In this document: positions 1 through 64,000 of the stretch, piece after piece
Layout of the letters: each line of letters starts with the position of its first letter
Numbering within the stretch: the first letter of the stretch is position 1
DNA from: an uncultured Candidatus Saccharibacteria bacterium
Lineage (GTDB): Bacteria; Patescibacteriota; Minisyncoccia; Phycocordibacterales; UBA9973
DNA length: 64,000 bases
Direction: 5' to 3'
Assembly: GCA_964596395.1 (NCBI GenBank)
Contig: CAZQSY010000002.1
Span: 34,339-98,338 of the forward strand
Notes under the pieces: generated by a model
What the model was told of the DNA's origin: nothing
What the model saw: only the letters and a program-made list of their open reading frames with translations
Databases searched by the model: none
Translations under genes and position numbers: made by a program

Positions 1-28
1 AAATGAGTACAGCATGTTAATCCGCTTT

Positions 29-268
29 TTATAAAGACGCAAAAAATGCCCTCACTTCGCTTTTGTTTTTTAGTTTTTTCGTTTTGCCGGAGACGGTTTG
101 ATTCTCTATTTTAGTTAAACGGCTTTTATACGTTGGGTTCACTTCATCCTGCGCTATCTGAAAAATGAATTTTTCCAAACGAGCCAAACCGTGCTCAAGA
201 TTCTCTTGGGTCTCCAAAATCTTCATATATTCGCTTTTCGGCAAAGTTACCGTATTCATACGTTTCAT
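29..268 (-). CDS. hypothetical small protein (79 aa), downstream of fusA
   Basis: ORF track only; no recognisable motif; could be spurious. Confidence 0.2.
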   Translation of the reverse strand: MKRMNTVTLPKSEYMKILETQENLEHGLARLEKFIFQIAQDEVNPTYKSRLTKIENQTVSGKTKKLKNKSEVRAFFASL

Positions 269-334
269 ATTACCAAATACAGACGGAATTGCAACACAAA
301 AATTTCGCGGCTTTCCCGTATATTCTGCGGTTAA

Positions 335-2506
335 TTACTTCCTCGACGCAATGATTGTCTCGGCGACGTTTTGCGGCACGATGTCGTAACGCAGGAATTC
401 CATGTTAAAAGATGCGCGGCCTTCGGTCATACTACGCAACCCGGTCATGTAGCCGAACATTTCAGAGAGCGGCACTACTGCCTTGAGTACTTTGTTCATT
501 CCCCGATCTTCCATGCCTTCTATAAGCCCGCGCTTCGAAGAAAGGTTTCCGGTCACGTCGCCCATGAATTTCTCGGGCGTTACTACTTCTACCTTCATCA
601 TCGGCTCAAGAATTACCGGCCGGGCAGATTTGCAAGCGTCCTGAATAGCCATTGAGGCCGCGATTTTGAAAGCCATTTCGTTAGAGTCAACTTCATGGTA
701 CGAGCCGTCCCAAAGGTCCACAGACACATTGACCATCTTGAAGCCCGCCAAAACACCGCGGTCCAGACCTTCGCGAAAGCCCTTCTCGCAGGCCGGAATA
801 TATTCCTGCGGAATCACGCCTCCTTTGATGCTGTTTATGAATTCAAAACCGTTCGCGCGCTTCGTATTTTTCGGCAGGTCTTCAATTTCTTCTTTGGTAA
901 GCTCTTCCATCGGTTTAATTTTTATTCTCACGTGGCCGTAGTTGCCGCGCCCGCCCGACTGCTTGATGTATTTGCCTTCGGCTTCACCCGGCGCCGTGAT
1001 TGTCTCTCTATACGCTACCTGGGGCTTCCCCACATTCGCTTCAACCGAAAATTCCCGCTTCATGCGGTCAACGATGATTTCCAAGTGCAGTTCGCCCATG
1101 CCGGCGATAATTGTCTCACCGGTTTCCTGGTCGGTTGATACCTTGAAGGTCGGGTCTTCCTGGGCCAGGCGGTTTAGAGCCATGCCCATTTTTTCCTGGT
1201 CGGCTTTGGTCTTGGGCTCAATGCGAAGCGATATAACCGGCTCGGGGAAAATAATGCGGTCAAGTTCAATCGGCGAATTTTCGTCGCAGAGAGTATCCGA
1301 GGTAATCGTATCTTTCAGCCCCACCGCAGCGGCGATTTCTCCGGCGAAAACTTTTTTAACTTCTTCACGGTCGTTGGCATGCATGCGAAGTATTCGCCCG
1401 ATGCGTTCTTTGTTCCTGGTACGCGGGTTGTAAATGTACGAACCGGCGGCCAGCGTGCCAGAATAAACACGGAAGAAAATAAGCTGGCCGACAAAGGGGT
1501 CAGCCGCAACTTTAAAAGCAAGCGCCGAAAACGGTTCGGTGTCAGAAGCGTGCCTGAAAATTATTTCATCATTATTATTCGGGTCTGTGCCTTCCACTGG
1601 AGGGATATCAAGAGGAGAAGGCAGGTAGTCAACCACTGCGTCAAGCACCAGCTGTACGCCTTTATTCTTCAAAGCGCTTCCGGCGTATACCGGGAAAATT
1701 TCATTCGCGATAACCCCTTTTCTCAAAATTTTCTTGAGTGTTTCAATATCCGGAATTTTGCCTTCCAGATATTCGTTCATCGCCTTGTCGTCAAGCTCCA
1801 CTATTTTTTCAATCAATTCATGATGGTATTTTTCGGCTTCGGCCTTCAGGTCTTCTGGGATTTCTTTTTCTATGACTTTGTTCCCCATTTCGCCCTCGAA
1901 CGAGTACGCTTTCATCTTAAGCAAGTCTATGACTCCCTCGTGAGTATCTTCGAGGCCGATGGGAATCTGCATGCGCACAGCTTTTTTAGTCAAACGCTCC
2001 AGAATCGTCTTGTAAGAATGTTCAAAAGAAGCGCCGGTGCGATCGAGTTTGTTGACAAAACATATCCTCGGCACTTTCGCTTCATCGGCATAGCGCCAGT
2101 TTGTCTCTGATTGCGGCTCCACTCCGGCCACGCCGTCAAATACCACCACCGCGCCGTCGAGAACGCGAAGCGAACGCTTCACCTCTACAGTAAAGTCGAT
2201 GTGCCCCGGGGTATCGATAATATTGAAACGATGTTTTTTGCTTTTGTCTCCCCCGGCATAAGTCGGCGTCCAGAAACAAGTTACCGCGGCGGCGGTAATG
2301 GTGATGCCGCGTTCTCTCTCTTGCTCCATCCAGTCGGTCACCGTCTCGCCGTCGTGCACTTCGCCGATTTTGTGCGACACGCCGGTATAAAAAAGCACGC
2401 GCTCTGTCGTGGTCGTCTTGCCCGCATCAATGTGGGCGATAATTCCAATATTTCTAACTTTCTCTAAAGGATAATCCCTGTCCATATCTATAGGGTTACC
2501 ACGCAA
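335..2506 (-). CDS. fusA: translation elongation factor G
   Basis: 723 aa with the N-terminal GTPase motifs AHIDAGKTT and DTPGHIDF plus the full EF-G domain order; follows rpsG as in the str operon. Confidence 0.95.
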
Positions 2507-2966
2507 AATGCGCGAAGGCCTTGTTGGCCTCGGCCATTCGGTGCGTGTCCTCTTTCTTTTTTATAGCCGACCCTTCGTTCTTTGATGCAGAAATAAGTTC
2601 CTCCGCGAGCTTCAGGTGCATCGCCTTGCCCTTTCCTTTTCTGGCGGCGTCGCGAATCCAGCGCATGGCAAGCGCCAAACGGCGTTCCGGCCGCACTTCT
2701 CTCGGCACCTGATAGTTCGCCCCGCCGATGCGCTTTGAGCGCACTTCTACCATTGGGCCGGCGTTCTTCATGGCTAGGTCAAAAACCTCTAGCGGGTTCG
2801 GGTTGCCGATTTTTTCCTTAATCACGTCGAGGGCGCCGTAAACAATTTTTCGGGCCGTCTCTTTCTTGCCCGACCACATGACGTAATTTATAAATTTCTC
2901 CAGTTTTTGGGAGTTGTAAACAAAATCCGGCTGTACTATATTTTTGGCTTTTATTTTCCTGCGCAT
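2496..2966 (-). CDS. rpsG: 30S ribosomal protein S7
   Basis: 156 aa; typical S7 N-terminus (MRRKIKAK...) and C-terminal [13 protein letters not shown]. Confidence 0.95.
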
Positions 2967-2968
2967 TT

Positions 2969-3391
2969 TTATTTCTTTGCCTCTTTCGGCTTCTTGTTGC
3001 CGTATAGCGACCTTCCTTGGCGGCGCTTCTCAACTCCCTGAGTATCCAAGACCCCGCGCACGACGTGATAGCGAACCCCAATCAGGTCTTTCACGCGCCC
3101 TCCGCGAAGCACTACTACCGAGTGTTCCTGTAAATTGTGCCCTTCGCCGGGTATGTAAGCGGTAACCTCCATGCCGTTGGTAAGGCGCACTCTGGCGATT
3201 TTGCGGAGCGCCGAGTTCGGCTTTTTCGGAGTGGTAGTCGTGACTTTCGTGCACACTCCTCTCTTGAACGGAGAATAGTAGTAAACAGGTTTGTTTTTCA
3301 AGACGTTAAATCCGCGAGTAAGAGCCACCGTCTTGTCTTTGCGGTATGTTTTCTTCCTGCTTTTTTTGACTAGTTGGTTGATTGTCGGCAT
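2969..3391 (-). CDS. rpsL: 30S ribosomal protein S12
   Basis: 140 aa; [10 protein letters not shown]... [15 protein letters not shown] motifs. Confidence 0.95.
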
Positions 3392-3446
3392 TTATAAATA
3401 AAATAGTCCTCCTCGGACTTCGGGAGACAATATACTATTTAAGCGT

Positions 3447-4070
3447 CTAAATTGCAAGCCCCGTAACCAGATGGTAAGCCAGGGCAAGCACCGGATACAG
3501 ATAATCGGTGAAAAAAAACACAAAGACAAGCAGAAGCATGAGTGAGTAATTTTCCAAGAAAGAGACGAGCCCGTACATTGAATCAGGCAGGAGTGAGAAA
3601 AGTATTTTCGAGCCGTCCAGGGGCGGTATCGGCACCAGATTAAAAATCGCCAGACCCAGATTCACCAGAATAATGTAAGAAACGATGGAAAAGAAATCCG
3701 GCGATATGTTTTGCGCGCCAAGGGTGAAACGCAGTAAAATTCCGAACAGAACGGCAATAAGTATGTTCGCCAGCACTCCGGCCGCGGCCACGGCCAGGGT
3801 CCCCCATTTCTTGTTCGAAAGATTGTCGGGATTGTAAGGCACAGGGCGCGCCCAGCCGAAAAGAACCGGCGAATGCGTAATAACCAGAATGGCCGGCAAA
3901 ATAACCGAACCGAAAATATCCAGATGCTTCAGGGGATTTAAGGTAAGCCGCCCGGCATAAAGCGCTGTTTTGTCGCCAAAACGCAAAGCCACGAAACCGT
4001 GCGAGACCTCGTGGATGACCACCGACATTATGAGCACTGCTATGAAAAATATCGTATCGATACCCTGCAT
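3447..4070 (-). CDS. M50-family (site-2 protease-like) membrane metallopeptidase
   Basis: HEVSHG (HExxH) in a polytopic membrane protein, 207 aa. Confidence 0.65.
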   Translation of the reverse strand: MQGIDTIFFIAVLIMSVVIHEVSHGFVALRFGDKTALYAGRLTLNPLKHLDIFGSVILPAILVITHSPVLFGWARPVPYNPDNLSNKKWGTLAVAAAGVLANILIAVLFGILLRFTLGAQNISPDFFSIVSYIILVNLGLAIFNLVPIPPLDGSKILFSLLPDSMYGLVSFLENYSLMLLLVFVFFFTDYLYPVLALAYHLVTGLAI

Positions 4071-4138
4071 GTTGTCTTGTGATTAAAAAAACGCCTTACT
4101 TGATAAACTTCAACTTCCATGATAGCATGCAGAACACT

Positions 4139-4390
4139 ATGGCGAAAATGTGTGATATTACGAAAAAGGGCTCGTTTGTCGGGGGCGGATATTCCAACCG
4201 CACCCGCGCGACCAAATTCAACCCGACCGGCAAAGCGCGGAAGTATCCGAACCTGCAAAAAAAGAAAATTTTCGTCCCTGAGCTCGGCAAAAGCATGTCT
4301 TTGCAGATTTCAACCAAAGGTCTGCGCACGATGAAAAAGAACGGCGCCTACTCGACGCTCCTCAAAGCGGGGCTGGTGAAAGCGAAATAA
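4139..4390 (+). CDS. rpmB: 50S ribosomal protein L28
   Basis: MAKMCDITKKG...TK...PNL...KG pattern matches L28; start refined to an internal ATG of ORF 4079..4390. Confidence 0.75.
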   Translation: MAKMCDITKKGSFVGGGYSNRTRATKFNPTGKARKYPNLQKKKIFVPELGKSMSLQISTKGLRTMKKNGAYSTLLKAGLVKAK

Positions 4391-4397
4391 TATCTTC

Positions 4398-4769
4398 TTA
4401 AGTCTTAAAACTTATTATTTTACTTGTATCAACTTCTACGAAATCATGAGCGAGCTCTTCGGGAGTTTCTTTGCTTCGAGAAAATAATAAAACTTTTTCA
4501 GCCTTCCCATAAAAAACATCCGGGGATTTTCCCTCAAACAAATCATTGTTTCCATTGGCAACTTCCTTGTTCTCGTTTAAGGAAAAACCTTTAATGAATT
4601 TCCGAAAACCGCCCTTTGAAATTAATTCTATTTCTGCTACTTCAATTACGCACTTAATTTCCAACATTTTACGGAACATATCAGCGAGTTCCAGACATTT
4701 AAATGGATTGGGTCTTAGTTTTTCATGTTTACTTTCGGGGGTAATGCCCCCTCGTGGCTGTTCTCTCAT
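4398..4769 (-). CDS. hypothetical protein
   Basis: ORF only, AT-rich, no motif recognised. Confidence 0.3.
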   Translation of the reverse strand: MREQPRGGITPESKHEKLRPNPFKCLELADMFRKMLEIKCVIEVAEIELISKGGFRKFIKGFSLNENKEVANGNNDLFEGKSPDVFYGKAEKVLLFSRSKETPEELAHDFVEVDTSKIISFKT

Positions 4770-4805
4770 GCTTTAATTTTACAACGAATTACTTCAAAGA
4801 CAATA

Positions 4806-6020
4806 TTACACAAACGTCAGCGCGATGCCTTTTTTGCCCGCCCGGCCGGTGCGGCCGATGCGGTGCACATAAGTATCGTAGGTTTGCGGAATATCGTAGT
4901 TAATAACATGCGTAACATTCGGTATATCCAATCCCCTGGCGGCTACATCCGTCGCGATTAGTATGCTAATCTGGTCTTTCTTAAACAAATCCAGAGTGCG
5001 TATGCGTTCGCGGCTTCTCTTGTTCCCATGAATACACCCGACCTTAAACCCCAAACGGGTCAAATCTTCGGTGAGAGAATCGACGCTGTGTTTCATTTCC
5101 CGAAAAATCAGAACTTTACCTGATTCTTCCCTTTTCAAAACCTCGCGCAATTTTAAGAGTTTTTCTTCTTTGGTGCTGGTACGGATAACATCCTGGTCTA
5201 TATTCTTCGCTGTCAGACCCGAAACCACGGATATAAAAACCGGGTCTTTTAGAAATTCAGTCGCCAGCTTTTTGACTTCCGGCGAAAGCGTTGCCGAAAA
5301 GAAAAGGGTCTGCCTTTCGGCGGACGTCTTTGAAAGTATGAAAACCATCTCCTTGCGAAAGCCCATGTCGAGCATCCTATCTGCTTCGTCCAAAACCACG
5401 CTTCGGCATGAAGATAAATCCAAAACCTTTTTCTCCATCAAATCGCGCAATCTTCCCGGAGTGCCGATGACGAAAGATACCCCCATCTGTATCTCTCTTA
5501 TTTGCTTGTTTATCGGAAGTCCCCCCACGCAAGCCGCCGAGAACATGCCGAAACCGAAAGCAAGTTTCCTGAAATCGCTCTCTATCTGAAGCGCGAGCTC
5601 GCGGGTCGGAGCCATTATCAAGACCGTCTCTCTTTTGGCCTGCCCTTTGGTCTTGGAAATTTTTTCAATCAGCGGCAAGAGAAACGCGGCGGTCTTCCCT
5701 GTACCGGTGTTGGCCATGCCAAAAACATCCTTGCCTTCCATGATTGGAATGATTGCCTGGTCTTGAATAGGCCTAGGGCTCGCGAAGCCGGCTCTCTCTA
5801 TATTTTTATGAAGTCCCGCATGAAAAGAAAAATCCGCGAATGTATGTTTTGATATGTAGGGTTTTTCCTCTGCGTGCTCCGCCTTTTTTACGAAACGAGA
5901 AAAATCTATCCGCTCGCCGCGGAGCTTTCTTATATTGTTTTTTCTAAAATTTGGCTTTCTTCGAAAAGAAGAACCCCGATTCCCGAGCTTTGTCGGGAAC
6001 CCCGAACGATGACTGTACAT
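4806..6020 (-). CDS. DEAD-box ATP-dependent RNA helicase with basic N-terminal extension
   Basis: Q-motif PRPIQ, Walker A ANTGTGKT, DEAD (VLDEADRML), SAT, HRIGRTGR motifs. Confidence 0.9.
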   Translation of the reverse strand: MYSHRSGFPTKLGNRGSSFRRKPNFRKNNIRKLRGERIDFSRFVKKAEHAEEKPYISKHTFADFSFHAGLHKNIERAGFASPRPIQDQAIIPIMEGKDVFGMANTGTGKTAAFLLPLIEKISKTKGQAKRETVLIMAPTRELALQIESDFRKLAFGFGMFSAACVGGLPINKQIREIQMGVSFVIGTPGRLRDLMEKKVLDLSSCRSVVLDEADRMLDMGFRKEMVFILSKTSAERQTLFFSATLSPEVKKLATEFLKDPVFISVVSGLTAKNIDQDVIRTSTKEEKLLKLREVLKREESGKVLIFREMKHSVDSLTEDLTRLGFKVGCIHGNKRSRERIRTLDLFKKDQISILIATDVAARGLDIPNVTHVINYDIPQTYDTYVHRIGRTGRAGKKGIALTFV

Positions 6021-6117
6021 AATGGGTCACTCCCAATATGTAGTAGAGAGAATGATATATCAAGTATATCACGCTAGCGCCTAAAAGTCAATCTTTTTGT
6101 GCTTTCGAAGAAATTAT

Positions 6118-6639
6118 CTAGAACTGTCGCCCTAATATATTTTTCGAGTTTCTGGGATTAAACAAAATTTCGCTATCTTTTAGCAAGTAAACCTTCTTAA
6201 TATCCAACTTCAGCATGTTCCCCCAACACACATCACAACACCACCAATGTCCCCACAAATATAAATCAACGTTTTTTTCCGAAAACCCATCCTTGATTAA
6301 CTTCTCGGTTGCGCGGTATTCGGCGTGACTTTTCTTATTGGCGCATCCGGGACACATCCAATATTTTTCACCCGTAGGTATGTGTAATAAGTGTCTTATG
6401 CAGTATTTTTTATGTATATTGATAAAAAGTTTGTTAGATAAAGGGTTTCTGTTTGAGGCAGTAACCAAAATCTGACCGTCGTGCACTAACGCAACTCCAG
6501 TAGGCTGTTGCTGGTCGTTAGAAAATTTAGCCTCTTCTCTGGCTCGAGCCATGAAATTATTTTCAATGTCAACACAAGAAACGCTACACCCTTCCGGTAG
6601 ATAAGGATATTTTATATTTCTGGCCTGCGTGTTTCCCAT
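6118..6639 (-). CDS. CMP/dCMP deaminase-family zinc-binding protein (atypical)
   Basis: VALVHDGQILVTASNRNP ... HAE ... CCDVC resembles the dCMP deaminase core; extra Cys pairs (CPGC, CSVSC); true start may be the internal MARAREEA. Confidence 0.5.
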   Translation of the reverse strand: MGNTQARNIKYPYLPEGCSVSCVDIENNFMARAREEAKFSNDQQQPTGVALVHDGQILVTASNRNPLSNKLFINIHKKYCIRHLLHIPTGEKYWMCPGCANKKSHAEYRATEKLIKDGFSEKNVDLYLWGHWWCCDVCWGNMLKLDIKKVYLLKDSEILFNPRNSKNILGRQF

Positions 6640-6656
6640 GCGATATAATATACGCT

Positions 6657-7505
6657 ATGACCACCTTTGACACAATCTATCAGAACATTATTGGGAAAAT
6701 AATGAGAGAAGGCGTGGAGGAGCTTAACGAGCGTACGGGGCACAAGATAAAAATTCTGCCGGGCGTAAATTTTCAAATCGATGTCGAGAAGGATGGCTTC
6801 CCTATCCTAACCTTGCGTAAAAATCCGATAAAATCTCCCATCGCTGAGCAAGTTTGGTTTTTGACTGGAGAAAAAAATACTAATTTTTTAAGAAAATATA
6901 CAAAAATGTGGGACGAGTTTACCGAGGCAGATGGAACTATAACTTCAGCTTACGGATACCGTTGGAGACATCATTTCGGCAGAGACCAAATTGACCAACT
7001 TATAAAACACCTTACCGAAGAACCTCATTCCAGACAGGGAGTAGTGATAACCTGGGACGCATCAGATGACGGATTATATGGCAAAGGATTGAAAGCAACT
7101 TACAAAAAAAACGCGCCGTGTCCTTTTGCTTTTACCGCAAACATAATCGGCGGCCGTCTTTGTTTACACAACATAGTGCGGTCTAACGATATGATGCTGG
7201 GCTGCCCTTTTGATACATTTGGTTTCTGCTTGCTCATGTATGCTCTGGCACAAAAGCTTGAAGTGCGCCCCGGAATATACACGCACACGATTTCTAACGC
7301 GCACATTTATGATACACACTATGAAGGAGCAAGGGAACTGTTACGCAGAACAAACTCACATGAAAATATTTTCCCGGTACTTCCAAAAAATATTTACGAT
7401 AGAGCTTTTCATAAAGATGAAACATTGGTAGAGGAAATTTATCAATCGTTTGCGCCTTATTTCAAGCCAAACGAACCTATTACCGGTCTTGATATAATAA
7501 AATAA
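6657..7505 (+). CDS. thymidylate synthase (ThyA)-family protein with an atypical active site (possibly dCMP-specific)
   Basis: 282 aa; aligns by eye to ThyA over its length (WFL.G..N, WDE, RSxD, catalytic Cys in APCP); PCH is replaced by PCP and the conserved PFNIASYALL by PFDTFGFCLL. Confidence 0.85.
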   Translation: MTTFDTIYQNIIGKIMREGVEELNERTGHKIKILPGVNFQIDVEKDGFPILTLRKNPIKSPIAEQVWFLTGEKNTNFLRKYTKMWDEFTEADGTITSAYGYRWRHHFGRDQIDQLIKHLTEEPHSRQGVVITWDASDDGLYGKGLKATYKKNAPCPFAFTANIIGGRLCLHNIVRSNDMMLGCPFDTFGFCLLMYALAQKLEVRPGIYTHTISNAHIYDTHYEGARELLRRTNSHENIFPVLPKNIYDRAFHKDETLVEEIYQSFAPYFKPNEPITGLDIIK

Positions 7506-8002
7506 TGATTTCTATCATTGCCGCTATCGGGAAAAATAACGAACTTGGGAAAGATAACACTCTGCCTTGGCGCCTGCCGGCGGATATGAAACACTTCAAA
7601 GAAATCACCTCAGGACACGCGGTAGTAATGGGACAGAAGACCTTTGAATCCATCGGTTCGCCGCTCGCCGGCAGGCGCAATATTGTGATGTCAAAAGACC
7701 CTTCATACGATACTCCCGGGACAGAGGTAGCGCATTCGCTAGAAGAACTTGAAAAAATTTTGAAAAACACTGTGCCGCTTGAAGAAGAAGTTTTTATCAT
7801 TGGTGGTGGGCAGATATACAAGCTCATACTAGAGAAAGCAGACCGGCTTTACATCACGCATGTGCTTGAATCTTTCCCCGAAGCGGACACTTTTTTCCCA
7901 GAGATAAATTCGGCTATCTGGAAAGAGTCCTCCCGTGAAGAACACGAGCCGGACGACAAAAATCCGCATCGTTATGCTTTTTCGGTGTACGAGAGAATTT
8001 AA
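7505..8002 (+). CDS. folA: dihydrofolate reductase
   Basis: MISIIAAIGKNNELGKDNTLPWRLPADMKHFK is the classic DHFR N-terminus; start overlaps the upstream stop (ATAATGA). Confidence 0.9.
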   Translation: MISIIAAIGKNNELGKDNTLPWRLPADMKHFKEITSGHAVVMGQKTFESIGSPLAGRRNIVMSKDPSYDTPGTEVAHSLEELEKILKNTVPLEEEVFIIGGGQIYKLILEKADRLYITHVLESFPEADTFFPEINSAIWKESSREEHEPDDKNPHRYAFSVYERI

Positions 8003-8328
8003 GGGTCTTCGGGTGTTCTGACTCTTACAAAAATATCTTTCCCTTCGGGTGTCTTTTCTTTCCTGTATTTTCTTTTTTTATTAATCTCGATTTTCCTAGT
8101 TACTTCTTTCTCTAGGTCAAATCCAAAAATCTCGCATATGCCGAGCAGAAAAATGGCGACATCTGCAAGCTCCTCCGCCACACCATCTTCTCCGCGATTA
8201 TGTTTCTTGAACGCTTCAGAAAGTTCTTCGTGAGCGCGGCAAAATTCTTGGGCGATATCGGTCGTGTTAAAACCTTTTTCTATTTTATTCCGCATTACCT
8301 CCTTTTGCAGTTGCTTCAGGTTTACCAT
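7999..8328 (-). CDS. MazG-like nucleoside triphosphate pyrophosphohydrolase
   Basis: 109 aa; EELSEA...EELADVAIFLL is the MazG/NTP-PPase EExxE/D core. Confidence 0.65.
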   Translation of the reverse strand: MVNLKQLQKEVMRNKIEKGFNTTDIAQEFCRAHEELSEAFKKHNRGEDGVAEELADVAIFLLGICEIFGFDLEKEVTRKIEINKKRKYRKEKTPEGKDIFVRVRTPEDP

Positions 8329-8329
8329 T

Positions 8330-8716
8330 TTATTTTTTGCAAATAATTTTTTTAATTCCTAAGCTATTGGCCATCTTTGCGCACGCTTCGCAAGGCGCAA
8401 CTTCACAATACATTGTGGCACCATTCAAAGAAATATCAGAATTTAATGCTTGCTTCATAGCATTATGTTCGGAATGAATTGTCCTAGCGCAATAACTACC
8501 AACCTTTCCATCATGCCCGACATCACTGCAGTGCGGTAATCCAGAAGCTGAACCCAGATATCCAGTAGAGAGAATTCTGTTGTCTCGGGTTATAACACAA
8601 CCCCTACCGCCTCGGTCGCAAGTAGCGCGCAAACTCACCGCATCAACTATATCCAAAAAATATTCATCCCAGGACGGTCTCTTGTATTTTTCAGATTTTC
8701 CGGCGAGTTTCTTCAT
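8330..8716 (-). CDS. deoxycytidylate (dCMP) deaminase, ComEB-like
   Basis: WDEYFL...HSEHNAM...APCEACAKM zinc-binding motifs of the cytidine/dCMP deaminase fold. Confidence 0.8.
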   Translation of the reverse strand: MKKLAGKSEKYKRPSWDEYFLDIVDAVSLRATCDRGGRGCVITRDNRILSTGYLGSASGLPHCSDVGHDGKVGSYCARTIHSEHNAMKQALNSDISLNGATMYCEVAPCEACAKMANSLGIKKIICKK

Positions 8717-8754
8717 TCCTCTAAATATACTCTGGGGATGAAAAAATTACAACA

Positions 8755-8790
8755 AATCAAAAAGCGCCCGAGAGGGCGCTTTCATTATTT
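8755..8790 (-). terminator. intrinsic terminator downstream of rplK
   Basis: hairpin GCGCCCgagaGGGCGC followed by a T-run on the minus strand. Confidence 0.6.
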
Positions 8791-9214
8791 AGTCCTTCAC
8801 TTCGATACCCATGCTTCGGGCCGAACCGGCGATAATCCTTATCGCGCCTTCATCGTCTTTGGCATTCAGGTCTTTCTTTTTCTTTCCGGCAATTTCTAAG
8901 GCCTGGGCCTTGGTGATTTTTCCGGCCTTGCTTAAGACATTCTTGCCCGAACCCTTCTCTATCCCGGCGGCTTTCAAAATTAGGTTGGTGGCCGGAGGCG
9001 TCTTGACTATGAAATCATAACTTCGGTCTTCATACACCGTGATGTGCACAGTGACTTTGTTGCCCGCCAGTTCTTTTGACGCCGCATTGAATTTGGTCAC
9101 GAAGTCGCCGATATTTATGCCGGCCTGTCCCAAGGCGGGGCCGAGTGGCGGGGCCGGAGTGGCCTTGGCGGCCTCCGTTATTATTTTCACTCTTTTGATT
9201 ACTTTCTTTGCCAT
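8789..9214 (-). CDS. rplK: 50S ribosomal protein L11
   Basis: 141 aa; PPLGPALGQAGINI motif. Confidence 0.95.
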   Translation of the reverse strand: MAKKVIKRVKIITEAAKATPAPPLGPALGQAGINIGDFVTKFNAASKELAGNKVTVHITVYEDRSYDFIVKTPPATNLILKAAGIEKGSGKNVLSKAGKITKAQALEIAGKKKKDLNAKDDEGAIRIIAGSARSMGIEVKD

Positions 9215-9232
9215 ATATTTTTTGAGATTACC

Positions 9233-9778
9233 TTATGTCTTCTTAACTTGCAAGAAATCCAGTTCTACCGGGGTTTCTCTGCCGAACATTGATACCAGCA
9301 CCTTGACCTTGCCCCTCTCCTGGTCTACCGAGCTCACTTTGCCTTCTAGGTCTTTGAACGGCCCGTCGGCAATTAGCACCGTCTCGTCTATCGCCAGGTC
9401 TATATTGTGCTTGGCCACGCCGGTATCCATTTTCTTGAAAAGGTATTCAACTTCCTCTTTGCGAAGGGGTACCGGATTCACTCCCGCGCCTACGAAACCG
9501 GTAACCCGCGGAGTATTCCGCACCACGTACCAGGAATCGTCGGTCACAATCATGTCTACCAGCACATACCCGGGGTAAATTTTTTCTTCCACTTCGACCC
9601 GCTTGCCTCCTTTTATTTTTATTTTTTTCTCCGTCGGCACAACCACGCTAAAAATCTTGTCGTTCATGCCGAGCGACTCTATACGCTGTTTCAAGTTTCG
9701 CAGGACCACATTCTCGTAGCCGGCGTAAGTGTGAATGGCGTACCAGTTTCTAGCGCCTTGTGCTTCTTGTTTGGACAT
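9233..9778 (-). CDS. nusG: transcription termination/antitermination factor NusG
   Basis: NWYAIHTYAGYE NGN domain plus C-terminal KOW; conserved secE-nusG-rplK order. Confidence 0.95.
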   Translation of the reverse strand: MSKQEAQGARNWYAIHTYAGYENVVLRNLKQRIESLGMNDKIFSVVVPTEKKIKIKGGKRVEVEEKIYPGYVLVDMIVTDDSWYVVRNTPRVTGFVGAGVNPVPLRKEEVEYLFKKMDTGVAKHNIDLAIDETVLIADGPFKDLEGKVSSVDQERGKVKVLVSMFGRETPVELDFLQVKKT

Positions 9779-9781
9779 AGT

Positions 9782-9967
9782 TTAAAAAGACAGGAAATTC
9801 TTCAACCCTTGCAGGAAAGCATAGTCAAAAAGGCCGAGCAGGTAGGCCACCGATACCGAGAGCAATACTACTATCAGCGTATAATAAATGGTCTGGCGCT
9901 TGCTTGGCCATACCACATGTTTGAGCTCCAACTTCGTTTCTTGTATGTATTCGTTGAATTTTGACAT
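9782..9967 (-). CDS. secE: preprotein translocase subunit SecE
   Basis: 61 aa single-TM protein immediately upstream of nusG. Confidence 0.8.
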   Translation of the reverse strand: MSKFNEYIQETKLELKHVVWPSKRQTIYYTLIVVLLSVSVAYLLGLFDYAFLQGLKNFLSF

Positions 9968-9984
9968 TTAATTTCTCTGCCTTA

Positions 9985-10014
9985 TTTTAAAAAAGCCCCT
10001 GCCAGGGCTTTTTT
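9985..10014. terminator. bidirectional intrinsic terminator
   Basis: AAAAAAGCCCCTGccaGGGCTTTTTT. Confidence 0.6.
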
Positions 10015-10036
10015 AAATATACTCTTTTAGGGAAAC

Positions 10037-10846
10037 TTAGTCAATCTCGTAGGTTATGGTCACGTCTGACGATATCGTATTTTCCCCTTTGGGTAACTGG
10101 GCCGGAGCGGGCGTGGCGGCGCTATCTTCTGACGCCCCCATCATCATCTTGCCGTAGTAAGGCATATAATTGCCGCTCTCGCTGAAACTCACAATGTCTC
10201 CCAAGCCGACCCCCAGGTCTTTAGCTAGGGATTTTGCTTTGGTTTTGGCATCGGCAATCGCTTTGCGTCTGGCTTCGGCCTTCAGTTCGTCTTCTTTATC
10301 TATGGCAAAATTCGGGCCAGAGAGGTTCGTCACCCCGAGCGCGCCTAGGCCTTCAATAATTTTCCCAGCATCATCAGTATTCCTGATTTTTACCGTTATG
10401 CTTTCGGAAGCGGTGTAGCCGACAATCACGCTCTTGCCCGGCTGCGGCGGACAGTTGTAAGGGGTGCAGGGCATCATCGTCCTCACTGAATCGTACTTAT
10501 ATTCATACTTCGGAGAAAAAGACGCATCAGTCGCCTTTATGTCTTTTTCTTCTACTCCGCTCTGCTTTATGAAGTCTAAAGTTTTCTTTTCAACCTCGGC
10601 CACCAGTTGCTGGGCTTCTTTCACCGTTTTCGCATCCTTGTTTATGGTAAAGTAAACAGTCGCGATGTCCGGCACGGCATTCACTTCTCCGTGGCCGGTA
10701 AAACTTATCGTGTGCTCTGGTTCACTGTCTCTGTCTCCAGAATCGCCGTCCGAAAAACCGCTGACAACGAAAGCGATTAGAAAGGCTACTAAGGCCACCT
10801 TTAGCCAATAATTCAACCTGCCCCTGTTTTCTGTTAAAATATCCAT
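10037..10846 (-). CDS. SIMPL-domain (DUF541) secreted protein
   Basis: N-terminal TM/signal segment, SIMPL-like TISFTGHGEV...PDIA core. Confidence 0.65.
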   Translation of the reverse strand: MDILTENRGRLNYWLKVALVAFLIAFVVSGFSDGDSGDRDSEPEHTISFTGHGEVNAVPDIATVYFTINKDAKTVKEAQQLVAEVEKKTLDFIKQSGVEEKDIKATDASFSPKYEYKYDSVRTMMPCTPYNCPPQPGKSVIVGYTASESITVKIRNTDDAGKIIEGLGALGVTNLSGPNFAIDKEDELKAEARRKAIADAKTKAKSLAKDLGVGLGDIVSFSESGNYMPYYGKMMMGASEDSAATPAPAQLPKGENTISSDVTITYEID

Positions 10847-10853
10847 CTTTTTT

Positions 10854-11309
10854 TTATTTTATTATTTCTAATAATTGCACTTCAAAACTAATAGTTGCGT
10901 TGGGCGGTATCACTCCACCCGCGCCCGTTTCTCCATACGCCATTTCGGGTGAAATTACGAGCATTCTTTTCTCGCCCGTCTTCATCCCAGCCACGCCTTG
11001 TTCCCACCCCTGTATCACCTGCCCGGCGCCGATGGTGAAAGTAAACGGCTCCACGTGTCCGAATTCAGGCAGAATATTAGAATCGAAAACCGTCCCGTCC
11101 GAAAGCTTGCCCGTGTAATTGACCGATACGCTGTCTCCCGCCTTGGCCTCCTCGCCCGTTCCCTGTTCCAAAATAGAAATCCCCACACCCTTTACTTCTG
11201 TTCCGCTACCCATGTTTTCTTTTTTATTAATAGTAATAAAAACCAAAAAAGCGACTACTGCTAAGAATACGACAGTCAAAATAACCTTGGTAATTTTTTT
11301 GTTTTGCAT
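10854..11309 (-). CDS. FKBP-type peptidyl-prolyl cis-trans isomerase (membrane anchored)
   Basis: GDSVSVNYTGKLSDGTVFDS...FTIGAGQVIQGWEQG FKBP motifs. Confidence 0.85.
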   Translation of the reverse strand: MQNKKITKVILTVVFLAVVAFLVFITINKKENMGSGTEVKGVGISILEQGTGEEAKAGDSVSVNYTGKLSDGTVFDSNILPEFGHVEPFTFTIGAGQVIQGWEQGVAGMKTGEKRMLVISPEMAYGETGAGGVIPPNATISFEVQLLEIIK

Positions 11310-11323
11310 GAACTTATTTTAAC

Positions 11324-12592
11324 CTATTTCCATCCGAAAGAAAACAGGGTGAAAACACTGACCGCGGCAAGCAGGCAAAATACCAGCCAGCCAAAGATAT
11401 TCGAGGTTTTTTTATTTTTGAAATCTCCCATCGCCTTTTGGCTCGCGCTTATGCGAAGAATCAGCAGAAAAATCACCGGGGCTATTATGCCGTTCAGCGC
11501 CGCTGAGTATATCAGGCCTTTGACCGGGTCGAGCCCGACGAAATTCAGCATTATCCCGAGTGCCAATGCAACCACGATTACGCCGTAAAAAGCCGAGGCC
11601 TGCTTCCACTTTCTGTACAGCCCTTCCTTCCAGTTGAAGGTCTCGGATATAGCGTAGGCGGCCGAGCTAGCCAAGACCGGCATGGCGAGCAAGCCAGTAC
11701 CCAGTATGGCGATCGCGAAAAGAGCGAAAGAAAAATCGCCCGCCACCGGACGAAGCGCCTCGGCGGCATCGGCCACCGTTTCGATTTCGGTGATTCCCGT
11801 CTTGAAAAGAGTAGCCGCGCTTCCGGCGATTATGAAAAACATAACCAAGTTCGAGAAAAACATGCCCGACCACACGTCTATCCGCATTTTTTTTATGTCT
11901 TCTCGGCTGGCGAGCGTCCGCCTCTCTTTTTCTGTCTTCTCCCCTTTCAAAATTTCTTCTTCAACCTCCTGCGCGGTCTGCCAGAAAAAAAGATACGGTG
12001 AAATAGTCGTGCCGACGGCAGCGCAAATGAGAAAGATTTCTTCTTTGGCAAAACGTAATGACGGCAAAACCAGATTCTGTATCACGCTTCCCCAGTCGGT
12101 AATAACGAAAAAGGCCGAAAATATGTAAGCGAAAAGAGCCAGCGCCAGATATTTCAAATATTTTGAATATTCTTTGTATGGAACAAAAATCTGCAGAAGC
12201 ACGGAAAGGCCGGCGAAACCGAAAACCCAGAAAACGAAACCGACTTCCGGAAAAATCAGCTGGGCCGATTTGGCCATCGCCCCCAAATCCGCCCCGATGT
12301 TGAACACATTCGCGAAAAGCAAAAGGAACGCGCAAAAATAAAGAATTTTTCTGCCGAAATGCCTCTTGATGTTAGAAGCCAGACCCGCGCCGGTGGCGAG
12401 CCCGATACGCGCGCACATTTCCTGCACTATACCCATCAGCGGAAAAGTAAAAATTGAAAGCCAGAGCAGGCCGAACCCGCGCGAGGCCCCCATCTCTGAA
12501 TATGTGGCTATGCCCGAAGGGTCGTCATCTGCCGCACCAGTAGTCAGCCCCGGCCCCAAAATTTTCCAGTATTCCCTGACCTTCTTTTCCAT
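11324..12592 (-). CDS. mntH: NRAMP-family divalent metal cation transporter
   Basis: GPGLTTGAADDDPSGIATYS signature; 422 aa polytopic. Confidence 0.9.
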   Translation of the reverse strand: MEKKVREYWKILGPGLTTGAADDDPSGIATYSEMGASRGFGLLWLSIFTFPLMGIVQEMCARIGLATGAGLASNIKRHFGRKILYFCAFLLLFANVFNIGADLGAMAKSAQLIFPEVGFVFWVFGFAGLSVLLQIFVPYKEYSKYLKYLALALFAYIFSAFFVITDWGSVIQNLVLPSLRFAKEEIFLICAAVGTTISPYLFFWQTAQEVEEEILKGEKTEKERRTLASREDIKKMRIDVWSGMFFSNLVMFFIIAGSAATLFKTGITEIETVADAAEALRPVAGDFSFALFAIAILGTGLLAMPVLASSAAYAISETFNWKEGLYRKWKQASAFYGVIVVALALGIMLNFVGLDPVKGLIYSAALNGIIAPVIFLLILRISASQKAMGDFKNKKTSNIFGWLVFCLLAAVSVFTLFSFGWK

Positions 12593-12699
12593 TAATAATT
12601 ATTATGGCACATTTCGGCGGTAAAAATATCTAAGCAAACAAAAAAACTGCGCGAATAGGCGCCACGAGAAACATTAGTAGAACCAAAATACAGAAATAG

Positions 12700-13671
12700 C
12701 TACAGCACCCAGTTAAAGAAATACCCCGACAAAATTATCGCGAAAGTGACGGTTCCGAAAAACGCCGCCAACAACCGCCATTTCATAACTTTCTTTAAAA
12801 GCAGAGCTTCAGGGACCGAAAGCCCCACCGTGGCCATCATAAAAGCCAGCACCGTTCCCAGGGAAATGCCTTTCCCCACCAGCGCCTGCGCCATGGGTAA
12901 AACCCCGGCTGCGCTCGCGTAAAGAGGAACACCAATAATCGTGGCAAGAGGCACAGACCAAACACTGTCAACGCCCGCGTATTTTTCAAAAAAATCCGCC
13001 GGCACGTAACCGTGAATAAAAGAGGCCGCGGCAACGCCGAGCACGACATATGGGGAAACTTTTTTAAATACGCCGAGCGCTTCAGCCCATACGGTTTTCA
13101 AAAATGAATTTTCCCCCGCGGCGATGGTTTCTTTCGCCAAACTATTTTGCTCTAAATTTACCACCCAATCCGCCAAATACTTTTCAAGTTTCATCTTTCC
13201 TAGGGCATACCCGGCAATCACGCTAATTGTTATCCCGGTGAGAACATAGATGAGGGTTGTCTTGATTCCGAACAGAGCGACGAGCATAGCCACCACTACC
13301 GAATCAACGAGAGGCGAACTTATCAGAAACGCAAGGGTAACCCCGAGCGGTATTCCTCCTTTGACAAACCCTATAAAAAGCGGAACAGAGGAGCAGGAGC
13401 AGAACGGCGTAACCGCGCCGAAAAGAGAAGCAAAAATATACTCAAGGCCACACAGTTTGTTTTTAGTAAGATGGTCCCGCACTTTTTCTACAGGGAAAAG
13501 AGCGTTTAGGGCGCCCATTATGCAAGTGATAACGACAAGAAGAATCAGAATTTTCAGAGTATCGTAGATGAAATAATTTACCGCTTCGCCCAGCAATGTT
13601 CCGGGGGTAATGGGAAAAACAGAGTAAGCGAGCCACTCGGCTAGTATTTCTAAAGGGTAAAATACGTTCAT
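12700..13671 (-). CDS. predicted permease (two-domain membrane protein)
   Basis: 323 aa, hydrophobic with internal duplication; forms a gene pair with the adjacent thioredoxin-like protein. Confidence 0.55.
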   Translation of the reverse strand: MNVFYPLEILAEWLAYSVFPITPGTLLGEAVNYFIYDTLKILILLVVITCIMGALNALFPVEKVRDHLTKNKLCGLEYIFASLFGAVTPFCSCSSVPLFIGFVKGGIPLGVTLAFLISSPLVDSVVVAMLVALFGIKTTLIYVLTGITISVIAGYALGKMKLEKYLADWVVNLEQNSLAKETIAAGENSFLKTVWAEALGVFKKVSPYVVLGVAAASFIHGYVPADFFEKYAGVDSVWSVPLATIIGVPLYASAAGVLPMAQALVGKGISLGTVLAFMMATVGLSVPEALLLKKVMKWRLLAAFFGTVTFAIILSGYFFNWVL

Positions 13672-13913
13672 ACTGAAATCACTTCTCTTATGAGCGTTTT
13701 AATTTTTTCTATATCCGGCGTGAAACCGACCAAAACCGGCCTTCCGCCGACCACTAAGACCGGGCTTCGCATAATTCCCATAGCGATTATCTGCTGGACG
13801 TCGGTGATATATTCAACTTCAACTTTTAAATTGAGCTCTTTGACCGCTTTTTGGGTAAGTTCAAAGAGTTTTTTGCAAGTCGCGCAACCCGAACCCAAAA
13901 CTTGGATTTTCAT
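13668..13913 (-). CDS. thioredoxin-like redox-active disulfide protein (CxxC)
   Basis: 81 aa; GSGCATCKK motif typical of redox-active disulfide protein 2. Confidence 0.7.
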   Translation of the reverse strand: MKIQVLGSGCATCKKLFELTQKAVKELNLKVEVEYITDVQQIIAMGIMRSPVLVVGGRPVLVGFTPDIEKIKTLIREVISV

Positions 13914-13920
13914 ATGAGGG

Positions 13921-13992
13921 GGTGCCTATCCGGATTCGAACCGGAGATAAAAGCTCCACAAGCTTCTGTGTTACCGCTACACCATAGGCACC
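13921..13992 (-). tRNA. tRNA-His (GTG) with encoded G-1
   Basis: cloverleaf folds by eye; anticodon loop TTGTGGA; extra 5' G typical of tRNA-His. Confidence 0.8.
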
Positions 13993-14047
13993 ATGTTACT
14001 AACCCTTTAGTTATAGCAGAAAAATTAGAAAAAGTAAGTGCGAGAAT

Positions 14048-16654
14048 TTATCTGGGTTTCTTGAGGCGGAAGAAGTATTTCGCGCCTTCAACTAAAAGAA
14101 CATTTATGGCAAGCCACAGCGCCACGAAAGGGACCCAAGAGAGCGGCATCGGAGCGATTTCAAAAATATTTCTCATGAACGGCGTGCTCAAGGTCAGCAC
14201 CAAAAGAGCGAAGGCCAGGATGATGCTCCAATTCAGTTTCCGGTTTGAGAAAACGTCGTAAGAAAAAACACTTTTATGTAAACTGCGGAAACAAAAAGAG
14301 ATTACCAGTATATAAGAAGAAAAGCAGACGAAGAAAACAGAGCGGGCGAGCTGCGGCTCCATTCCGGTTTTCACCAGAAAGTAATAAAGCAAGAAAAGCA
14401 GAACCGAGCTCAAAACCCCCACACCGAGCGCGAGCACTTTCACTTCTTTTGAAAAAATAAGCTTCAAATCTTTTCCCCTGTATTTCACTCCGTCCGTGCC
14501 TTCGTCAAAAGCGAAAGCCAAAGCCGGCAAACTGCCGGTAAAAAGATTTACCCAGATAATCTGTAGCGCGGTGATGGGCAAAGGAAGACCCGCCAGCAAA
14601 CTGCCGCCAATCACAAAAATTTCATCCAGAGAGTTTGAAAGCAGGTATACGATGGCCTTCCTCACGTTCGATAAAATCTTTCTCCCCTCGTCTATTGCCA
14701 AACTGATGGTTTTAAAATTGTCGTCAAGGAGGACTATGTCGGCCGCGCTTTTGGCCACATCGGTGGCGCTACCGAGCGATATGCCGACATCCATCGCTTT
14801 TAAAGCCGGCGCGTCGTTTACTCCATCGCCGGTCATGGCTACTACCTCTCCGAGCTTCTGATACATACGGCCGATGCGCAGCTTGTCTTCAGGCGTAACT
14901 CTGGAGAAAATTTTTATTTTCGGCAAAATTGCCAGCAGTTCTTCATCGGGCAAATCGTTCAGGTCGCCTCCGGTCATTACTTCCCCTTCTGCAACTTTCC
15001 ACCCCAAGCTTTCGGCCACAGAAACGGCCGTGCCCTTCAAATCCCCGGTGACCAGCACGACTTTCGCTCCGTGCGACTCTATGTTTCTAATCGCCTGCGG
15101 AATTTCGGGGCGAAGCGGGTCGTGAAACACAAAAAGTCCCAGAAAGTTTATGCCGTTTACTTTCTCGGGTAAAATATTTTTCTTAGTGTGTTTTTTCCTG
15201 CCGATGCTGCCGACGGCTATCAACCTTTTTCCCGCTTTGCTGGTCGTTTCTATCCATGATTCCAGGCGCAGATATTCTTCTTTTGAGACATTTGCTCTTT
15301 TTAGCAGTATGTCCGGCGCGCCCATGACGGTATATGTTTCGCCGTGCAAAGACACCGAAAATTTGTTCGTGGAATTAAAAGGAAGGACGATGTGCGGGTT
15401 CTGCGAGCCGAGCGAGCCGAGAGGCACGCCGTGCAAGGCGCACGCCTTGGCTATATTCACTTCAAACGGCTTGCCCTTGAAGCTCCTTTTCTTTCCTTCT
15501 TCATCTTTATTTTCAACAACAACGTCAAGATTATAGAGAGCCGTCTGTAAAAGATTTTTCTGGCTTTGGCTGAAAAATTTTTGGTCTTCTTTGTGAAATT
15601 CTTCCTTCAAAAGTTCTTCTTTTCCGTAAATACCGACCAGGCGCATGTCTGCCAGCGTCAAAGTACCCGTCTTGTCGGTCATGATAACGGTGGTTGAGCC
15701 CAAGGTTTCGGCCGCGGTGAGTTTCCTCACGATTCCTTTCTTGTTCGCGATGCGCGTAGCGCCGATAGCCAAAATTATCGTAAGCGCAATGGGCAGCGCC
15801 TCGGGTACCGCTCCCACACCGACGGCCGCCGAAAGCACAAGCATGGGAAAAATCCCTTCCCCTTTTGACACGCCCAAGATAAAAATCCCGGCCACGATGA
15901 AAATCGCCAAAGAAAAAATAAGCCAGGCCAGGTGGCTCATTCCCTTCCTTAGGGGTGTCTCGGTTCTGTCTGTCCTCCTGACGATGCCGGCGATTTTTCC
16001 GACTTCCGTAAAATCGCCGGTCGCGAAAACAACCGCCGTGGCGTACCCTTCCACCACTAATGTACCCGAGTGAACGATGTTTCCTCGCTCGGCTACCGGC
16101 GTGGTAATCGCGAACACGCTTTCTCCCTTTTCCACCGGGGTTGATTCGCCGGTGAGTATCGCCTCGTCTACGTTCAAACTGTTCGAAGATATTATCCGCG
16201 CGTCCGCCGGCACCCTGAAACCATAGGAAAGTTTTATCAGGTCACCCGGAACGATGAGCGAAGAGTCAATTTCTTCTTCCCTGCCCTCGCGCGACACCCG
16301 CGCCCTTTCTTTTATGTAACTCTTCAGCTTATCCAGTGTGTTTTCGGCGTGATATTCGTGGAAAAAAGCCAGGCCGACATTCAAAAACAAAGAAAAAAGT
16401 ATAACCGCGGTGTTCACCCATTCGCGCAAGACGGCCGTAACCGCGGCGGCCGCCAACAGGAGAAAAATCAGAGGGCTCAAAAACTGCTGCAGAAATAACA
16501 AGAAAAGATTTTTTCTTTCCTTCCCGTGGAAAACATTTGCGCCATTTTCTTTTAGCCGTCTTTCAGCTTCTTCTTCAGTCAAACCTTCTTCCGAAGTTTT
16601 CAGCGTTGAGAGCGTTTCTTCTATTGTAAACGACCAGGGTTCGATTTTATTCAT
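14048..16654 (-). CDS. P-type cation-transporting ATPase (P2-type, Ca2+/Mg2+-like)
   Basis: DKTGTLT phosphorylation motif, GDGVNDAPAL, TGES; 868 aa. Confidence 0.95.
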   Translation of the reverse strand: MNKIEPWSFTIEETLSTLKTSEEGLTEEEAERRLKENGANVFHGKERKNLFLLFLQQFLSPLIFLLLAAAAVTAVLREWVNTAVILFSLFLNVGLAFFHEYHAENTLDKLKSYIKERARVSREGREEEIDSSLIVPGDLIKLSYGFRVPADARIISSNSLNVDEAILTGESTPVEKGESVFAITTPVAERGNIVHSGTLVVEGYATAVVFATGDFTEVGKIAGIVRRTDRTETPLRKGMSHLAWLIFSLAIFIVAGIFILGVSKGEGIFPMLVLSAAVGVGAVPEALPIALTIILAIGATRIANKKGIVRKLTAAETLGSTTVIMTDKTGTLTLADMRLVGIYGKEELLKEEFHKEDQKFFSQSQKNLLQTALYNLDVVVENKDEEGKKRSFKGKPFEVNIAKACALHGVPLGSLGSQNPHIVLPFNSTNKFSVSLHGETYTVMGAPDILLKRANVSKEEYLRLESWIETTSKAGKRLIAVGSIGRKKHTKKNILPEKVNGINFLGLFVFHDPLRPEIPQAIRNIESHGAKVVLVTGDLKGTAVSVAESLGWKVAEGEVMTGGDLNDLPDEELLAILPKIKIFSRVTPEDKLRIGRMYQKLGEVVAMTGDGVNDAPALKAMDVGISLGSATDVAKSAADIVLLDDNFKTISLAIDEGRKILSNVRKAIVYLLSNSLDEIFVIGGSLLAGLPLPITALQIIWVNLFTGSLPALAFAFDEGTDGVKYRGKDLKLIFSKEVKVLALGVGVLSSVLLFLLYYFLVKTGMEPQLARSVFFVCFSSYILVISFCFRSLHKSVFSYDVFSNRKLNWSIILAFALLVLTLSTPFMRNIFEIAPMPLSWVPFVALWLAINVLLVEGAKYFFRLKKPR

Positions 16655-16663
16655 TCCAAAAAT

Positions 16664-17218
16664 TTATTTATAATCCGGGCTTTCTTCTGGAATTCCGGCG
16701 CTGTGATTAGCAAAGCGAGCCAAAGCATACAACGCGCTCGAAAGGCGGTTTAAGTATGCGAGCGTATGCGGGCCTACTGTGTTTTTACCCTCCTCGTTCG
16801 CCACCACTACCCTTCTCTCGGCCCGGCGGGCGATGGTGCGCGCAATATCAAAAAGCGAAGCCAGTTCCGTTCCCCCGGAAATAAAAAAACTTTTAATCGG
16901 CGGAAGCTCTTTCTCTATTGAATCAGTGATGCTTTCAAGCTCTTTGACTTTTTCTTCGGTCACAGACATCTTTGAACCGGCCACTTCGGCTTGAACGATG
17001 AAAAGGTTTTTCTGGATATTGCAAATCTGTTCTTTGGCGTTCACGCCTCCGGGCAAAAGAAAATTTTTCTCTCCTGCTTTCACTTTGCATAAACCGAGGA
17101 AAGAATTTATTTCATCCAACGAACCCAGCGCTTCGGCTACCGCCGAGCTTTTTGAAATTCGCTGGTCGCATCCGAAGGTCTTCATTGTTCCCCCGTCTCC
17201 TTTTCTGGTGTAAAGCAT
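16664..17218 (-). CDS. ATP:cob(I)alamin adenosyltransferase, PduO-type
   Basis: YTRKGDGGTM N-terminal signature of the PduO/MMAB family. Confidence 0.8.
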   Translation of the reverse strand: MLYTRKGDGGTMKTFGCDQRISKSSAVAEALGSLDEINSFLGLCKVKAGEKNFLLPGGVNAKEQICNIQKNLFIVQAEVAGSKMSVTEEKVKELESITDSIEKELPPIKSFFISGGTELASLFDIARTIARRAERRVVVANEEGKNTVGPHTLAYLNRLSSALYALARFANHSAGIPEESPDYK

Positions 17219-17220
17219 AA

Positions 17221-18061
17221 CTAAAGCTTCATAATCTCTTTTAAAATATTTTTTGCCGGAAAGTTTTCAAAAACCACCCTGTAAAGCAGATTGGCGAGCG
17301 GCGCGGGAAGATTTTTTTCTTCAATCAATACTTTCGCGTCTTTCAGCGCATGCACTCCTCCCGGAACATAATTCATTTCTTTGGTTGCCTCGTCTAATTT
17401 CCGCCCTTTGCCGATTTCTATACCGAGCGTCCTGTTCCTAGAAGCAGAAAGATGCATGTCGCCGATACAGGCCAAGGACAAAAAAGTTTCCGGTCTGGCG
17501 CCCAGGGCAAGGCCGATATTTTTCATCTCTTCTACCGCTTTGGCAAAGACAAGTGCGATGGCGTTCTCTCCTAACCCCACTCCTTCCGCGACGCCCACCA
17601 GCATGGTCATGACATTCTTCAGCGTTGCGCAAATTTCCGCGCCTATCACATCGTTTGAAAGTTCTATGTACAAATTTTCCGACTCCATCGCCCTCTTTAT
17701 TTCTTCCTTCCCTTCTCCTCCAGCGAGCACCATACCAAAAGGCAATTCTCTTGTAATTTCTTCGGCCAGCGCCGGTCCGTATAGAAAGAATATTTTATTT
17801 AATTTTTTAAATTCCTCCGCTAGAGCTTCTGAAATTAGTTTACCCGGTGAAGCAAAACCTTTCGAGCAGATTACAATCTTCTGGTCTTTTATCTCGTTTT
17901 GAAGCCCAAGGAGCGAAGGTAAAACAACGTTTGATGCCGTGCAGACGAATACCATATCAGAATCTCGAGTTGTATCAAACGCGACGCTATGCCCGATTCG
18001 CGACAAGTATTCTCCCATTGCCTGGCCGAACACCCCTTTTCCCAAGATAGCAGTTCTCATG
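17221..18061 (-). CDS. gpsA: NAD(P)H-dependent glycerol-3-phosphate dehydrogenase (short form)
   Basis: AILGKGVFGQAMG Rossmann N-terminus plus a GpsA-like C-terminal region (GENAIALV...LGARPETF...GDMHLSAS...SRNRTLG); start refined to the internal ATG at 18061 so it does not overlap mpg. Confidence 0.75.
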
Positions 18062-18084
18062 CGGTTTATAATATCATAAAGCTT

Positions 18085-18645
18085 ATGAAAAACAGGATCT
18101 TGAAAAAAGACTTCTTCGGCCGAAAAACCCTTACCGTGGCCAAAGAGCTCCTCGGCTGTTTTTTGTGCCGAAAAATAAGAGGCAAAACAAAAAAATATAA
18201 AATCACCGAAGTCGAGGCCTACGTCGGCCCGCGCGACCTGGCTTCGCACGCCTCCAGAGGAAAGACCGAGCGCAATTCGGTAATGTTCGGAGAGGCCGGA
18301 AACTTTTACATTTATTTCACCTACGGTATGCATTGGATGCTAAACATTGTTACCGAGGAAAAAGATTATCCGGCGGCAATTCTAATTCGCGGGGTAGAGG
18401 GGATAGCGGGCCCCGGCCGTCTGACGAAGAAATTAAAAATTGATAAAAAACTAAACGGAAAACCCGCCGTACCCGCGAACGGCCTATGGTTTGAAGAGCT
18501 CGGCAATCACAGAGGTTTAACCTCTGTAAAAATTAAAAGAAGCGCGCGCATCGGCGTCGCCTACGCCGGCCCCGTCTGGGTGAATAAAAAATACAGGTTT
18601 ATTCTTGAAGACCAGAGACTTCCATCGCGTCCCAAATCAAATTAA
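18085..18645 (+). CDS. mpg: DNA-3-methyladenine glycosylase (Mpg/AAG family)
   Basis: FFGRKTLTVAKELLGCFL...EVEAYVGPRDLASHASRGKTERNSVMFGEAGNFYIYFTYGMHWMLN matches AAG family; start refined to an internal ATG. Confidence 0.85.
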   Translation: MKNRILKKDFFGRKTLTVAKELLGCFLCRKIRGKTKKYKITEVEAYVGPRDLASHASRGKTERNSVMFGEAGNFYIYFTYGMHWMLNIVTEEKDYPAAILIRGVEGIAGPGRLTKKLKIDKKLNGKPAVPANGLWFEELGNHRGLTSVKIKRSARIGVAYAGPVWVNKKYRFILEDQRLPSRPKSN

Positions 18646-19237
18646 AAACCCTGTCCTGATACCAAAATTTCTTTTCTTTAGGAACTTTTCTCCATTCATT
18701 TTTTGAAAACAATTTGTATTCTAGAGACTCTTGACTTCTTTCTTTTTGATTCAAAAAGGCTTCCAGCCATTCTTCCCCCGCCAATGAGAAAAAACACACT
18801 TGCATGGTCATGATGCCTGTCTTTGGGCACTGTGTTATGTAAGTGCCTATATAATGCAGCTTTGTATTTTCATCGGCCTGAACTTTTGTTTCTTTCTCTA
18901 TTTTTTCTTTTAAAAAACTTTCAACAGAATCAATGCTGCTCACCATGTTACCTCCTACCATCGCGTAAGTGTCAGGGTAGCTTTCATTTCCTCCGCGCAG
19001 GGAGGCAGCTATCACAAATTCCCCCTTTCGCCATCCACCCACTACCACATCCGCGCAGGCCAGCGCTTTTTTTCTACGAATATCCTGCCACAAATTTTCT
19101 TCTAAAAATGTTTCCTTCACCTCAAATTCGCTTTCCAGTTCATAGATAGGTATCTCCGCCTTGCTCTCCTTTATTTTTTTCGCCAGTTCTCCCGCGCCAA
19201 GTTCATGCAAAACGCAGTTTGTAAAAATTTTAGTCAT
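18599..19237 (-). CDS. hypothetical protein
   Basis: 212-aa ORF, no confident motif. Confidence 0.35.
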   Translation of the reverse strand: MTKIFTNCVLHELGAGELAKKIKESKAEIPIYELESEFEVKETFLEENLWQDIRRKKALACADVVVGGWRKGEFVIAASLRGGNESYPDTYAMVGGNMVSSIDSVESFLKEKIEKETKVQADENTKLHYIGTYITQCPKTGIMTMQVCFFSLAGEEWLEAFLNQKERSQESLEYKLFSKNEWRKVPKEKKFWYQDRVFNLIWDAMEVSGLQE

Positions 19238-19384
19238 AATTATAAAGGCGCATTATAGATTTTTTTTGCTTTTCGTGCAACACTGGGTGAAGCAGAAAGT
19301 TACTTTTTCGAGCTGGTCTGGTTGAGCCCTGGAGGGGCGACCCGAGGACCCGAGAAAAAGCAACTTTCTGTGAAACCATATATA

Positions 19385-20317
19385 ATGTCAGAAAAAATCA
19401 TAATTGGCCTTGATATCGGCGGTACAAAAACGGCGGTGGTGCTCGGTACTCCGGACGGCGAAATAATTTCCAGAGAACAATTCCCAACACTCGCCGAACG
19501 CGGATTCCAACCGGTTTTTGACGACCTCGTGTCGCATACAAGGCAAGCAATCACGAAAGCCGGCGGAAAAGCGGCAGTTATCAGTATCTCAGTGGGCGGG
19601 CCGCTAGACGCGGAAAAAGGAATAATAAAAAACCCGCCAAACCTTCCCTGCTTCCACAACATCCCCTTGAAAGATTTACTCTCTAAAGAATTCAATCTGC
19701 CGGTGTACATAGAACACGACGCAAAAGCGGGTGCCTTGGCCGAGTTTTATTTCGGCGCCGGGCGAGGATTTAGGAATATTATTTTTGTCACTATGGGTAC
19801 CGGCATGGGCGCCGGGTTTATTTTCGACGGAAAGTTATACAGAGGAACGACAGACACTGCCGGCGAAATATGGCACGTGCGAATCGCTCCGGACGGCCCC
19901 GAAGTCGGCGGAAAACGCGGCGCGTTTGAAGGGTACGCAAGCGGTACTGGCATAAGCAAGCTGGCAAAAATTATGCACCCCGACAAATGGGGCGAAGGGA
20001 TAACAACGCTAGAACTTTACACGGAATTTAAAAACGGCTCGCGGGAAGCCAAAGATGTTTTTGACAAAGCAGCTGAACATATCGGTCTCGGCTTCGCGAA
20101 CCTGATAGACACCTTAAACCCCGAGCGAATCATCATGGGGGGCCTCGGTATGCGCGTCGGCGACGCGATAATGCCACGCATAAAAGAAATCATCGAGCGC
20201 GAAGCTTTGCCTGTGGCAAACAGCGCTTGTGAAATCGTCCCCGCCGAACTCGGCGAGCAAATAGGCGACGTGGCATCCCTCTCTGCGGCGATAGAACAGG
20301 GAAAACTTGGACAATAA
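19385..20317 (+). CDS. ROK-family sugar kinase (glucokinase-like)
   Basis: IIGLDIGGTKTAVVLG N-terminal ATPase motif, GxGxGxG, ROK-like core; start refined. Confidence 0.75.
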   Translation: MSEKIIIGLDIGGTKTAVVLGTPDGEIISREQFPTLAERGFQPVFDDLVSHTRQAITKAGGKAAVISISVGGPLDAEKGIIKNPPNLPCFHNIPLKDLLSKEFNLPVYIEHDAKAGALAEFYFGAGRGFRNIIFVTMGTGMGAGFIFDGKLYRGTTDTAGEIWHVRIAPDGPEVGGKRGAFEGYASGTGISKLAKIMHPDKWGEGITTLELYTEFKNGSREAKDVFDKAAEHIGLGFANLIDTLNPERIIMGGLGMRVGDAIMPRIKEIIEREALPVANSACEIVPAELGEQIGDVASLSAAIEQGKLGQ

Positions 20318-20318
20318 T

Positions 20319-21086
20319 CTAACCTTGGGGTTTAAACTCCAACTCTTTAACTGAATCAAATACTATAAAATTATCAGTAAATTTATATTTAATCTCAATA
20401 GACGGTTTATCGGGGCAACAGCGCGCTGTGTCTTTGGAGTATCCAGGTTGTGTCTCTACTATATAGCTTCCAACTAATTTAACACCGTTATACCCCCAAT
20501 CTTGGTATCCGCGTTCAGTAAGAATACTCTGTTTGATGGAAGATGGGTCTAATTTTGAAATTTCACTATTACCGAATGCCTCGCCAAATGCTATAAGGTG
20601 CCAACGTGTTGCCGTGCCCGCTCCGGCTTCCGTGAGAACCACCAAAATCGCTTCCTTGTTGTTTAGACCAGAAACCTTTTCTATATTAAATGCACTTTTC
20701 GCGCCACCACCGTTAGAAACTCTGTCAGTATCTTCAAAAACAACTTTCCAACCATCTGAATCAGAGTATTTTAAAATCATTACTCCTGTGCTGAAATAAT
20801 TATTTTCTTGATTCAACGCAGTAGCATACGCAAAAGCGACTTCATTAATGCCGTCACCTTCAAGATCTAACTTAAGTTCTTTGTTCAAAATTGCCTTCAA
20901 AGGAAGAAAATCTTTTACGTCGGGATAATTTAATTGCAATTTTGGTATAGCTGTATTTTTTGTAGTTTGCTGAGGTGTAGAATCAACCTCAGGCGACTTT
21001 TTAACCAAAGTCACATACCCGAGTACGCCAGCTAAAATTATAACCAAGACAACTAAAACCACGTTTGCAAATCCTTTCTGGTTCAT
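20319..21086 (-). CDS. hypothetical membrane-anchored secreted protein
   Basis: N-terminal TM helix, no other motif. Confidence 0.45.
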   Translation of the reverse strand: MNQKGFANVVLVVLVIILAGVLGYVTLVKKSPEVDSTPQQTTKNTAIPKLQLNYPDVKDFLPLKAILNKELKLDLEGDGINEVAFAYATALNQENNYFSTGVMILKYSDSDGWKVVFEDTDRVSNGGGAKSAFNIEKVSGLNNKEAILVVLTEAGAGTATRWHLIAFGEAFGNSEISKLDPSSIKQSILTERGYQDWGYNGVKLVGSYIVETQPGYSKDTARCCPDKPSIEIKYKFTDNFIVFDSVKELEFKPQG

Positions 21087-21135
21087 ATATTTTTTATAAA
21101 ACTAGTTTTCGACTTTTATAATTAAAGTTCCCTAC

Positions 21136-21223
21136 TGGTGCCCAGGAGAGGACTTGAACCTCCACAGCCTTACGGCCATATCCACCTCAAGGATACGTGT
21201 ATACCAAATTTCACCACCTGGGC
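21136..21223 (-). tRNA. tRNA-Leu (GAG), long variable arm
   Basis: 88-nt cloverleaf, anticodon loop TTGAGGT, encoded CCA. Confidence 0.8.
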
Positions 21224-21254
21224 ATTGCGCCCATACTAACACATTTTTAAAATT

Positions 21255-21285
21255 TAAAAACCCCGTTTGATCCGGGGTTTTTAAT
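21255..21285. terminator. bidirectional intrinsic terminator
   Basis: AAAAACCCCGtttgatCCGGGGTTTTT. Confidence 0.6.
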
Positions 21286-21289
21286 CTTC

Positions 21290-21685
21290 TTATTCCACTT
21301 TCTCGGCCACTTCTTCTTTTCCCTCTTCCACAATCGCCGAACGAAGCTTGCGGCGTACATCCTTCAGAGCTTTCTTACGTACGTAGTAGAGTTTTGCCTT
21401 GCGCGCGCGGGATTTCTTGGTTATTTCAATTTTTTCTATGGATGGCGAATACAATGGGAAAATTCTTTCTACCCCAACACCCGAAGCTATTCGGCGTACT
21501 GTGAAAGTCGCGCCGATTTCAGCGCCGTGTTTTCTAGCCAACACCAAACCTTCAAACGCCTGCAGACGTATTTTACCTTTTTCGTCCGGAACTTTTGACC
21601 AAACTTTTACGGTATCGCCCGAATTAAAATTAAGTTTCTGGCGCTCCTCCACATTTACCGATGTCAGTTTTGATTTATCTACCAT
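21290..21685 (-). CDS. rplS: 50S ribosomal protein L19
   Basis: 131 aa, GDTVKV...[16 protein letters not shown]19 motifs. Confidence 0.95.
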
Positions 21686-21731
21686 GGCAAAAATCTAACA
21701 CACGAACCGAATTTTTGCAATTTTCGCAAAA

Positions 21732-23435
21732 TTACAAAAACTCCCCTTGATAACATTTTTCGCAGTAAACAATCTCCGGTCTGTCGGGTGAAAAAGCGGT
21801 ATTTATTTCCGCCTGGCACTTGGCGCATCTTCTCCTCCACAATTTTGGCGGATTCAAGCGGGCAAACCGGGCGTTCTCCCGGCATTTCGGACATTCGCGA
21901 GGCGCGGGAAGCCCTAGTTTCCGCAATAGGTCAAGCTCGCCTTTGGTAACCTTGTACCCCCTCTTGCAGTTGGCGCACTCTATAACCTCGTTCAAAATAC
22001 CATCCTTCGTTTGTTCAATCGTGTTAGGCAACGAACCGGCCCCCATTGTTGTCTTGTAAACCGGCTCTGGCCGGTCATCCCAAGCGTACCCTCCGGCAAG
22101 CGCTTCTTCTTTAGTTTTTGGTAAAAAACGCATGGCGTTTGATTTGTTGTAGGCGAACCTGGAAAATTCCAGCGGGAAAAATTCTCCGTAATAAAATTCC
22201 CGGCCAAGCTTATCTGTATACGGATTTTTCTTCATATCTTCAATAATTTGCGCTTTCAATTTTTCATATTCTTCTTTCGAATATTGCTTGTTTAAAATGC
22301 AGTATGATTTTCTCTTTAAATTCACACAGCCGAAATTATTTTTCCCGGCGATGTTCCAAATGCAATACTGCAAATTTAAGCAGTCCGGAAAACAATAAGA
22401 GGAAAACATGACATTATTAACATTTTCCCCAACATGCACGCTCTCGTAAACTAGCGTCGCATTATTGCCCCAAACAGAATAATCAAAACAATCTTTCGCT
22501 GGCGGCACAGTCACAAATTGCGTCCATTTGCAATTTTCTACACTGTCGCATAAATAAACATTTTTTGAATTCTTAGAGGTAAACACGTATTCGCCGGTAA
22601 CATCCAGGTTAAGGGTATGCCCTGTATATACCCGGTACGGCTTGGTAAGCCATAAATCAAAGGCCTGTTTTTTAAATTTCTCAAGTCCTGCAAAAGATTT
22701 TAAATTCAATTCCTCCAACTTTTGGAAATACTCTTCTTTGGTGTATTTGATATTAAAAATACAGTAGGATTCTCCGCGAAGATTCACACAACCGACACAG
22801 TTTCTACAATTGAAACAACTTCTTGAAAACCAAACATCCACGCATGATTCGCATCTCTCCGAAAAAAACGTGCGATAACACTTATACAAACCGAATGACC
22901 CGTAACATAGTTCCGAATCCCGTACACTTAAACAATCCATACTGTACTTAACTCCATTCAACATGGAAGAGTAAAAAACGTTTTCGCAAAAATCTGCCCC
23001 AATAACCATATAACAATCTTTGCACCATGCAACGCCGCTTGTGTAAGTTGAATTTTTGAGGCTTGTGTACAAACTTTCCACCCCGACGTATGGAGTTTTT
23101 AAAGAAAGCTCCTTTACCTGATCAAAAAAAGGCCTCGAAGGGTCGTACTCGGTAGCATACTCGGTGCCATCCCACGAATCACCCCACCAACATTTCGGAC
23201 AGTAAACCGCTACTTTATCTTCGGGGGAATACATGGATAAAGTTTTTTCTCCGCACAAGTTACATGTACGCCAAAAGAGATAATACATATTCGCGAAAGA
23301 AAATCGTCGATACATCCGGCACTCTGGGCACCACGTCGGCGGCGGGACATTCATTTTTTGGTAGAAAGAAAAATCCTCAGATTCAATTACGAATTCTTTT
23401 TTACAGTTCTGGCAAATCTTAGTTTCGTTTTCCAT
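21732..23435 (-). CDS. cysteine-rich protein, paralog A (567 aa) with N- and C-terminal CxxC...CPxCR zinc-ribbon domains and a Cys-ladder core
   Basis: about 50 Cys; N-terminus KICQNCKK..FYQKMNVPPPTWCPECR..RTCNLCG..YCPKCWW; C-terminus CANCKR..PAPRECPKCR..RRCAKCQ..YCEKCY; internal CxxCxxCxxCVNL...YCI.N..Y.KEEY repeats. Confidence 0.8.
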   Translation of the reverse strand: MENETKICQNCKKEFVIESEDFSFYQKMNVPPPTWCPECRMYRRFSFANMYYLFWRTCNLCGEKTLSMYSPEDKVAVYCPKCWWGDSWDGTEYATEYDPSRPFFDQVKELSLKTPYVGVESLYTSLKNSTYTSGVAWCKDCYMVIGADFCENVFYSSMLNGVKYSMDCLSVRDSELCYGSFGLYKCYRTFFSERCESCVDVWFSRSCFNCRNCVGCVNLRGESYCIFNIKYTKEEYFQKLEELNLKSFAGLEKFKKQAFDLWLTKPYRVYTGHTLNLDVTGEYVFTSKNSKNVYLCDSVENCKWTQFVTVPPAKDCFDYSVWGNNATLVYESVHVGENVNNVMFSSYCFPDCLNLQYCIWNIAGKNNFGCVNLKRKSYCILNKQYSKEEYEKLKAQIIEDMKKNPYTDKLGREFYYGEFFPLEFSRFAYNKSNAMRFLPKTKEEALAGGYAWDDRPEPVYKTTMGAGSLPNTIEQTKDGILNEVIECANCKRGYKVTKGELDLLRKLGLPAPRECPKCRENARFARLNPPKLWRRRCAKCQAEINTAFSPDRPEIVYCEKCYQGEFL

Positions 23436-23436
23436 T

Positions 23437-25107
23437 TTAATAAATTTCCTGCTGGTAGCACCTCTCGCAATAGATTATATCAGGCAAATCTGGAGAATAC
23501 GCCGTTTCAAATTCATTCTGACACCCCTCTTTCATGCATTTTCGATGCCAAAGTTTGTTTGGCCCGCGATTTTTCATTCTTCTTTCATTTCTGCAATCAG
23601 GGCACAGCCTGGGCAACGGAATGCTTAATTTTTTATAAAAAAGAAACTCATTCTGAATGATGCGGTAATTTTTTGAACAGGCGATACAAACAAAAACTTC
23701 CTTAGACGCGTCAAAACCAATATCTTCAATTCTCTCTGGGATTTCCTCCCACTTTTTTATTTCCTTGCCATAAGTGCCGCGGGCGGTGTCTTCCCATTTA
23801 AAACCTTGTGACAAAGCTTCCTCTTTCGTAAGCGGGAATTCCTCCATCGCGGTAGTTTCGTTGTAGCCGAAAAGCATCGCCTCTTTCGGGAAAAATTCGC
23901 CGTATATTCCTTCATTTTTTAGGCCGGTAATAATTTCCTCCCTAATTTTTTCATATTCATCTTTGCTATATTGCTTGTTCAAAATACAATAATTCCCCTT
24001 CTTCAGAGCCATACAGCCGAAAAGATTTTGTCCATTCGGGCAGTTAAAGGAATATTCCGCAAAATTTGAACCCCAGCAATTGTGGCAGCAAATGCAATTA
24101 GACGCCTGAATGCCGGTATTGGTTGAATTGTAAATTCTCTCGGCGGTGCGCCCGGCCGTGTGGCAATCCACGCAGTCCCGCGCTTCGCGCCATACATGAG
24201 ACGAGTAAGCGCAATCCTCGGCATCGTAGGAATGGAAGCAGGAGCGATTATTTTTTACATTCACTTCATAATTACCCGTCGAGTTCGTAGACATGTAAAT
24301 CTCGGCATATTTTCTGGGAAATTTTTGAGCGAACTTTTTAAATTCTTTTCTGAAATTTTCCACTCCTTCGTAAGTATCCAGCTTGTAGTTTTTCAGCTTT
24401 TCTGCGTATTCTTCTTTATTGTATTCAACATTCCAAATGCAGTTGGATTTATTGCGCAAATTGACGCAACCCAGACAATTCACACACCCGCGGCAATTTA
24501 AAAGAAAGGAACTGTCGGTACAGCTATAACAGCTTTTGCAATATTTTAGACCGTAGGAATCATGGCAATCATCCGCCTCGTAAGAAAGCTCTACCTGGTG
24601 GGTGTAAGAGACGTCCACACAATCCTTGGTCTTCTGAATCCAATAACAGTGAACGCAATTCTCGTTGTTGGAAGACTCCACTATCATGTAGCAATTCCGG
24701 CAGTCGGCCACGTAATTCACGTACTGGCAGTCAACATTCCGCATGCCGACCAGCGCCGGCTTTGGAACTTTTTTGTAAAGTTCTCCAACTTGTTCAAAGA
24801 AGGGCTTGCTTTTGTCGTAAGAAAATCCGAATGACATCGGGTCCCACTGGTCGCTCCACCAGCACGGCACGCAATACACTGGCGTTTCTTTATTCGGCGA
24901 CCATATGGTAATCATGCTCTCTCCGCACAGGTCGCAATTCCGCTTGTAAAAATTCCTCTCGTTGCGGAAGATATGCCTTAACTGCGCCCGGCAATCCGGG
25001 CACAAGCGGGGTGCCTGCACGCCCATTTTTTCGTAATACTTAAAATCCTCCAAACCAATCGAAAAATCATTCTGGCAATTTTTACATTTTCTCGTTTCGT
25101 ATGTCAT
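23437..25107 (-). CDS. cysteine-rich protein, paralog B (556 aa)
   Basis: same architecture as paralog A; 1-bp gap from A. Confidence 0.8.
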   Translation of the reverse strand: MTYETRKCKNCQNDFSIGLEDFKYYEKMGVQAPRLCPDCRAQLRHIFRNERNFYKRNCDLCGESMITIWSPNKETPVYCVPCWWSDQWDPMSFGFSYDKSKPFFEQVGELYKKVPKPALVGMRNVDCQYVNYVADCRNCYMIVESSNNENCVHCYWIQKTKDCVDVSYTHQVELSYEADDCHDSYGLKYCKSCYSCTDSSFLLNCRGCVNCLGCVNLRNKSNCIWNVEYNKEEYAEKLKNYKLDTYEGVENFRKEFKKFAQKFPRKYAEIYMSTNSTGNYEVNVKNNRSCFHSYDAEDCAYSSHVWREARDCVDCHTAGRTAERIYNSTNTGIQASNCICCHNCWGSNFAEYSFNCPNGQNLFGCMALKKGNYCILNKQYSKDEYEKIREEIITGLKNEGIYGEFFPKEAMLFGYNETTAMEEFPLTKEEALSQGFKWEDTARGTYGKEIKKWEEIPERIEDIGFDASKEVFVCIACSKNYRIIQNEFLFYKKLSIPLPRLCPDCRNERRMKNRGPNKLWHRKCMKEGCQNEFETAYSPDLPDIIYCERCYQQEIY

Positions 25108-25160
25108 TTTTCATTTGTCAATAAACCTTGCGATAGCAGAAAATATTGACATTTGTATCT

Positions 25161-26906
25161 TTAATAAACTTCTTTCTGATAACATTCCTTACAGAAAATT
25201 TTCTCTGGTCTCTCGGGAGCATACATCGTTTCAAATTTATTTTGACACTTGTCTGCGTGGCCGTGATTTTTTAAATCGCACATGCATTCTCTTTGGTAAA
25301 AAGAAAACGGATTGGTCCATCTCAGCCTGTCGTAGTATCGGCAATTCGGGCATTTTCTCGGGAGAGGCAGGTTCATTTGCCGATAAAAAGAGAGCTCATC
25401 GGGCAGAATCCTAAAGGCGGAAACGCACAACGTTTTCGTATTCCCGTCGCCTGGACATTTTATGGTCTCTTCACAAATGTTATCCGATATATCTTCTATA
25501 CTATCAGGGATTTCTTCCGCACTTAATGTCGGCTCGTAATACTTCCTGTCTATATCTTTCCATTTGCTTCCAAAGGCCTTAATTTCTTCTTCAGAGATTC
25601 GCAATTCTTCATACGCTAAAGATTCATTGTACGCAAATGGAGAAAAAGCAGGTGGAAAATATTCTCCAAATCCGTATTTTTTCCCAGTAACATCAATATA
25701 AGGCGTCTCTTCCATGTGTCTTTTTATCTTCGCTACCAGCGCTTCATAATCCTCTTTCGTGTACTGCTTGTTCAAAACACAATATTGCTTTTTATCCAAG
25801 CCGACGCAGCCAAAACAATCCGCGCACCCTTTGCAATTGTCGCAATAAAACAAGTTCCGGCTTCCCCGGCCGCAGCTAAAACAAAAAATAACCCTGTTTC
25901 CTCCCCGACCGCTAATGACAGTTTCGTAGCATTCCTCAAGTTTACCCGGGAAAACAAGGTCTCGCGAATCTTTCACTACGTTTCCGCCGAGAAATATATC
26001 TTGGACGTTCTCCGAGTTAACCACAAAGTAGCACCGGCGCGCGGATTTGGAATTCTCTACAAAATCGCCGGAGGAATCTATGGAATTTTTTATGTTTGCA
26101 CAGCGGTGAACGGCCGACTTGTATACTTCAGCAAAAATTTCTTTGGCTTCGGTTTGTCCTGAAAAAATATTCAGCCTGAGCGCGGCCAGAGCATCCTTAT
26201 ACCCTTCTCGCGTAAGCTGTCTATTTTTAAAGACATAGCTTTTATTGCGAAGATTTGACGAGAGACAGCAATTTACGCAATTTGAACAATCAAACAAAAA
26301 ATGTGATTCAACGCATTGGTCAGAAGCAATCAAGAAAGAAGAATTATAGTTCTGGCTTGCCTTTACTAACTCGTATCCCCGATCATTATTTCTAAGTATT
26401 AAAGAATCAAGGCAGTTCTTGCTGTCAAAAACGAAACGCGAATATTTAACATTCTCAGACCGAAGAACACTGAAAGACAAGTAAACCTCTTTGCTGGTAT
26501 AACAATAATTTGCATATTCGCAACCGGCGCCGTTCCTTTCGTTCTGGTCCATGGCTCGATGCGGAACTTTTTCCTTAAGTTCGCGGAATTGCAAGAAAAA
26601 ATTTTTTGAGAAATCGTATTCTCTGCCGTAATCTCTGCCGTCCCAATCGTCGCCGAGGTGGCATTTCACGCACCATATGGCAAACGGGGATTCTGGCGCG
26701 TACATTGAAACTACGGGTTTGCCGCACTTTCCGCAGTTTCTCTTGTAAAGCGAACGCTCATTTACAAAACACATCTTGCGCAAGAATCGGCAGCGCGGGC
26801 ACCAGGTCGGCGGTGGGACGCCCATTTTTTGGTAAAAAGAAAAATCTTCCGGCTCAATCGTGAAGTCTTTTTTACAGTTTACGCAGATTTTTGTTTCGGC
26901 CTGCAC
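25161..26906 (-). CDS. cysteine-rich protein, paralog C (581 aa)
   Basis: same architecture; first CxxC of the C-terminal ribbon is degenerate. Confidence 0.8.
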   Translation of the reverse strand: MQAETKICVNCKKDFTIEPEDFSFYQKMGVPPPTWCPRCRFLRKMCFVNERSLYKRNCGKCGKPVVSMYAPESPFAIWCVKCHLGDDWDGRDYGREYDFSKNFFLQFRELKEKVPHRAMDQNERNGAGCEYANYCYTSKEVYLSFSVLRSENVKYSRFVFDSKNCLDSLILRNNDRGYELVKASQNYNSSFLIASDQCVESHFLFDCSNCVNCCLSSNLRNKSYVFKNRQLTREGYKDALAALRLNIFSGQTEAKEIFAEVYKSAVHRCANIKNSIDSSGDFVENSKSARRCYFVVNSENVQDIFLGGNVVKDSRDLVFPGKLEECYETVISGRGGNRVIFCFSCGRGSRNLFYCDNCKGCADCFGCVGLDKKQYCVLNKQYTKEDYEALVAKIKRHMEETPYIDVTGKKYGFGEYFPPAFSPFAYNESLAYEELRISEEEIKAFGSKWKDIDRKYYEPTLSAEEIPDSIEDISDNICEETIKCPGDGNTKTLCVSAFRILPDELSFYRQMNLPLPRKCPNCRYYDRLRWTNPFSFYQRECMCDLKNHGHADKCQNKFETMYAPERPEKIFCKECYQKEVY

Positions 26907-26910
26907 CTAT

Positions 26911-27744
26911 TTATTTTAACACCCTTTCGAATTCTTCCGGCAACGGCGATTTAACTTTTACCGTTTCGCCTTTTAAGTTTTTAAATTCAATGGAAAGCGC
27001 GTGGAGCATCATGCGGCCCTCTTCCCCGCGGGGATTATACAATTTATCCCCGACAATCGGATGATTGATGAATTTCATGTGCGCGCGAATCTGGTGCGTC
27101 CGGCCGGTCTTAGGGGAAATTTCTAGATAAGTAAAAACGCCCTCACCCCCTTTACTCCCCCCTCTCCAAAAAATTTTTTTGGAGAGGGGGCTAGGAGGTG
27201 AGGATTCCCCCGCCCTAACAAGGGAGGGGGTAAGGGGGAGGGTTACTCTTTTCAAGACCTTGTACTCGGTAACTGCCTCGCGCATTTCCCCGCGCGCGCC
27301 GCGCCCCGCCAGGCGCCGGCGGAAATCCCGCGGGCTCCGGCCGATCGGTTTATCTATTATGTCGTGGTCTTTCTTTATCAAGCCTTCAACTATTGCTACA
27401 TAAATCTTTTTTACCCTGTTTTGCTTGTCCGCCAACCCGCGCTTAGCAATTTCGAGCGCGGAGGCGGAAAACTGACTCTTCAAAAACTCGTGTGCCTTTT
27501 TATTTTTCGCCAAAAGTAAGACGCCCGAGGTTTCTCTATCTAACCGGTGCACCACCCCCGGTCTTTTTATTTCTTTCCCTTCCACAAAAATCGGCTCGCC
27601 GACATCTTTCGCTTCCGGATATTTTTTCAAAAACCAGTCGGAAATTGTCTCTTCCCCGCTTTTCCCATCAGGATGAACAGCCACACCCGAGGGTTTATCA
27701 ATCGCTAGAATATCCGAGTCTTCATAGAGGATTTTTATCTTCAT
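26911..27744 (-). CDS. rluD: RluA-family 23S rRNA pseudouridine synthase (RluD-like) carrying an in-frame insertion
   Basis: AIDKPSGVAVHP, HRLDRETSGVLLLAK, TGRTHQIRAH motifs; a Pro/Gly/Ser-rich loop of about 35 aa is encoded by a palindromic GC-rich segment. Confidence 0.9.
   Translation of the reverse strand: MKIKILYEDSDILAIDKPSGVAVHPDGKSGEETISDWFLKKYPEAKDVGEPIFVEGKEIKRPGVVHRLDRETSGVLLLAKNKKAHEFLKSQFSASALEIAKRGLADKQNRVKKIYVAIVEGLIKKDHDIIDKPIGRSPRDFRRRLAGRGARGEMREAVTEYKVLKRVTLPLTPSLVRAGESSPPSPLSKKIFWRGGSKGGEGVFTYLEISPKTGRTHQIRAHMKFINHPIVGDKLYNPRGEEGRMMLHALSIEFKNLKGETVKVKSPLPEEFERVLK
27136..27245. repeat. GC-rich palindromic (hairpin-forming) element inserted in-frame in rluD
   Basis: CCTCACCCCCTTTACTCCCCCCTCTCCAAAAAATTTTTTGGAGAGGGGGCTAGGAGGTGAGG is an imperfect palindrome, followed by CCCCCGCCCTAACAAGGGAGGGGGTAAGGGGGAGGG. 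Confidence 0.7.
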
Positions 27745-27745
27745 G

Positions 27746-27817
27746 TGCTCCCGGAGGGAATCGAACCCCCATCAAGGCCTTAGAAGAGCCCTGTTCTATC
27801 CATTGAACTACGGGAGC
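27746..27817 (-). tRNA. tRNA-Arg (TCT)
   Basis: cloverleaf by eye; anticodon loop CTTCTAA. Confidence 0.75.
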
Positions 27818-27828
27818 AAAAAGAGCTT

Positions 27829-27903
27829 GGTGCGCGGTGAGGGACTTGAACCCCCGACCTTCTCAGTGTAAATGAGTTGCTCTACCAACTGAGCTAACCG
27901 CGC
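27829..27903 (-). tRNA. tRNA-Val (TAC)
   Basis: GCGCGGTTAGCTCAGTTGGTAGAGC..., anticodon loop TTTACAC, encoded CCA. Confidence 0.8.
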
Positions 27904-27979
27904 ATTGTTTTTTCTATATACCAACTGGGCCCTGCCTGCCGGCAGGCAGGTAACCGCGTGTACTTTCAAGCTATCATTT

Positions 27980-28345
27980 CTACAACGACGGGTCAATTAC
28001 GGGCGAGGGGGAATTTAAAATCTCCTTTGACTTTTCTTTGCGTGCTTCGAAATAATCAAGAACTCCGCGTATCTTTTTCTCGTCCAGGTTTTCCGGGAAA
28101 GAAACATTTTCAACCGAGGCGCTCTGTTCCATACTCGTTTCCCTGAAAAAATACCACCCGAATGCCATAAACACGGCGACTAAAAATAGGACAACCAAGA
28201 CAACCAACCGAAAATAGAGGTCGGGCTTTATCCAGGAATCCCCCTTCCTGAATTTTTTCTCTCTTTTTAAAAATTTAATCTTTGGAATTTCCATTTTTAT
28301 TCGTTGATAAAACTCAGAAGCTTGACCTCTAGCGTCGCCGACCAT
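27980..28345 (-). CDS. hypothetical membrane protein (last gene of the pilMNO-like cluster)
   Basis: single TM, overlaps the upstream gene; position suggests a pilus assembly component. Confidence 0.35.
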   Translation of the reverse strand: MVGDARGQASEFYQRIKMEIPKIKFLKREKKFRKGDSWIKPDLYFRLVVLVVLFLVAVFMAFGWYFFRETSMEQSASVENVSFPENLDEKKIRGVLDYFEARKEKSKEILNSPSPVIDPSL

Positions 28346-28842
28346 TCCGGGTCTTTCTTGTCTTTGCTTGAGACACTTTCGCCGACGGTGTCTTTACTCA
28401 AGTTTATCGAATTAAACGACAATATATAGGGAGAATTTTCCAGCAGGTTTATAAATTTGTAAATGGCGCTAAAGGTGCCTGATGTTTTCAGCGCGACGGT
28501 CATGTAAGCGCCGCTTTTTTCCGTGTTTACCGAAGCGATTTCCAGCGAGACATCCGACTTTCGGGCAAGATTTTCTATCCCGTCCAGAAAAGCCGACGCC
28601 TCCGAACTTCGCACAAAATGACTCTCTATCTCGGCTCTTTCGATTTCGGTATCTTTCATCAGACGAGCCAAAATTTTCAGGTTGTTTTTCTTTACCTCTT
28701 CGGCCTGCCAGTTCGCTTCTTTTTCTAGAGAAGATTCATTCCTAAATTCGACCACGCGGTAAATAAAAAGGAAAGCGAGACAGGAGAAAAGAAAGAAGAC
28801 GGCCGAGACAATGAGCGCTTTTTTTTGAAAAATTGAATTCAT
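28297..28842 (-). CDS. PilO-like pilus assembly protein (putative)
   Basis: N-terminal TM plus coiled coil, gene order after the PilM/PilN-like genes. Confidence 0.45.
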   Translation of the reverse strand: MNSIFQKKALIVSAVFFLFSCLAFLFIYRVVEFRNESSLEKEANWQAEEVKKNNLKILARLMKDTEIERAEIESHFVRSSEASAFLDGIENLARKSDVSLEIASVNTEKSGAYMTVALKTSGTFSAIYKFINLLENSPYILSFNSINLSKDTVGESVSSKDKKDPEWSATLEVKLLSFINE

Positions 28843-28848
28843 TTAAAT

Positions 28849-29478
28849 TTAAATCGGCGGAAGCTGTGACCGGCGCGGGGTCAAAGTCAGGGTAAAAGTT
28901 ATATTTGACGCCCGAACCAGATTGGATATCGGAAGTTCGACCTTGCTAAAAGCCGCGCCGGCCTCCAGCGACTCGCGAAAACGAATCAGCGCTTCGCGGT
29001 CCGCGGCCGTTCCGGCTACGTTTACGATCTCGCCCCTACCGTCCTTTCCCGCGGGCGTGCTTGCCTCGTTTTTATAATATACTCCGATAATTTTTATCCC
29101 GCCCGTTCTTCTTGAAAGAATTTCGTCGAGAACCGTCCGAGAAAAAATATTTTTATTTTTCTCCGCTTCCTCAACCACGGCGATTTTTTTTCTCAAGGTT
29201 TCTACCGTCTGCAGTGTATTCATGTCCGACTCCGAAAAAGCATTCTCTGCCTCCTGTAATTTTATCTTATCTGCCACAGAGCTTGCCTGTATCGAAGAAA
29301 GAACGTAAGACGGAAGCAAGAGGAACAAGCCGACTAGGACCGAAGAGCCGAGCATGAGCAGAGAAAAAGCGGCCAGCCGGCAGAGAAAATCTTTCTCCAT
29401 TTTTTTCTTCTCTTCGTTTGGAATAAGGTTAATCATGTTCAAAATCCCCGAGGGCAAGCCCCAGCGCCGCGGCGGCAC
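28849..29478 (-). CDS. PilN-like pilus assembly protein (putative)
   Basis: N-terminal TM, follows pilM with overlap. Confidence 0.45.
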   Translation of the reverse strand: MPPRRWGLPSGILNMINLIPNEEKKKMEKDFLCRLAAFSLLMLGSSVLVGLFLLLPSYVLSSIQASSVADKIKLQEAENAFSESDMNTLQTVETLRKKIAVVEEAEKNKNIFSRTVLDEILSRRTGGIKIIGVYYKNEASTPAGKDGRGEIVNVAGTAADREALIRFRESLEAGAAFSKVELPISNLVRASNITFTLTLTPRRSQLPPI

Positions 29479-30511
29479 CGAGCGATTCCCTCAAGGTAAT
29501 TTCCGGCACATTTTCCTCCACGCCTCCGATGTTCACCCACACATTGGCCAGTTCCACCGGTGTTTTCAAACTCACCGAAAGATATTCAGTAAGACCGATA
29601 AGATTCGAGTCCCCTCCGCACAAAAGAACTTTTTTAATCGGAGGCCTGTCTTTTCCTTCTTCATCTTTATGCGTGTGCCAATATAAAAAATGCTTGACCA
29701 CTTCATCCCGCAAAACAGACACAGCGTTCAAGAGAACCGAAAAGGTCTCGGTATTTTCCGAGCCACGCCGAAGGCCGAATTCTTTTTTCTTTTTTTCCGC
29801 CTCTTCAAAACTTACTTTAAAGTTCTTTTCAATCATCTCTGAGAGCATCGCTCCCCCCAAATCCAAAGTCGAAGTAAACACAGCCGCTCCGCCGGAAATG
29901 ACAAAAATTCCGGTGCGCTTCTTGCCAAAATCGACAATCATGTACGTGCCCGGGTCGCCTTTTTTCACGACGCATCGGGCAATCGCCTGCGCTTCAAGCT
30001 CGAAAGAATTGGCCGACATCTTTGAGCTTCTAAAAACAGACAGGTATTCTTCGATTACATTTTTGGATATGGCGGCCACCTGTAATTTCAGATCCTTTTC
30101 GTCTTCACCTAATTTTTCGTAGTCGAAAATGGCTTCCTCGGGAGGAATGGGTATGTATTCTTCGAGCGAAAGTTCGATTCCCTCGCGCAAGTTCTCCAAA
30201 CCGTCTTTGCCAAGTTTTAAATTAAAAAGATAAACCTGTTCCTCGGGCAAGGAAACACGCACCGATTTTATTCCCTCTTCTTGCCGCAAAGAGTCCAAGA
30301 TTCTCCCCATTTTATCTATATCCCTTATCTTCCCGCTCTCAATAATCCCGGAGGGAATTTTCCTCTCTCCGTACCGGCGCACCCGGATACCGTCTTTTTC
30401 TTTTGCCAGTTCTGCAAATTTTATTGATTCGTCCGAAATATCTAATCCGAAAGACGGCGTGGCCAGGAAACTAGGTGTCGGAAAAAACCTGCTGAAAGTT
30501 TCGGCTAACAT
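29429..30511 (-). CDS. pilM: type IV pilus assembly ATPase-fold protein PilM
   Basis: actin-like fold protein; FGLDISDESIKFAEL N-terminus typical of PilM. Confidence 0.8.
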   Translation of the reverse strand: MLAETFSRFFPTPSFLATPSFGLDISDESIKFAELAKEKDGIRVRRYGERKIPSGIIESGKIRDIDKMGRILDSLRQEEGIKSVRVSLPEEQVYLFNLKLGKDGLENLREGIELSLEEYIPIPPEEAIFDYEKLGEDEKDLKLQVAAISKNVIEEYLSVFRSSKMSANSFELEAQAIARCVVKKGDPGTYMIVDFGKKRTGIFVISGGAAVFTSTLDLGGAMLSEMIEKNFKVSFEEAEKKKKEFGLRRGSENTETFSVLLNAVSVLRDEVVKHFLYWHTHKDEEGKDRPPIKKVLLCGGDSNLIGLTEYLSVSLKTPVELANVWVNIGGVEENVPEITLRESLGAAAALGLALGDFEHD

Positions 30512-30529
30512 GAGAATATTATAACACTT

Positions 30530-30868
30530 TTATTTTGCCCTGGTGCCAGCCGGAATTTTATCGTCGGGTTCCAGTAGAGAAAAATTTCCGTTGTCGTCCG
30601 AAAGGGCGAAAAGCATTCCGTTCGATTCAAGCCCGCGGATTACCCGCGGTTCGAGATTTGCCACAAACATGCATTTTTTTCCCGCCAGCACCGAGCAGTC
30701 GGGAAAATATTCAGAAATGCCCGAGACAATCTGCCGCGGCTCCGGCTCGCCCAGGTCAACCGAGAGCTTCAAGAGCTTCTCGGTGTCGGGAACTTTTTCG
30801 GCTGAAAGAATTTTCCCGACCGCAATTTCAACTTTTTTAAAATCTTCTAGAGTAATCATGTTTACCAA
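30530..30868 (-). CDS. tRNA-binding domain protein (CsaA/Trbp111-like)
   Basis: VGKILSAEKVPDTEKLLKLSVDLGE...QIVSG matches the OB-fold tRNA-binding domain. Confidence 0.75.
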   Translation of the reverse strand: MVNMITLEDFKKVEIAVGKILSAEKVPDTEKLLKLSVDLGEPEPRQIVSGISEYFPDCSVLAGKKCMFVANLEPRVIRGLESNGMLFALSDDNGNFSLLEPDDKIPAGTRAK

Positions 30869-30912
30869 GATTTTTGAAATATACTTTCTCGCAAGTGATA
30901 TTTCAAAAATCT

Positions 30913-31299
30913 TTACGTGTTTATTTTATCCAGATATCGCTGAAGTATCAAGGCCGCCGCGGAAGCATCTACCGGCTCGCCGTTATCCTGATAACGGCGA
31001 GCCTCTACCGAAGTCATAAATTCTTTTTGAAAATGAACCGGCAGAGAAAAATTCTTCCGCAGCTTTTCTGAAAACTCGCTGATTTCGCCCATTATTTCGT
31101 TGGCTCCTCCCGAGTAATCAAGCGATTCGCCTATCACAATCTGCGAAATACCCTCCTCGCTGATTATCTCCCCTGCGCGCTTCAGCGCATCCTTGCCGTT
31201 TCGCAAGACCTCTTTTGGGAATGCGAATTTCCCGCCCTCATCCGATAGGGCCAGGCCTATTTTCTTTTTCCCGTAATCAACGCCCAGGAACTTTCCCAT
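30913..31299 (-). CDS. ruvX: putative pre-16S rRNA nuclease / Holliday junction resolvase-like YqgF
   Basis: GVDYGKKKIGLALSD N-terminus, 128 aa. Confidence 0.85.
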   Translation of the reverse strand: MGKFLGVDYGKKKIGLALSDEGGKFAFPKEVLRNGKDALKRAGEIISEEGISQIVIGESLDYSGGANEIMGEISEFSEKLRKNFSLPVHFQKEFMTSVEARRYQDNGEPVDASAAALILQRYLDKINT

Positions 31300-31347
31300 G
31301 GTTAATTCATGTTAACACGGAAACCTCTTGGTGGTATAATATCTGCC

Positions 31348-31593
31348 ATGAACGACTTAAATTTTTTCTTAGCAGGCAGGTGGGAACTTATCCCTATTTT
31401 AGTATGGACGCTGTTTTGGAAGGGATATTCGCTATGGGTGGCCGCCAAGGCGAACCAGAATAAATGGTTTATCGCCCTTTTGGTGTTAAACACTTTCGGC
31501 ATCTTAGACATCATTTACATATTCTTCGTCGCCAAAAAGCGCTGGGAAGATATCAAGGCGATTTTCACGCGAACAAGCTCGCCGAACTTGTAA
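31348..31593 (+). CDS. small membrane protein (hypothetical)
   Basis: two predicted TM helices. Confidence 0.35.
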   Translation: MNDLNFFLAGRWELIPILVWTLFWKGYSLWVAAKANQNKWFIALLVLNTFGILDIIYIFFVAKKRWEDIKAIFTRTSSPNL

Positions 31594-31627
31594 AAGATGA
31601 GAGCAGAAAATTATTCTTTTTTGCTTT

Positions 31628-32155
31628 TTGTGGTATACTGGATTAGTGCCTGAGGACTACAGAAGAAACCCAAATACTAGCTGTATAGTTTGCAAAAAGG
31701 CAATTTACAGAAGACCTAGTGAGATAGAAACCAATGAAGGACGGGTTTTTTGTAGTGTACTTTGTTACGGGATTGGTTGTAGAAAGGAAAAACCATGTTC
31801 AGTTTGCGGAAAACTAATCTTAGCAAGATTTAATAAAAAAACTTGCAGTAGAGGCTGCGCCAATAAACACAGGGAGGGTATTAAATACAAAATCGGCAGA
31901 CCTAAAGATAAAGCCGTAATGTTCAGAGCGTTGAAGTTGAGGTTGATGAGAGAAAGGGGTAAAAAATGCGAGCGTTGCGGCTACAGTAAGTATGAAATTT
32001 TGCAAGTGCATCATAAAAATAGAAATAGGTTGGACAATCGGACCGAAAACCTAGAGATAATTTGTCCTAATTGTCATTACGAGGAACATCTATTGAAGAA
32101 GAGCTGGCTTAACGATATTGTTGAAAAAGAGACAGAAAATAATATACTGGGCTAG
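31628..32155 (+). CDS. HNH endonuclease with N-terminal Cys-rich zinc-finger region
   Basis: CERCGY...LQVHHKNRNRLDNRTENLEIICPNCH HNH motif; AT-rich relative to neighbours. Confidence 0.8.
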   Translation: MWYTGLVPEDYRRNPNTSCIVCKKAIYRRPSEIETNEGRVFCSVLCYGIGCRKEKPCSVCGKLILARFNKKTCSRGCANKHREGIKYKIGRPKDKAVMFRALKLRLMRERGKKCERCGYSKYEILQVHHKNRNRLDNRTENLEIICPNCHYEEHLLKKSWLNDIVEKETENNILG

Positions 32156-32167
32156 AATTAATTAAAA

Positions 32168-32253
32168 GGAGGGTTGCGCCGAATGGTAAGGCACTTGTCT
32201 TGAAAACAAGCGGGCGAAAGCCCTTAGAGGTTCGAGTCCTCTACCCTCCGCCA
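32168..32253 (+). tRNA. tRNA-Ser (TGA), long variable arm
   Basis: GGAGGGT acceptor stem, anticodon loop CTTGAAA, encoded CCA. Confidence 0.8.
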
Positions 32254-32271
32254 ATCCACTTAATATAACCC

Positions 32272-32799
32272 ATGATTTTCTGTCAAAATGTTTTAAGGTT
32301 CAATCCAGAATGGATTTCCGCGATAGCAACCTCTGTGGCAGTCCTTTTTGGTTTTTATGAATATTACTTTCGTCGTAGACCTTATCTAAAGATGGAAGTC
32401 GACATACAAGAACGAAAAGGAGTTTTCTTTTTTATTGGAAGGATAGTCAATTTTGGTAATACGCCTGCTTACTTTTGGTTAGATAAAGAAAAAATAGAAA
32501 TAAAAATAGGCGACGAGATATATTTTTCCGAAAAAGACACAAATGGATATGCTTTTCCCAACGAGCAGCAACCTCCATTTATTGAATTAGGAAAAGTATA
32601 TGAGCTTGGTAAAAATAAGTTAATCAAGGGTGAATACAAAGATAATACAGCTCATTTAGACGTTTTACTGAATTACCAATCTTATCGTTTAAAGTGGAAA
32701 ACATATAAGTTTCATTTGAAGTATGGTATAAAATTTTCGGATGGAAGTAACGGTGAACCTAGGGCACTTGTATTTATCTTGAGTCAAGAATTTATATAA
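32272..32799 (+). CDS. hypothetical protein (AT-rich, possibly horizontally acquired)
   Basis: ORF only; AT-rich composition; immediately 3' of tRNA-Ser. Confidence 0.4.
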   Translation: MIFCQNVLRFNPEWISAIATSVAVLFGFYEYYFRRRPYLKMEVDIQERKGVFFFIGRIVNFGNTPAYFWLDKEKIEIKIGDEIYFSEKDTNGYAFPNEQQPPFIELGKVYELGKNKLIKGEYKDNTAHLDVLLNYQSYRLKWKTYKFHLKYGIKFSDGSNGEPRALVFILSQEFI

Positions 32800-32819
32800 T
32801 AACGAACGTAATTTGTGTA

Positions 32820-33428
32820 ATGGCCCAAATAAAAATTCTTTTCGAGGGTTACGCCAAGAAGACCGAAGATGGCTGGGTGGCGAATTCGACCTGTTGTTTG
32901 ATTGAATCCGGCGGCCCGCCTGCGGAACGGGCAGGAAAAAAAATAATCACCGACCCGGGCTGTAACCGGGATTTGCTTCTGCGCGCTCTGGAAAAAGAAA
33001 AATTAAAAACAAGCGATGTTGATTTTGTTTTCCTCTCCCACCAGCACCCCGACCATATTCTGCTTGCCGGAATTTTTGAAAACGCAAAATACGTGACTTT
33101 CGACTCAAATCTGGCATACGATAGAGATAAACTTTTTGAGTTTGAAAAAAATATTCTGGGCGAAGATATAGAAATCATAGAAACCCCCGGCCACGTGCTC
33201 GAGCACCTTTCGCTTCTAGTAGACACCCCCGAAGGCAAAGTCGCCGTCGCGGGCGATGTTTTCTTCTGGCTCGACGGCGAAGAGCAGGTGGTAGATGTAA
33301 ACCGCATGGACCCGGCCGGGGCCAAAGGCATGGATATGAAAGCCCTGATTCAAAGCCGCAAGAAACTTTTGTCGCTCTCAGACCACATCATCCCCGGCCA
33401 CGGAAAAATGTTCAAAGTGGAAAAGTAG
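32820..33428 (+). CDS. MBL-fold metallo-hydrolase
   Basis: HQHPDH zinc-binding motif. Confidence 0.8.
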   Translation: MAQIKILFEGYAKKTEDGWVANSTCCLIESGGPPAERAGKKIITDPGCNRDLLLRALEKEKLKTSDVDFVFLSHQHPDHILLAGIFENAKYVTFDSNLAYDRDKLFEFEKNILGEDIEIIETPGHVLEHLSLLVDTPEGKVAVAGDVFFWLDGEEQVVDVNRMDPAGAKGMDMKALIQSRKKLLSLSDHIIPGHGKMFKVEK

Positions 33429-33446
33429 CGAAACTCGTTGAGGCGT

Positions 33447-33535
33447 AGCTTAAAAAGGGGGTTTGCCGAGTGGCGGCGAGGTAACTTCAGGAATTTTTAA
33501 GCTTCAAAAATTCCGTACCCTTTTTAAGCTACGCC
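33447..33535. repeat. structured repeat: 18-bp perfect inverted repeat enclosing a conserved 63-nt core (copy 1)
   Basis: GGCGTAGCTTAAAAAGGG ... core GGGGTTTGCCGAGTGGCGGCGAGGTAACTTCAGGAATTTTTAAGCTTCAAAAATTCCGTACCC ... CCCTTTTTAAGCTACGCC. Confidence 0.7.
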
Positions 33536-33568
33536 GATGAAGAGTTTCGTGATTCAAAGTAAAATATA

Positions 33569-34051
33569 TTGTATAATATTGTCATGGATAAAGACAAAAA
33601 ATTAGAATGGACGGCCCTCGAATACGAAGAGAAAGACCGAGGCAAGGATTGGTTCTGGGCGCTCGGCATTATCATCGCGGCAAGTTCGGCCGCCGCCTTT
33701 ATTTACGGCAATTATTTTTTCGGCCTCTTCCTCATCTTAAGCGGCGCGCTCACGTGGCTTTTCGCCTTAAAAAAACCGGATTTGGTTTTTTACGAGATGA
33801 ACGAAAAAGGCCTCATGATACGAAACCGCTTGTACCCTTACGAAGACATAAAAGCTTTTTGGATAGAGACAGAGAAGCACGAGCCGACGCTTTTTATCAA
33901 GACAGACCGGGGCTTCATGCCGATTATTCCGGTACCGATGCGCGAAGACCTGGCCGGCGAAGCGAGAGAGGCAATGTTAAAACACAAAGTGCCCGAAGAA
34001 GAAATGAAAATGCATTTCTCGGAGAAGATAATGGAGTACTTGGGGTTTTAG
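33569..34051 (+). CDS. hypothetical membrane protein
   Basis: two TM helices; no motif. Confidence 0.45.
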   Translation: MYNIVMDKDKKLEWTALEYEEKDRGKDWFWALGIIIAASSAAAFIYGNYFFGLFLILSGALTWLFALKKPDLVFYEMNEKGLMIRNRLYPYEDIKAFWIETEKHEPTLFIKTDRGFMPIIPVPMREDLAGEAREAMLKHKVPEEEMKMHFSEKIMEYLGF

Positions 34052-34118
34052 CAATATATTAAAGCCTCCTTGCTTGTTGATTTGAACTGTAGTACACTGG
34101 TACTAGTACACAAATACT

Positions 34119-34898
34119 ATGGTTCGTAAAACCTATAAAATTGACCTGAAGAACAAGGCGGAGGAACTAAGGAGAAATGGTTGTAGCTACAAGCAAATAT
34201 ACAACAGGTTAAAAATACCGAAGAGTACTTTATCCACTTGGTTCGGCTCTAAATATCCAGGTGTGTTTGACCGGAAAAAGCAGCTGGAGCACCTGGCTCG
34301 AGTAAGACTAATATCACTTAAAAGAAGAAAGGAGAAGAAAAATTTAGAACAATCAGAACTGGAAAGAAAAGTAGCCAGCGAAATAAGATATTACCCAACA
34401 CGAAATATAGGATTTTTAAAATCGGTGCTGTCTGCCTTGTACTGGGCAGAAGGAGGCAAGTATCGCGGAAGCCCGGTTGTTTTCACCAATACTGATCCAA
34501 AACTCGCAAAATTATTTATAACCTTACTAAGAAAATGCTATAGCGTAGACGAGAAAAAACTCAGAATACGCTTGCACTTGCATCATTATCATTCTGAGGA
34601 AAAAAGTAAAAGGTTCTGGTCAAGGTTACTTGATGTGCCCTTAAGTCAGTTTGGCAAAATTTACATAAAGAAAAGAAGTAACTCAAGAAAATTTAGAGAA
34701 AATTTTATGGGAATATGTTTTATAAAATATTATGATAATATGCTTCAGAAAGAAATAATGGTCCTGGCAAACCAATTATCTGAGAAAATAACATGCCCCC
34801 GTAGTTCAATGGATAGAACACGACTTTGCGGAAGTCGTGATGCAGGTTCGATTCCTGCCGGGAGCACCACAATAAAGCTAGAAACAGCAGAGTTTTAG
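34119..34898 (+). CDS. HTH-containing homing-endonuclease-like protein (possible LAGLIDADG-type); the ORF reads through the downstream tRNA-Arg
   Basis: N-terminal HTH (CSYKQIYNRLKIPKSTLSTW); LSALYWAEGGKY...VVFTNTD resembles a single LAGLIDADG motif; no in-frame stop before the tRNA gene. Confidence 0.35.
   Translation: MVRKTYKIDLKNKAEELRRNGCSYKQIYNRLKIPKSTLSTWFGSKYPGVFDRKKQLEHLARVRLISLKRRKEKKNLEQSELERKVASEIRYYPTRNIGFLKSVLSALYWAEGGKYRGSPVVFTNTDPKLAKLFITLLRKCYSVDEKKLRIRLHLHHYHSEEKSKRFWSRLLDVPLSQFGKIYIKKRSNSRKFRENFMGICFIKYYDNMLQKEIMVLANQLSEKITCPRSSMDRTRLCGSRDAGSIPAGSTTIKLETAEF
34794..34868 (+). tRNA. tRNA-Arg (GCG), one acceptor-stem mismatch
   Basis: GCCCCCGTAGTTCAATGGATAGAAC..., anticodon loop TTGCGGA, encoded CCA. 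Confidence 0.65.
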
Positions 34899-34996
34899 CC
34901 GGAAAAAGCAAAAACCTTTCCTACCCTTGTAATTTAAGGATATTTTCATAGTATATATACCCGGGTGATTCCAAGGTATTGAACCATAACGACCCC

Positions 34997-35025
34997 TTGA
35001 CTTTTGGGGTGAAAGGTGCTATACT
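34997..35025 (+). promoter_or_regulatory. near-consensus sigma70 promoter (TTGACT-17-TATACT)
   Basis: exact 17-nt spacer; about 105 nt upstream of the ATG at 35133, which has a strong AAGGAG RBS. Confidence 0.55.
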
Positions 35026-35132
35026 ATATGCAGACAAATCAAAGAAGCCAGGTGCTAGTTTAGGCTTGGCTTCAAGCACGTTGTTAATATAGGCCCTGGC
35101 GCAAGCCGAGGCCAAAATTAAGGAGTTTTACG

Positions 35133-35807
35133 ATGAAAAAGCTGATGCTCGCCGCTCTCGCGGCCATGACGGTCACCTGTGCGACCGCGAATGCGCAGGA
35201 CTTAACGAAAGCAAAAATCGACTCCTTGGTCTGTTTTTTCGACCTCGGGTCGTCGGTGGTGACCGGCTCGCATCAATTGCCGGCCAACACCGAAGTCCTC
35301 GGCATCTATGCCGGGGCAGACGAGGCCGAATGGGTAAACTTCGGCACGTCGGTTTCGAAGGCCCTTGACGGGGGCCTGATCGTTGACCGAGCCAGAAACT
35401 TTGGCCAGGCCGTCGGTCTGAAGAAATTTTTTGTCGGCACGCTTGTCGAAAGACAGCGAGTCGCCAAAATTTTTTATCGTCACTTGCCGGTCAGGCCGAC
35501 AGCCGCGGACACGGCGAACGCAATCGCGGTGGCAACGGAGGCGGGTCGGCAGGTTGCGCAAGCAATCGCCGAAAACCCCTTCGGGCAAGGCGGGAAGTTG
35601 ACCTTCAACCCCCGCCCCGGAAAAGGTTTCATTCTTTTCCGGCCGTTCGTGGCGGCGTACCGTTGGGTGCAACGGCACCCCACGGAAGCAATAATTGGGA
35701 CCGCGGTAGTTGCGACGACCGCCCTGTTCCTCCCGGAACAGGGGAAGGATACCGTCACGACGACGGTAATCCTCCCTCAACCGAGGGATCACGGCACAGA
35801 TAGGTAA
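35133..35807 (+). CDS. secreted hypothetical protein encoded in a GC-rich (about 60%) island
   Basis: signal peptide MKKLMLAALAAMTVTCATANAQ; strong RBS; GC content much higher than flanks; an overlapping antisense ORF is also open because of the high GC. Confidence 0.5.
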   Translation: MKKLMLAALAAMTVTCATANAQDLTKAKIDSLVCFFDLGSSVVTGSHQLPANTEVLGIYAGADEAEWVNFGTSVSKALDGGLIVDRARNFGQAVGLKKFFVGTLVERQRVAKIFYRHLPVRPTAADTANAIAVATEAGRQVAQAIAENPFGQGGKLTFNPRPGKGFILFRPFVAAYRWVQRHPTEAIIGTAVVATTALFLPEQGKDTVTTTVILPQPRDHGTDR

Positions 35808-35991
35808 ACAATCGACGAGGACAACTAAATGGCCCCGTCGGGAGAGTGGGACGCAAATCAATGCAAACTTCTCTCCCACTCTCTAGAGACATGGACAGCC
35901 ACGATAATGTCCATATCTGTAGAGAGTGAAAACGACAGTTTTTACTTTTCCGCCCTTTCGGCGGATCGCCGATGAGGCAATTATATTCTAT

Positions 35992-36020
35992 TTGACACAT
36001 GTTGATAAATATGTTATAAT
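35992..36020 (+). promoter_or_regulatory. consensus sigma70 promoter with extended -10 (TTGACA-17-TGTTATAAT)
   Basis: perfect -35 and -10 hexamers, 17-nt spacer, about 28 nt upstream of the ATG of the 813-aa surface protein. Confidence 0.65.
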
Positions 36021-36047
36021 AGAATTGTATATTAGATTTATTAAAAT

Positions 36048-38489
36048 ATGAACAAATTTATGAATAAAACAAAAAAATCGTTAGTGAGTTTGATGTTAGG
36101 CGTTTTGGTCGTTACCGGCCTTTTCGGCGTTTCAAACGCTGGAACTGCTGAAGCAGCGACAAGCTCAGTAAATTCTACCGGCATGAGTTCCCTCACCTGC
36201 GACAGCGTAAAGTTTTGGGGCTATATCAACACCGGCTCGGCTTCAAGCACATACCCGGTAAAGGCTTGGTTTGAATATGGCACGAACGAAAATGAAGTGC
36301 TTTATGGTTCAGCGAACAATATTAAAACTCCTCAACCGCCTTTCGGACCTTACACTTCGGCTTTTCAAAATATAAGAGTGGAACAGCCAGTAACCGGCCT
36401 TACTCCGCAAACCACTTACCACATGAACCTAGTGGCAAGTATGCGCATTAACGGTACTTGGTACGACGTCAGAGGAAATTATGTAGATACCTTCACCACC
36501 CCCGCCTGCCCGGTTACTGCTAAATACACCGTCACTTCTTCGGCGACCGTGGGCGGATTTATTAGCCCGAACGGAGCGCAGACGGTAAACGAAGGAAAAA
36601 TTTTGAGCTTTTACGCTTCTCCGAATAAGGGATACTCCGGCCCGGTTTTTGGCGGAACCTGCGGAGGAAATTCGAGCGGAAACAATTACACCACCAAACC
36701 GATAACTAAGGATTGTTCGGTAACGGCCACCTTCACCAAGGCGCCGGCCGTAACTTATACCCTTTCGGTAAATAAAATCGGCAAAGGATTCGTCAACGGA
36801 AGCGGAATCAATTGCGGCGGCGCTTGCCAAATCACCAAGAATGCGGGCGAGACCGTAAGTTTGTCAGCTTCTCCAGATAACGGATACACTTTCTCGGGCT
36901 GGTCGGGCGCGTGCTCTGGCACCGGCTCTTGCTCTGTCACCATGAACAGCAACAAATCGGTAACGGCGACCTTTAATGTTTTAAAACCTAATGCCACCTT
37001 GACCGTTTACCCTGAGAATGTTTCTTACAACGGCAATGCGGCACTCACTTGGAATTCAAAGAACGCGACCTCCTGCCAAGGCATCGGCTTTGATACAGCC
37101 GGCGCTGTCTCTGGAAAGAAAGTTCTCGCCAATCTTACGGCTACTAAGACATATAAAGTAACCTGCACGGGTGAGGGTGGCAGCGCTTCGGCTGAAGCGA
37201 TGGTAACCGTGGGAAACCCGGCCAACCCGAGCGTTGATTTCTACGCTACCCCGAACCCGGTTGATTACGGAAAGAGCGCGACCCTAAGCTGGTCTTCAAA
37301 GAATGCCACCGTCTGCACCGCTTTCGGCGCATGGTCTGGCAAGAAAGGAATTTCAGGCACGGCTTCTACCGGCGCGCTGACCTACACTAAAACCTACACT
37401 ATAAAGTGCGAAGGAAATTACGGAACCAACCCGGCTGTGAAAACGGTAAGGGTAGAAGTAAATCCTGAAATTATAATCCTGAAGCCGACGGTCTCTTTGA
37501 CTGCTTTCCCTGAAAGCATTCAGTATGGCGGATACTCTGCGCTTAAGTGGACTTCAAAGAACGCCGATTCTTGCACGAGCAACGATTTCGCCACCGGCGG
37601 AGCCGTGAACGGCTCTAAGGTAGTTTCCCCTTCTTCGACCGAGACCTACACCATCACCTGCACGGGCGAGGGCGGCAGCGCAGAAGACAGCGCCACCATT
37701 ACTGTGGGCGCCCCGTCTCATCCGGCGGTCTCTTTCTCGGCCAATCCTTATAAAATTTACTCCGGCGAATCCTCTACGCTGGCCTGGTCTTCAAGTAAGG
37801 CAAAATACTGCGTAGCAGGAGGCGCGTGGGCTGGTAAGAAAGGAATTTCTGGCTCGGCTTCTACTGGAGAGCTCTACAAAGACAGCACTTATTCAATAGT
37901 TTGCTACGGCGCAGACGGCACTACACCGGCCCGGGCAGAACTTACAGTTCGCGTGATAGAAAAACCGGAACCGCCGAAAGCTCTCCCGAAAGTAGACCTT
38001 AGGGTAAACGGCGTAAACGGACCGGTGAGCATCCCGCATATAAACGAGGGTGCTACTCTGACCTGGACTTCTGAGAACGCCGACCGATGCGAGACATTAA
38101 ACGGAGCCAACGGTTGGCAGAACCAGAGGAATTGGAAGACAGAAGGAGAATTCCAGACCGGCTCATTGCAGAGCGGAAAGACCTTCAGGATAATCTGCCA
38201 CAACAGCGCCGGCTCGGCTACCGACACGGTAAGAATCATAGTTGAAGATAAAATCTGCGCCCCGACTGCCACCTTAAACGCCACCAAGAGAAGCGAGCAG
38301 GACGGCGGAGGATACATATTGAGATGGTCTTCGACTTACGCTGACTCTTGCAAAGCGGATTGGACCAACAGCACCGCTCCAGAAGGCAAGAAATCCGTGC
38401 ACCCCGACAAGACAACTACTTACAAAATAACTTGCACCGGCCCGGGAGGCACCGTCACTGCCTACACCACGGTGAATCCGGCGAATTAA
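36048..38489 (+). CDS. large secreted repeat protein (813 aa) with InlB-B-repeat-like and Ig-like Cys-pair domains
   Basis: signal peptide; repeated modules of about 100 aa L.W.S.NA..C...G.W.G.K...G...TG.L..TKTY.I.C.G; YTLSV..GKGFV.GSGINCGG.C...GETVSL.A.P..GYTFSGWSGAC...C.V.M...KSVTATF matches the Listeria/Bacteroides (InlB B) repeat. Confidence 0.85.
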   Translation: MNKFMNKTKKSLVSLMLGVLVVTGLFGVSNAGTAEAATSSVNSTGMSSLTCDSVKFWGYINTGSASSTYPVKAWFEYGTNENEVLYGSANNIKTPQPPFGPYTSAFQNIRVEQPVTGLTPQTTYHMNLVASMRINGTWYDVRGNYVDTFTTPACPVTAKYTVTSSATVGGFISPNGAQTVNEGKILSFYASPNKGYSGPVFGGTCGGNSSGNNYTTKPITKDCSVTATFTKAPAVTYTLSVNKIGKGFVNGSGINCGGACQITKNAGETVSLSASPDNGYTFSGWSGACSGTGSCSVTMNSNKSVTATFNVLKPNATLTVYPENVSYNGNAALTWNSKNATSCQGIGFDTAGAVSGKKVLANLTATKTYKVTCTGEGGSASAEAMVTVGNPANPSVDFYATPNPVDYGKSATLSWSSKNATVCTAFGAWSGKKGISGTASTGALTYTKTYTIKCEGNYGTNPAVKTVRVEVNPEIIILKPTVSLTAFPESIQYGGYSALKWTSKNADSCTSNDFATGGAVNGSKVVSPSSTETYTITCTGEGGSAEDSATITVGAPSHPAVSFSANPYKIYSGESSTLAWSSSKAKYCVAGGAWAGKKGISGSASTGELYKDSTYSIVCYGADGTTPARAELTVRVIEKPEPPKALPKVDLRVNGVNGPVSIPHINEGATLTWTSENADRCETLNGANGWQNQRNWKTEGEFQTGSLQSGKTFRIICHNSAGSATDTVRIIVEDKICAPTATLNATKRSEQDGGGYILRWSSTYADSCKADWTNSTAPEGKKSVHPDKTTTYKITCTGPGGTVTAYTTVNPAN

Positions 38490-38521
38490 CATCACCCGAT
38501 TATTAATTATTAATTAAAATT

Positions 38522-41500
38522 ATGAAAATCAGCGCAACAATAAAAGTAGGGGTCATCGGTCTGGCTATCGTCGCGGGTGTCTCGTTCGCCAAAACGGCAG
38601 ACGCTACCACCAACTGCTACTCGAACTGCCTGCCGAGCCCGACGGTTTCTATATCGGCCAAGCCGGTATACATAAAGTACAAAGAGTCCTCGGTCATAAC
38701 CTGGTCTTCGCGAAACGCCACCCGCTGTACCGCCATCGGCGGAATCAACGGATGGGCGAAAGAAAGACCGACCTCGGGAACCTTTAATACCGGAAGTTTG
38801 ACCAGCTCAAAGTCATACACTATCACCTGCTACAACGGGTCAAGGTCTGCGACCAAATCAGTGAGAGTGTTTGTCTCGGGCAACACTAACGATGACGATG
38901 ATGACAATGACGACAATGATGATGACGATGATATCTGTCTTCCGACGGTAAACCTAACCGCCGACAGAACTACAATAAACGCGGGAGAAAGCGTGGTCTT
39001 GAAGTGGACTTCAAAAGACGCGAAATCCTGCAGCGCCACCTGGACGGAAAGCAAAGCGACTTCGGGAACCAAAACGGTGTCTCCGAACAAAACGGTCACC
39101 TACTCTATATCCTGCACCGGTGAAGGCGGCAAAGAAAACGACAGTGTAAAAATAATCGTGAAGAACACGGAACCACCGGTTGAGAATCCTTCGGTAGAAC
39201 TTTCTGCCGATGATTCAAGCGTGCCTTACAACGGTTCTACTACACTAAGATGGGAATCAGAAAACGCCACTTCTTGTACTGCGAGCGGCGGAGCGAACGG
39301 ATGGCTGGGGTCTAAGGCCTTAGACGGTTCTTTCGCAACCGGAGATTTAAAGAGCACAAAGACATACACCATCACTTGCTACGGTAATGGAAAGTCAGCC
39401 AGTGATTCGGTGACGGTGTCGGTGGGAGATAAACCCATTGAATTGCCTACGGTCAACATAACAGCCGACGAAACCGAAATTTCTTACAACACAGGAACTA
39501 TTCTGCGCTGGACTTCGGAAAACGCGACTTCGTGCTACGCGAGCGGTGGATGGAGCGGTTCTAAAAATACAAATGGCTCCGCTTCTACCGGCAATTTAAT
39601 TTCTACTAAAACATACAAAATTACCTGCACCAATGAAGACGGCGACGCCACTGATTCAGTAACGGTATCGGTGGGCAATCAGCCGCCTATACCTTCTCCG
39701 AGCGTAGAAATCAGCGCTGAAGATGATAGCGTGCCTTACGACGGTTCTACCACAATCACCTGGGAATCAGAGGACGCGACCTCGTGCTACGCGAGCGGCG
39801 CTTGGTCGGGGTCAAAGGGCCTTAATGGTTCTTTCCCAACTGGCAGCTTAAAGAGCACTAAAACATACAAGATAACCTGTCATAACGGCAACAAGTCAGC
39901 CGAGGATTCGGTAACGGTATACGTCGGCAATAAACCCCCCGTTGAACTTCCTTCGGTAGAACTTTCTGCCGATGATTCAAGCGTGCCTTACAACGGTTCT
40001 ACTACACTAAGATGGGAATCAGAAAACGCCACTTCTTGTACTGCGAGCGGCGGAGCGAACGGATGGCTGGGGTCTAAGGCCTTAGACGGTTCTTTCGCAA
40101 CCGGAGATTTAAAGAGCACAAAGACATACACCATCACTTGCTACGGTAATGGAAAGTCAGCCAGTGATTCGGTGACGGTGTCGGTGGGAGATAAACCCGA
40201 AACACCCACGAGACCAACCGCGCGGCTTTCTATAACTCCGACCACAGTAAAAAGGGGCGGACACGCGGTGCTTACCTGGTATTCGACAAACACTACTTCC
40301 TGCGAGGCATCTTGGCTCCCGAACTCTTCAACTTCGGGTTCCAAAACTGTTTTCCCTGAAGAAAACACTACCTACACTATTATCTGCACCGGTCCGGGCG
40401 GAGATGTGACTGAATCGGCAGAGGTAAGCGTAAAGGACTCTACTACCCCGCCCCAGGAAGAAATCTACGTTGAAATCGACGCAGATGAAAGCGAAATATC
40501 TGAAGGCGAATCAACCTACATAAATTGGTATTCGGAAAACGCGACTTCCTGCGCTGCAAGCGGCGGAACGAGCGGATGGGCAGGATACAGAGATACTTCC
40601 GGCAGTTTCTACACCGGCGACCTGTCAAGCACGAAGACATATTCAATCAGATGCTCAAACGGAAGCAGACAGTCAAGCGCTTCGGTGACCGTATACGTCG
40701 ATGAAGACAGTAACAACGGAGGCGACGAAGAACCGAGCGTCAGTACCAGGTCAGCCACGGATATAGAAGACGACCGAGCAACCCTAAACGGCTTCGTTGA
40801 TTCAAACGACGGTGGAGACGTTGAGGCATGGTTTGAGTGGGGCGAAGACGAAGATATGGAAGATACTACTTCGCGCGTGAGTTACGGAAATACTTCGGGT
40901 ACGGATTTTGATTACGAATTGGACGGCCTAGATGAAGACACTACCTATTACTTCCGCGCGGTTGCCGAGAATGAAGACGGCGACAAGGTGTACGGCAGTA
41001 TGAAATCGTTCACCACCGATGAAAACGGGGGCGGCGGAAGCGGTGATGAGCCAAACGTCACCACTTACTCGGCTGAAGATGTCGACGATGAATCAGCCAT
41101 GCTTTCAGGGTATGTAGATACCAACGGCGAGAAGACCAGGGTATGGTTCGAATGGGGCGAGAGAAGCGGCGACCTCTACGAGGAAACCGACAAATCAAGC
41201 TACAGCTCGAGTTCGCGTAACTTTGACGAAACGATTTACGACCTTGAACCCGACACCACCTATTACTTCCGCGCCATGGCGGAAAACCAGGACGGAGACA
41301 TAGACCGCGGGAATGTGCGTTCTTTTAGAACCGATGAAAACGGCAACCGTTTCCGCGACAACGAATGCGATTACGGAGAATGCGCACCGACAGCTGTAAC
41401 CACTCTGGTTACCAATGTGGGCCAGTCGAGCGCCCGCTTGAACGGACTCGGGTTGTCTAGCGACTACTCTTCAATGAGCGGACACTTTGAATGGGGAACC

Positions 41501-42319
41501 ACGCCTGCTCTCGGCTTCACTACAGTGCACAAAGGAATCGGAAGTGGCGGGTCAAACACGTTCTACGAAAGCTTGTTTAATCTGGTGCCGAACAGAATCT
41601 ATTACTATCGCGCGGTGGTTGAAAACGAATACGGCGAATCCGAAGGAGATATTCTCTCGTTCAAAACATTGTCGCCGCAGGTAGTAATTGACACCCCGGT
41701 AATTTATCGGAACACTACGGTAGTGACCACCTCTAGCCGAACTGGCACAGGCAGGCCTTCGCTGGTGTTCCTTTCCGTATCTGGAAATGATGAAATAATC
41801 CGCCGGGGCGAATATGTAGAGTACGCAATAGAATACAAGAATGTCTCTTCTGAAGACCTGAGAGATGTGGTATTGAGGGTTTCAATTCCCAAAGAACTTG
41901 AGTTCGTAGAGGCAAGCCGAGGATACTTCTCTGAAGAAAACAGCATGCTCGTCGTAAATATCGGAGACCTCTTCCCGCAGGAAGAAGGAAGCATTCTGAT
42001 AACGGTACGAGTGGATGAAAGCGCTGAAATCGGCAAAATAGTGGTGGTAACGGCAAACCTCGCTTACACCATTGACGACACCGATGTGCAAGAAGAAGTG
42101 TTCGCCTACTCAAAGAACACAGTAGAACTGGCAAGGAGGGTAAACATGGGCGGTTTGGCCTTTCTCTTCGGAGACGGCTTCCTGCCGGGTTCTCTCTTGG
42201 GTTGGCTCTTGCTTCTGCTTCTCATTGTCCTCATAATCCTTGCTTTGAGAAAAGCATTCAAGAGGGACGGCGAGAATAGAACCGTCATAAATACCGCGGA
42301 CCACACCGAGCATCATTAA
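38522..42319 (+). CDS. giant cell-surface protein (1265 aa): Ig-like repeats, poly-Asp tract, FN3-like repeats, DUF11/CARDB-like domain, C-terminal TM anchor
   Basis: signal peptide; at least 8 Ig-like Cys-pair repeats; WFEWG...TTYYFRA.AEN..G repeats; C-terminal LLGWLLLLLLIVLIILAL anchor. Confidence 0.85.
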   Translation: MKISATIKVGVIGLAIVAGVSFAKTADATTNCYSNCLPSPTVSISAKPVYIKYKESSVITWSSRNATRCTAIGGINGWAKERPTSGTFNTGSLTSSKSYTITCYNGSRSATKSVRVFVSGNTNDDDDDNDDNDDDDDICLPTVNLTADRTTINAGESVVLKWTSKDAKSCSATWTESKATSGTKTVSPNKTVTYSISCTGEGGKENDSVKIIVKNTEPPVENPSVELSADDSSVPYNGSTTLRWESENATSCTASGGANGWLGSKALDGSFATGDLKSTKTYTITCYGNGKSASDSVTVSVGDKPIELPTVNITADETEISYNTGTILRWTSENATSCYASGGWSGSKNTNGSASTGNLISTKTYKITCTNEDGDATDSVTVSVGNQPPIPSPSVEISAEDDSVPYDGSTTITWESEDATSCYASGAWSGSKGLNGSFPTGSLKSTKTYKITCHNGNKSAEDSVTVYVGNKPPVELPSVELSADDSSVPYNGSTTLRWESENATSCTASGGANGWLGSKALDGSFATGDLKSTKTYTITCYGNGKSASDSVTVSVGDKPETPTRPTARLSITPTTVKRGGHAVLTWYSTNTTSCEASWLPNSSTSGSKTVFPEENTTYTIICTGPGGDVTESAEVSVKDSTTPPQEEIYVEIDADESEISEGESTYINWYSENATSCAASGGTSGWAGYRDTSGSFYTGDLSSTKTYSIRCSNGSRQSSASVTVYVDEDSNNGGDEEPSVSTRSATDIEDDRATLNGFVDSNDGGDVEAWFEWGEDEDMEDTTSRVSYGNTSGTDFDYELDGLDEDTTYYFRAVAENEDGDKVYGSMKSFTTDENGGGGSGDEPNVTTYSAEDVDDESAMLSGYVDTNGEKTRVWFEWGERSGDLYEETDKSSYSSSSRNFDETIYDLEPDTTYYFRAMAENQDGDIDRGNVRSFRTDENGNRFRDNECDYGECAPTAVTTLVTNVGQSSARLNGLGLSSDYSSMSGHFEWGTTPALGFTTVHKGIGSGGSNTFYESLFNLVPNRIYYYRAVVENEYGESEGDILSFKTLSPQVVIDTPVIYRNTTVVTTSSRTGTGRPSLVFLSVSGNDEIIRRGEYVEYAIEYKNVSSEDLRDVVLRVSIPKELEFVEASRGYFSEENSMLVVNIGDLFPQEEGSILITVRVDESAEIGKIVVVTANLAYTIDDTDVQEEVFAYSKNTVELARRVNMGGLAFLFGDGFLPGSLLGWLLLLLLIVLIILALRKAFKRDGENRTVINTADHTEHH
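38891..38934 (+). repeat. imperfect (GAT/GAC)n codon repeat encoding a poly-Asp/Asn tract
   Basis: GATGACGATGATGACAATGACGACAATGATGATGACGATGAT. Confidence 0.8.
39178..39432 (+). repeat. intragenic direct repeat copy 1 (about 250 bp, identical to copy 2)
   Basis: CCTTCGGTAGAACTTTCTGCCGATGATTCAAGC...GGTGGGAGATAAACCC recurs without visible mismatches. Confidence 0.85.
39947..40201 (+). repeat. intragenic direct repeat copy 2
   Basis: identical by eye to 39178-39432; encodes one whole Ig-like module. Confidence 0.85.
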
Positions 42320-42333
42320 TTTAACAGATAAAA

Positions 42334-42378
42334 ATAAAAACCCTCCCTGTTTCGGGGAGGGTTTTTTATTTTTTAATA
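42334..42378. terminator. bidirectional intrinsic terminator
   Basis: AAAAACCCTCCCtgtttcGGGGAGGGTTTTTTATTTTTT. Confidence 0.8.
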
Positions 42379-42541
42379 TACATCGTCGTAGATACTGAAG
42401 GGGTAGCCGATTACTTTAAGAACCGTCGCGGGAAGGCGCCAGCCGCGACGAGTAAGAAATTTTTTGCACATGTGCAAAGTCCTGCCTATGGCTACATAAG
42501 GTAGAAACACAGCGGCCACAAACAAAATCTCTAGCATGGTA

Positions 42542-42793
42542 TTACTTTAGAATTCTAGCCAACCGCGATTTTTTACGGGAAGCGTTATTTTTTTTAATAA
42601 CACCTTTCTTGGCCGCTTTGTCTATCAGAGCATAGGCAGAAGACAGGGTCGCCTTGGCCTTTTCTTTGTCGGTTTTGGAAAGCTTTTGGATTTGCTTTAC
42701 AATTTCTTTCATCATGCGCTTCGTGTGTTCGTTCAAAATTTTTCTTCGCGCCGAAACACGCACTGCTTTCTTGGCTGATTTGGTTATTGGCAT
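42542..42793 (-). CDS. rpsT: 30S ribosomal protein S20
   Basis: 83 aa; MPITKSAKKAVRVSARR... Confidence 0.9.
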   Translation of the reverse strand: MPITKSAKKAVRVSARRKILNEHTKRMMKEIVKQIQKLSKTDKEKAKATLSSAYALIDKAAKKGVIKKNNASRKKSRLARILK

Positions 42794-42834
42794 GGGAATA
42801 ATCTAGCAGAAAAACGGCCGGAAAGCAAACTCTG

Positions 42835-43425
42835 GTGTATAATACCGGCATGATAGGAAGCATCAGGGGCAAAATCACCTGGAAAGACGAAAAATCGGCT
42901 GTAGTAGAAGCCGGGGGAGTCGGCTACAACGTAAACCTGCCCGAGAGCACCGCCGGCGGACTTGAAAAAGACGGGGAGGTGTTCCTTTGGGTGCATACTC
43001 ATGTGCGCGAAGATATGCTTGATTTGTATGGTTTCGCTGAGAGAGAAGAATTGGCATTTTTTGAAATGCTCCTCGGTGTGCCCGGGGTCGGGCCAAAAGG
43101 GGCACTGAATGTATTGAATATCGCGCCGGTAAAGACCCTGAAGAGAGCGGTGAGTTCGGGAGACCTCGCGTACTTGACCAAGATATCGGGGATAGGAAAG
43201 AAAACGGCGGAAAAAATAATCTTGGAACTGCGCGACAAAGTCGCGGACGGCGAAGACAAAAAAGAAACCAGCGCGGGAATGCGCGAGGAAATCGACGCGC
43301 TGGAAGCGCTCAAATCGCTCGGCTATTCGCAGCAGGAAGCGAGAGACGCGCTGAAAAAGACAAACAGCCCGGATACAAACGCGAAAGTGCGCGAGGCACT
43401 GAAAGTTTTAAATAATCATGCCTGA
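42835..43425 (+). CDS. ruvA: Holliday junction DNA helicase RuvA
   Basis: MIGSIRGKI...VGY.V N-terminus, HhH region, C-terminal domain. Confidence 0.9.
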   Translation: MYNTGMIGSIRGKITWKDEKSAVVEAGGVGYNVNLPESTAGGLEKDGEVFLWVHTHVREDMLDLYGFAEREELAFFEMLLGVPGVGPKGALNVLNIAPVKTLKRAVSSGDLAYLTKISGIGKKTAEKIILELRDKVADGEDKKETSAGMREEIDALEALKSLGYSQQEARDALKKTNSPDTNAKVREALKVLNNHA

Positions 43426-44362
43426 ACTCCCGGAAGTTGAAACTACAGTCAGAGGTTTGCAAGAAACCATCGCGGGGTTCCGCATCAAAGACGTTTGGAC
43501 GGACCTCAAAACCAAAGATAAAAGAAAAAAAGACACCGTCGCCGACCCGAAGTATTTCAAACTGTTCAGAAAAGAAATCATGGGCAAGAAGATTCTCTCG
43601 GCGGAAAGGCGAGCTAAAAATGTCCTGATAAATCTGTCGGCAAACAAAACCATCCTCGTACATATGAAGATGACGGGGCACCTGCTGTACGGAAAATACA
43701 AACTCAACCCCTCCCCGACCCTCCCCTTATCAAGGAGAGGGAGGAGGGTGGGGTCTTGGGCACCTGTAGGAAAAGATAGCCCTCTCAGCGACCCGTTCAA
43801 TCGTTTCGTGCATGTTGTGTTCACGCTCTCAAACGGCAAACATTTGGCCTTTTCTGACGCCAGGAAATTCGGAAAAATAACCCTGCTCGATACCAAAACC
43901 GCGCATGATACAAAACACCTGTACGGCATCGGCCCGGAACCATTGGACAAAAATTTTAAGCTGGAGGATTTTACACAGAGGTTAAGCGCATGCAAAAACA
44001 AAAAAATAAAAACCTCGCTGACCGACCAAAGCGTAATTGCCGGCATCGGAAATATTTATTCTGACGAAATTCTCTGGCGCGCTAACGTGCATCCAGAAAG
44101 AAAAGCGGGCTCGCTAAAAAATAAAGAGTTGTCGCTCATATTCAAAGCGATGAAAAAGACCCTCGCCAAAGGAATTAATTTCGGCGGGGATTCTATGTCT
44201 GATTATCGAAACATCCACGGCCTGCCGGGCAAATTTCAGCTGCACCACGAGGCCTATCGGCGCAAGGGAGAAAGATGCAGAAAGGAGAGTTGTAAAGGAA
44301 TAATTTTAAGAAAAGTAATAAACGGCCGTAGCGCGCACTTCTGCTCGGTACACCAGAAGTGA
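43418..44362 (+). CDS. mutM: formamidopyrimidine-DNA glycosylase (Fpg/MutM) with an in-frame insertion
   Basis: MPELPEVE N-terminus, C-terminal zinc finger; about 25 extra aa (NPSPTLPLSRRGRRVGSWAPVGKD) encoded by a GC-rich palindromic segment. Confidence 0.9.
   Translation: MPELPEVETTVRGLQETIAGFRIKDVWTDLKTKDKRKKDTVADPKYFKLFRKEIMGKKILSAERRAKNVLINLSANKTILVHMKMTGHLLYGKYKLNPSPTLPLSRRGRRVGSWAPVGKDSPLSDPFNRFVHVVFTLSNGKHLAFSDARKFGKITLLDTKTAHDTKHLYGIGPEPLDKNFKLEDFTQRLSACKNKKIKTSLTDQSVIAGIGNIYSDEILWRANVHPERKAGSLKNKELSLIFKAMKKTLAKGINFGGDSMSDYRNIHGLPGKFQLHHEAYRRKGERCRKESCKGIILRKVINGRSAHFCSVHQK
43700..43760. repeat. GC-rich palindromic element inserted in-frame in fpg
   Basis: CCCCTCCCCGACCCTCCCCTTATCAAGGAGAGGGAGGAGGGTGGGGTC. 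Confidence 0.7.
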
Positions 44363-44465
44363 AAAACAAATTTTGGAGGGGTTTGCCGAGCGGCGGCGAG
44401 GCAACTTCAGGAATTTTTAAGTTTCAAAAATTCCGTACCGGAAAAATTTTGTTTTTCACTTCTGG
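44351..44465. repeat. structured repeat: 24-bp perfect inverted repeat enclosing the conserved 63-nt core (copy 2); the arms are the last codons of the convergent genes fpg and trmH-like
   Basis: ACCAGAAGTGAAAAACAAATTTT ... core GGGGTTTGCCGAGCGGCGGCGAGGCAACTTCAGGAATTTTTAAGTTTCAAAAATTCCGTACC ... AAAATTTTGTTTTTCACTTCTGGT. Confidence 0.7.
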
Positions 44466-44941
44466 TATAAAACCCTAAACAAAACGACTCCAAGAGCCAC
44501 AGAAACATTCAGGGATTCCTTTCGCCCGCGCATCGGGATTTCGGCGATTATGTCGCATTTTTTTAAAATATTTTTCGGTATGCCTGTCACTTCGGCGCCA
44601 ACAACAAAAACGTTCCGGTCTCTTATTTTTACTTTTTTATAATCTATGGACTGTTTGTGTTGCTCAACACCAATAATCAAACTTCCCTCTTTTTTAAGCT
44701 TAGTTAACAGAGAAGTGATATTCTTCTTTTGTTCCCAAGGCACAAACTCTTCGGCCCCCAACGCGGATTTGGCTAGGTCCTTTCTCTTCCGGCCAAAACG
44801 GTCAGTGGGCGCGGGCGTGTATCCTGTGAGGTAAATTTTATTTATTCCCGCCGCGTCGGCCGTGCGAAACATCGCGCCGACGTTAAGAACGCTGCGCACA
44901 TTGTGTATTATTAAAACATTAGAAAAGTTTTCCTTGGACAT
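44456..44941 (-). CDS. SpoU/TrmH-family RNA 2'-O-methyltransferase
   Basis: 161 aa; SPOUT-fold glycine-rich motifs (NVGAMFRTADAAG, IIGVEQ). Confidence 0.75.
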   Translation of the reverse strand: MSKENFSNVLIIHNVRSVLNVGAMFRTADAAGINKIYLTGYTPAPTDRFGRKRKDLAKSALGAEEFVPWEQKKNITSLLTKLKKEGSLIIGVEQHKQSIDYKKVKIRDRNVFVVGAEVTGIPKNILKKCDIIAEIPMRGRKESLNVSVALGVVLFRVLYQK

Positions 44942-45551
44942 CTTCTATTCTCGGCTTCAGCCGGCTCTCGGGCGGGGCTTCTTTGTTTTCGAAATTTCCC
45001 TCTTTTACTTTTTTCAGCGCGGCCGGAAGTTTTTTAAATGTTCCTTCAAACATTTCCATGGCCCCGGTTCCCCGCAGAGCCGCCGCCGGATGCAGCATCG
45101 GCAAAATGCGATACTTGCCGGCGCTGAAAAGTTTCCCCTGGTCGCGCGTTATCTTGGCCGCCGGCAGAAAATAATTCATAGAGAAACGGCCGAGCGGCAC
45201 AATAAGCTTCGGGTCTATTATTTCTATCTGGCGCGACAGGTATGGCTTGTACTTAGCAATTTCTTCTTCGTTTGGGTCGCGGTTCTCGGGCGGACGGCGC
45301 TTCACGATGTTGGTGATATACACATCTTCCTCCTTCCAGCCCAAGTCGCGTATGTTTTTGCGCAAAAGCTGGCCGGCCCGGCCGACAAAAGGCCTCTTCT
45401 GTTGGTCTTCGTTTAAGCCCGGCGCCTCACCAATAAAAAGCACTTCGCACTCTGGATTTCCTTCGCCAAAAACCAAATTAGTTTTAAGTGGAAGATTTTT
45501 GTCGGCGGCCATTTCAGCTTCAAGTTTCTTAAGTTCAGCGGTTTTATCCAT
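44919..45551 (-). CDS. uracil-DNA glycosylase, family 4
   Basis: GEGNPECEVLFIGEAPG...FVGRAGQLL family-4 UDG motifs. Confidence 0.85.
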   Translation of the reverse strand: MDKTAELKKLEAEMAADKNLPLKTNLVFGEGNPECEVLFIGEAPGLNEDQQKRPFVGRAGQLLRKNIRDLGWKEEDVYITNIVKRRPPENRDPNEEEIAKYKPYLSRQIEIIDPKLIVPLGRFSMNYFLPAAKITRDQGKLFSAGKYRILPMLHPAAALRGTGAMEMFEGTFKKLPAALKKVKEGNFENKEAPPESRLKPRIEDVQGKLF

Positions 45552-45564
45552 GGCTAGAATTATA

Positions 45565-46845
45565 CTATTTTATGAAGTTTTTGCCCCGTGCCTTTTTGTG
45601 GTAGGCGATCGCGAAGCGATGCGCCTCGCTGTTAGCCAATAAAATCTCTTTTTTATACTTCTCTGCCAATTTCCTGTCGCCTAAAATTTCTTTTGGCTGA
45701 TGTCTCTCGTCTTTCAGAACCGAAACTACATCAATATCCAGGTTGAATTTTGATATTACTCCACGCGCGGCATTTAACTGGGCGGTCCCGCCGTCCGTAA
45801 CCATCAAGTCAGGAAATTTCCACTCTGCGTGCGCAAAACGGCGCGAAAGAACTTCCGCGAGCGCGCCGGTGTCGTTAGAATTTTCTTGCGTTCTTATCTT
45901 GAATTTCCTGTATTCATTTTTCGCAACTTCCCCTTCTTCTACGACAACCATAACCCCGACCATGCTTTTACCGTTCATGTGAGCGATATCGTAGGCCTCT
46001 ATCCTCTTAATTCCGGCTCGAGTGCTTCCGGACTCACCACGAAAATTTTCTGCTAAAAATTTTCTCTGTCCGTCGCCGTCGCTCCTACCAAGGGTTCGCT
46101 CGTAAGCACCCGAGCCTCTATTATTAAGTAGAGCCACATCGTTTATGTGCCTCAAAGAGAATATCTGTTTTTTTATTTCCCCTGCCCGCTCGAAATCTTG
46201 GGCCTTGGCTGATTTTTTCATTTGCTTCTCAAGGTTCTCGAGAACTTTTTTCTTTTTGCCTTCAAAAAACAAAACCAAGTTTTTTAAATTTTCTTTGTAT
46301 ACTTTTATGCCGTCAGGAAAAGAAACATCGGGCACCAGACCTATTTGTCTGTAAAACGTGTAAACATTCAGAGATTTTGCGTCAAGGAAAGGAAATACCG
46401 GCCGAATAATTTTAAGCGCCAGTCTAAGGTCTCCCCCGCTGGGATACGGCCCGAAAACTTTTTTGAATGCGTGGTGCCTGATGTCTTTTCCCCGTACAAC
46501 TAAAACTTGGGGAATTTTTTCCGAGGTTATGCCGACATGATTAAAGCTGGTGTCTGATTTTTCTTTTGTATTGTATTTGGGCTGGTGTTTTTTTATGAGT
46601 TCCGCTTCAAGAATTAGCGCTTCGAGCACGCTGTCGGTCTTCTGCCAAGAAATCTTGTCTGCCTTTGAAATTAAATCAACTAAAATCGGTCCGCGGGTTT
46701 CTATCAAATCTTTGCCGAAATAACTTTTAATTCTGTCTTTGAGAGATGTGGCCTTGCCTACGTATAAAATTTCTTTTCCCTTCTTGAAAAAGTACACGCC
46801 CGGCGTGTCTGGAATTTTCAATTTCTTGAATTCCTCTGATTTCAT
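45565..46845 (-). CDS. uvrC: excinuclease ABC subunit C (short form, 426 aa)
   Basis: N-terminal GIY-YIG (GVYFFKKGKEILYVGKA...E) plus RNase-H-like endonuclease domain; no C-terminal HhH. Confidence 0.8.
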   Translation of the reverse strand: MKSEEFKKLKIPDTPGVYFFKKGKEILYVGKATSLKDRIKSYFGKDLIETRGPILVDLISKADKISWQKTDSVLEALILEAELIKKHQPKYNTKEKSDTSFNHVGITSEKIPQVLVVRGKDIRHHAFKKVFGPYPSGGDLRLALKIIRPVFPFLDAKSLNVYTFYRQIGLVPDVSFPDGIKVYKENLKNLVLFFEGKKKKVLENLEKQMKKSAKAQDFERAGEIKKQIFSLRHINDVALLNNRGSGAYERTLGRSDGDGQRKFLAENFRGESGSTRAGIKRIEAYDIAHMNGKSMVGVMVVVEEGEVAKNEYRKFKIRTQENSNDTGALAEVLSRRFAHAEWKFPDLMVTDGGTAQLNAARGVISKFNLDIDVVSVLKDERHQPKEILGDRKLAEKYKKEILLANSEAHRFAIAYHKKARGKNFIK

Positions 46846-49490
46846 TTTTTCAAGACCCTTTTTAGGTATTTCCCAGTATAACTCTTCGCGTTGCTCGCCA
46901 CATTTTCCGGCGTACCTTTTGCTACCAAGTTGCCGCCGGCTACTCCCCCCTCCGGCCCAAAATCAATTACGCTGTCGGCGTTTTTTACGACGTCCAGATT
47001 GTGTTCTATCAGCACCACTGTATTCCCTTTTGAAACAAGCTGATTCAAAACCTCAAGCAGTTTGGCAACATCGTCGTAATGAAGCCCCACGGTGGGCTCG
47101 TCTAAGAGATAAATTGTTTTTTCGTAATGCGGCCGGAAGAGTTCACTCGAGATTTTTACCCGCTGCGCTTCGCCGCCCGAGAGTGTGGTGGCTGGCTGGC
47201 CGAGCTCTAGATACCCGAGCCCCACCCCCATTAGAGTAGAAAGCCGGTCGTAAATGGCTGGAATATCTTTAAAGAAAACAAGCCCTTCTTCGACGGTCAT
47301 TTTTAAAACCTCGTAAATGTTTTTCTTTTTATATTTTACGGTCAAGGTCTCTTTGTCAAAGCGCTTACCTAAACACACGTCGCAGGTTACGTACACCGTG
47401 GGCAAGAAATGCATTTCTACCGCGATTTCGCCGTTGCCCTCGCAAGCCTCGCAGCGCCCGCCTTTTACGTTAAAAGAAAAGCGGTTTGCCTTCCATCCGC
47501 GCACGCGAGCGTCTTCGGTCGTTGCGAATAAATCCCTGATATGTGTAAAGGCGCCGGTATAGGTCGCCAAATTCGAGCGCGGCGTGCGACCGATGGGCGA
47601 CTGGTCGATTAAGACCACACGGGATAAATATTCGGCGCCGGAAAAAGATGAGCAGTTAAAAACTTCATTCGAACGATACCTTCTCTCGTAGCGGGCTTGC
47701 AAATTTTTGTACAGAATCTCGTACATGAAAGAACTCTTACCCGAGCCGGATACACCCGTAATCACGTTCATTACCCCCAGAGGCACTTCGACATTCAGAT
47801 TTTTGATATTGAAAACCTTCCCGCCGGCAATGCGCAGCGCGCCTTTGCCCTCGCGCCGTTTTTTGGGAACTGGGATTTTTGTTTCTCCGCGCAGGTACGA
47901 AAGAGTCCTAGAGCCACTTTGGTTCTTTTTGGCTGTTAATAATTCATCCAACCAGCCAGATGCGACGATTTTTCCCCCATGTACTCCGGCTTGGGGGCCA
48001 ATATCCACAATATAATCAGAGGCGTAAATAGTATCTTCGTCGTGCTCTACCACCAAAATAGTGTTGCCCAAATCGCGGAGGTCTTTCAGTGTTTTTATCA
48101 GCCGGTCGTTATCTCGCTGGTGAAGCCCAATAGTCGGTTCATCAAGTACGTACAAAGCGCCCACTAAGCGCGAACCGAGCTGCGAAGCCAGCCGTATGCG
48201 CTGGGCCTCGCCACCGGATAAGGTGTTGGCCTTGCGGGAAAGCTGCAGATAATCCAAGCCGACATCGAGCATGAATTTGAGCCGGGCTTCTATCTCGCGC
48301 GTGACCGGCAGAGAAATTTCCTTTTCTTGTTCAGAAAGTTTCAAAGTCCTGAAAAACTCTGCCGCATCTTTTATGGAAAGCGAAGAAAGCTCCAAAATAT
48401 TTTTTCTTTCTTCGCCGGAGTTTACAAAAACATGCAGGGCCTCTCGGCGAAGCCGAGCACCAAGGCATACCTCGCACGGCTCTTCGCCCATGTAATGTTT
48501 CGTGCCCAGACCGTTGCATTCGGGGCACGCGCCGTACGGGGAATTGAAAGAAAAAAGCCGCGGCTCGACTTCGGGAAAAGAAAAACCGTCGTTCTTGCAG
48601 GCGAATTTTGCAGAAAGCAGAAATTCAGAATCCACACCCCCTCCTTTTTCCTCCCCCTTATTAAGGGGGAGGCCGGGTGGGGGTTCTATTTTAACCGTTA
48701 CCAAACCGTCAGACTCCAAAAGCGCTCTCTCCAGCGCTTCGGCCAACCTCGCCCGGCTTTCTTCCTTGTTATCAAAAAATTCATGCGCGGAAAATTTATC
48801 TATCAATATATCTATGTCGTGCGCCTTGTTTTTGGAAAGAACAATCTGCTCCCGCAGTTTTTTAATATTCCCGTCTACGCGAACTTCCGAAAAACCTTTG
48901 CCGAGCAAGTCATACAAAAGCTGGTAATACTCCCCTTTTCGCCCACGCACTACCGGAGAAAAAATCAGAACTTTGGTTGTGTCAAAGGGCACCTTTGACA
49001 CTTTCCCACTCTTTGCTTTATTTAGATTTTTTATCTTCTCCAGAACAAAATTCAAAATCTCTTCATTAGAGAGTTTCTTGATTTCCTCGCCACACAGAGG
49101 ACAGTGCGGGTGGCCGATGCGCGCGTACATCACGCGCAGATAGTCGTAAATCTCGGTAATAGTGGCTACCGTGGAACGAGGATTGTTCGAGCGCGATTTT
49201 TGGTCAATTGAAATAGCCGGCGAAAGCCCGGAAATCTCATCAACGTCGGGCTTGGGCATTTGGTTTAAAAACTGCCGCGCGTACGAAGAAAGCGATTCAA
49301 CGTACCGCCTCTGCCCTTCGGCAAAAATCGTGTCAAAAGCAAGCGACGACTTACCACTCCCCGAAACGCCGGTAATCACCACCATACTATTGCGCGGCAT
49401 TTCGACGTTTATATTCTTAAGGTTATGTGTCCTCGCGCCTTTAATCACTATCTTGCTTTCTTCTTTTGATTTTTCGTTTCCTTTTATCAT
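46842..49490 (-). CDS. uvrA: excinuclease ABC subunit A, with an in-frame insertion
   Basis: two ABC ATPase modules (GVSGSGKSS twice) and zinc fingers; inserted loop [17 protein letters not shown]. Confidence 0.95.
48635..48695. repeat. GC-rich palindromic element inserted in-frame in uvrA
   Basis: ACACCCCCTCCTTTTTCCTCCCCCTTATTAAGGGGGAGGCCGGGTGGGGGT; shares a CCCCTTAT(C/T)AAGG.G.GGGAGG core with the fpg and rluD elements. Confidence 0.7.
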
Positions 49491-49563
49491 AAACGAGAAC
49501 TACCCCGCCATTACTCGTAGGGGGTATATACGAATACTACAATAGATGAATTAAAATTCAAAA

Positions 49564-51876
49564 CTAAATTTTTGCTTTATTTTTCAGTACAATTATCTCA
49601 TCTCTCAGTATAGCGGCAGTCTCAAAATCCAGCTCTTTCACCGCGCGGTTCATTTCACGCTCTTTTATTTTAATTATTTTCTCGTAAACTACTTTATTGC
49701 GCTCTTCATCAGAGAGCATCATGTTCTTTATCGTGTCTGATTCATTCTTCCCCTTCCCTTTTTTATCTTTAGCAAAGGCCTTTTTGAAAAGTTCTAGGTC
49801 GAGTGTGAGCTCGACGCTGACGGCCTTCCTGTGCTCGCTCTCTAGCTCTTCGGTAATGTCTTTGATGTTCTTGGAAATTGTCTTCGGCGTGATGCCGTGC
49901 TTTTTATTGTACGCAAGCTGGATGTTCCGGCGGCGGGTGGTTTCTTTTATGGCGTTCTCGAGCGAGCCGGTAGGATGGTCGGCGTAAAGAATCACTCTGC
50001 CTTCGGCATTCCTGGCCGCCCGGCCGATAATTTGAATGAGCGATGTTTCGGAACGAAGAAATCCTTCTTTATCGGCGTCTAACACGCCAATAAGCGCGAC
50101 TTCGGGCAAATCCAAACCCTCGCGCAAAAGATTCACGCCCACCAGAATATCAAAATCCCCTCGGCGAAACTTGGTAAGGATTTTTATGCGGTCTATGGTT
50201 TTGATATCGCTATGCAAATATTCGGCTTTGATGTTTTTTTCTTTCAAATACGCGGAAAGGTCTTCGGCCATGCGCTTGGTGAGCGTAGTGGCTAGCACAC
50301 GGAAACCTTTTTTAACCGTCTTTTCAGCTTCGGCTATGAAATCCTGAACCTGCCCGCCATAGCCTTCGGCATCAGGCGATGGCGGGCGGGCCTGGCCATG
50401 GTAACTTTTGCCAGCTCGCGAGAATTCTTCTTTTCCGTGAGCTGTAACCGGCCTTACAAAAATTTCAGGGTCTACCAGGCCGGTGGGGCGAATGATTTGC
50501 TCGACAATTTGTTCGCTTTGTTCTCTCTCTTCCCGTCCTGGCGTGGCGCTGGTATAAATCACCGGGCCAATTCTATTTTCAAATTCTTCGTATTTGAGCG
50601 GGCGGTTGTCTTTGGCGCTGGGCAGGCGAAAACCGTATTCAACCAAAGTTTTTTTGCGCGAAGCGTCGCCCGCGTACATACCCTGAAGCTGTGGCAAGGT
50701 CACATGTGATTCGTCGATTATGGTAAGGAAATCAGGAAAGTGCTTCTTCAAACGGTCTGGTTGAGACTGCCCTTTTAGAAACTTCTGCGCAGGCGACCCG
50801 AGGACCTGAGAAAGAGTACGTTCCTGATTTCCTATTTTTGGAAAATACGAAAGCAAGGTTTCAGGCGGTTCACCTTCTTTCTTGCCAGAGAGATGCCTAG
50901 AATAGTTTTCAATGCCGCTGCAATACCCGACTTCTTTGAGCATCGCTAGGTCATAAGTCGTCCTTCTTTTAATTCTCTCGGCTTCAAGAAGTTTTCCCTC
51001 TTTCTTAAACTTTTTAAGCTGTTCATTCATTTCCCGCCGTATACTTGTAACCGCCCGCTTTAGTTTGTCTTCTTCGGTGATGAAATGCTTCGCCGGAAAA
51101 ATGAAAATTTGTTTTTCATCCCTCATGACCTTCGAGGAAACGGGGTCGATGGCCTGGATTTTTTGAATCGCTCCGCCTGAAATTTCAACTTGATACATAA
51201 ATGTCTCGGAAATCGGCATAATCTCGACGTTCGAACTGACCGAGCGAAAAGTCCCGGGCTCTAAATCGGCATTCGTGCGCTCAAAATATATTTCAACAAG
51301 CTTGCGCATCAAGGCAGACCTGTCTATTTTGTCGCCCACGGCCAGCTTTAAATTTACTTTTTCGTATTCTTCGGGCGAACCCAAGCCGTAAATGCAGGAT
51401 ACCGAAGCTACGATAATCACGTCGCGCCTGGAAAGAAGCGCCTGGGTCGATGCGTGTCGCAAGCGGTCAATTTCTTTGTTAATCTGCGCGTCTTTTTCTA
51501 TGTAGGTGTCGGTTACGGGCATGTACGCCTCGGGCTGGTAGTAGTCGTAGTAAGACACAAAGTAATGCACCGCCGCGTCGGGAAAAAAACCGCGGAACTC
51601 CGTTGCGAGCTGGGCGGCCAGCGTCTTGTTGTGGGCGATGACCAGCGCGGGCTTGTCATACTCGGCAATCACGTTCGCCATGGTAAAGGTCTTGCCTGTG
51701 GCCGTCGCGCCCAAGAGCGTTTGCTTCTGCATCCCTTTGCGCAGTCCCTTTAAGAGCTCGAAAATCGCCTTGGGCTGGTCGCCGGCCGGTTCAAAAGAGC
51801 TTTTTAAAATAAACGTTTTTGGTTCTTTCATGCGAAACGGGCTTTTCATAAAAAGCCGTTTGATACTATAATACAC
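49564..51876 (-). CDS. uvrB: excinuclease ABC subunit B, with a possible in-frame hairpin insertion
   Basis: helicase motifs, C-terminal UvrC-interaction motif DFETAAILRDEI; extra loop about 30 aa longer than typical UvrB. Confidence 0.95.
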   Translation of the reverse strand: MYYSIKRLFMKSPFRMKEPKTFILKSSFEPAGDQPKAIFELLKGLRKGMQKQTLLGATATGKTFTMANVIAEYDKPALVIAHNKTLAAQLATEFRGFFPDAAVHYFVSYYDYYQPEAYMPVTDTYIEKDAQINKEIDRLRHASTQALLSRRDVIIVASVSCIYGLGSPEEYEKVNLKLAVGDKIDRSALMRKLVEIYFERTNADLEPGTFRSVSSNVEIMPISETFMYQVEISGGAIQKIQAIDPVSSKVMRDEKQIFIFPAKHFITEEDKLKRAVTSIRREMNEQLKKFKKEGKLLEAERIKRRTTYDLAMLKEVGYCSGIENYSRHLSGKKEGEPPETLLSYFPKIGNQERTLSQVLGSPAQKFLKGQSQPDRLKKHFPDFLTIIDESHVTLPQLQGMYAGDASRKKTLVEYGFRLPSAKDNRPLKYEEFENRIGPVIYTSATPGREEREQSEQIVEQIIRPTGLVDPEIFVRPVTAHGKEEFSRAGKSYHGQARPPSPDAEGYGGQVQDFIAEAEKTVKKGFRVLATTLTKRMAEDLSAYLKEKNIKAEYLHSDIKTIDRIKILTKFRRGDFDILVGVNLLREGLDLPEVALIGVLDADKEGFLRSETSLIQIIGRAARNAEGRVILYADHPTGSLENAIKETTRRRNIQLAYNKKHGITPKTISKNIKDITEELESEHRKAVSVELTLDLELFKKAFAKDKKGKGKNESDTIKNMMLSDEERNKVVYEKIIKIKEREMNRAVKELDFETAAILRDEIIVLKNKAKI
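50349..50381. repeat. perfect 9-bp inverted repeat (GCCCGCCAT...ATGGCGGGC) inside uvrB, in-frame
   Basis: GCCCGCCATagccttcggcatcaggcgATGGCGGGC encoding part of the extra loop. Confidence 0.55.
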
Positions 51877-51880
51877 AAGT

Positions 51881-52417
51881 ATGGATAATTTGAAATCAAT
51901 TTTAATCTTGTTAATCCTTCTTGCCTTCGCGGCCGGAGTGGGTTACTGGGCGATTGTCTCACTGGAGCCGGGCAATATCGGGGCGGAAAGGCAAAAAAGA
52001 GAAGCGTTGGAATCGGAAAACGAAAAGCTTCGCGAAGAAATGGAAGAATTAAAAAAAGAGTTCGTTTCCCTTAAATCTGCCGAAGAAAAAGTGAAAGAAG
52101 AAGCGGCCGCAAGCGAAACTAGAATCGAAAGCGAACCGGCGGCCGCGGTAAGCAAATATCAGAACTTAATCAACCGTCTGCAGGAAATCACCGACAGTAA
52201 TATAACAATGAAAGAAAAATCAAAAGGCACCAGGGTGGGCACGGTGCAGGAGTTTTTAAATCTGTACAATGGAACCTCGAGCAGGATAGACAACGATTAC
52301 GGCAAAAGCACCAAGGCGGCCATAGCTGAGTTTCAGAAAAAAGAAGGGTTGACGGCCGACGGCGAAGCCGGGCCAGCCACCTTTAAGGCAATGATTGAAT
52401 GGTTGAAAGAACAGTAA
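51881..52417 (+). CDS. membrane-anchored coiled-coil protein with C-terminal peptidoglycan-binding domain
   Basis: N-terminal TM, Glu/Lys-rich coiled coil, C-terminal YGKSTKAAIAEFQKKEGLTADGEAGPATFKAM (PG_binding_1-like). Confidence 0.6.
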   Translation: MDNLKSILILLILLAFAAGVGYWAIVSLEPGNIGAERQKREALESENEKLREEMEELKKEFVSLKSAEEKVKEEAAASETRIESEPAAAVSKYQNLINRLQEITDSNITMKEKSKGTRVGTVQEFLNLYNGTSSRIDNDYGKSTKAAIAEFQKKEGLTADGEAGPATFKAMIEWLKEQ

Positions 52418-52497
52418 AACCTTGATTTTTGGCTCTTTTTCTTATATTATCTCAATCGTTCGCTTGAACATCCGCCCGTACCCAAAAACAAAATATC

Positions 52498-52570
52498 CGC
52501 CCGTAGCTCAGCTGGTAGAGCAGCTCCCTTTTAAGGAGAAGGTCCTCAGTTCGATCCTGAGCGGGCGGAC
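52498..52570 (+). tRNA. tRNA-Lys (TTT)
   Basis: CCGCCCGTAGCTCAGCTGGTAGAGC..., anticodon loop CTTTTAA, perfect acceptor stem. Confidence 0.85.
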
Positions 52571-52571
52571 A

Positions 52572-52745
52572 TGGAATCTAAGAATCCCTTTCTTTATGTT
52601 AAAGAAAAAAGCAAAAAAGTGCTTGAAAAAGGCAAGGCAGATAATTACCCTGAAGGAATAAAAGAACCTATTATTTGTAAAAATTGCGGCAAAAAAATTC
52701 GTACAACTCAACTAATTCACGATGTTTTTTGTACAGAAAATTAAA
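52572..52745 (+). CDS. possible small zinc-ribbon protein (57 aa)
   Basis: below the ORF-track cutoff; MESKNPF...ICKNCGKK...FCTEN contains a CxxC pair. Confidence 0.2.
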
Positions 52746-52868
52746 TGCAAGTGTGTATAATCCTCACGTTAGGTCTCGCCTAACACAAGAGGTAAAACCA
52801 GAACTAAAAATTCTATACCACTTCCAACAAAAACCTCTCAAGCTCACATTCGGTAATAAACCTCTCTT

Positions 52869-53852
52869 CTACTTTATTTTAAAATTCATTGGCTCTCCTA
52901 GATCCTCACATGCCTTCTCGGCACTAAGGCGTACGGCTCTTTTTATTAATTTCGCATCCCGAGTAAAGGCTACTATACCACAATCTGGCGGGTACATTAT
53001 TCCTATATTTACTTTCTTTTGTTTTTTTATATATTTTAAACCCTTCAAGAATCCTTCTCGGCCTTTTGTGAATTTTTCTACCAGGATGTTCAGCAGAGTT
53101 TCATTATACTTCTCAGAACCATGTTCGTTTTTGTAGGGAGTTTGAGGTAAAACTAAAATATCCGTCGGTTTAAATTTTTTAACAACCTCTTTTATCGGAA
53201 AAGGCGTCGCAAAAGTGCCGTCTTTATACTCTTTGCTTCCTAAAAGGACTTTTTTGCCATAGAAAAATGGGACGGCCATGGAAGCATGAATTGAAGTAAG
53301 TATTAAATTACGTTCTTGTTTTGCGTTGACTAATATATTTTCCCCGGTTTGAGTATCTACAACTTGTACATAAAAATCAGTAGGGTTTTTAATTATGGCT
53401 TTCGTATCTAATTTCTTTTTTCCAAAAGTGAAGGTTTTTACCAAATAGTCTATATCCATAATTTTCCTTGGGTGAGACAAGCTTAAAAATTTTTCCTTCG
53501 TGCATTCTTCATAGAAAATTGAGGTTCCAATTAATACCTGTCTTTTGCCGGCAAGAAAATAGGCCACGTCGCAGGCACCCGCCGACACACCAACGGCTGT
53601 CTGAAAAACTTTCAAATAACCAGAGTGGCAAAGAGAACATACCTGTCCCGCGCCATAACACCCAGCCATACCTCCCCCTAAAACAAGCAGTAACGGTCTT
53701 ATATTCTTTCCTTTCCCGTTTGGGTCATCTCTCTTTTTTCTTAAATTTAGTAAAACTTTATGTAAAATCTTTTGAGCTTTTAAGAAGCCCAAGTCTGATT
53801 CTGGTTTTTTTGTTGTGTCTGGTTTCAATCTCTCCATTATAATTAGTACCAC
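52869..53852 (-). CDS. patatin-like phospholipase
   Basis: GGGMAG oxyanion motif and GVSAG (GxSxG) nucleophile. Confidence 0.8.
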   Translation of the reverse strand: MVLIIMERLKPDTTKKPESDLGFLKAQKILHKVLLNLRKKRDDPNGKGKNIRPLLLVLGGGMAGCYGAGQVCSLCHSGYLKVFQTAVGVSAGACDVAYFLAGKRQVLIGTSIFYEECTKEKFLSLSHPRKIMDIDYLVKTFTFGKKKLDTKAIIKNPTDFYVQVVDTQTGENILVNAKQERNLILTSIHASMAVPFFYGKKVLLGSKEYKDGTFATPFPIKEVVKKFKPTDILVLPQTPYKNEHGSEKYNETLLNILVEKFTKGREGFLKGLKYIKKQKKVNIGIMYPPDCGIVAFTRDAKLIKRAVRLSAEKACEDLGEPMNFKIK

Positions 53853-53863
53853 CTGTAAAAATC

Positions 53864-54532
53864 TTAGACAGCTTCAAGCAAAAACCTTTCAAGCTCACAC
53901 TCAGCATCTAAGCCTTCTTTACGAGCTTTAGGGAGAAGATATGAAAGATGGGCGGCGAAGGTTTTGAGTTCCGGCTCGGAAAACTTGCCATAATTATTTT
54001 TCAAGAGCATGTCTTTGGCTTTCCAGAATAAAACACCCACTAATTCCTCAAGCCCCACACCCAAATCTACCGCTTTGCGGTAATGCATCCAAAGGCCGAG
54101 CTTGTCACGCTTGGCGAAGGCCCAAGCCAGAAGAAAGTTGTCGTATTTTTCGTGTTTTTCTTTCGGCAGGTCGAAATTTTGTATGTCGGCTCCGGCTTTT
54201 TTGAATTCTTCCAGCACCGACTTTGGGAGCTTCGTTTCTAAGAAAACAAAAAGGTTTTGGGATTCGGCTAATAGCGAAAGCTTTTCTAAGACAAAATCTA
54301 GTATGTCTTCCCTTTCAAAGACGTTTGTTAAAACCACTACGCACTTTTCAAAAAAAAGGCCGGAGCCGGAGTAGAAACTTTCAATCTGCGCCGCGCTGAA
54401 ATCATTTTTCCCGACAAAAAACCGCTCCCTGCCTGCCGGCGAGGCAGGGGTTTTAACTGGCACCGATTTCATGAATTTTCCATAAGCTAAATGCTTACTC
54501 TTAGCATCGTCTCCAGAGAAAAGGTAAATCAT
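53864..54532 (-). CDS. holA: DNA polymerase III delta subunit-like (short, 222 aa)
   Basis: MIYLFSGDD N-terminus and overall pattern resemble HolA; much shorter than canonical. Confidence 0.4.
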   Translation of the reverse strand: MIYLFSGDDAKSKHLAYGKFMKSVPVKTPASPAGRERFFVGKNDFSAAQIESFYSGSGLFFEKCVVVLTNVFEREDILDFVLEKLSLLAESQNLFVFLETKLPKSVLEEFKKAGADIQNFDLPKEKHEKYDNFLLAWAFAKRDKLGLWMHYRKAVDLGVGLEELVGVLFWKAKDMLLKNNYGKFSEPELKTFAAHLSYLLPKARKEGLDAECELERFLLEAV

Positions 54533-54671
54533 GATATTTTGGCTTTGCGAAATTTGTCGCAGGCGTACTTTTTAGAAGGCCTTGGGAGGAGCGACGGCGA
54601 CGGACAGAGAAAATTTTTAGCAAAAAATTTTCGTGCCTGATAAAAAGTATGCCAAGAAAGAATTTCGCAAG

Positions 54672-55175
54672 TCATAGTTTGACTGATTTTTTGTATTCCA
54701 GGTACGGCTCGCCGTATTTTTCGGCCAGGATTTTCTCTTCTTTACGTATAAAGGTAAACCGGGTAATCAGAAACGATATTATAGAGACAACGAAAATGAA
54801 GGCAGAATTAATCATTATTCCAAAGCCGAGAAGAGCGGCGAAAATCCCGAAATTGGTCGGCCCGCGGGTATACCGGTATGGCCCCTGGAAAAATGCTTCT
54901 TTGGTTATGCCGTCCTTCTTTAATTTATGCGAAGTAACCTGTGCCCAAGCTATGAGCAACGTGCCGGCAAATATCAATGCTGTCCCCAGCACGGGATACG
55001 CTTTGCCAAAAATTTTGAGCGGAAAGGCAAAGTCGAGCAGGAACGCGAACAGAAAAGCGAAAAAATAAAAAAGGTAAGAATGCGCCAGAACTTTGTGCAC
55101 CCTGTTCTTATGGGGGCTGGTTTCTTCTATACGCGCCGCAATATTATCTTCCGGCATCCTTGAATTGTAGCACAC
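54672..55175 (-). CDS. isoprenylcysteine carboxyl methyltransferase (ICMT)-family membrane methyltransferase
   Basis: GPYRYTRGPTNFG motif in a polytopic membrane protein. Confidence 0.7.
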   Translation of the reverse strand: MCYNSRMPEDNIAARIEETSPHKNRVHKVLAHSYLFYFFAFLFAFLLDFAFPLKIFGKAYPVLGTALIFAGTLLIAWAQVTSHKLKKDGITKEAFFQGPYRYTRGPTNFGIFAALLGFGIMINSAFIFVVSIISFLITRFTFIRKEEKILAEKYGEPYLEYKKSVKL

Positions 55176-55181
55176 AAACGG

Positions 55182-57617
55182 CTACTTCACTTCCCCTAAA
55201 TTATCCCCCCGGCCGGAATGCACCACTAGGGGCACTTCGTTTTTTAAATGAAGGTATGAGCGGCCAAGAACGCCCTCCATCGCGTTTTTTATAATCTTCT
55301 CGGCCTCGGGCAAAATTTCTTCCCTGACTTCATAAACGAGCTCGTCGTGCACCTGCAGTATCAAGCGAGTTTCTGAAAGAAGTCCCGCTTTTTCAAGGTC
55401 CTCGTTCGCGAAACGAATCGCGAGTTTTATGATATCGGCCGTAGCCGTGCCCTGAATCGGCGCATTCACGGCTGTGCGCAAAACTTGCGCCTTGATGTAC
55501 GGAATTTTTGAATTTATGTTCGGAAAATATCGGCGACGGCCAAAGAGGGTTTCTGTATAGCGGTTCCGGGCAGCAAAAACCTCCACGCTTTTTAGATACT
55601 CGCTCAAGCCGGAAAATTGTCTGAAGTAATTGTCGTAAAATTTCTGCGCTTCTTCCCGGGTACCCCCTAAACTTTTGCGCAAAGAAGAAACGCCCATGCC
55701 ATAGATTATGCCGAAATTGATTACCTTGGCCTTGCGGCGCATTTCGGCATCGACTTTTTCTATCGGCACCCCGAAGACGAACGCCGCCACGCCCGCGTGC
55801 GCGTCTTTTCCCTCTTTGAAAATCTGCGTGAGTTTTTTGTCTTTGGAAAGCATGGCCGCCGCCCGAAGTTCAATCTGGCTGTAATCGAAAGCGAGCAGTT
55901 TGTATCCTTTTTCCGCCACGAAACCGCGCCTGATTCTTCTGCCCAGTTCGCTTTTTATCGGCAAATTCTGCAGATTTGGCTCCTGCGAAGAAAACCGACC
56001 AGTGGCCGCGCCGGCCTGCAAAAACTTGGCGTGCAGGCGGCCGTCCGGCCCCACCATCTTCGGTATCACGTCTATGTAAGTCGAAAGAAGTTTGGAGAGT
56101 TCCCGGTGCGAAAGAATCTCTTTGGCAATCGGATTTTCTTCGGCCAGTTCCTCTAAAACAGAAAAGCGGGTGGACAAGTTGCCGCTCGCGTTTTTTCTGC
56201 CCGATTTCAGGCCGAGCTTTTTGAAAAGCACTTCGGAAAGCTGTTTCGGCGAATTTATATTAAAAGGAGCGCCGGCCAGCTTGTATATCTTCCCGGTAAT
56301 TTTTTCGAGCTCAGTGTGATATTCGGCCGACAGCTCTCTGAAATATTTTTTGTCTATCAGGACCCCCGCTTCTTCCATCTTCGCCACGGCGGAAATTATC
56401 GGTTTTTCTATTTCCTCAAAAACTTTTTCCAGCTTTTTTTCCTTTAATTCTCTGAAAATTTTGTCGCGGGCTTCCTGAAAGGATTTGGTTTTGGCAAAAA
56501 ACAAAATATCCTGAAGGGAAGGATTTGATAAATCCGAATCGAGAAGCCAGAGGGCAATTGAGGTTTCACGCAATTCTCTGTCATCGGTCGCCGAGGTTGA
56601 ACCTCGGGACTCCCGAGGTTTAACCTCGGCAGCGTCGAAAAGACCTCCTTGGGCGGCCGTTTCTTCTTTCACCTCGTGTCCGTTCTTTTTAAAGAAGTCC
56701 TTCAGGCGGGAAACCAAGCTCCTAAATTCAAGTTCGGAAAAAACATTTTCTACTTTGCCGAAATCAGCCGTTTCCCAAAATGTTTTTTCAGGCAACTTAA
56801 AATCAACTGGCGCGTCGGTTCTAATTTTTGCCAATGTTTTTGAAAACACGGCTTCTTCTTTGTTGTCCTTTAAAAGTTTGATAATTCTTTCGGACAAACC
56901 GAGTTTTTCAAATTTTTCCTCAGAGTTTTTTGTGTTTAACTGCTTGTATATTTCCTCAATTGTACCGAATTCTTTGATAAGCCCGGACGCGGTCTTCTCG
57001 CCAATGCCTTTTATGCCGGGTATGTTGTCGGATGCATCCCCGCGCAGACCCTTGAAATCCGGAATTTGCGCCGGCTTAAAGCCGAACCTTTCTATAATCG
57101 CCCTCTCGTCGTAAAGCACGGTATCGGTAATTCCCTTCCGTAAGGTGTAAACCCGCACTCGCTCATCATCGACCAGCTGCATGGTATCCATGTCGCCGGA
57201 AGCGATTATTACATCAATATCTTTTTTGTTTTTACTATTTTTGATTTTCTCGGTGATGGTACCGAGCACGTCATCGGCTTCGAAGCCCGGCGCGTCGTAA
57301 ATCGGAATGCCGAATGCTTGGAATATTTGACGCGAATTTTTAAGCTGCGCCACCAGTTCGTCGTCGGCTTTTTTGCGGCCGGCTTTGTATGCTTCGTAGG
57401 CCTCGTGGCGAAAGGTTTTGCCGGGCAAGTCGTAGCAGGCAGCCATGTAGTCGGGCTTGAGCTCGGTAATTATTTTCATGAGCATCGTAGAAAGGCCGTA
57501 CAGCGCACCGGTCGGCTCACCTTTTGAAGAAGAGAAATCGGGCAGGGCGTGATAGGCGCGGTGGATTACCGCGTGGGCATCAAACAAAACCAATCTTTTT
57601 TTTCTCGCGCCGGGCAT
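55182..57617 (-). CDS. polA: DNA polymerase I (5'-3' exonuclease plus polymerase; no obvious proofreading domain)
   Basis: 811 aa; FEN-like N-terminus; motif A DYSQIELR, motif B RRKAKVINFGIIYG, motif C QVHDELV. Confidence 0.95.
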   Translation of the reverse strand: MPGARKKRLVLFDAHAVIHRAYHALPDFSSSKGEPTGALYGLSTMLMKIITELKPDYMAACYDLPGKTFRHEAYEAYKAGRKKADDELVAQLKNSRQIFQAFGIPIYDAPGFEADDVLGTITEKIKNSKNKKDIDVIIASGDMDTMQLVDDERVRVYTLRKGITDTVLYDERAIIERFGFKPAQIPDFKGLRGDASDNIPGIKGIGEKTASGLIKEFGTIEEIYKQLNTKNSEEKFEKLGLSERIIKLLKDNKEEAVFSKTLAKIRTDAPVDFKLPEKTFWETADFGKVENVFSELEFRSLVSRLKDFFKKNGHEVKEETAAQGGLFDAAEVKPRESRGSTSATDDRELRETSIALWLLDSDLSNPSLQDILFFAKTKSFQEARDKIFRELKEKKLEKVFEEIEKPIISAVAKMEEAGVLIDKKYFRELSAEYHTELEKITGKIYKLAGAPFNINSPKQLSEVLFKKLGLKSGRKNASGNLSTRFSVLEELAEENPIAKEILSHRELSKLLSTYIDVIPKMVGPDGRLHAKFLQAGAATGRFSSQEPNLQNLPIKSELGRRIRRGFVAEKGYKLLAFDYSQIELRAAAMLSKDKKLTQIFKEGKDAHAGVAAFVFGVPIEKVDAEMRRKAKVINFGIIYGMGVSSLRKSLGGTREEAQKFYDNYFRQFSGLSEYLKSVEVFAARNRYTETLFGRRRYFPNINSKIPYIKAQVLRTAVNAPIQGTATADIIKLAIRFANEDLEKAGLLSETRLILQVHDELVYEVREEILPEAEKIIKNAMEGVLGRSYLHLKNEVPLVVHSGRGDNLGEVK
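56591..56638. repeat. two tandem 17-bp perfect palindromes inside the polA linker, in-frame
   Basis: CCGAGGTTGAACCTCGG gactc CCGAGGTTTAACCTCGG encoding KPRESRGSTSA. Confidence 0.75.
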
Positions 57618-57655
57618 TGTGTAAATTATATCATTCAGGATATAATTTGATATTA

Positions 57656-59353
57656 ATGGCTACTTTTGACGAAGAAAAACAACAGAAACAGCTGGCTGAC
57701 CTGCGCAAAGAAGAAGAGGAGGAGCTTGTGTCGGTGCTCGCCCAGTCGAAGTATAAACTGCCTTATATCAACCTGGCCCGCGTGGTTATAGACAATGAAG
57801 CGCTGCGCATAATACCCGAGAAAGAAGTCCGGCAAATGAACATCGCCCCGTTCAAGCTTTTCGGCAAAAATATTTTTATCGCAGTGCATTCCCCTTCTCC
57901 TGAGCTTCTCGCCAAACTGAAAGACATAACAGACAGAGAAGGACTCGCACCCACTTTCTATATGGCCTCGATGGCATCTTTGGAAAAGGTTTGGGGCAGA
58001 TACCAGGAAATATCCCTGGCTGAAAGCTCCAGAATCGGCGGAATAGAAATCTCGGCGGATATTCTGCGGGACGTGGGAAAAGACATAAAGACCATCAAGG
58101 ACATGGAAAAGATGATTCAGGGCGCCATGCGGGGAAACATCATACATAAAATTTCCCACCTGCTTGAAATAATCCTTGCCGGCGCAATTTCAATCGAGGC
58201 CTCGGATGTGCACATAGAGCCCGAAGAAGAACGCGCCCGATTGCGCGTGCGCCTGGACGGCGTACTACACGACATCGTGTTTTTTGAAAAAAGCATCTAC
58301 CACCTTTTGAACTCTCGCATCAAGCTCTTGTCGGGCATGAAACTCACTTCGACGATTGCGCAAGACGGGCGCTTCAGCATCGAGGAGGGCGCAGAAGAAA
58401 TCAGCATCCGTTCGTCAATGATACCGGGCGCTTACGGCGAATCAATCGTGATGCGCATACTCGACCCGAAGTCGATACAGATTAAGCTTGAAGAAATAGG
58501 CATCGAGCCCTATCTTTTCTCGGTGATTGAGCAAGAGATTGCCAAGCCAAACGGCCTGATACTGGTAACCGGGCCGACTGGTTCGGGAAAGACCACAACC
58601 CTGTACGCGTTTCTGCGAAAAATTTATTCGCCGGAGATAAAAATAATTACGATTGAAGACCCGGTCGAATACCACTTAAAGGGCATCACTCAGACCCAAG
58701 TAAACGACGAAAAAGGATACACCTTCCTCGAAGGGTTGCGCTCGGCCCTGCGCCAAGACCCGGACGTGGTGATGGTGGGCGAAATCCGCGACGCGGAAAC
58801 GGCCAAAACGGCCATTGAGTCGGCGCTTACCGGCCACATGGTTTTCTCGACCCTCCACACCAACAACGCCGCCGGCGTTATTCCGCGCTTAATCGACCTC
58901 GACGCAAACCCGAAAATCATGGTTTCGGCCCTGTCGCTTTCGATTGCCCAGCGTCTGGTGCGCAAACTGTGCCCGGATTGCAAAAAAGAAAAAGAACCGA
59001 ACGAGAGAGAGCAGAAGACGATGAAAACAATTATGGATGGAATCGCGGCAGGAGGCAAAAGTTTGAAAAATTACAATCTAGACCCCGATGCGCCGATAAA
59101 ACTTTTCAGCCCGACCGGGTGCGAAAAATGCAACATGACCGGCTACCGCGGACGCATCGGAATTTTTGAAGCAATCAAAACAGACGAAGCGATAGAAAAA
59201 ATAATTCCCCAAAACCCGAGCGAACGGGAAATAAAAAGAACCGCCCGGGCGCAGGGCATACTTACCATGCGGGAAGACGGCTTGGTTAAAATCCTAAACG
59301 GCGTTACTTCTTTCGAAGAAGTGCAAAGCGTGGTGGACTTGCTGGAAGAGTAA
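57656..59353 (+). CDS. pilB: type IV pilus assembly ATPase PilB/GspE family
   Basis: Walker A LVTGPTGSGKTTTL, Asp/His boxes, C-terminal CxxC...CxxC tetracysteine. Confidence 0.9.
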   Translation: MATFDEEKQQKQLADLRKEEEEELVSVLAQSKYKLPYINLARVVIDNEALRIIPEKEVRQMNIAPFKLFGKNIFIAVHSPSPELLAKLKDITDREGLAPTFYMASMASLEKVWGRYQEISLAESSRIGGIEISADILRDVGKDIKTIKDMEKMIQGAMRGNIIHKISHLLEIILAGAISIEASDVHIEPEEERARLRVRLDGVLHDIVFFEKSIYHLLNSRIKLLSGMKLTSTIAQDGRFSIEEGAEEISIRSSMIPGAYGESIVMRILDPKSIQIKLEEIGIEPYLFSVIEQEIAKPNGLILVTGPTGSGKTTTLYAFLRKIYSPEIKIITIEDPVEYHLKGITQTQVNDEKGYTFLEGLRSALRQDPDVVMVGEIRDAETAKTAIESALTGHMVFSTLHTNNAAGVIPRLIDLDANPKIMVSALSLSIAQRLVRKLCPDCKKEKEPNEREQKTMKTIMDGIAAGGKSLKNYNLDPDAPIKLFSPTGCEKCNMTGYRGRIGIFEAIKTDEAIEKIIPQNPSEREIKRTARAQGILTMREDGLVKILNGVTSFEEVQSVVDLLEE

Positions 59354-59650
59354 AAAACAAAAAAACACTAATCTCTAAACAATCCTTTCAGGGCTAAGCC
59401 CCGGAAGTAACAAGCGCTTGGAGGATAGCCCCAGCAAATTAAAAAATCGCCAAGACGTCCTACGCACACCTGTATAACCTGTGGCTGATTGCTTAGAGAT
59501 CAGTGTCTTCTTACCCCGCCCCAAGGCGGCGACCTGCTCTCGATGAATTATACTATCATCCTAAAACGAACAAGTGTTATAATGTTTATAGCTATGTTGA
59601 TAGCCTGTTGATAAATCATTACTCTAGTAGTATAGCATATTTGAGGATAG

Positions 59651-60721
59651 ATGTCAACCCCATTAGGAGAGACAACAGGACTAAAAAAGATGAAAAAAAC
59701 GAAGCCGAAAAACACGGAAATGCGGGAAAAGCCCCTGCCAGAGGAGTCCTTTTTAGACCAAACCCTGCGCCCTACCCGCTGGGATGAATACGTCGGCCAA
59801 AAACATATAAAGGATAATGTAAAAATTCTGCTCCGGGCGGCCGAAGAGAGGGGCCACATACCCGAGCACATACTTTTTTACGGCCCGCCGGGCCTCGGCA
59901 AGACCACCCTCGCCCACCTGATTGCCAAAGAGACCGGCAAGCAGATGAAAATAACTTCCGGCCCGGCAATCGAAAAAGTCGGCGACCTGGCCTCGATTCT
60001 CACCAACCTTTCGGCTGGCGACATACTTTTCATCGACGAAATCCACCGGCTGAATAAAATGGTCGAGGAAATAATGTATCCGGCTATGGAATCCGGCGTA
60101 CTGGATATCATTATCGGCAAAGGGCCTTCGGCTCGAACGATTCAGCTCGACTTGCAGCCCTTTACTTTGATTGCCGCCACCACCCGGGTCGCGCTTGTAT
60201 CCTCCCCTCTCCGCTCGCGTTTTTCCGGCGGGGTCTTTAGAATGGAATTCTATTCAGATGAAGAAATAGCCGAAATAGTGCGAAGGTCAAGCAAACTGCT
60301 CTCGGCCGACATTGATAGTGAGGCAATAATGGAAATTGCTAAACGCAGCCGTTTCACCCCCCGCACCGCCAATTATTTTCTGAAAAGAGCCCGGGATTAC
60401 GCGCAGGTACACAAAAAGACGCTTGATAAAAAAACGGCGCGCGAGGCGCTCGCCATGCTGGCCGTTGATGAACTGGGACTCAACTCTTCGGACCGGAAAT
60501 TTTTGGAAATATTGATTGAAAAATTCGGCGGCGGGCCGGTCGGGCTGAAAACCATCTGCGCCGCCATGTCAGAAGAAGAAACCACCGCCGAAGAAGTGAT
60601 CGAGCCGTACCTGATACAGCTCGGCCTCCTAGAGCGCACCCCGCGCGGCCGGGTAGCCACCAAGAAAGCATATGAACATTTGGGGTTTGAATTTGATAAA
60701 AAACAAAACAAACTTTTGTAA
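59651..60721 (+). CDS. ruvB: Holliday junction DNA helicase RuvB
   Basis: LRPTRWDEYVGQ, Walker A GPPGLGKTTLA, Walker B DEIHRL. Confidence 0.9.
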   Translation: MSTPLGETTGLKKMKKTKPKNTEMREKPLPEESFLDQTLRPTRWDEYVGQKHIKDNVKILLRAAEERGHIPEHILFYGPPGLGKTTLAHLIAKETGKQMKITSGPAIEKVGDLASILTNLSAGDILFIDEIHRLNKMVEEIMYPAMESGVLDIIIGKGPSARTIQLDLQPFTLIAATTRVALVSSPLRSRFSGGVFRMEFYSDEEIAEIVRRSSKLLSADIDSEAIMEIAKRSRFTPRTANYFLKRARDYAQVHKKTLDKKTAREALAMLAVDELGLNSSDRKFLEILIEKFGGGPVGLKTICAAMSEEETTAEEVIEPYLIQLGLLERTPRGRVATKKAYEHLGFEFDKKQNKLL

Positions 60722-60723
60722 TC

Positions 60724-61263
60724 ATGTCTGGTCATAATAAATGGTCTCAGTTGAAACATAAAAAGGCAATTACCGATGCCAAGAAAAGCAAAATCTTTTC
60801 TAAACTGGCGCGTTTTATCGCGACCGAGGCCAGGATTGCTAAGAGTGATGTAAACGCGCCAGGACTCCGCGCGGCCATCGAGAAAGCGAGGAAGGTGAAT
60901 ATGCCGAGGGATGTCATTGAGCGGGCCATAAAAAAAGCGTCCGAGCCCTCGGCGCAAATGGAATCAGCAACCTACGAAGCATACGGCCCAGGCGGAGCGG
61001 GAATTATAATTGAGGCGCTGACGGACAACAAAAACCGTACCGCGCAGGAAATTAAGCACGTGCTCTCTGAAAACGGTTTTGCTTTGGGTAGTATCGGGTC
61101 TGTCGCCTGGGCCTTCGCAAAAGAAAGGGGTGAGGAAGGAATGGTCTGGAAGCCGGTCAGCACCATCCCTCTCTCGGACGCTGACTTGGAACTTTTGGAA
61201 AAACTTGTTGACGGGCTAGAAGAGCTCGACGATGTGCAGGAAATTTTCACCAACGCAGAATAA
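60724..61263 (+). CDS. yebC: YebC/PmpR-family regulator (short, 179 aa)
   Basis: MSGHNKWSQLKHKKAITDAKK signature N-terminus. Confidence 0.8.
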   Translation: MSGHNKWSQLKHKKAITDAKKSKIFSKLARFIATEARIAKSDVNAPGLRAAIEKARKVNMPRDVIERAIKKASEPSAQMESATYEAYGPGGAGIIIEALTDNKNRTAQEIKHVLSENGFALGSIGSVAWAFAKERGEEGMVWKPVSTIPLSDADLELLEKLVDGLEELDDVQEIFTNAE

Positions 61264-61267
61264 TCAT

Positions 61268-61744
61268 ATGATAATTTTAGGCATAGACCCGGGGTTCGAG
61301 AGATTAGGCATAGCCATACTGGAAAAAAACAAAGATGGAAAAAAAGAGAACGTTCTGTTTTCTGAATGTTTTAAAACCTCGGCTAAACTTGATTTTGCGG
61401 AGCGGCTTTTTTTAATAGGAAAAAAAATCCGGCACGTCATAAAGAGTTGGAAGCCGGAAGTAATGTCTATTGAAACGCTTTTTTTGAACACCAACCAGAA
61501 AACAGCTATGCGCGTGGCCGAAGTCCGCGGGGTGCTGATTTATGAGGCCCGGAACGCGAAACTCGCGATATTCGAGGCCTCTCCGCCGCAGATAAAAATG
61601 GCCGTCGCCGGGCACGGAGGCGCAGATAAAGAACAGGTGATGAAGATGGTGAGGATATTAACTAATATTGAAAAGGGTAAAAAGTCAGACGACGAACTCG
61701 ACGCAGTAGCTGTGGCGATTACCGCTTCCGCCCACCTGCGGTAA
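61268..61744 (+). CDS. ruvC: crossover junction endodeoxyribonuclease RuvC
   Basis: MIILGIDPG...E...D catalytic residues; gene order ruvB-yebC-ruvC. Confidence 0.9.
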   Translation: MIILGIDPGFERLGIAILEKNKDGKKENVLFSECFKTSAKLDFAERLFLIGKKIRHVIKSWKPEVMSIETLFLNTNQKTAMRVAEVRGVLIYEARNAKLAIFEASPPQIKMAVAGHGGADKEQVMKMVRILTNIEKGKKSDDELDAVAVAITASAHLR

Positions 61745-61869
61745 GTTATCCACACCCAAGCCGTCGGAATCTTGCCAAGGAAAAAAGTTTTTGCAAAAAT
61801 GGTAAAACAATTTTATGGCAATGGTTTTTGTTTGGTCGAGGGTATTTTAAAAGAAATTAAGAAATTTTT

Positions 61870-62007
61870 ATGAATTACGACGACGATGAATTAAAAGACA
61901 CAGAAGAAGGCATCGGCGAACCGCCGGAAGGCGAAGAATTCGACCCGGGAGAGGAAGTAGCGGGATACGAAGACGAAGAAGGAATCGGGGAAGATAAGGA
62001 TATGTAA
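61870..62007 (+). CDS. possible small highly acidic protein (45 aa)
   Basis: MNYDDDELKDTEEGIGEPPEGEEFDPGEEVAGYEDEEGIGEDKDM, followed directly by a terminator; below the ORF-track cutoff. Confidence 0.2.
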   Translation: MNYDDDELKDTEEGIGEPPEGEEFDPGEEVAGYEDEEGIGEDKDM

Positions 62008-62044
62008 CTAAAAACCCTCCGCCATAAGCGGAGGGTTTTTAGTT
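62008..62044. terminator. bidirectional intrinsic terminator
   Basis: AAAAACCCTCCGCcataaGCGGAGGGTTTTTAGTTTT. Confidence 0.8.
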
Positions 62045-63238
62045 TTAAACTATTTTTACAAATCTTTTCTTGCCAACGCGAAACCTTGTACCGGCTTCAA
62101 CCGCCACATTTGGGTCGCTTATTTTTTCTCCCGTTTCTAGGTTCGTTATCGCCCCTTCTTTGATAAGCCGACGGTATTCGCTCTTGGAGGGCAGAAATTT
62201 CGACTCGGTCAGAATGTTTACCAGATATTTTTCCCCGCCGGTTTTTAATTCGGGCATATCTTCGGGGATTTCGCCTTTTTGAAAGGTGCTGGAAAAATTT
62301 TTCTCTGCTAGCAGAGATTTTTTTTCTCCGTGATAAAAAGAAACAATTTCCCGTGCAAGCCTTTTTTTGAATTCTATGGGATTTTCCCCTTCCAGAATTT
62401 TCTTTTTCATCTCTTCTATCTCATTCATGGGCACACGGGTAACCAACTCAAAGTAGTCAAAAATTACTTCATCCACGACAGACATAACTTTTCCATACAT
62501 GTCGTTTGGGTTGTCTGTAATTGGTATAAAATTCTTCAGACTTTTGCCCATCGGCCTTCCATCTGAGCCGATAAGAAGTTTCATGGTAAGAGCCGACTGG
62601 GGTTTCAGGCCAAAGACTTGCATTAGATGTCTGCCCGCAAGCAGATTGAAGGTCTGGTCTGTACCTCCAAACTCAACATCAGAATTTATGGCAACCGAAT
62701 CATAACCTTGCATCAGCGGGTACATGAATTCATCCAAACCTATCGGTTTGCCGTTTTTGTAGCGAAGCATAAATGTTTCCCGGTCGAGCATTTGAGAAAT
62801 CGTGAACTGCCTAGCCAGGTTTATGACGTCATTGAAGTTTAACGGGCGAAGCCATTCTGAATTATGTCTCACCTCGGTTCCTCCTTTCAGGACGGTTTTG
62901 AAAAACTGTTCCTGGTATGTTTTTTCCATTTTCTTTATATCTTTAAAAGTCGTTTCAGTTCGCATATCAACCTTATCCGAGTGGTCTCCTACTAGTGTCG
63001 TAAAATCACCTATTATAAGGGTCACCTTGTGTCCCAATTCCTGAAAATCCCTAATTTTTCTGTGCACCACAGCGTGCCCAAGATGTAAAAAAGAACCGGT
63101 AACATCCGTACCGAGTTTTAGACGAAGCTGTTTTCCACTCAGAAGTTTGGCGCGAAGTTCCTCTTTGGTGAACACATCATGTACCCCCCGGGTCAGTAGT
63201 TCGTCAATCTTTTTCTCGTCTGTTATAATTTTTTTCAT
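62045..63238 (-). CDS. tyrS: tyrosine--tRNA ligase
   Basis: HLGH (HIGH-type) and PMGKS (KMSKS-type) motifs, C-terminal S4-like domain; start refined to the internal MKKIITDEKK. Confidence 0.9.
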   Translation of the reverse strand: MKKIITDEKKIDELLTRGVHDVFTKEELRAKLLSGKQLRLKLGTDVTGSFLHLGHAVVHRKIRDFQELGHKVTLIIGDFTTLVGDHSDKVDMRTETTFKDIKKMEKTYQEQFFKTVLKGGTEVRHNSEWLRPLNFNDVINLARQFTISQMLDRETFMLRYKNGKPIGLDEFMYPLMQGYDSVAINSDVEFGGTDQTFNLLAGRHLMQVFGLKPQSALTMKLLIGSDGRPMGKSLKNFIPITDNPNDMYGKVMSVVDEVIFDYFELVTRVPMNEIEEMKKKILEGENPIEFKKRLAREIVSFYHGEKKSLLAEKNFSSTFQKGEIPEDMPELKTGGEKYLVNILTESKFLPSKSEYRRLIKEGAITNLETGEKISDPNVAVEAGTRFRVGKKRFVKIV

Positions 63239-63278
63239 CGTTCGGATTATAGCACGTTTTCTGCTATCATTAATGGGT

Positions 63279-64000
63279 ATGCGAAAAATACTCAGGAGGT
63301 TCAAAACCCACAAAAACCACAAAAATCTGCTGTTTCTGGCCGGGGGCGTGTGCGCTTTTTTGGCCGGAATGATAATTTTGTGGTTTTCTTCTCTGCAGAT
63401 TCCGGATTTTCATTCTTTTGAAAACCGCAAGACCATAAATTCCACGAAAATATACGACCGTACGGGAAAAATTCTGCTGTACGACATACACCAGGATGTA
63501 AAAAAGACCGAAATACCTTTCGAGGAAATGGGTACAAATATTAAAAACGCGACTGTGGCTATAGAGGACTCGGAATTTTACGACCATCGCGGAATAAGAA
63601 TAACCTCAATCATCAGAGCGGTTTTGGCAAATCTATTTTCAAGCGACGGTCGCACGCAGGGCGGCTCGACCATAACCCAACAACTGGTAAAAAACACATT
63701 GCTAACCCAGAAAAAAACAATTGCCAGAAAAATAAAAGAGTGGGTGTTGGCGATTAAAATCGACCGCTCCATGCCGAAAGAAAAAATACTTGAATATTAT
63801 TTGAACGAAAACCCGTATGGGGGAAATATCTATGGTATAGAAGAAGCGGCTAAATCATATTTTTCTAAAAGCACCCTTGATTTGACGCTCGCTGAAGCGG
63901 CCTACTTGGCATCTATCCCGCAATCGCCTACTTTGCTTTCTCCTTATGGAAAAAACAAAAATAAGCTGGAAGCGAGAAAAAATTTGGTGCTGCAAAGGAT
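63279..64000 (+). CDS. penicillin-binding protein 1A-type (GT51 transglycosylase domain), 5' partial at window end
   Basis: N-terminal TM then EDSEFYDHRGI, RTQGGSTITQQLVKN, YYLNENPYGGNIYGIEEAAKSYF transglycosylase motifs; runs off the window. Confidence 0.8.
   Translation, partial: MRKILRRFKTHKNHKNLLFLAGGVCAFLAGMIILWFSSLQIPDFHSFENRKTINSTKIYDRTGKILLYDIHQDVKKTEIPFEEMGTNIKNATVAIEDSEFYDHRGIRITSIIRAVLANLFSSDGRTQGGSTITQQLVKNTLLTQKKTIARKIKEWVLAIKIDRSMPKEKILEYYLNENPYGGNIYGIEEAAKSYFSKSTLDLTLAEAAYLASIPQSPTLLSPYGKNKNKLEARKNLVLQR

Follow-up and report, generated by a model that had tools for sequence, protein, structure and literature searches.

In the window (the whole 64,000-nucleotide stretch of DNA analyzed here), a compact group of five genes may well encode a Paceibacteria thymidylate module built around an Xp12-type dCMP methyltransferase, in place of a ThyA specific for dUMP. 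We place the probability of this reading, which draws on the locus and its counterparts in relatives, at roughly 55%. The observations behind it are gene content, active-site residues, homology ranking, synteny, and gene fusions. The initial annotation had called the region a nucleotide-modification or thymidylate cluster, and the analysis bears this out, with a specificity that would set the cluster apart from the canonical pathway.

Gene Content and Conservation of the Locus

The host replicon is a Patescibacteria/Paceibacteria chromosome, and the five-gene cluster is flanked by a DEAD-box helicase gene on one side and by rplK-nusG-secE on the other. The cluster comprises an atypical deaminase (deamA; 6118–6639, minus strand; 173 aa; PF00383), a ThyA-like TS-family enzyme (6657–7505, plus strand; 282 aa; PF00303), DHFR (FolA; 7505–8002, plus strand; 165 aa; PF00186), a MazG-like NTP pyrophosphohydrolase (7999–8328, minus strand; 109 aa; PF12643, PHROG 3301), and a ComEB-like dCMP deaminase (deamB; 8330–8716, minus strand; 128 aa; PF00383). 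The initial annotation had placed all five open reading frames at these positions and on these strands, and had correctly described both the 4-bp overlap of folA with the MazG gene and the 17-bp divergent gap. The TS and DHFR genes share 1 nt (TAATG), the convergent ends of the DHFR and MazG genes share TTAA (7999–8002), and a 1 nt gap separates the deamB stop from the MazG start.

The module is present at 353 loci in GTDB species genomes, and the counts for relatives given here refer to 80 species-representative loci. In 77 of these, deamA is divergently paired with a TS that carries the Asp described below, and DHFR is present in 75, directly downstream of TS in most. MazG occurs in 57 loci; it is missing from the more distant Taylorbacteria/Parcubacteria-type loci, which still keep TS, deamA, and DHFR. 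SHMT is encoded within 10 kb in 31 loci, Tmk (which looks ordinary) nearby in 17, and a Dut that looks intact close to the cluster in 17. The five-gene set, earlier treated as a unit, does not hold together as such across relatives: the conserved bacterial core is deamA, divergent from the Asp-type TS and DHFR, usually with MazG, and the ComEB-like deaminase is an accessory member (9 of 80 loci) that is co-transcribed with MazG. TS identity follows nusG identity among the loci (rho 0.72) and the flanks of the module are ribosomal and core genes; the module appears to be chromosomal and vertically inherited over hundreds of species. The initial annotation had proposed that finding this arrangement widely in relatives with ordinary ThyA residues would make it a routine thymidylate operon. 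The arrangement is widespread and the residues are not ordinary, and the refutation fails.

The divergent spacer between deamA and TS (6640–6656, 17 nt) contains overlapping -10-like boxes on both strands: TATAAT (6644–6649, plus strand) lies 7 nt upstream of the TS ATG, and TATATT/TATTAT (minus strand) lies 7 nt upstream of the deamA ATG. In most relatives, the spacer is 25–30 nt long and has a TATACT or TATAAT whose end lies 7 nt from the TS ATG; the layout with its -10 boxes is repeated at the majority of the 80 related loci. Across the window, a -10-like hexamer is found 5–9 nt upstream of the start codon in 20 of 58 genes, and an SD-like motif in only 11 of 58. Both the deamA and TS mRNAs are probably leaderless, as judged from these boxes. 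Because the conserved -10 boxes imply leaderless mRNAs, the 17-nt spacer would be sufficient, and the earlier objection that it leaves no room for two promoters falls away if leaderless transcription is assumed. Upstream of deamB (8724–8783, minus strand), a promoter and terminator scan identifies a promoter-like site, TTGTAA-17-TATATT, whose -10 ends 7 nt before the deamB ATG (start 8716), preceded by the rplK terminator hairpin (8760–8783).

Active Site and Relatives of the TS-Family Enzyme

The window TS matches PF00303 with 176 bits, and in Foldseek it aligns at full length with ThyA structures over about 255–265 columns; dCMP hydroxymethylase (CH) does not occur in the top 50 of this fold search, and the AF2 model is moderate (pLDDT 69). 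In comparison with E. coli ThyA, C155 of the window TS corresponds to C146, P156 to H147, D186 to N177, and F88 to W83 (E. coli positions are used hereafter), and in PDB alignments its "PFD" stands opposite "PFN." Asn177 of the E. coli enzyme is the uracil/cytosine discriminator, and hydrogen bonds to uracil O4/N3-H. An engineered N229D TS, made by Liu and Santi in 1992, reportedly retains some dUMP activity. Asp occupies position 177 in all 120 close homologs and at all 80 loci, Pro occupies position 147 in 118 of the homologs and at 78 of the loci, and the catalytic Cys (C146) is kept throughout both sets. Published mutagenesis in which this Asn was exchanged for Asp shifted TS from dUMP to dCMP (cited in PMC8670742), and cytosine-modified DNA in metaviromes is associated most strongly with the two residues at positions 177 and 147 (PMC8670742). 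The window TS also keeps S176 and R126, an indication of a deoxyribose substrate (PMC5175136).

The ranking of homologs is consistent with these residues. By blastp, the window TS is closest to the TS of Xanthomonas phage Xp12 (36% identity, 177 bits), followed by E. coli ThyA (29%, 107 bits) and T4 gp42 (22%, 35 bits), and in a search of 4203 phage records its top matches are Xp12-like 5mC phages. The Xp12 TS has P147, D177, and F83 in common with the window TS. Among the best 150 representatives at 50% identity, Asp177 is present in 124, of which 100 also have Pro147, and canonical W83/R127/H147/N177 enzymes appear among the TS representatives only from about E 1e-33. Fusion proteins of the forms deaminase-TS(Asp) and PRA-PH-TS(Asp) exist, and phage relatives encode a PRA-PH pyrophosphohydrolase either upstream of the Asp-type TS or as a fusion with it. 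The Xp12 TS and five of seven metagenomic Asp-type TS have been shown to produce 5mdC (bioRxiv 10.1101/2024.12.05.627091).

By its residues, the active site is of the cytosine type, matching phage dCMP methylases rather than dUMP enzymes, and the window TS is predicted to be a dCMP C5-methyltransferase giving 5-methyl-dCMP and DHF. The initial annotation had rightly made the choice of route depend on which substrate the ThyA-like enzyme prefers. It had not noticed that the sequence itself allows this preference to be read, and Asp for Asn177 and Pro for His147 argue against the canonical Gram-positive route (dCMP to dUMP to dTMP) that had been one of its two options. The LGxPF folate motif is retained, as is the TS-type C-terminal tail: about 50 residues extend beyond the catalytic core, and a conserved Y-x-P-x-P..I tail aligns with the E. 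coli and Xp12 tails. Because of this tail, the folate motif, and the translationally coupled DHFR, the enzyme is predicted to be a methylase and not a hydroxymethylase.

DHFR, MazG, and the Two Deaminases

DHFR matches PF00186 over its full length (197.9 bits) and is predicted to recycle the DHF from reductive methylation. The MazG-like protein scores marginally under the 27-bit cutoff for PF12643 (26.1 bits), and matches PHROG 3301 "pyrophosphatase" (E 7e-13) and PDB 4qgp (E 5e-5), with weak matches to 1vmg, MazZ, and DCTPP1. It is predicted to be a small all-alpha NTP pyrophosphohydrolase, which may supply dCMP from dCTP and/or act as a 5-methyl-dCTP sanitizer. The deamB protein matches PF00383 (68.9 bits) and the S. 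mutans dCMP deaminase (2hvv; E 1.8e-24, residues 6–125), and has 26% identity to the Xp12 deaminase (E 7.5e-11); with 88 bits to TIGR02571 (ComEB) against an equivalog cutoff of 219, it is a homolog and not a certified equivalog.

The deamA protein is a CDA-fold zinc deaminase specific to Paceibacteria. It matches PF00383 (40.6 bits), but gave no NCBIfam or PHROG match, no phage tblastn match, and no PDB match as a single sequence; among its 983 homologs, all those with an organism name are Paceibacteria/Patescibacteria. The invariant residues are H105-A-E107, C135-x-x-C138, and H76/C80/C96/C99, and the conserved active-site strand is WGHWWCCxxCW. The initial annotation was right about the CCDVC motif and about the N-terminal extension, which bears a conserved YPYLPEG motif. 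The extra Cys pairs that it listed stand only in part: the H76/C80/C96/C99 residues are invariant, and conservation does not extend to the N-terminal C18/C22 pair. The best Foldseek match of the AF2 model (pLDDT 82) is S. mutans dCMP deaminase (E 1.7e-5), although TM scores are only ~0.5, with TadA and guanine deaminase almost equal to dCMP deaminase. The family profile is likewise nearest to S. mutans dCMP deaminase (E 2e-7), ahead of TadA (E 7e-5). The family is only weakly dCMP-deaminase-like, and its substrate is deduced from genomic context: deamA is a candidate for the deamination of a 5-methyl-dC nucleotide, with 5-methyl-dCMP to dTMP as the likeliest reaction.

Proposed Pathway

Each substrate and product in the following scheme, as well as the phosphorylation level of the deamination, is a prediction from sequence. 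The MazG-like pyrophosphohydrolase would convert dCTP to dCMP, which the TS-family enzyme would methylate with 5,10-methylene-THF, yielding 5-methyl-dCMP and DHF. The coupled DHFR would regenerate THF, to be reloaded in many relatives by the adjacent SHMT, and deamA would turn the 5-methyl-dC nucleotide into its thymine counterpart (with 5-methyl-dCMP to dTMP as the likeliest step), with Tmk acting next. The textbook order, in which deamination precedes methylation, would be reversed here, and the ComEB-like deaminase would be an optional second deaminase.

Where a deaminase is encoded in cis with an Asp-type TS, it is often selective for 5mC, and such enzymes have been proposed as a source of T nucleotides (bioRxiv 10.1101/2024.12.05.627091). 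Besides the moderate AF2 model of the TS, the weak resemblance of deamA to dCMP deaminases, and the remaining dUMP activity reported for N229D TS, two further points speak against the dCMP-first pathway. The one characterized phage enzyme of this kind, mSCD-B5, acts on triphosphates and not monophosphates (bioRxiv 10.1101/2024.12.05.627091), a level that differs from the monophosphate deamination proposed here. Additionally, Dut in relatives and the ComEB-like deaminase at some loci (including the window) would make dUMP, which has no obvious fate in this scheme. In canonical metabolism, dUMP is the substrate of TS.

Alternative Functions of the Module

That last point would be met if the cluster were a routine thymidylate operon, with a TS that is an ordinary dUMP-methylating ThyA despite its Asp, dUMP being made by the deaminases and Dut and the folate cycle closed by DHFR and SHMT. 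Public records label the TS genes as thymidylate synthase, the clustering of DHFR, SHMT, Tmk, and Dut genes with TS in relatives is what canonical dTMP synthesis would lead one to expect, and the window itself has a ComEB-like dCMP deaminase. The window TS is also marginally above the cutoff of the TIGR03284 ThyA model (113.5 vs. 108.35 bits). However, the other four of five ThyA equivalog cutoffs are missed by far, e.g., for NF002497 (144.8 vs. 327; also NF002495, NF002496, and NF002499). Asp177, Pro147, and Phe83 vary little or not at all, and match verified dCMP methylases and not any verified dUMP enzyme. With Asp strongly disfavoring dUMP by mutagenesis (cited in PMC8670742), and phage dCMP-modifying modules as the nearest relatives, we consider a routine operon unlikely.

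These phage modules raise the further, and rather improbable, reading that the cluster serves Xp12-like DNA modification. In this case 5-methyl-dCMP would be phosphorylated and incorporated, 5mC would replace much or all of the chromosomal cytosine, MazG would remove dCTP, and the deaminase would divert part of the pool to thymine nucleotides. The enzyme set is that of Xp12 and ZQG1, both of which have DNA fully substituted with 5mC; 57 of 80 loci encode a MazG-like (d)NTP pyrophosphohydrolase that might exclude dCTP, and the triphosphate level at which mSCD-B5 acts implies a 5mdCTP pool in such systems. Yet MazG is absent from the distant loci that retain TS, deamA, and DHFR, no promiscuous dNMP kinase is seen within the cluster (the nearby kinase in relatives looks like an ordinary Tmk), and GC is unremarkable (~46%). 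We know of no cellular organism with pool-level 5mC substitution. In E. coli, the addition of T4 gp1 was needed for 5mdC incorporation into DNA (bioRxiv 10.1101/2024.12.05.627091). Carriers of the module might also do both, making thymidylate via 5-methyl-dCMP and building 5mC from the pool into the chromosome, with the MazG-like enzyme for dCTP exclusion; this we regard as a long shot.

Least credible is a T4-like dCMP hydroxymethylase, making 5-hydroxymethyl-dCMP for modified DNA or 5-hydroxymethyl-dUMP after deamination: the window TS does share an RSND motif and the Asp177 equivalent with T4 gp42, and deaminases adjoining Asp-type TS can also deaminate 5hmdC (bioRxiv 10.1101/2024.12.05.627091), but its score to gp42 is 35 bits against 177 to the Xp12 methylase, it keeps the LGxPF motif and the C-terminal tail that T4 CH does not have, a hydroxymethylase releases THF and so has no need for a tightly coupled DHFR, and there is no glucosyl- or other transferase nearby.

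Implications

To our knowledge, every known cellular de novo thymidylate pathway runs through dUMP, via ThyA or ThyX. If the methylation-first pathway is true, cells would have a third way to make dTMP, by means of an enzyme subfamily that has until now been known from phages only. CPR metabolic reconstructions that list a canonical "thyA" would need correction, the pathway would bear on the specificity of antifolate and 5-FU-type inhibitors, and one would have to ask whether genes have passed between CPR bacteria and modified-DNA phages. The deamA proteins would add a new family, distinct in sequence, of candidate deaminases acting on 5mC, and such enzymes are of practical interest to methylome sequencing (bioRxiv 10.1101/2024.12.05.627091). 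Furthermore, cellular incorporation of 5mC from the nucleotide pool becomes a testable question; if true, the carriers of the module would be the first cellular organisms to replace a canonical DNA base at the pool level.

Comparison With Known Systems

The T4 system (gp56/gp42/Cd), in which a pyrophosphatase feeds dCMP to a cytosine-specific TS homolog with a deaminase alongside, shares the specificity Asp with the Paceibacteria module. The match to the T4 toolkit noted by the initial annotation is apt as a near analog, and falls short as the closest one: gp42 is very distant, and the present locus has no sugar-transferase or downstream modification genes. T4 CH, which does not have the TS C-terminal tail, releases THF and needs no DHFR (PMC5175136).

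With the canonical thyA-folA arrangement, where ComEB, Dcd, and Dut feed dUMP, the module shares the TS fold, the catalytic Cys, the folate motif, the C-terminal tail, the coupling to DHFR, and the proximity of SHMT, Tmk, and Dut. It differs in the substitution of Asn177 by Asp in every member and of His147 by Pro in nearly all, in the wide margin by which most ThyA thresholds are missed, and in its obligatory partner deaminase of a novel lineage. Like the phage mSCD, this deaminase is a member of the CDA/dCMP-deaminase superfamily encoded in cis with an Asp177 TS, although it has no detectable sequence relation to them and has its own YPYLPEG N-terminus, H/C/C/C cluster, and WGHWWCCxxCW strand. 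The mSCD activity has been reported to be polyphyletic in the superfamily (bioRxiv 10.1101/2024.12.05.627091).

The most similar system is that of Xp12, which, like ZQG1, encodes pyrophosphohydrolase, TS, deaminase, and DHFR (with a pyrophosphohydrolase/HAD hydrolase in Xp12), the same four functions around the same TS subfamily. The published logic, in which deamination of 5-methyl-dC nucleotides supplies thymine nucleotides (bioRxiv 10.1101/2024.12.05.627091), is also the one proposed here. In contrast to Xp12, the Paceibacteria module resides in the chromosome of a cell, where its position by rplK-nusG-secE is conserved, and has its own gene order and a divergent, putatively leaderless layout. 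Only its TS belongs to the phage subfamily, as deamA has no detectable phage homolog and the DHFR is only 22% identical, and its output is probably dTMP rather than 5mC DNA.

Gene Content and Genomic Setting of the Cluster

The cluster comprises five genes: a PF00383 deaminase on the minus strand (6118-6639), a thymidylate synthase-family gene on the plus strand (PF00303; 6657-7505; hereafter TS), dihydrofolate reductase (DHFR; 7505-8002, plus strand), a small MazG-like pyrophosphohydrolase (7999-8328, minus strand), whose marginal Pfam score is backed by PHROG 3301 and PDB 4qgp, and a ComEB-like dCMP deaminase (8330-8716, minus strand; E 1.8e-24 against the S. mutans enzyme). ORF calls and domain searches agree with the positions and families proposed in the initial annotation, and the tight, overlapping spacing it described can be read in the sequence: TS and DHFR overlap by 1 nt, DHFR and MazG are convergent with their stops on a common TTAA, and 17 nt separate the divergent first deaminase and TS.

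The flanks within the window are made up of core genes (fusA, rpsG, rpsL, a DEAD-box helicase, rplK, nusG, secE, uvrABC, polA, and ruvABC), and by the source names of close homologues the window belongs to Patescibacteria/Paceibacteria (Nomurabacteria-like). A Pfam search of the 58 ORFs in the 64-kb window found no ThyX, second TS, Dut, Tmk, SHMT, or ribonucleotide reductase (RNR).

Active Site and Relatives of the Thymidylate Synthase Homologue

In a HMMER alignment to solved thymidylate synthases, the TS motif GCPFDTFGF is paired with G(L/V)PFNIASY, and the residue at the position of E. coli Asn177 is therefore Asp; in the same comparison, Pro occupies the His147 position, just after the catalytic Cys. 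Both substitutions are family-wide and not oddities of a single sequence. MAFFT column counts place Asp177, Cys146, and Phe83 in all 120 of the closest database homologues and Pro147 in 118, while in species-representative loci fetched from GTDB genomes Asp177 occurs in 80/80 and Pro147 in 78/80. Pyrimidine specificity is set by position 177, where a change of Asn to Asp turns a TS into a dCMP methylase, and positions 177 and 147 were the best separators of cytosine-modified from unmodified contigs in a metavirome association study (PMC8670742). Ser167 and Arg126, which mark deoxyribose over ribose substrates according to a study of MilA (PMC5175136), are kept in the aligned window TS.

When 1.84 billion cluster representatives were searched, 124 of the 150 best matches to TS had Asp177, 100 of them together with Pro147, and canonical enzymes (W83/R127/H147/N177/D205) first appeared at about E 1e-33. 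Of the 4203 phage records that matched the TS family, the best came from Xanthomonas and Stenotrophomonas phages belonging to the Xp12 group, the classical examples of phages whose DNA contains 5-methylcytosine (5mC). The Xp12 enzyme shares Pro147, Asp177, and Phe83 with the window TS, and by blastp the two are 36% identical (177 bits), against 29% (107 bits) for E. coli ThyA and 22% (35 bits) for T4 dCMP hydroxymethylase (gp42; the sequence used is identical to PDB 1B49). The initial annotation had recognized a nucleotide-modification-type toolkit with TS specificity as its crux, which stands, but the bit scores make Xp12, and not T4, the best analogue. Experimentally, Xp12 TS and five of seven metagenomic Asp177 TS homologues produced 5-methyldeoxycytidine (5mdC), and the deaminases encoded beside Asp177 TS, which are often 5mC-selective, have been proposed as suppliers of thymine nucleotides (bioRxiv 10.1101/2024.12.05.627091).

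Outside the Paceibacteria, the contigs of the four nearest relatives with an Asp-type TS were inspected. Three are phage-like, encoding DNA polymerase A, helicase, ligase, or RNR (not all on each contig); a deaminase adjoins TS in all three, with PRA-PH upstream in one. The fourth TS adjoins a murD-type ligase and is therefore read as cellular. Fusions of a deaminase or PRA-PH to an Asp-type TS occur. The fusion proteins seen here (P0267, 433 aa; P0318, 424 aa; P0271, 432 aa; P0242, 466 aa) join TS with a dCMP deaminase, a PRA-PH pyrophosphohydrolase, an HNH endonuclease, or an unannotated 190-aa N-terminal domain, and the last of these adjoins murD on a contig (L084) that looks cellular.

Conservation of the Module in Patescibacteria

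When each GTDB species was represented by one genome, scanning gave 353 loci, of which 80 were fetched with flanks of up to 10 kb. All record titles that specify a lineage name Patescibacteria groups (Nomurabacteria, Paceibacterota, Taylorbacteria, Parcubacteria); some others are labelled Saccharibacteria or merely "uncultured bacterium". The atypical deaminase divergently adjoins TS in 77 of the 80 loci, DHFR occurs in 75, and MazG in 57, being absent from more distant loci of Taylorbacteria/Parcubacteria type. The ComEB-like gene, which the initial annotation counted within the set, is accessory (9/80). TS identity declines together with nusG identity in the fetched loci (Spearman rho 0.72), and the module keeps its place beside rplK-nusG-secE or beside SHMT, an argument that it was inherited vertically and is not a recent mobile insertion. 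Recent transfer as a prophage or cassette was rejected, given the ribosomal and core flanks and a TS divergence that follows nusG.

In 17/80 loci the 10-kb surroundings of the module include Tmk and a dUTPase (Dut) that looks intact, together with NUDIX and CYTH proteins; locus L088 (2169-2597 and 3656-4363) and the P0007 contig are examples. In about 40% of relatives, L088 among them (8180-9352), SHMT (glyA) lies directly upstream of the deaminase, giving a compact block of SHMT-deaminase divergent from TS-DHFR-MazG. The other common arrangement, which includes the window, has a DEAD-box helicase in place of SHMT. Some relatives also carry an insert between MazG and rplK (locus coordinates 11768-14668 in the P0007 contig) that may represent another cassette related to folate or deazaflavin; it encodes an ATP-grasp ligase, an F420-ligase-like protein, a second DHFR/RibD_C-like protein, and a Vut_1 transporter.

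Methylation or Hydroxymethylation

An Asp-type TS could in principle act as a hydroxymethylase of the T4 type, but several lines of context and architecture favour reductive methylation. T4 dCMP hydroxymethylase lacks the TS-type C-terminal tail and releases THF, and so needs no DHFR (PMC5175136). In the window, DHFR is translationally coupled to TS. In 31/80 loci SHMT is found no more than 10 kb away, usually immediately upstream of the deaminase, and completes the SHMT-TS-DHFR folate cycle. The window TS keeps the LGxPF folate motif and a C-terminal region of ∼50 residues, whose conserved Y-x-P-x-P...I tail can be aligned to those of the E. coli and Xp12 enzymes. An AF2 model of moderate confidence (pLDDT 69), which served for fold ranking only and not for active-site geometry, matches ThyA structures along the entire chain, with no hydroxymethylase structure in its top 50 fold matches.

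The Atypical Deaminase

The family of the first deaminase comprises 983 proteins, and all members with an organism name are from Paceibacteria/Patescibacteria. Its N-terminal extension, pointed out in the initial annotation, is genuine: it bears a conserved YPYLPEG motif, and a mis-called start was rejected on that ground. Invariant features include the catalytic H-A-E and C-x-x-C, a tryptophan-rich strand (WGHWWCCxxCW), and the residues H76/C80/C96/C99, in which a second zinc site is plausible. By an AF2 model (pLDDT 82) and the family profile, dCMP deaminases rank first, narrowly above TadA and guanine deaminase. A single-sequence search of the PDB, tblastn against 50,697 phage records, and searches of PHROGs and NCBIfam returned no match; given the empty PDB, phage, and PHROG searches, the protein has no sequence tie to any characterised 5mC deaminase. 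Its putative substrate is instead suggested by the near-obligate pairing with an Asp-type TS.

Probable Leaderless Transcription

The divergent spacer had been thought too short for two promoters. This does not hold: each of the two start codons has a -10-like box ending 7 nt ahead of it, TATAAT (6644-6649) for TS and TATATT/TATTAT for the deaminase, and the -35 region of each promoter lies within the neighbouring ORF. Most relatives have a spacer of 25-30 nt, with TATACT or TATAAT again ending 7 nt upstream of the TS ATG. Within the cluster, the ComEB-like gene has TATATT 7 nt upstream (8724-8729), directly after the rplK terminator hairpin, and a TATAAT within the 3' end of TS (7493-7498) lies 6 nt before the DHFR ATG. 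Across the window, a -10-like hexamer stands 5-9 nt upstream of the start in 20 of 58 genes (7 with a perfect TATAAT; further examples precede 30511, 45551, 51881, and 57617), compared with a Shine-Dalgarno-like motif in only 11. This balance suggests that mRNAs often lack a leader here, and leaderless transcription is likely the rule in this genome.

Other Genes of the Window

Several other features were observed. A UDG-superfamily glycosylase (44919-45551, minus strand; 118.7 bits) and an Fpg/Nei glycosylase (43418-44362, plus strand) lie beside uvrC, uvrA, and uvrB; the type of the former (uracil or T:G mismatch) would matter if the DNA were rich in 5mC. The reduced CPR genome encodes a PduO-type cobalamin adenosyltransferase (16664-17218, minus strand; 150 bits), a hint that an enzyme encoded elsewhere, possibly a class II RNR, depends on adenosylcobalamin. 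Three large ORFs in a row (567, 556, and 581 aa; 21732-26906, minus strand), in the lowest-GC part of the window (about 0.40), have only weak treble-clef zinc-finger matches in Pfam. Type IV pilus genes (PilM, PilO-like) occur at 28297-30511, and the plus strand at 36048-42319 encodes a pair of very large, probable surface proteins of 813 and 1265 aa, in which InlB B-repeat, DUF11, and phosphatase-N-like domains occur. Near a strand switch (∼30.5-35 kb), an HNH endonuclease ORF (31628-32155, plus strand) and an ORF weakly matching a transposase-type HTH (34119-34898, plus strand) may mark a small mobile or variable segment. A 103-aa GTG-initiated ORF (4079-4390, plus strand) probably holds the ribosomal protein L28 gene with an internal ATG start (MAKMCDITKK...); a related contig has a PF00830 gene at the matching relative position.

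A Proposed Reversed-Order Route to Thymidylate

In the route we propose for module-bearing Paceibacteria, methylation would precede deamination. MazG would convert dCTP to dCMP, the TS homologue would convert dCMP to 5-methyl-dCMP with release of DHF, DHFR would recycle the DHF (with SHMT where present), and the atypical deaminase would turn the 5-methyl-dC nucleotide into a thymine nucleotide, with Tmk acting next. We give this reading a probability of about 0.55. The sole characterised phage deaminase of this kind acts on triphosphates (bioRxiv 10.1101/2024.12.05.627091). We nevertheless favour deamination at the monophosphate level, because a cytosine-using cell must keep 5mdCTP out of its pool and because entry of 5mdC into E. 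coli DNA required a promiscuous phage kinase (bioRxiv 10.1101/2024.12.05.627091). Incorporation of 5mC into the chromosome from the nucleotide pool appears improbable.

A weak point of the reversed-order route is that Dut and, in some genomes, the ComEB-like enzyme give dUMP, which it leaves unused. The idea that the route makes Dut unnecessary was dropped, because relatives have an intact-looking Dut within 10 kb.

Comparison With Phage Systems

Literature searches for a cellular thymidylate route by dCMP methylase or 5-methyl-dCMP deaminase, and on thymidylate metabolism in CPR bacteria, yielded only phage work and papers in which CPR thyA is taken as canonical; we found none noting an Asp-type ThyA in CPR bacteria or placing 5-methyl-dCMP on a cellular path to thymidylate. 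The module may be a dCMP methylase system of phage type that has been taken into housekeeping metabolism. In Xp12 and in phage ZQG1, a pyrophosphohydrolase, TS, deaminase, and DHFR are encoded consecutively. Compared with Xp12, only the TS of the window belongs to the phage subfamily, whereas its deaminase, DHFR, and pyrophosphohydrolase show no close similarity to the Xp12 proteins.

Follow-up and report, generated by a model that had tools for sequence, protein, structure and literature searches.

Introduction

In the textbook account of cellular dTMP synthesis it is always dUMP that is methylated, either by ThyA or by ThyX. The opposite order, in which a cytosine nucleotide is methylated and then deaminated, is to our knowledge documented only in phages whose DNA carries 5-methylcytosine (5mC) in place of cytosine.

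The thymidylate synthase (TS) homolog of phage Xp12 is a deoxycytidylate C5-methyltransferase (EC 2.1.1.54), and this enzyme as well as five of seven metagenomic D-type homologs, i.e. those with Asp at the position of E. coli Asn177, made 5-methyl-deoxycytidine (5mdC) in vivo (bioRxiv 10.1101/2024.12.05.627091). The 5mdC-incorporation assay in E. coli co-expressed the promiscuous T4 dNMP kinase, and the phage deaminase that was characterised requires triphosphates, its substrate being 5mdCTP (bioRxiv 10.1101/2024.12.05.627091). An Asn-to-Asp exchange at position 177 is indicative of dCMP as substrate, and cytosine-modifying homologs are told apart best by positions 177 and 147 (PMC8670742); according to work cited within PMC8670742 and PMC13326640, such mutants of the E. 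coli and L. casei synthases switch to dCMP. An acidic residue at position 143 leads to hydroxymethylation and a D169N exchange to 5-hydroxylation (PMC13326640). Ser167 and Arg126 go along with deoxyribose, Ala and Lys at the same positions with the ribose preference of MilA (PMC5175136).

Here a gene of the TS fold, denoted TS-D, is described from the chromosome of a bacterium of the small-genome Patescibacteria together with its conserved neighbours. While dCMP-methylating TS homologs are known in phages, a conserved bacterial chromosomal module of this kind is apparently unreported: no such report was found in the literature, and the papers found on Patescibacteria treat the gene as an ordinary thyA only.

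Results and Discussion

Organization of the locus

The window, i.e. the whole 64-kb stretch of DNA analysed, contains TS-D within a compact group of genes:

6118..6639, minus strand: DEAM173, divergent dCMP-deaminase-family gene, 173 aa (PF00383 at 2.5e-10)
6640..6656, no strand: divergent spacer of 17 bp with putative -10-like boxes for TS-D and DEAM173
6657..7505, plus strand: TS-D, TS-fold gene, 282 aa, predicted dCMP C5-methyltransferase
7505..8002, plus strand: folA (DHFR; PF00186 at 1e-58), its start overlapping the TS-D stop by 1 nt
7999..8328, minus strand: MazG-like all-alpha NTP pyrophosphohydrolase, 109 aa (PF12643 at 1e-5; phrog_3301 pyrophosphatase at 7e-13)
8330..8716, minus strand: ComEB-like canonical dCMP deaminase, 128 aa (PF00383 at 4e-19)

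The TS-D stop codon TAA (7503-7505) shares one nucleotide with the folA start codon ATG (7505-7507) in the sequence ATAATGA (7502-7508), in agreement with the translational coupling noted in a preliminary description of this DNA, and the MazG-like gene converges on folA with an overlap of 4 nt. By consensus match only, a putative TATAAT box precedes the TS-D ATG by 7 nt and a putative promoter-like site is located on the minus strand at 6673..6645.

Assignment of the window to a phage or prophage is ruled out by its genes for EF-G, S7, S12, L11, NusG, SecE, UvrABC, PolA, RuvABC and tRNAs. The chromosomal position of TS-D is moreover unchanged in relatives, which likewise counts against a phage origin. 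A family-4 UDG-like gene is also present in the window, and the CpG observed/expected ratio is 1.27, a value uninformative as a trace of 5mC. Neither a second thyA nor a thyX was detected in the 64-kb window by phmmer and a ThyX motif search, and in 80 genome loci ThyX is absent within ±10 kb of the gene.

Fold and relatedness of TS-D

The TS-D protein matches the Pfam family PF00303 (Thymidylat_synt) at 9e-52 with 176 bits (cut-off 24.3) over residues 7-238. Its AlphaFold model (pLDDT 90.3) superposes at full length on the TS structures of E. coli, L. casei and E. faecalis over 283-290 columns with TM scores of 0.77-0.83, so that the earlier alignment by eye along the whole length is borne out. 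Public annotations name it thymidylate synthase.

Against the full-length ThyA equivalogs of NCBIfam, TS-D reaches 145, 136, 118 and 115 bits where the cut-offs are 325-405, and it passes only TIGR03284, marginally (113.5 versus 108.35 bits). A direct HMM test yields 294 bits for the phage D-type profile and 222 bits for canonical ThyA, a difference of 72 bits, with T4 gp42 being the most distant sequence in these comparisons (64-71 bits). The nearest approximately 100 cluster representatives at 50% identity are all D-type, canonical N-type sequences appearing only from E~1e-32, and the best phage matches are Xp12 and its relatives. Outside the Patescibacteria, TS-D is thus closest to Xp12-type phage homologs and not to canonical ThyA. 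The preliminary description had proposed a phylogeny; in a neighbor-joining tree all D-type proteins form one clade with moderate bootstrap support (39/60), in which the Patescibacteria subclade and the experimentally tested phage clade are sisters, the former not being nested in the Xp12 subclade. Position 176 is Phe, Thr or His in the Patescibacteria subclade versus Tyr in the phage clade. Within the thymidylate synthase superfamily, TS-D belongs to the Asp-177 branch, characterised by the motif N-x-P-C-P ... D.

Active-site signature

To assign alignment columns, TS-D was aligned pairwise by HMMER with three solved TS structures, and MAFFT alignments agree with the result; columns are given in E. 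coli numbering. Four segments are of importance:

7068..7109, plus strand: insertion DDGLYGKGLKATYK particular to the family, preceding the catalytic Cys; E. coli TS is 9 aa shorter here
7110..7124, plus strand: active-site motif N152-A-P-C155-P156, corresponding to E. coli L143-A-P-C146-H147
7179..7235, plus strand: block RSNDMMLGCPFDTFGFCLL, residues 175-193, containing D186
7467..7502, plus strand: conserved C-terminal tail P271...I275..G277-L278-x-I280 with invariant or near-invariant residues

Asp186 (codon GAT, 7212-7214) is located opposite the Asn of the TS motif pfNiasy, i.e. at the specificity position Asn177 of the E. coli enzyme, as the preliminary description had proposed. Its second reading, that the catalytic Cys is retained and followed by Pro instead of His, holds as well: Cys155 (TGT, 7119-7121) precedes Pro156, APCP being aligned opposite PCH. 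Just upstream of RSNDMMLGCPFDTFGFCLL, Val174 (7176-7178) takes the place of Gln165, the residue that in canonical ThyA orients the uracil-recognising Asn177. The insertion before the cysteine, formerly given as 15 residues, is 9 residues long when measured against E. coli and other bacterial synthases (gaps of 3 and 6) and 5 when measured against phage Xp12; it is the least confident part of the AlphaFold model (pLDDT 66-69). The C-terminal tail aligns with the PVAI terminus of E. coli TS.

In 120 close homologs (64-100% identity to TS-D), Asp at column 177 and Asn at column 143 are found in every sequence and Pro at column 147 in 118, while position 165 is Ile, Val, Leu or Met and never the canonical Gln. 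All 87 TS genes of the related loci carry Asp177 too. Within the TS-D family, Asn152, Pro154 and Cys155 are invariant and Pro156 is conserved to more than 90%. By comparison, in a set of canonical ThyA sequences Leu143 is present in 19/19 and His147 in 17/19. Asp177, Pro147, Asn143 and Val165 are therefore family traits, far beyond chance and not a one-off of this genome. The catalytic residues E58, Y94, C146, R166, D169, H207 and Y209 are invariant in the 120 homologs, and so are the deoxyribose markers S167 and R126. On account of the latter pair, a specificity for CMP as in MilA was rejected.

The preliminary description had suggested an enzyme forming either 5-methyl-dCMP or hydroxymethyl-dCMP rather than a classical dTMP synthase. 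Its hydroxymethyl branch, a dCMP hydroxymethylase or hydroxylase like T4 gp42 or RB69 gp48 that would yield 5-hydroxymethyl-dCMP or 5-hydroxy-dCMP, shares Asp177 with TS-D. Such enzymes, however, carry Asp or Glu at position 143 where TS-D has Asn, or Asn at position 169 where TS-D has Asp; the 246-residue T4 enzyme lacks the C-terminal tail and is the sequence most remote from TS-D; and a coupled DHFR would be needless, because hydroxymethylation releases tetrahydrofolate (THF). On Asn143, Asp169, the retained tail and the DHFR coupling this very improbable reading was dropped. The 5-methyl branch, in contrast, agrees with the Xp12-type signature, the 72-bit difference, the S167/R126 pair and the tail. 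All computational tests carried out favour a dCMP-acting enzyme and narrow its probable reaction down to methylation.

A more serious competitor, although an unlikely one, is that TS-D works as a dTMP synthase on dUMP, alone or along with dCMP, a protonated Asp mimicking Asn and deaminases, dUTPase or Dcd supplying the dUMP. The full-length TS fold with all residues for reductive methylation and the C-terminal tail would suit such an enzyme, as would the public annotation and the passed TIGR03284 cut-off; in principle the hydrophobic pocket resulting from Q165I/V might hold a protonated Asp that binds uracil as well, a point against dCMP specificity. Coupling of thyA to folA is also typical of canonical operons (PMC11974145). 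Yet an invariant Asp occupies the position at which every characterised dUMP enzyme has Asn, and it is accompanied by coordinated changes at positions 147, 143, 165, 83 and 127 that are common to the Xp12-type producers of 5mdC. The closer fit to the phage D-type HMM, the wide failure at four of five ThyA equivalog cut-offs and the cited dCMP switch of N-to-D mutants point in the same direction. The canonical-but-divergent ThyA that the preliminary description kept as its alternative is weakened but retains some probability, given the dUTPase- or Dcd-like genes close to the cluster in some relatives.

Conservation of the module across Patescibacteria

TS-D matches were obtained in 328 species representatives, and 80 genome loci, all from Patescibacteria, were fetched; counts in the wider neighbourhood refer to 87 related loci. 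In hundreds of Patescibacteria species the TS-D locus occupies a conserved position between ribosomal-protein operons. DEAM173 adjoins TS-D in 77 of the 80 genome loci, DHFR is found at the locus in 74 and a MazG-like gene in 57. The association also holds in the reverse direction, with a TS gene and DHFR adjacent to each of three distant members of the DEAM173 family (3/3).

The ComEB-like deaminase, whose presence in the window would favour dUMP supply, occurs in only 9/80 loci and is accessory, lying outside the conserved core of the module. It is this protein that resembles the Xp12 deaminase (26% identity, E 2e-11). Of the 87 loci, 20 have a dUTPase-like gene nearby, and in one relative a Dcd-like gene adjoins the cluster; together with the ComEB-like gene these continue to favour a dUMP-dependent TS-D and weigh against methylation of dCMP, as such enzymes normally feed dUMP to a dUMP-using synthase. 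An SHMT gene is nearby in 34/87 loci and a thymidylate kinase gene in 18/87, suggesting that the pathway ends in dTMP.

DEAM173 displays the zinc site and the CDA fold of the dCMP deaminase family, with His105-x-Glu107 and Cys135..Cys138 invariant, along with an invariant His76, Cys80, Cys96 and Cys99. The best Foldseek matches of its AF2 model are the dCMP deaminases of S. mutans, T4, S-TIM5 and PBCV-1 at TM scores of only 0.45-0.5, and the PDB sequence search gave just E 0.07, to a dCMP deaminase. NCBIfam returned no match, similarity to the Xp12 deaminase was not detected, and 50,697 phage records contained no match. Since phage similarity is missing and the PDB and fold matches are weak, a preference for 5-methyl substrates cannot be argued from homology, and DEAM173 is regarded as a candidate 5-methyl-dC-nucleotide deaminase on account of its conserved association with TS-D. 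The MazG-like protein gives weak PDB matches to the pyrophosphatase 4qgp, MazZ and DCTPP1; BLASTP finds no significant similarity to the PRA-PH domain of Xp12, with which it has the superfamily alone in common.

A gene set equal to that of Xp12-like phages with fully 5mC-substituted DNA raises the question whether the product is built into DNA. In such a scheme 5-methyl-dCMP would be phosphorylated and incorporated, genomic 5mC would replace much or all of the cytosine as a protection or self-mark, as in Xp12, and the deaminase would divert only part of the pool to dTTP. The characterised phage deaminase indeed works after phosphorylation, on 5mdCTP, a MazG-like pyrophosphohydrolase could deplete dCTP, and in one relative a P-loop kinase-like gene is inserted between TS-D and folA. 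On the other hand, 79/80 loci contain no dedicated dNMP kinase, the E. coli assay for 5mdC having included that of T4, and it is thymidylate kinase whose gene turns up repeatedly close to the cluster. The family-4 UDG-like gene kept in the window is a further counter-argument. We know of no cellular organism with wholesale replacement of cytosine by 5mC. Base modification is something a sequence cannot reveal. Genome-wide 5mC is considered improbable.

Proposed pathway

The reading preferred here, to which we assign a probability of about 0.5, is that TS-D is a cellular dCMP C5-methyltransferase yielding dihydrofolate (DHF) and that the 5-methyl-dC nucleotide is afterwards deaminated to a thymidine nucleotide. 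Cys155 would attack C6 of dCMP, while Asp186 would hydrogen-bond with and protonate cytosine N3/N4. The methylene group of 5,10-methylene-THF would then be transferred and reduced by the folate hydride to give 5-methyl-dCMP and DHF, from which the translationally coupled DHFR would regenerate THF; it is the retained C-terminal tail together with this DHFR that indicates reductive chemistry. The MazG-like pyrophosphohydrolase probably either generates dCMP out of dCTP or keeps the triphosphate pool clean, and DEAM173 would convert the 5-methyl-dC mono- or triphosphate to the thymidine nucleotide. The module would in this manner constitute the thymidylate pathway of the cell, with the order of deamination and methylation reversed and dUMP bypassed.

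The family membership, the active-site signature and the conserved synteny are shown; the substrate and product of TS-D, the substrate of DEAM173 and the physiological role are inferred. For the specificity of TS-D this is done from active-site residues and from a tested homolog of 36% identity. The sister position of the Patescibacteria subclade, its deviation at position 176 and the moderate bootstrap value of the D-type clade count against the dCMP assignment, as does the lack of similarity between DEAM173 and the relatives of the phage 5mC-selective deaminases.

More tentatively still, the module might represent a third route to thymidylate in Paceibacteria, Nomurabacteria, Taylorbacteria and their relatives (at least 328 species-level genomes), proceeding from dCMP to 5-methyl-dCMP by a DHF-producing Asp-177 TS homolog and on by a dedicated lineage-specific deaminase, with no dUMP-dependent synthase in these cells and with the Xp12-type module being either an offshoot or the donor. 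Should the module operate in the way that its active site and neighbouring genes suggest, an essential step of DNA precursor synthesis would run differently in a major bacterial radiation, and the automatic annotation as thymidylate synthase and the metabolic reconstructions of these genomes would be mechanistically wrong. Very small cells could avoid dUMP and dUTP altogether. DEAM173 would be a candidate for a new 5-methylcytosine-nucleotide deaminase, a class of biotechnological interest for methylation sequencing, and housekeeping thymidylate synthesis would be evolutionarily linked to phage DNA hypermodification.

Comparison with known systems

The Xp12 enzyme is aligned to TS-D by BLASTP with 36% identity (E 1e-58). 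Both have N143-x-P-C146-P147 (N-V-P-C-P in Xp12), D169, D177, F83 and a residue other than Gln at 165 in common, and in both the insertion starts with DGL. In the phage genome the pyrophosphohydrolase, the TS homolog, the deaminase and DHFR follow one another in a row, which is the same gene set as in the Patescibacteria module; fusions of the deaminase with TS-D and of PRA-PH with TS-D exist as well. In contrast to the phage protein, TS-D is cellular and chromosomal, forms a separate subclade (F/T/H176, mostly Q/H127) and is paired with a deaminase of a different, Patescibacteria-restricted branch. Its likely role is housekeeping supply of dTMP, that of the Xp12 enzyme hypermodification of DNA.

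The phage 5mC-selective deaminase module mSCD-B5 equally combines a D177-type TS homolog with a PF00383 deaminase and a pyrophosphohydrolase (bioRxiv 10.1101/2024.12.05.627091), and the role proposed for it, deamination of a 5-methyl-dC nucleotide to a thymidine nucleotide, is likewise the one proposed here. That module is, however, described only for contigs of phages and metaviromes whose DNA is modified, and DEAM173 is of a different subfamily.

With canonical ThyA (EC 2.1.1.45) TS-D shares the fold (TM about 0.8), the catalytic Cys, E58, Y94, D169, R21, R166, H207 and Y209, the C-terminal tail and the folA coupling. It departs from ThyA in N177D, H147P, L143N, Q165V/I, W83F and R127Q/H as well as in the 9-residue insertion, and falls below four of the five equivalog cut-offs.

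Among the cytosine-modifying relatives, T4 gp42 dCMP hydroxymethylase (EC 2.1.2.8) resembles TS-D in Asp177, the non-Gln residue at 165 and the deoxyribose-specific Ser/Arg pair, but differs by Asp at 143, Thr after the catalytic Cys, a chain ending at 246 residues without the tail and a reaction in which DHF is not made. The CMP hydroxymethylases MilA and BcmA also carry the Asp of the specificity position; in MilA, S167 is replaced by Ala and R126 by Lys, and residue 143 is Asp, where TS-D has Ser, Arg and Asn.

Active site of TS-D

TS-D, the thymidylate-synthase-fold protein analyzed here, and its neighbors are arranged as follows.

6657-7505, + strand: TS-D, 282 aa, Pfam Thymidylat_synt at 9e-52
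6118-6639, - strand: DEAM173, dCMP-deaminase-family protein, 173 aa, divergent from TS-D and 17 bp from its start
7999-8328, - strand: MazG-like pyrophosphohydrolase, converging on folA
8330-8716: ComEB-like second deaminase, present in only 9 of 80 genome loci

Superposition of the AlphaFold model of TS-D (pLDDT 90.3) onto full-length thymidylate synthases (TS) of bacteria gives TM scores of 0.77-0.83. Key columns were assigned from HMMER alignments to three solved TS and from MAFFT alignments anchored on E. coli ThyA, all of which agree. The catalytic cysteine is C155, directly followed by a proline in the column of E. coli H147, with an asparagine three residues ahead of it in the column of L143. 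N177 corresponds to D186 and Q165 to V174, W83 is replaced by Phe and R127 by Gln, and E58, Y94, R21, R126, R166, S167, D169, H207 and Y209 are retained (E. coli numbering). Both the Asp in the specificity column and the Pro in place of His had been recognized in the preliminary description, as had the overlap of the TS-D stop codon (7503-7505) with the start codon of folA (7505-7507), which encodes a good DHFR (1e-58). Its sole error concerned the insertion ahead of the cysteine, which comprises 9 residues relative to E. coli and not 15.

According to passages in PMC8670742 and PMC5175136, the TS mutants N177D/N229D methylate dCMP and T4 gp42 relies on the equivalent Asp. In viral metagenomes, the two columns that discriminate best between ordinary TS and homologs that modify cytosine are 177 and 147 (PMC8670742), and in the MilA work deoxyribose substrates are marked by Ser167 and Arg126 (PMC5175136). 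A hydrophobic residue 143 has been linked to methyl products, Asp or Glu at this position to hydroxymethyl products, and D169N to 5-hydroxy-dCMP (PMC13326640, 2026). Asn143 of TS-D falls into neither category, hydrophobic or acidic, but is shared with the verified methylase and with 115 of 129 Asp-type representatives. The C-terminal tail is conserved in homolog alignments and in the structural superposition, and together with the coupled DHFR this fits reductive methylation and not hydroxymethylation. Thus, of the two activities initially considered, formation of 5-methyl-dCMP is favored by the tail, the DHFR and the signature shared with the homolog of Xanthomonas phage Xp12, whereas the features that define hydroxymethylases or hydroxylases fail in TS-D.

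Conservation across Patescibacteria

Among the best 120 of 1627 homologs, which were aligned and are 64-100% identical, Asp177 and Asn143 are invariant (120/120 each) and Pro147 occurs in 118; these traits are those of a family, not an accident. All homologs with a named source organism stem from metagenome bins of Patescibacteria. When one genome per GTDB species was scanned, 328 genomes proved to have a relative, and in the best 80, which were fetched, the lineage-named records are of Nomurabacteria, Paceibacteria, Taylorbacteria or Parcubacteria type; many of these Patescibacteria records carry the wrong label Saccharibacteria in their titles. All 87 TS genes of the related loci examined encode Asp at 177, and nearly all N-x-P-C-P.

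The window is ordinary bacterial chromosome (EF-G, S7, S12, L11, NusG, SecE, UvrABC, PolA, RuvABC, seven tRNAs). No second thyA or thyX was found in its 64 kb, and no ThyX within 10 kb of the TS-D gene in the 80 genomes. It further contains the following features.

21732-26825, - strand: tandem array of three Cys-rich paralogs (567, 556 and 554 aa) containing numerous CxxC pairs
36048-42319, + strand: pair of very large secreted proteins (813 and 1265 aa) composed of ~90-aa repeats in which a TWSS.NAT.C motif recurs; acidic low-complexity stretches in the second
34119-34898, + strand: 259-aa ORF running into tRNA-Arg(gcg) at 34795-34869

As the last ~30 residues of the 259-aa ORF are translated tRNA-Arg, the true gene probably stops sooner, or else the ORF is part of a mobile element that inserted beside the tRNA.

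Placement within the TS superfamily

When 1.84 billion cluster representatives were searched exhaustively with phmmer, the closest ~100 clusters to TS-D all had Asp177, most with Pro147, Asn143, Phe83 and a non-Gln residue 165; canonical proteins (N177, H147, L143, Q165, W83, R127) start only at about E 1e-32. The top matches in the phage collection are Xp12 and relatives (E 1e-45 to 1e-50). Of two HMMs built without Patescibacteria sequences, that of phage-type (Y176-D177) representatives scores TS-D at 294 bits, compared with 222 bits for that of the closest canonical representatives. The phylogeny suggested earlier as a check, calculated by neighbor joining, resolves a canonical clade and an Asp clade, the Asp clade with moderate bootstrap support (39/60); within it the Patescibacteria group, including TS-D, and a large Xp12-like group form sister subclades. 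One representative, P0255, groups with canonical ThyA (W83, R127, Q165, F176) yet carries Asp177 and Leu147, which may reflect an independent N-to-D switch.

Gene neighborhood

Of the 80 genome loci, 77 encode the DEAM173 deaminase, 74 DHFR and 57 the MazG-like protein. At E <= 0.001 the DEAM173 family comprises 983 proteins. Of the 120 that were listed, those with names are from Patescibacteria, and 50,697 phage records gave no match. The catalytic H-x-E/C-x-x-C site is kept along with four further invariant His/Cys residues; the model has a dCMP-deaminase-like fold, but with a TM score of only about 0.5. The genes of three distant family members (47-49% identity) are each found in head-to-head orientation to a TS gene accompanied by DHFR. 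In the 17-bp spacer of the window (6640-6656) a TATAAT stands 7 nt before the TS-D ATG, and the opposite strand has a -10-like box; both mRNAs may therefore be leaderless. The folA and MazG-like genes converge with a 4-nt overlap (7999-8002), leaving no space for a terminator.

Within 10 kb of the TS gene, 34 of 87 loci have SHMT, 20 a dUTPase-like gene and 18 thymidylate kinase, which indicates a thymidylate and one-carbon gene cluster in many genomes. More distant Patescibacteria (L095 2226-6974 and the P0395 locus) join MazG-like, DHFR, TS, deaminase, SHMT, thymidylate kinase and dUTPase genes in one block. In a Nomurabacteria genome (nzgw486, L004; 1433-2792, 10883-13198) a 258-aa P-loop thymidylate-kinase-like gene separates the TS homolog from folA, the MazG-like gene is followed by an NT5C 5'-nucleotidase, and a diversity-generating-retroelement pair (reverse transcriptase and bAvd) is located ~8 kb upstream.

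The Asp clade contains fusions of TS with a deaminase (433 aa) and with a PRA-PH pyrophosphohydrolase (424 aa); in a further fusion (432 aa) an HNH endonuclease domain stands in front of TS (P0147, L089 8001-9973; P0198; P0151). The deaminase fusion adjoins a Dcd/dUTPase-like gene and ribonucleotide reductase and also occurs on a contig of >200 kb. A genuine phage contig (L092, IMGVR_UViG_3300025858_000007; 5616-7250) with YqaJ recombinase, RNA ligase, dUTPase and exonuclease encodes a Patescibacteria-type Asp-177 TS (56% identity to TS-D). A DEAM173-type deaminase gene immediately precedes it and one for a HAD protein follows, while no DHFR was seen. These findings point to exchange of the module between Patescibacteria and their phages.

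Proposed pathway

The most likely function of the TS-D module, with a probability of about one half, is methylation of dCMP followed by deamination to a thymidine nucleotide. Sequence signature, family placement and synteny are established here for TS-D; substrates, products and the mono- or triphosphate level of deamination are what we infer. TS-D would methylate dCMP at C5, with methylene-THF as carbon donor and reductant, yielding 5-methyl-dCMP and DHF, from which DHFR would regenerate THF. A plausible task of the MazG-like enzyme is to supply dCMP from dCTP or to police the triphosphate pool. DEAM173 would convert the 5-methyl-dC nucleotide to a thymidine nucleotide, and thymidylate kinase, encoded beside the cluster in relatives, would take dTMP onward. 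The second step is chemically plausible, as 5-methyl-dCMP is an established substrate of generic dCMP deaminases.

That TS-D is instead a canonical dUMP-using or dual synthase is less likely but a serious possibility: dUTPase-like genes and once a Dcd-like gene (dCTP deaminase/dUTPase fold, adjoining DHFR in a Taylorbacteria genome) lie close to the cluster, the window carries a canonical dCMP deaminase, and pairing of uracil with a protonated Asp is conceivable in principle. Wholesale replacement of cytosine by 5mC in the genome is improbable, with no recurrent dedicated kinase in the 80 genome loci. Fpg/MutM-like and family-4 uracil-DNA-glycosylase-like genes were recognized by eye from translations at 43418-45551; uracil repair is thus kept, which bears weakly on the question of ordinary cytosine in the DNA.

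Comparison with known systems

In the searchable literature we found the Patescibacteria gene treated only as ordinary thyA; neither its Asp-177 signature nor a methylate-then-deaminate route in cells was mentioned, and there is a substantial chance that the module represents an undescribed housekeeping route to thymidylate. The kind of enzyme and the module are already known from phages. Formation of 5mdC in E. coli is reported for the Xp12 homolog and for five of seven metaviromic homologs of the Asp-177 type; such genes co-localize with PF00383 deaminases, one of which converts 5mdCTP to dTTP, and with PRA-PH pyrophosphohydrolases, the proposed role being thymidine-nucleotide supply in phages with 5mC replacing C in DNA (2024 preprint 10.1101/2024.12.05.627091). 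TS-D is 36% identical to the Xp12 homolog (BLASTP, E 1e-58), shares with it N-x-P-C-P, the Asp and the insertion start, and has exactly its signature (N143, P147, D169, D177, S167, R126). Xp12 encodes in consecutive order a PRA-PH-domain hydrolase, the TS homolog, a dCMP deaminase and DHFR, and the same four functions are united in the Patescibacteria locus.

Follow-up and report, generated by a model that had tools for sequence, protein, structure and literature searches.

The 64-kb window (the whole stretch of DNA that was analysed) encodes three cysteine-rich proteins back to back between two housekeeping genes, and the question that this locus raises is what these proteins are, whether they arose by a recent local triplication, and what they might do in the cell. 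The genes, here called C, B and A in their order of reading, lie in the following setting:

26911–27744, minus strand: RluD-type pseudouridine synthase gene (PseudoU_synth_2, 94 bits), ending 4 bp before the start of C
25161–26906, minus strand: paralogue C, 581 aa, GTG start, 38 Cys
23437–25107, minus strand: paralogue B, 556 aa, 42 Cys
21732–23435, minus strand: paralogue A, 567 aa, 37 Cys
21290–21685, minus strand: rplS, encoding ribosomal protein L19 (Ribosomal_L19, 111 bits), 46 bp downstream of A
21254–21284, no strand assigned: candidate terminator hairpin, a GC-rich palindrome of 12 pairs directly after rplS

The ORF listing of the window bears out a sequence-only reading that had placed three adjacent ORFs between rluD and rplS: all are intact, full length and co-oriented on the minus strand, with intergenic gaps of 53 bp (C–B) and 1 bp (B–A). 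Because they are intact and tightly packed, C, B and A are probably co-transcribed, and rluD probably opens the transcript as its first protein-coding gene. Co-transcription is argued from gene spacing, since a promoter and terminator scan of the region yielded no more sites than expected from shuffled sequence. The hairpin at 21254–21284, picked up by a consensus scan and bordered on both strands by runs of A and T, is the likely end of a rluD-C-B-A-rplS transcript, and tRNA genes lie on both sides of this region. A tblastn search of the window returned the three genes themselves only, so it holds no further copies or fragments. Frameshifted fragments or pseudogenes were considered and rejected, as the ORFs are full length, every module is present and the orthologues are equally long. 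The exact sequence of B was already present in a public collection.

Aligned over their full length, the three proteins show 35–38% pairwise identity and, as had been proposed, have one architecture in common: a pair of Cys4 treble-clef fingers, a duplicated core rich in Cys, Asn and aromatic residues, an aromatic linker, and a second finger pair. The modules are laid out as follows:

26622–26906, minus strand: C, N-terminal finger pair
26124–26621, minus strand: C, core half 1, with a degenerate Cys block
25701–26123, minus strand: C, core half 2, with the full C-x2-C x5 block
25470–25700, minus strand: C, aromatic linker
25164–25469, minus strand: C, C-terminal finger pair, with an insertion in the last finger
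24823–25107, minus strand: B, N-terminal fingers
24331–24822, minus strand: B, core half 1
23914–24330, minus strand: B, core half 2
23701–23913, minus strand: B, linker
23440–23700, minus strand: B, C-terminal fingers
23151–23435, minus strand: A, N-terminal finger pair (residues 1–95), zf_Tbcl-like and then zf_Tbcl_2-like
22650–23150, minus strand: A, residues 96–262, a conserved helix (FFxQxxEL) and then core half 1
22221–22649, minus strand: A, core half 2 (residues 263–405), homologous to half 1
21990–22220, minus strand: A, aromatic linker (residues 406–482; YGEFFPxExSxFxYNxSxA...G..W), highly conserved, pLDDT 86–96
21735–21989, minus strand: A, second finger pair (residues 483–567), C487, C490, C515, C518 and C537, C540, C558, C561

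Both internal homologies that had been read from the letters are strongly supported by hhalign, which relates the C-terminal finger module to the N-terminal one (99.8%, E 1.9e-27) and core residues 120–262 to residues 263–405 (99.8%, E 7.8e-28). Both core halves are closed by a C-x2-C-x2-C-x2-C...NLR..SYCI.N..Y.KEEY block followed by a helix. In A, half 1 ends in C195-x2-C198-x8-C207-x2-C210-x2-C213-x2-C216-VNLRxxSYC225-IFN-xxYxKEEY and two helices, and half 2 has a degenerate Cys block (C348, C352, C358, C370, C379) and ends in FGCVNLxxKSYCILNKQYSKEEY and one helix. Linker residues G417, Y429, N430 and W452 are at least 95% conserved among 661 sequences. The lack of a transmembrane segment was confirmed (maximum 19-residue hydropathy ≤1.0), as was that of a signal peptide, since the first finger begins at residue 8. 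By these sequence properties, the family members are soluble, cytoplasmic proteins of about 560 aa.

The fingers are the only part of the proteins that matches described families. They share with zf_Tbcl (PF13451) and zf_Tbcl_2 (PF23477/TIGR04272) the same Cys spacing (CxxC-x24-CxxC followed by CxxC-x17-CxxC) and the motif F.I...D..FY.K...P..CP.CR, with weak HMM matches at both termini. In the N-terminal module of A, which is acidic (pI 5.1) and predicted by AlphaFold2 (AF2) at pLDDT 86–94, these are C8, C11, C36, C39 and C58, C61, C79, C82; its C-terminal module is basic (pI 9.15, net +7). The C58-C61-x17-C79-C82 finger is present in all three proteins; the last finger is C537-C540-x17-C558-C561 in A, and its first knuckle has C-x4-C in B and an insertion in C. 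All matches fall below the curated cut-offs: PF23477 (27 bits) scores 26.4 bits for A (E 5.6e-6) and 17.2 for B, TIGR04272 (36 bits) 21 and 15.7, and PF13451 (24 bits) 17.4 and 19.8 (E 7.5e-4 for B), with no match of C to any of the three. The PF13451 match spans residues 5–44 against profile positions 4–44 of 48, and some orthologues have a precomputed PF23477 match. Methanosarcina proteins with CxxC-x17-CxxC bind Zn experimentally, as determined by ICP-MS (PMC12704099). Whereas known members of these zinc-finger families are mostly small stand-alone proteins, here a fixed two-finger module occurs twice and caps a 560-aa protein whose remaining 400 residues between the modules match nothing.

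No named family had been recognised from the letters, and our searches agree: scanned against Pfam, NCBIfam, PADLOC and PHROGs, the three proteins showed nothing beyond sub-threshold finger matches and noise. PHROGs contributed weak matches to phrog_15341, of unknown function (E 3.7e-4 and 1.2e-3), PADLOC anti-phage systems a single 12.6-bit chance match, and tblastn against 50,697 phage records a finger-sized match only. Scanning 30 diverse isolated cores against Pfam gave no match, nor did a profile search of the PDB; phmmer of A against the PDB returned only LIM-domain noise, and Foldseek gave nothing with E <8 against the PDB and only zinc-ribbon-sized matches against BFVD. AF2 models suggest, with moderate confidence, that the core is an irregular beta-solenoid-like coil, with pLDDT of 61–80 (64–80 in half 1 of A) and almost no regular DSSP structure. 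It was compared with the beta-solenoids of curli CsgA (8c50), ryegrass ice-binding protein (3ult), spruce budworm antifreeze protein (1m8n) and left-handed beta-helix (hexapeptide) proteins; the family-specific repeats of hexapeptide (PF00132), pentapeptide and bactofilin (PF04519; DUF583) solenoids were not detected by HMM. In principle the paralogues could form end-to-end stacks, or each subunit could join its acidic N-terminal module to the basic C-terminal module of its neighbour, giving a bactofilin- or curli-like hetero-filament or lattice. We consider a cytoskeletal or polymer role of this kind quite unlikely, as the monomer pTM of 0.85–0.88 suggests a closed, capped unit and no bactofilin or curlin Pfam family was matched.

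The cysteines themselves present a less regular picture than first described. The proteins had been credited with roughly 50 Cys each and a strict 9-residue Cys ladder; the actual counts for A, B and C are 37, 42 and 38 (6.5–7.6%), and a spacing of 9 residues, though common in A, is less frequent in B and rare in C. Family-wide, Cys autocorrelation peaks at lags of 3, 12, 15, 9 and 18, all multiples of 3, so a strict 9-residue ladder does not exist. The 16 terminal Cys are invariant among 126 aligned A-, B- and C-type sequences, and those of the second N-terminal finger are absent in about half of the wider family. We infer four structural Zn(Cys)4 sites for the terminal Cys and, for most Cys of the core, a packing role inside the coil; C210/C213/C216, together with the C or H at 225, may provide one further metal site.

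A doubtful but possible alternative is that an Fe-S cluster, additional Zn or some other metal is bound by the C-x2-C-x2-C-x2-C(-x8-C/H) blocks ending each core half, in which case the proteins would serve in redox chemistry, store or buffer metal, or act as a scaffold for clusters. As in a ferredoxin-type [4Fe-4S] motif, Cys run at 3-residue spacing (C207-x2-C210-x2-C213-x2-C216), with a further Cys/His 9 residues on, but the spacing of the fourth Cys differs from the CxxCxxCxxxCP signature and the Pro is missing. No Fer4 or other cluster-binding Pfam family was matched, and Fer4 families gave nothing at E up to 1 for the three proteins and 30 diverse cores. Furthermore, core Cys are mostly variable, being swapped for S, L, V or A between paralogues in a pattern typical of buried packing, block 2 is down to two conserved Cys in most members, and one paralogue is Cys-poor, with 24 Cys. 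When the presence of Cys was compared between core columns, the covariation largely reflected subfamily membership and carried no signal on contacts or shared metal sites.

To what extent is this a local phenomenon? Searches with A, B and C returned more than 7,871, 6,057 and 4,140 matches, respectively; the family comprises 5,751 clusters at 50% identity (2,233 with E ≤1e-30), and the best 150 matches are mostly 545–600 aa long. A scan of GTDB yielded at least 586 loci, and those that were fetched are almost all labelled Patescibacteria or unclassified, and in our searches the family was seen only in Paceibacteria/Parcubacteria-type Patescibacteria. Tandem arrays of 2–6 co-oriented copies occur in 47 of 85 loci from related genomes, with a median gap of 15.5 bp among 54 adjacent family pairs, 17 of which overlap. 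Genomes carry 2–7 paralogues, and one 840-kb contig has seven copies in two loci only. A GNAT fusion (P0483) is a single case and carries no weight here.

The tandem arrangement of three similar genes had been taken as a sign of a recent, rapidly evolving expansion, and this is contradicted by the family-wide comparison. The copies are only 35–38% identical, and A, B and C each have a separate orthologue group at 55–70% identity; average-linkage clustering of 164 members gave no clean groups apart from A. B and C orthologues occupy different loci in other genomes, and A stands alone in the rluD-rplS slot of the closest relatives. Since synonymous sites are saturated at 35–38% protein identity, conservation relative to L19 and RluD was used as the measure in place of dN/dS. 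A is 58–69% identical to its orthologues, as compared with 61–73% for L19 and 50–62% for RluD of the same loci; on this measure it is under strong purifying selection and about as conserved as L19. From these comparisons, A, B and C are ancient, slowly evolving paralogues, and a recent triplication is practically untenable.

The neighbourhoods of the family point in two directions. The position of A beside rplS is conserved in relatives, and the order rluD-A-rplS recurs in seven loci (L001, L005, L006, L007, L009, L010 and L082). Other copies adjoin genes for a SpoU methylase, S20, ArgRS/IleRS, tRNA_bind and RuvX. Together with the flanking tRNA genes, the basic C-terminal module and its conserved CPxCRxxxR helix, this is what would be expected of a translation- or RNA-associated factor that takes part in the maturation of ribosomes or RNA, its finger pairs binding rRNA or tRNA, a role that would account for the ribosomal-protein-like conservation of A. 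However, among 33 A-type copies L19 follows only 8 and RluD directly precedes only 5, and in these small genomes, where a large part of the genes serves translation, chance alone would be expected to yield neighbours of this kind. Having 2–7 paralogues per genome is also unusual for a ribosome factor, and we regard this explanation as unlikely.

The second direction is towards ATPases. Across the 85 loci, whose counts are not independent events because the genomes are related, 45 TrwB_AAD_bind/DUF87/TraG-D_C ATPase genes occur in 30 loci; at the CPR background rate about 1–2 would be expected among 734 neighbouring ORFs. CPR genomes have about 2 VirD4-like genes each, almost all away from virB4 (bioRxiv 10.1101/2025.01.22.634366). 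The neighbouring ATPases have an intact Walker A motif and mostly no transmembrane segment. The long forms match TrwB_AAD_bind, DUF87, T4SS-DNA_transf and TraG-D_C above Pfam cut-offs, as VirD4/TraD/TrwB coupling proteins do, and in NCBIfam and PADLOC the ATPases weakly match TraD, CD1115, HerA and CedD, the archaeal DNA-import ATPase. Unlike VirD4/TraD/TrwB and HerA/FtsK proteins, they mostly have no N-terminal membrane anchor and are not beside virB4 or a relaxase, and the long class differs from known systems in its C-terminal CxxC-x17-CxxC finger, present in 16 of 19 and above curated cut-offs (PF23477, 41.8 against 27; TIGR04272, 54.4 against 36). To our knowledge, known coupling-protein or HerA systems have no partners resembling this Cys-rich family. 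In locus L085, for example, the order is Nramp (minus strand), ATPase491, a family member, a nucleotidyltransferase, three family members and, further on, a B orthologue, ATPase766 with the finger and an LTD-PKD surface protein; locus L011 has an A orthologue within a similar cluster. Clusters often end in an LTD/PKD surface protein, and pilus genes are near. No VirD4/TraD/HerA-like ATPase was found in the 64-kb window, and apart from the ATPases the genes around the family are ordinary housekeeping ones (rluD, rplS, uvrC, SpoU, aaRS, DnaJ, MreB).

We tentatively favour, at a probability of roughly 35%, that the family is a zinc-stabilised, non-enzymatic scaffold or adaptor that works with these orphan ATPases, the ATPase link being one of gene neighbourhood only. 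Tandem genes would supply the scaffold or adaptor subunits in fixed ratios, paralogous subunits would assemble as hetero-oligomers, and the finger pairs, acidic at the N-terminus and basic at the C-terminus, would hold a nucleic acid or protein partner. The subunits would cooperate with the two soluble VirD4/TraD/HerA-like P-loop ATPases that flank arrays in related genomes. It should be noted that the conserved polar residues found again in each core half (K139/N140, E151 and D167 in half 1; K288/N289, E300 and D315/D318 in half 2; Y178 and Y357 at matching repeat positions) could equally mark an active site. A more ambitious proposal, which we rate as unlikely, is that the family and the two ATPases form an unrecognised Paceibacteria-specific cytoplasmic machine, in which finger-capped solenoid hetero-oligomers load or guide nucleic acid, which could be DNA from the environment or a host, into or out of hexameric translocases. 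Arrays of paralogues are typical of effector repertoires, and those of this family lie beside VirD4/TraD-like ATPases; the proteins might be secreted effectors that these type IV coupling-protein-like ATPases recognise for delivery into host cells. Secretion of this kind is very improbable: the proteins have no signal sequence and evolve as slowly as L19, their four or more predicted Zn sites would hinder unfolding for export, the ATPases mostly have no membrane anchor, and the t4cp genes of CPR bacteria seldom lie close to virB4.

In groundwater and sediments, Paceibacteria rank among the most abundant uncultured bacteria, and a large part of their tiny proteome lacks an assignment. With thousands of sequence clusters, the family is one of the larger unassigned blocks of that proteome, and for its core of about 300 residues there is neither a Pfam model nor a solved or recognisable structure. 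Public records already contain its sequences as 'hypothetical protein'; the novelty here lies in the description, the architecture and the link to ATPases. The family also gives the 'orphan' coupling-protein-like ATPases of CPR bacteria, of which there are about 5,700 (bioRxiv 10.1101/2025.01.22.634366), their first partner at the genomic level. Defining the family would help to annotate thousands of genomes better and direct attention to a CPR-specific process that can be tested and, if the scaffold subunits and the ATPases do form a single machine, these bacteria would spend more than 1% of a genome of about 1 Mb on an apparatus without counterpart in studied bacteria.

Three co-oriented ORFs (A, B and C) lie back to back on the minus strand between rluD and rplS, at exactly the positions given by the sequence-only reading. 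They and their surroundings are arranged as follows.

27980-30511, minus: type IV pilus assembly genes (pilM, a pilN-sized ORF, pilO and a 121-aa ORF), immediately upstream
27745-27903, minus: tRNA-Val(tac) and tRNA-Arg(tct), directly upstream of rluD
25161-26906, minus: C, ORF of 581 aa with a GTG start
23437-25107, minus: B, ORF of 556 aa
21732-23435, minus: A, ORF of 567 aa
21254-21284: GC-rich palindromic hairpin with T-runs, after rplS
21136-21223, minus: tRNA-Leu(gag), directly downstream of rplS
20319-21086, minus: ORF of 255 aa just downstream of tRNA-Leu, with a hydrophobic segment at the N-terminus and without a Pfam match
11336-12586, minus: homologue of Nramp-type divalent metal transporters, about 9 kb from the triplet

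The gene upstream of C encodes a PseudoU_synth_2 (RluD-type) protein and ends 4 bp before the C start; C and B are 53 bp apart, B and A 1 bp, and ribosomal protein L19 is encoded downstream of A. Same-strand tRNA genes on either side thus bracket five protein genes (rluD, C, B, A and rplS). It is their spacing that suggests co-transcription, since the sites found in a promoter and terminator scan of the region were overall not above shuffled expectation. Among the pilus genes, pilM matches PilM_2 at 126 bits and pilO has a weak PilO match. No further copy or fragment of the family was found in the 64-kb window.

The proteins contain 37 (A), 42 (B) and 38 (C) cysteines (6.5-7.6% of residues), fewer than the roughly 50 first estimated, and have a pI of 6.4-8.0. 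In an alignment of A, B and C with about 40 orthologues of each (alignment A1, 126 sequences), 16 cysteines are invariant. Eight fall within residues 8-82 (numbering of A), as CxxC-x24-CxxC followed by CxxC-x17-CxxC, and the other eight within residues 487-561 in an identical arrangement. The two finger modules, the N-terminal acidic and the C-terminal basic, are homologous, as had been proposed (hhalign 99.8%, E 1.9e-27). [quoted passage not shown] Among 164 members from loci L001-L084 of related genomes, the cysteines of the second N-terminal finger (C58, 61, 79, 82) are present in only 55-72%, with about half of the members lacking them, while those of the C-terminal pair are kept in 90-99%, so that the two protein ends are not equivalent.

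Between the fingers lies a core that is an internal duplication (residues 120-262 versus 263-405; hhalign 99.8%, E 7.8e-28). Each half closes with the block C-x2-C-x2-C-x2-C-x-NLRxxSYCIxNxxYxKEEY and a helix, which bears out the earlier claim that this block is duplicated within each protein. The linker that follows (YGEFFPxExSxFxYNES...G..W) is among the best-conserved parts, with G417, Y429, N430 and W452 conserved in at least 95% of 661 sequences. Core cysteines differ from the terminal ones in that most are kept only inside a single paralogue group, with S, L, V, A, G or N at the equivalent positions of the other groups; across 164 members from species-representative genomes, the only well-conserved ones are C210 (91%), C213 (97%), C216 (87%), C370 (95%) and C379 (89%), and at position 225 the residue is C, H or Y. 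The proposed ladder of cysteines every nine residues is real in that this spacing is common in A, where it accounts for 8 of the 36 intervals between successive cysteines, less frequent in B and rare in C. It is no strict repeat: the family-wide cysteine autocorrelation peaks at every multiple of three (lags 3, 12, 15, 9 and 18), and hydrophobic residues are most strongly periodic at 12-13. At least one full block of 7-8 cysteines is retained in each window paralogue (half 1 in A and B, half 2 in C), and each intact block may hold one extra metal site. An Fe-S or metal-handling protein is an alternative to consider, but with most core cysteines confined to single paralogue groups we regard it as unlikely. 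A fourth, divergent paralogue of 579 aa (locus L004, 6227-7966), which shares about 31% identity with A, B and C, contains just 24 cysteines, indicating that a cysteine-heavy core is not obligatory for the fold. In a single case from the representative library (P0483, 731 aa), an N-terminal GNAT domain (Acetyltransf_1, 34 bits) is joined to a family member, which could be a gene-calling artefact.

AlphaFold2 models of A with alignment A1 (pLDDT 82.4, pTM 0.85) and, independently, of C (pLDDT 84.3, pTM 0.88) present a matching picture. In A, fingers, helices and linker are mostly above 90 pLDDT (block means 86-96), and both core halves reach 61-80 with only scattered beta-bridges (63-76 in the core of C). 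With moderate confidence, the core is predicted to be an irregular solenoid-like coil, in which most cysteines would be packing residues. A solenoid that forms polymers is a further, quite improbable reading of such a core. Foldseek gave no match against the PDB and only finger-sized matches against viral models. None of A, B and C contains a hydrophobic segment (maximum 19-residue hydropathy at most 1.0), confirming the absence of TM segments, and that they are secreted effectors seems very improbable.

The family is indeed not a named one. Pfam and NCBIfam yielded only sub-threshold matches at the termini (zf_Tbcl, zf_Tbcl_2, TIGR04272), thirty diverse isolated cores had no consistent Pfam match, and a core profile found nothing among PDB sequences. 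PADLOC and PHROGs scans of A, B and C returned noise or a weak match to a phrog of unknown function. Homologues are called 'hypothetical protein' and occasionally 'zinc-ribbon' or 'CxxC-x17-CxxC domain-containing protein', and a literature search found no description. These sequences are already public but undescribed, and the core is without a family model, a solved relative or any identifiable fold more specific than the general solenoid class.

The family is very large. More than 7,871 (A), 6,057 (B) and 4,140 (C) homologues were retrieved, searching 1.84 billion representatives with a profile gave 5,751 clusters at 50% identity (2,233 with E ≤1e-30; the best 150 matches mostly 545-600 aa long), and a scan of GTDB species genomes confirmed at least 586 loci. 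Among the matches listed, its occurrence is restricted to genomes of Paceibacteria type (Nomura-, Staskawicz-, Jorgensen-, Giovannoni-, Niyogi-, Sungii- and Liptonbacteria, Paceibacterota, Minisyncoccia). Many automated assemblies with family loci are labelled 'uncultured Candidatus Saccharibacteria', which we suspect to be a generic CPR label; one assembly labelled Gammaproteobacteria and one Burkholderiales protein match are probably mis-binned.

The paralogues are also ancient and strongly constrained. The best 120 matches per query are full-length and 55-82% identical to their own query (the last C matches down to 48%) versus 35-41% across paralogues in alignment A1, showing that A, B and C each belong to an old orthologue group of their own; within the window, full-length identities are 38.5% (A/B), 38.1% (A/C) and 35.3% (B/C). 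Identities to eight other genomes are 58-69% for A, 61-73% for L19 and 50-62% for RluD, which places A under as much constraint as a ribosomal protein. The suggestion of a recently expanded or rapidly evolving system is thereby refuted, and we give it practically no weight.

ORFs called in 85 loci of related genomes and searched with an HMM of alignment A1 contained 164 full-length members. Tight tandem arrays of two to six co-oriented copies occur in 47 loci (six in L076, five each in L018 and L024); the 54 adjacent pairs have a median gap of 15.5 bp, with 47 of them at most 60 bp apart and 17 overlapping. One 840-kb contig (GCA_965656375.1) has a cluster of five copies and two further ones elsewhere, and another genome has seven copies over three loci. 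Three loci (L005, L006 and L010) share the order PilO, small ORF, RluD, A, L19, and two others (L001 and L007) have RluD, A, L19. In these five loci A occupies the slot alone; in L009 and L082 it is filled by paralogues other than B and C. In other genomes, C orthologues either follow RuvX or are flanked by uvrC and a SpoU methylase; B orthologues are part of an ATPase cluster or follow another paralogue, with ArgRS and IleRS on either side. The window triplet thus represents three old paralogues brought together in a lineage-specific manner. The recurring place between RluD and L19 genes might suggest an RNA- or ribosome-associated factor, which we consider improbable.

By far the commonest neighbour is a P-loop ATPase (45 genes in 30 of the 85 loci), matching TrwB_AAD_bind, DUF87, T4SS-DNA_transf and TraG-D_C and, weakly, TraD, CD1115, CedD and HerA. 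Two classes occur, short (about 490-520 aa) and long (about 560-800 aa); in nearly all, Walker A is intact and a TM segment is absent. A C-terminal CxxC-x17-CxxC finger is present in 16 of 19 long ATPases, scoring above curated cut-offs (PF23477, 41.8 versus 27; TIGR04272, 54.4 versus 36), and the motif PF.P...RP.YC..C within it is similar to the final finger of the family proteins. Two gene orders recur, and the cluster at L085 is given in full (FAM, family member).

Recurrent order 1: Nramp (minus), short ATPase, CutA1, cytidylyltransferase-like, FAM x n, ..., long ATPase, LTD-PKD surface protein
Recurrent order 2: MreB, long ATPase, FAM, FAM, short ATPase, DnaJ, membrane protein, agmatinase
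L085 (GCA_965656375.1, 319-15482), first part: Nramp (minus), short ATPase, FAM, cytidylyltransferase-like, three FAM
L085, rest: two small membrane proteins (minus), FAM (B orthologue), long ATPase with CxxC-x17-CxxC finger, LTD/PKD surface protein

The L085 cluster may be a conserved 'super-operon'. Such clusters include orthologues of B (L085) and A (L011), and the window Nramp is 56% identical to those sitting divergently beside them, although the 64-kb window itself has no VirD4/HerA-like ATPase. In 2,918 CPR genomes, 5,713 VirD4-like genes have been counted, only 148 of them near virB4, and exaptation for another function was suggested (bioRxiv 10.1101/2025.01.22.634366). At about two such genes per genome, 1-2 would be expected among the 734 neighbouring ORFs versus the 45 observed, bearing in mind that the genomes are related and the events not independent.

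The link between the family and these orphan ATPases is unreported in the literature searched. As the most likely mechanism, to which we assign a probability of about 0.35 (a figure that also covers the descriptive part), the family proteins would be non-enzymatic subunits building hetero-oligomeric scaffolds or adaptors, whose acidic N-terminal and basic C-terminal finger pairs would hold nucleic acid or protein partners, and which would act together with the orphan VirD4/HerA-like ATPases. On this computational evidence, we rate the family as lying outside the known kinds of system.
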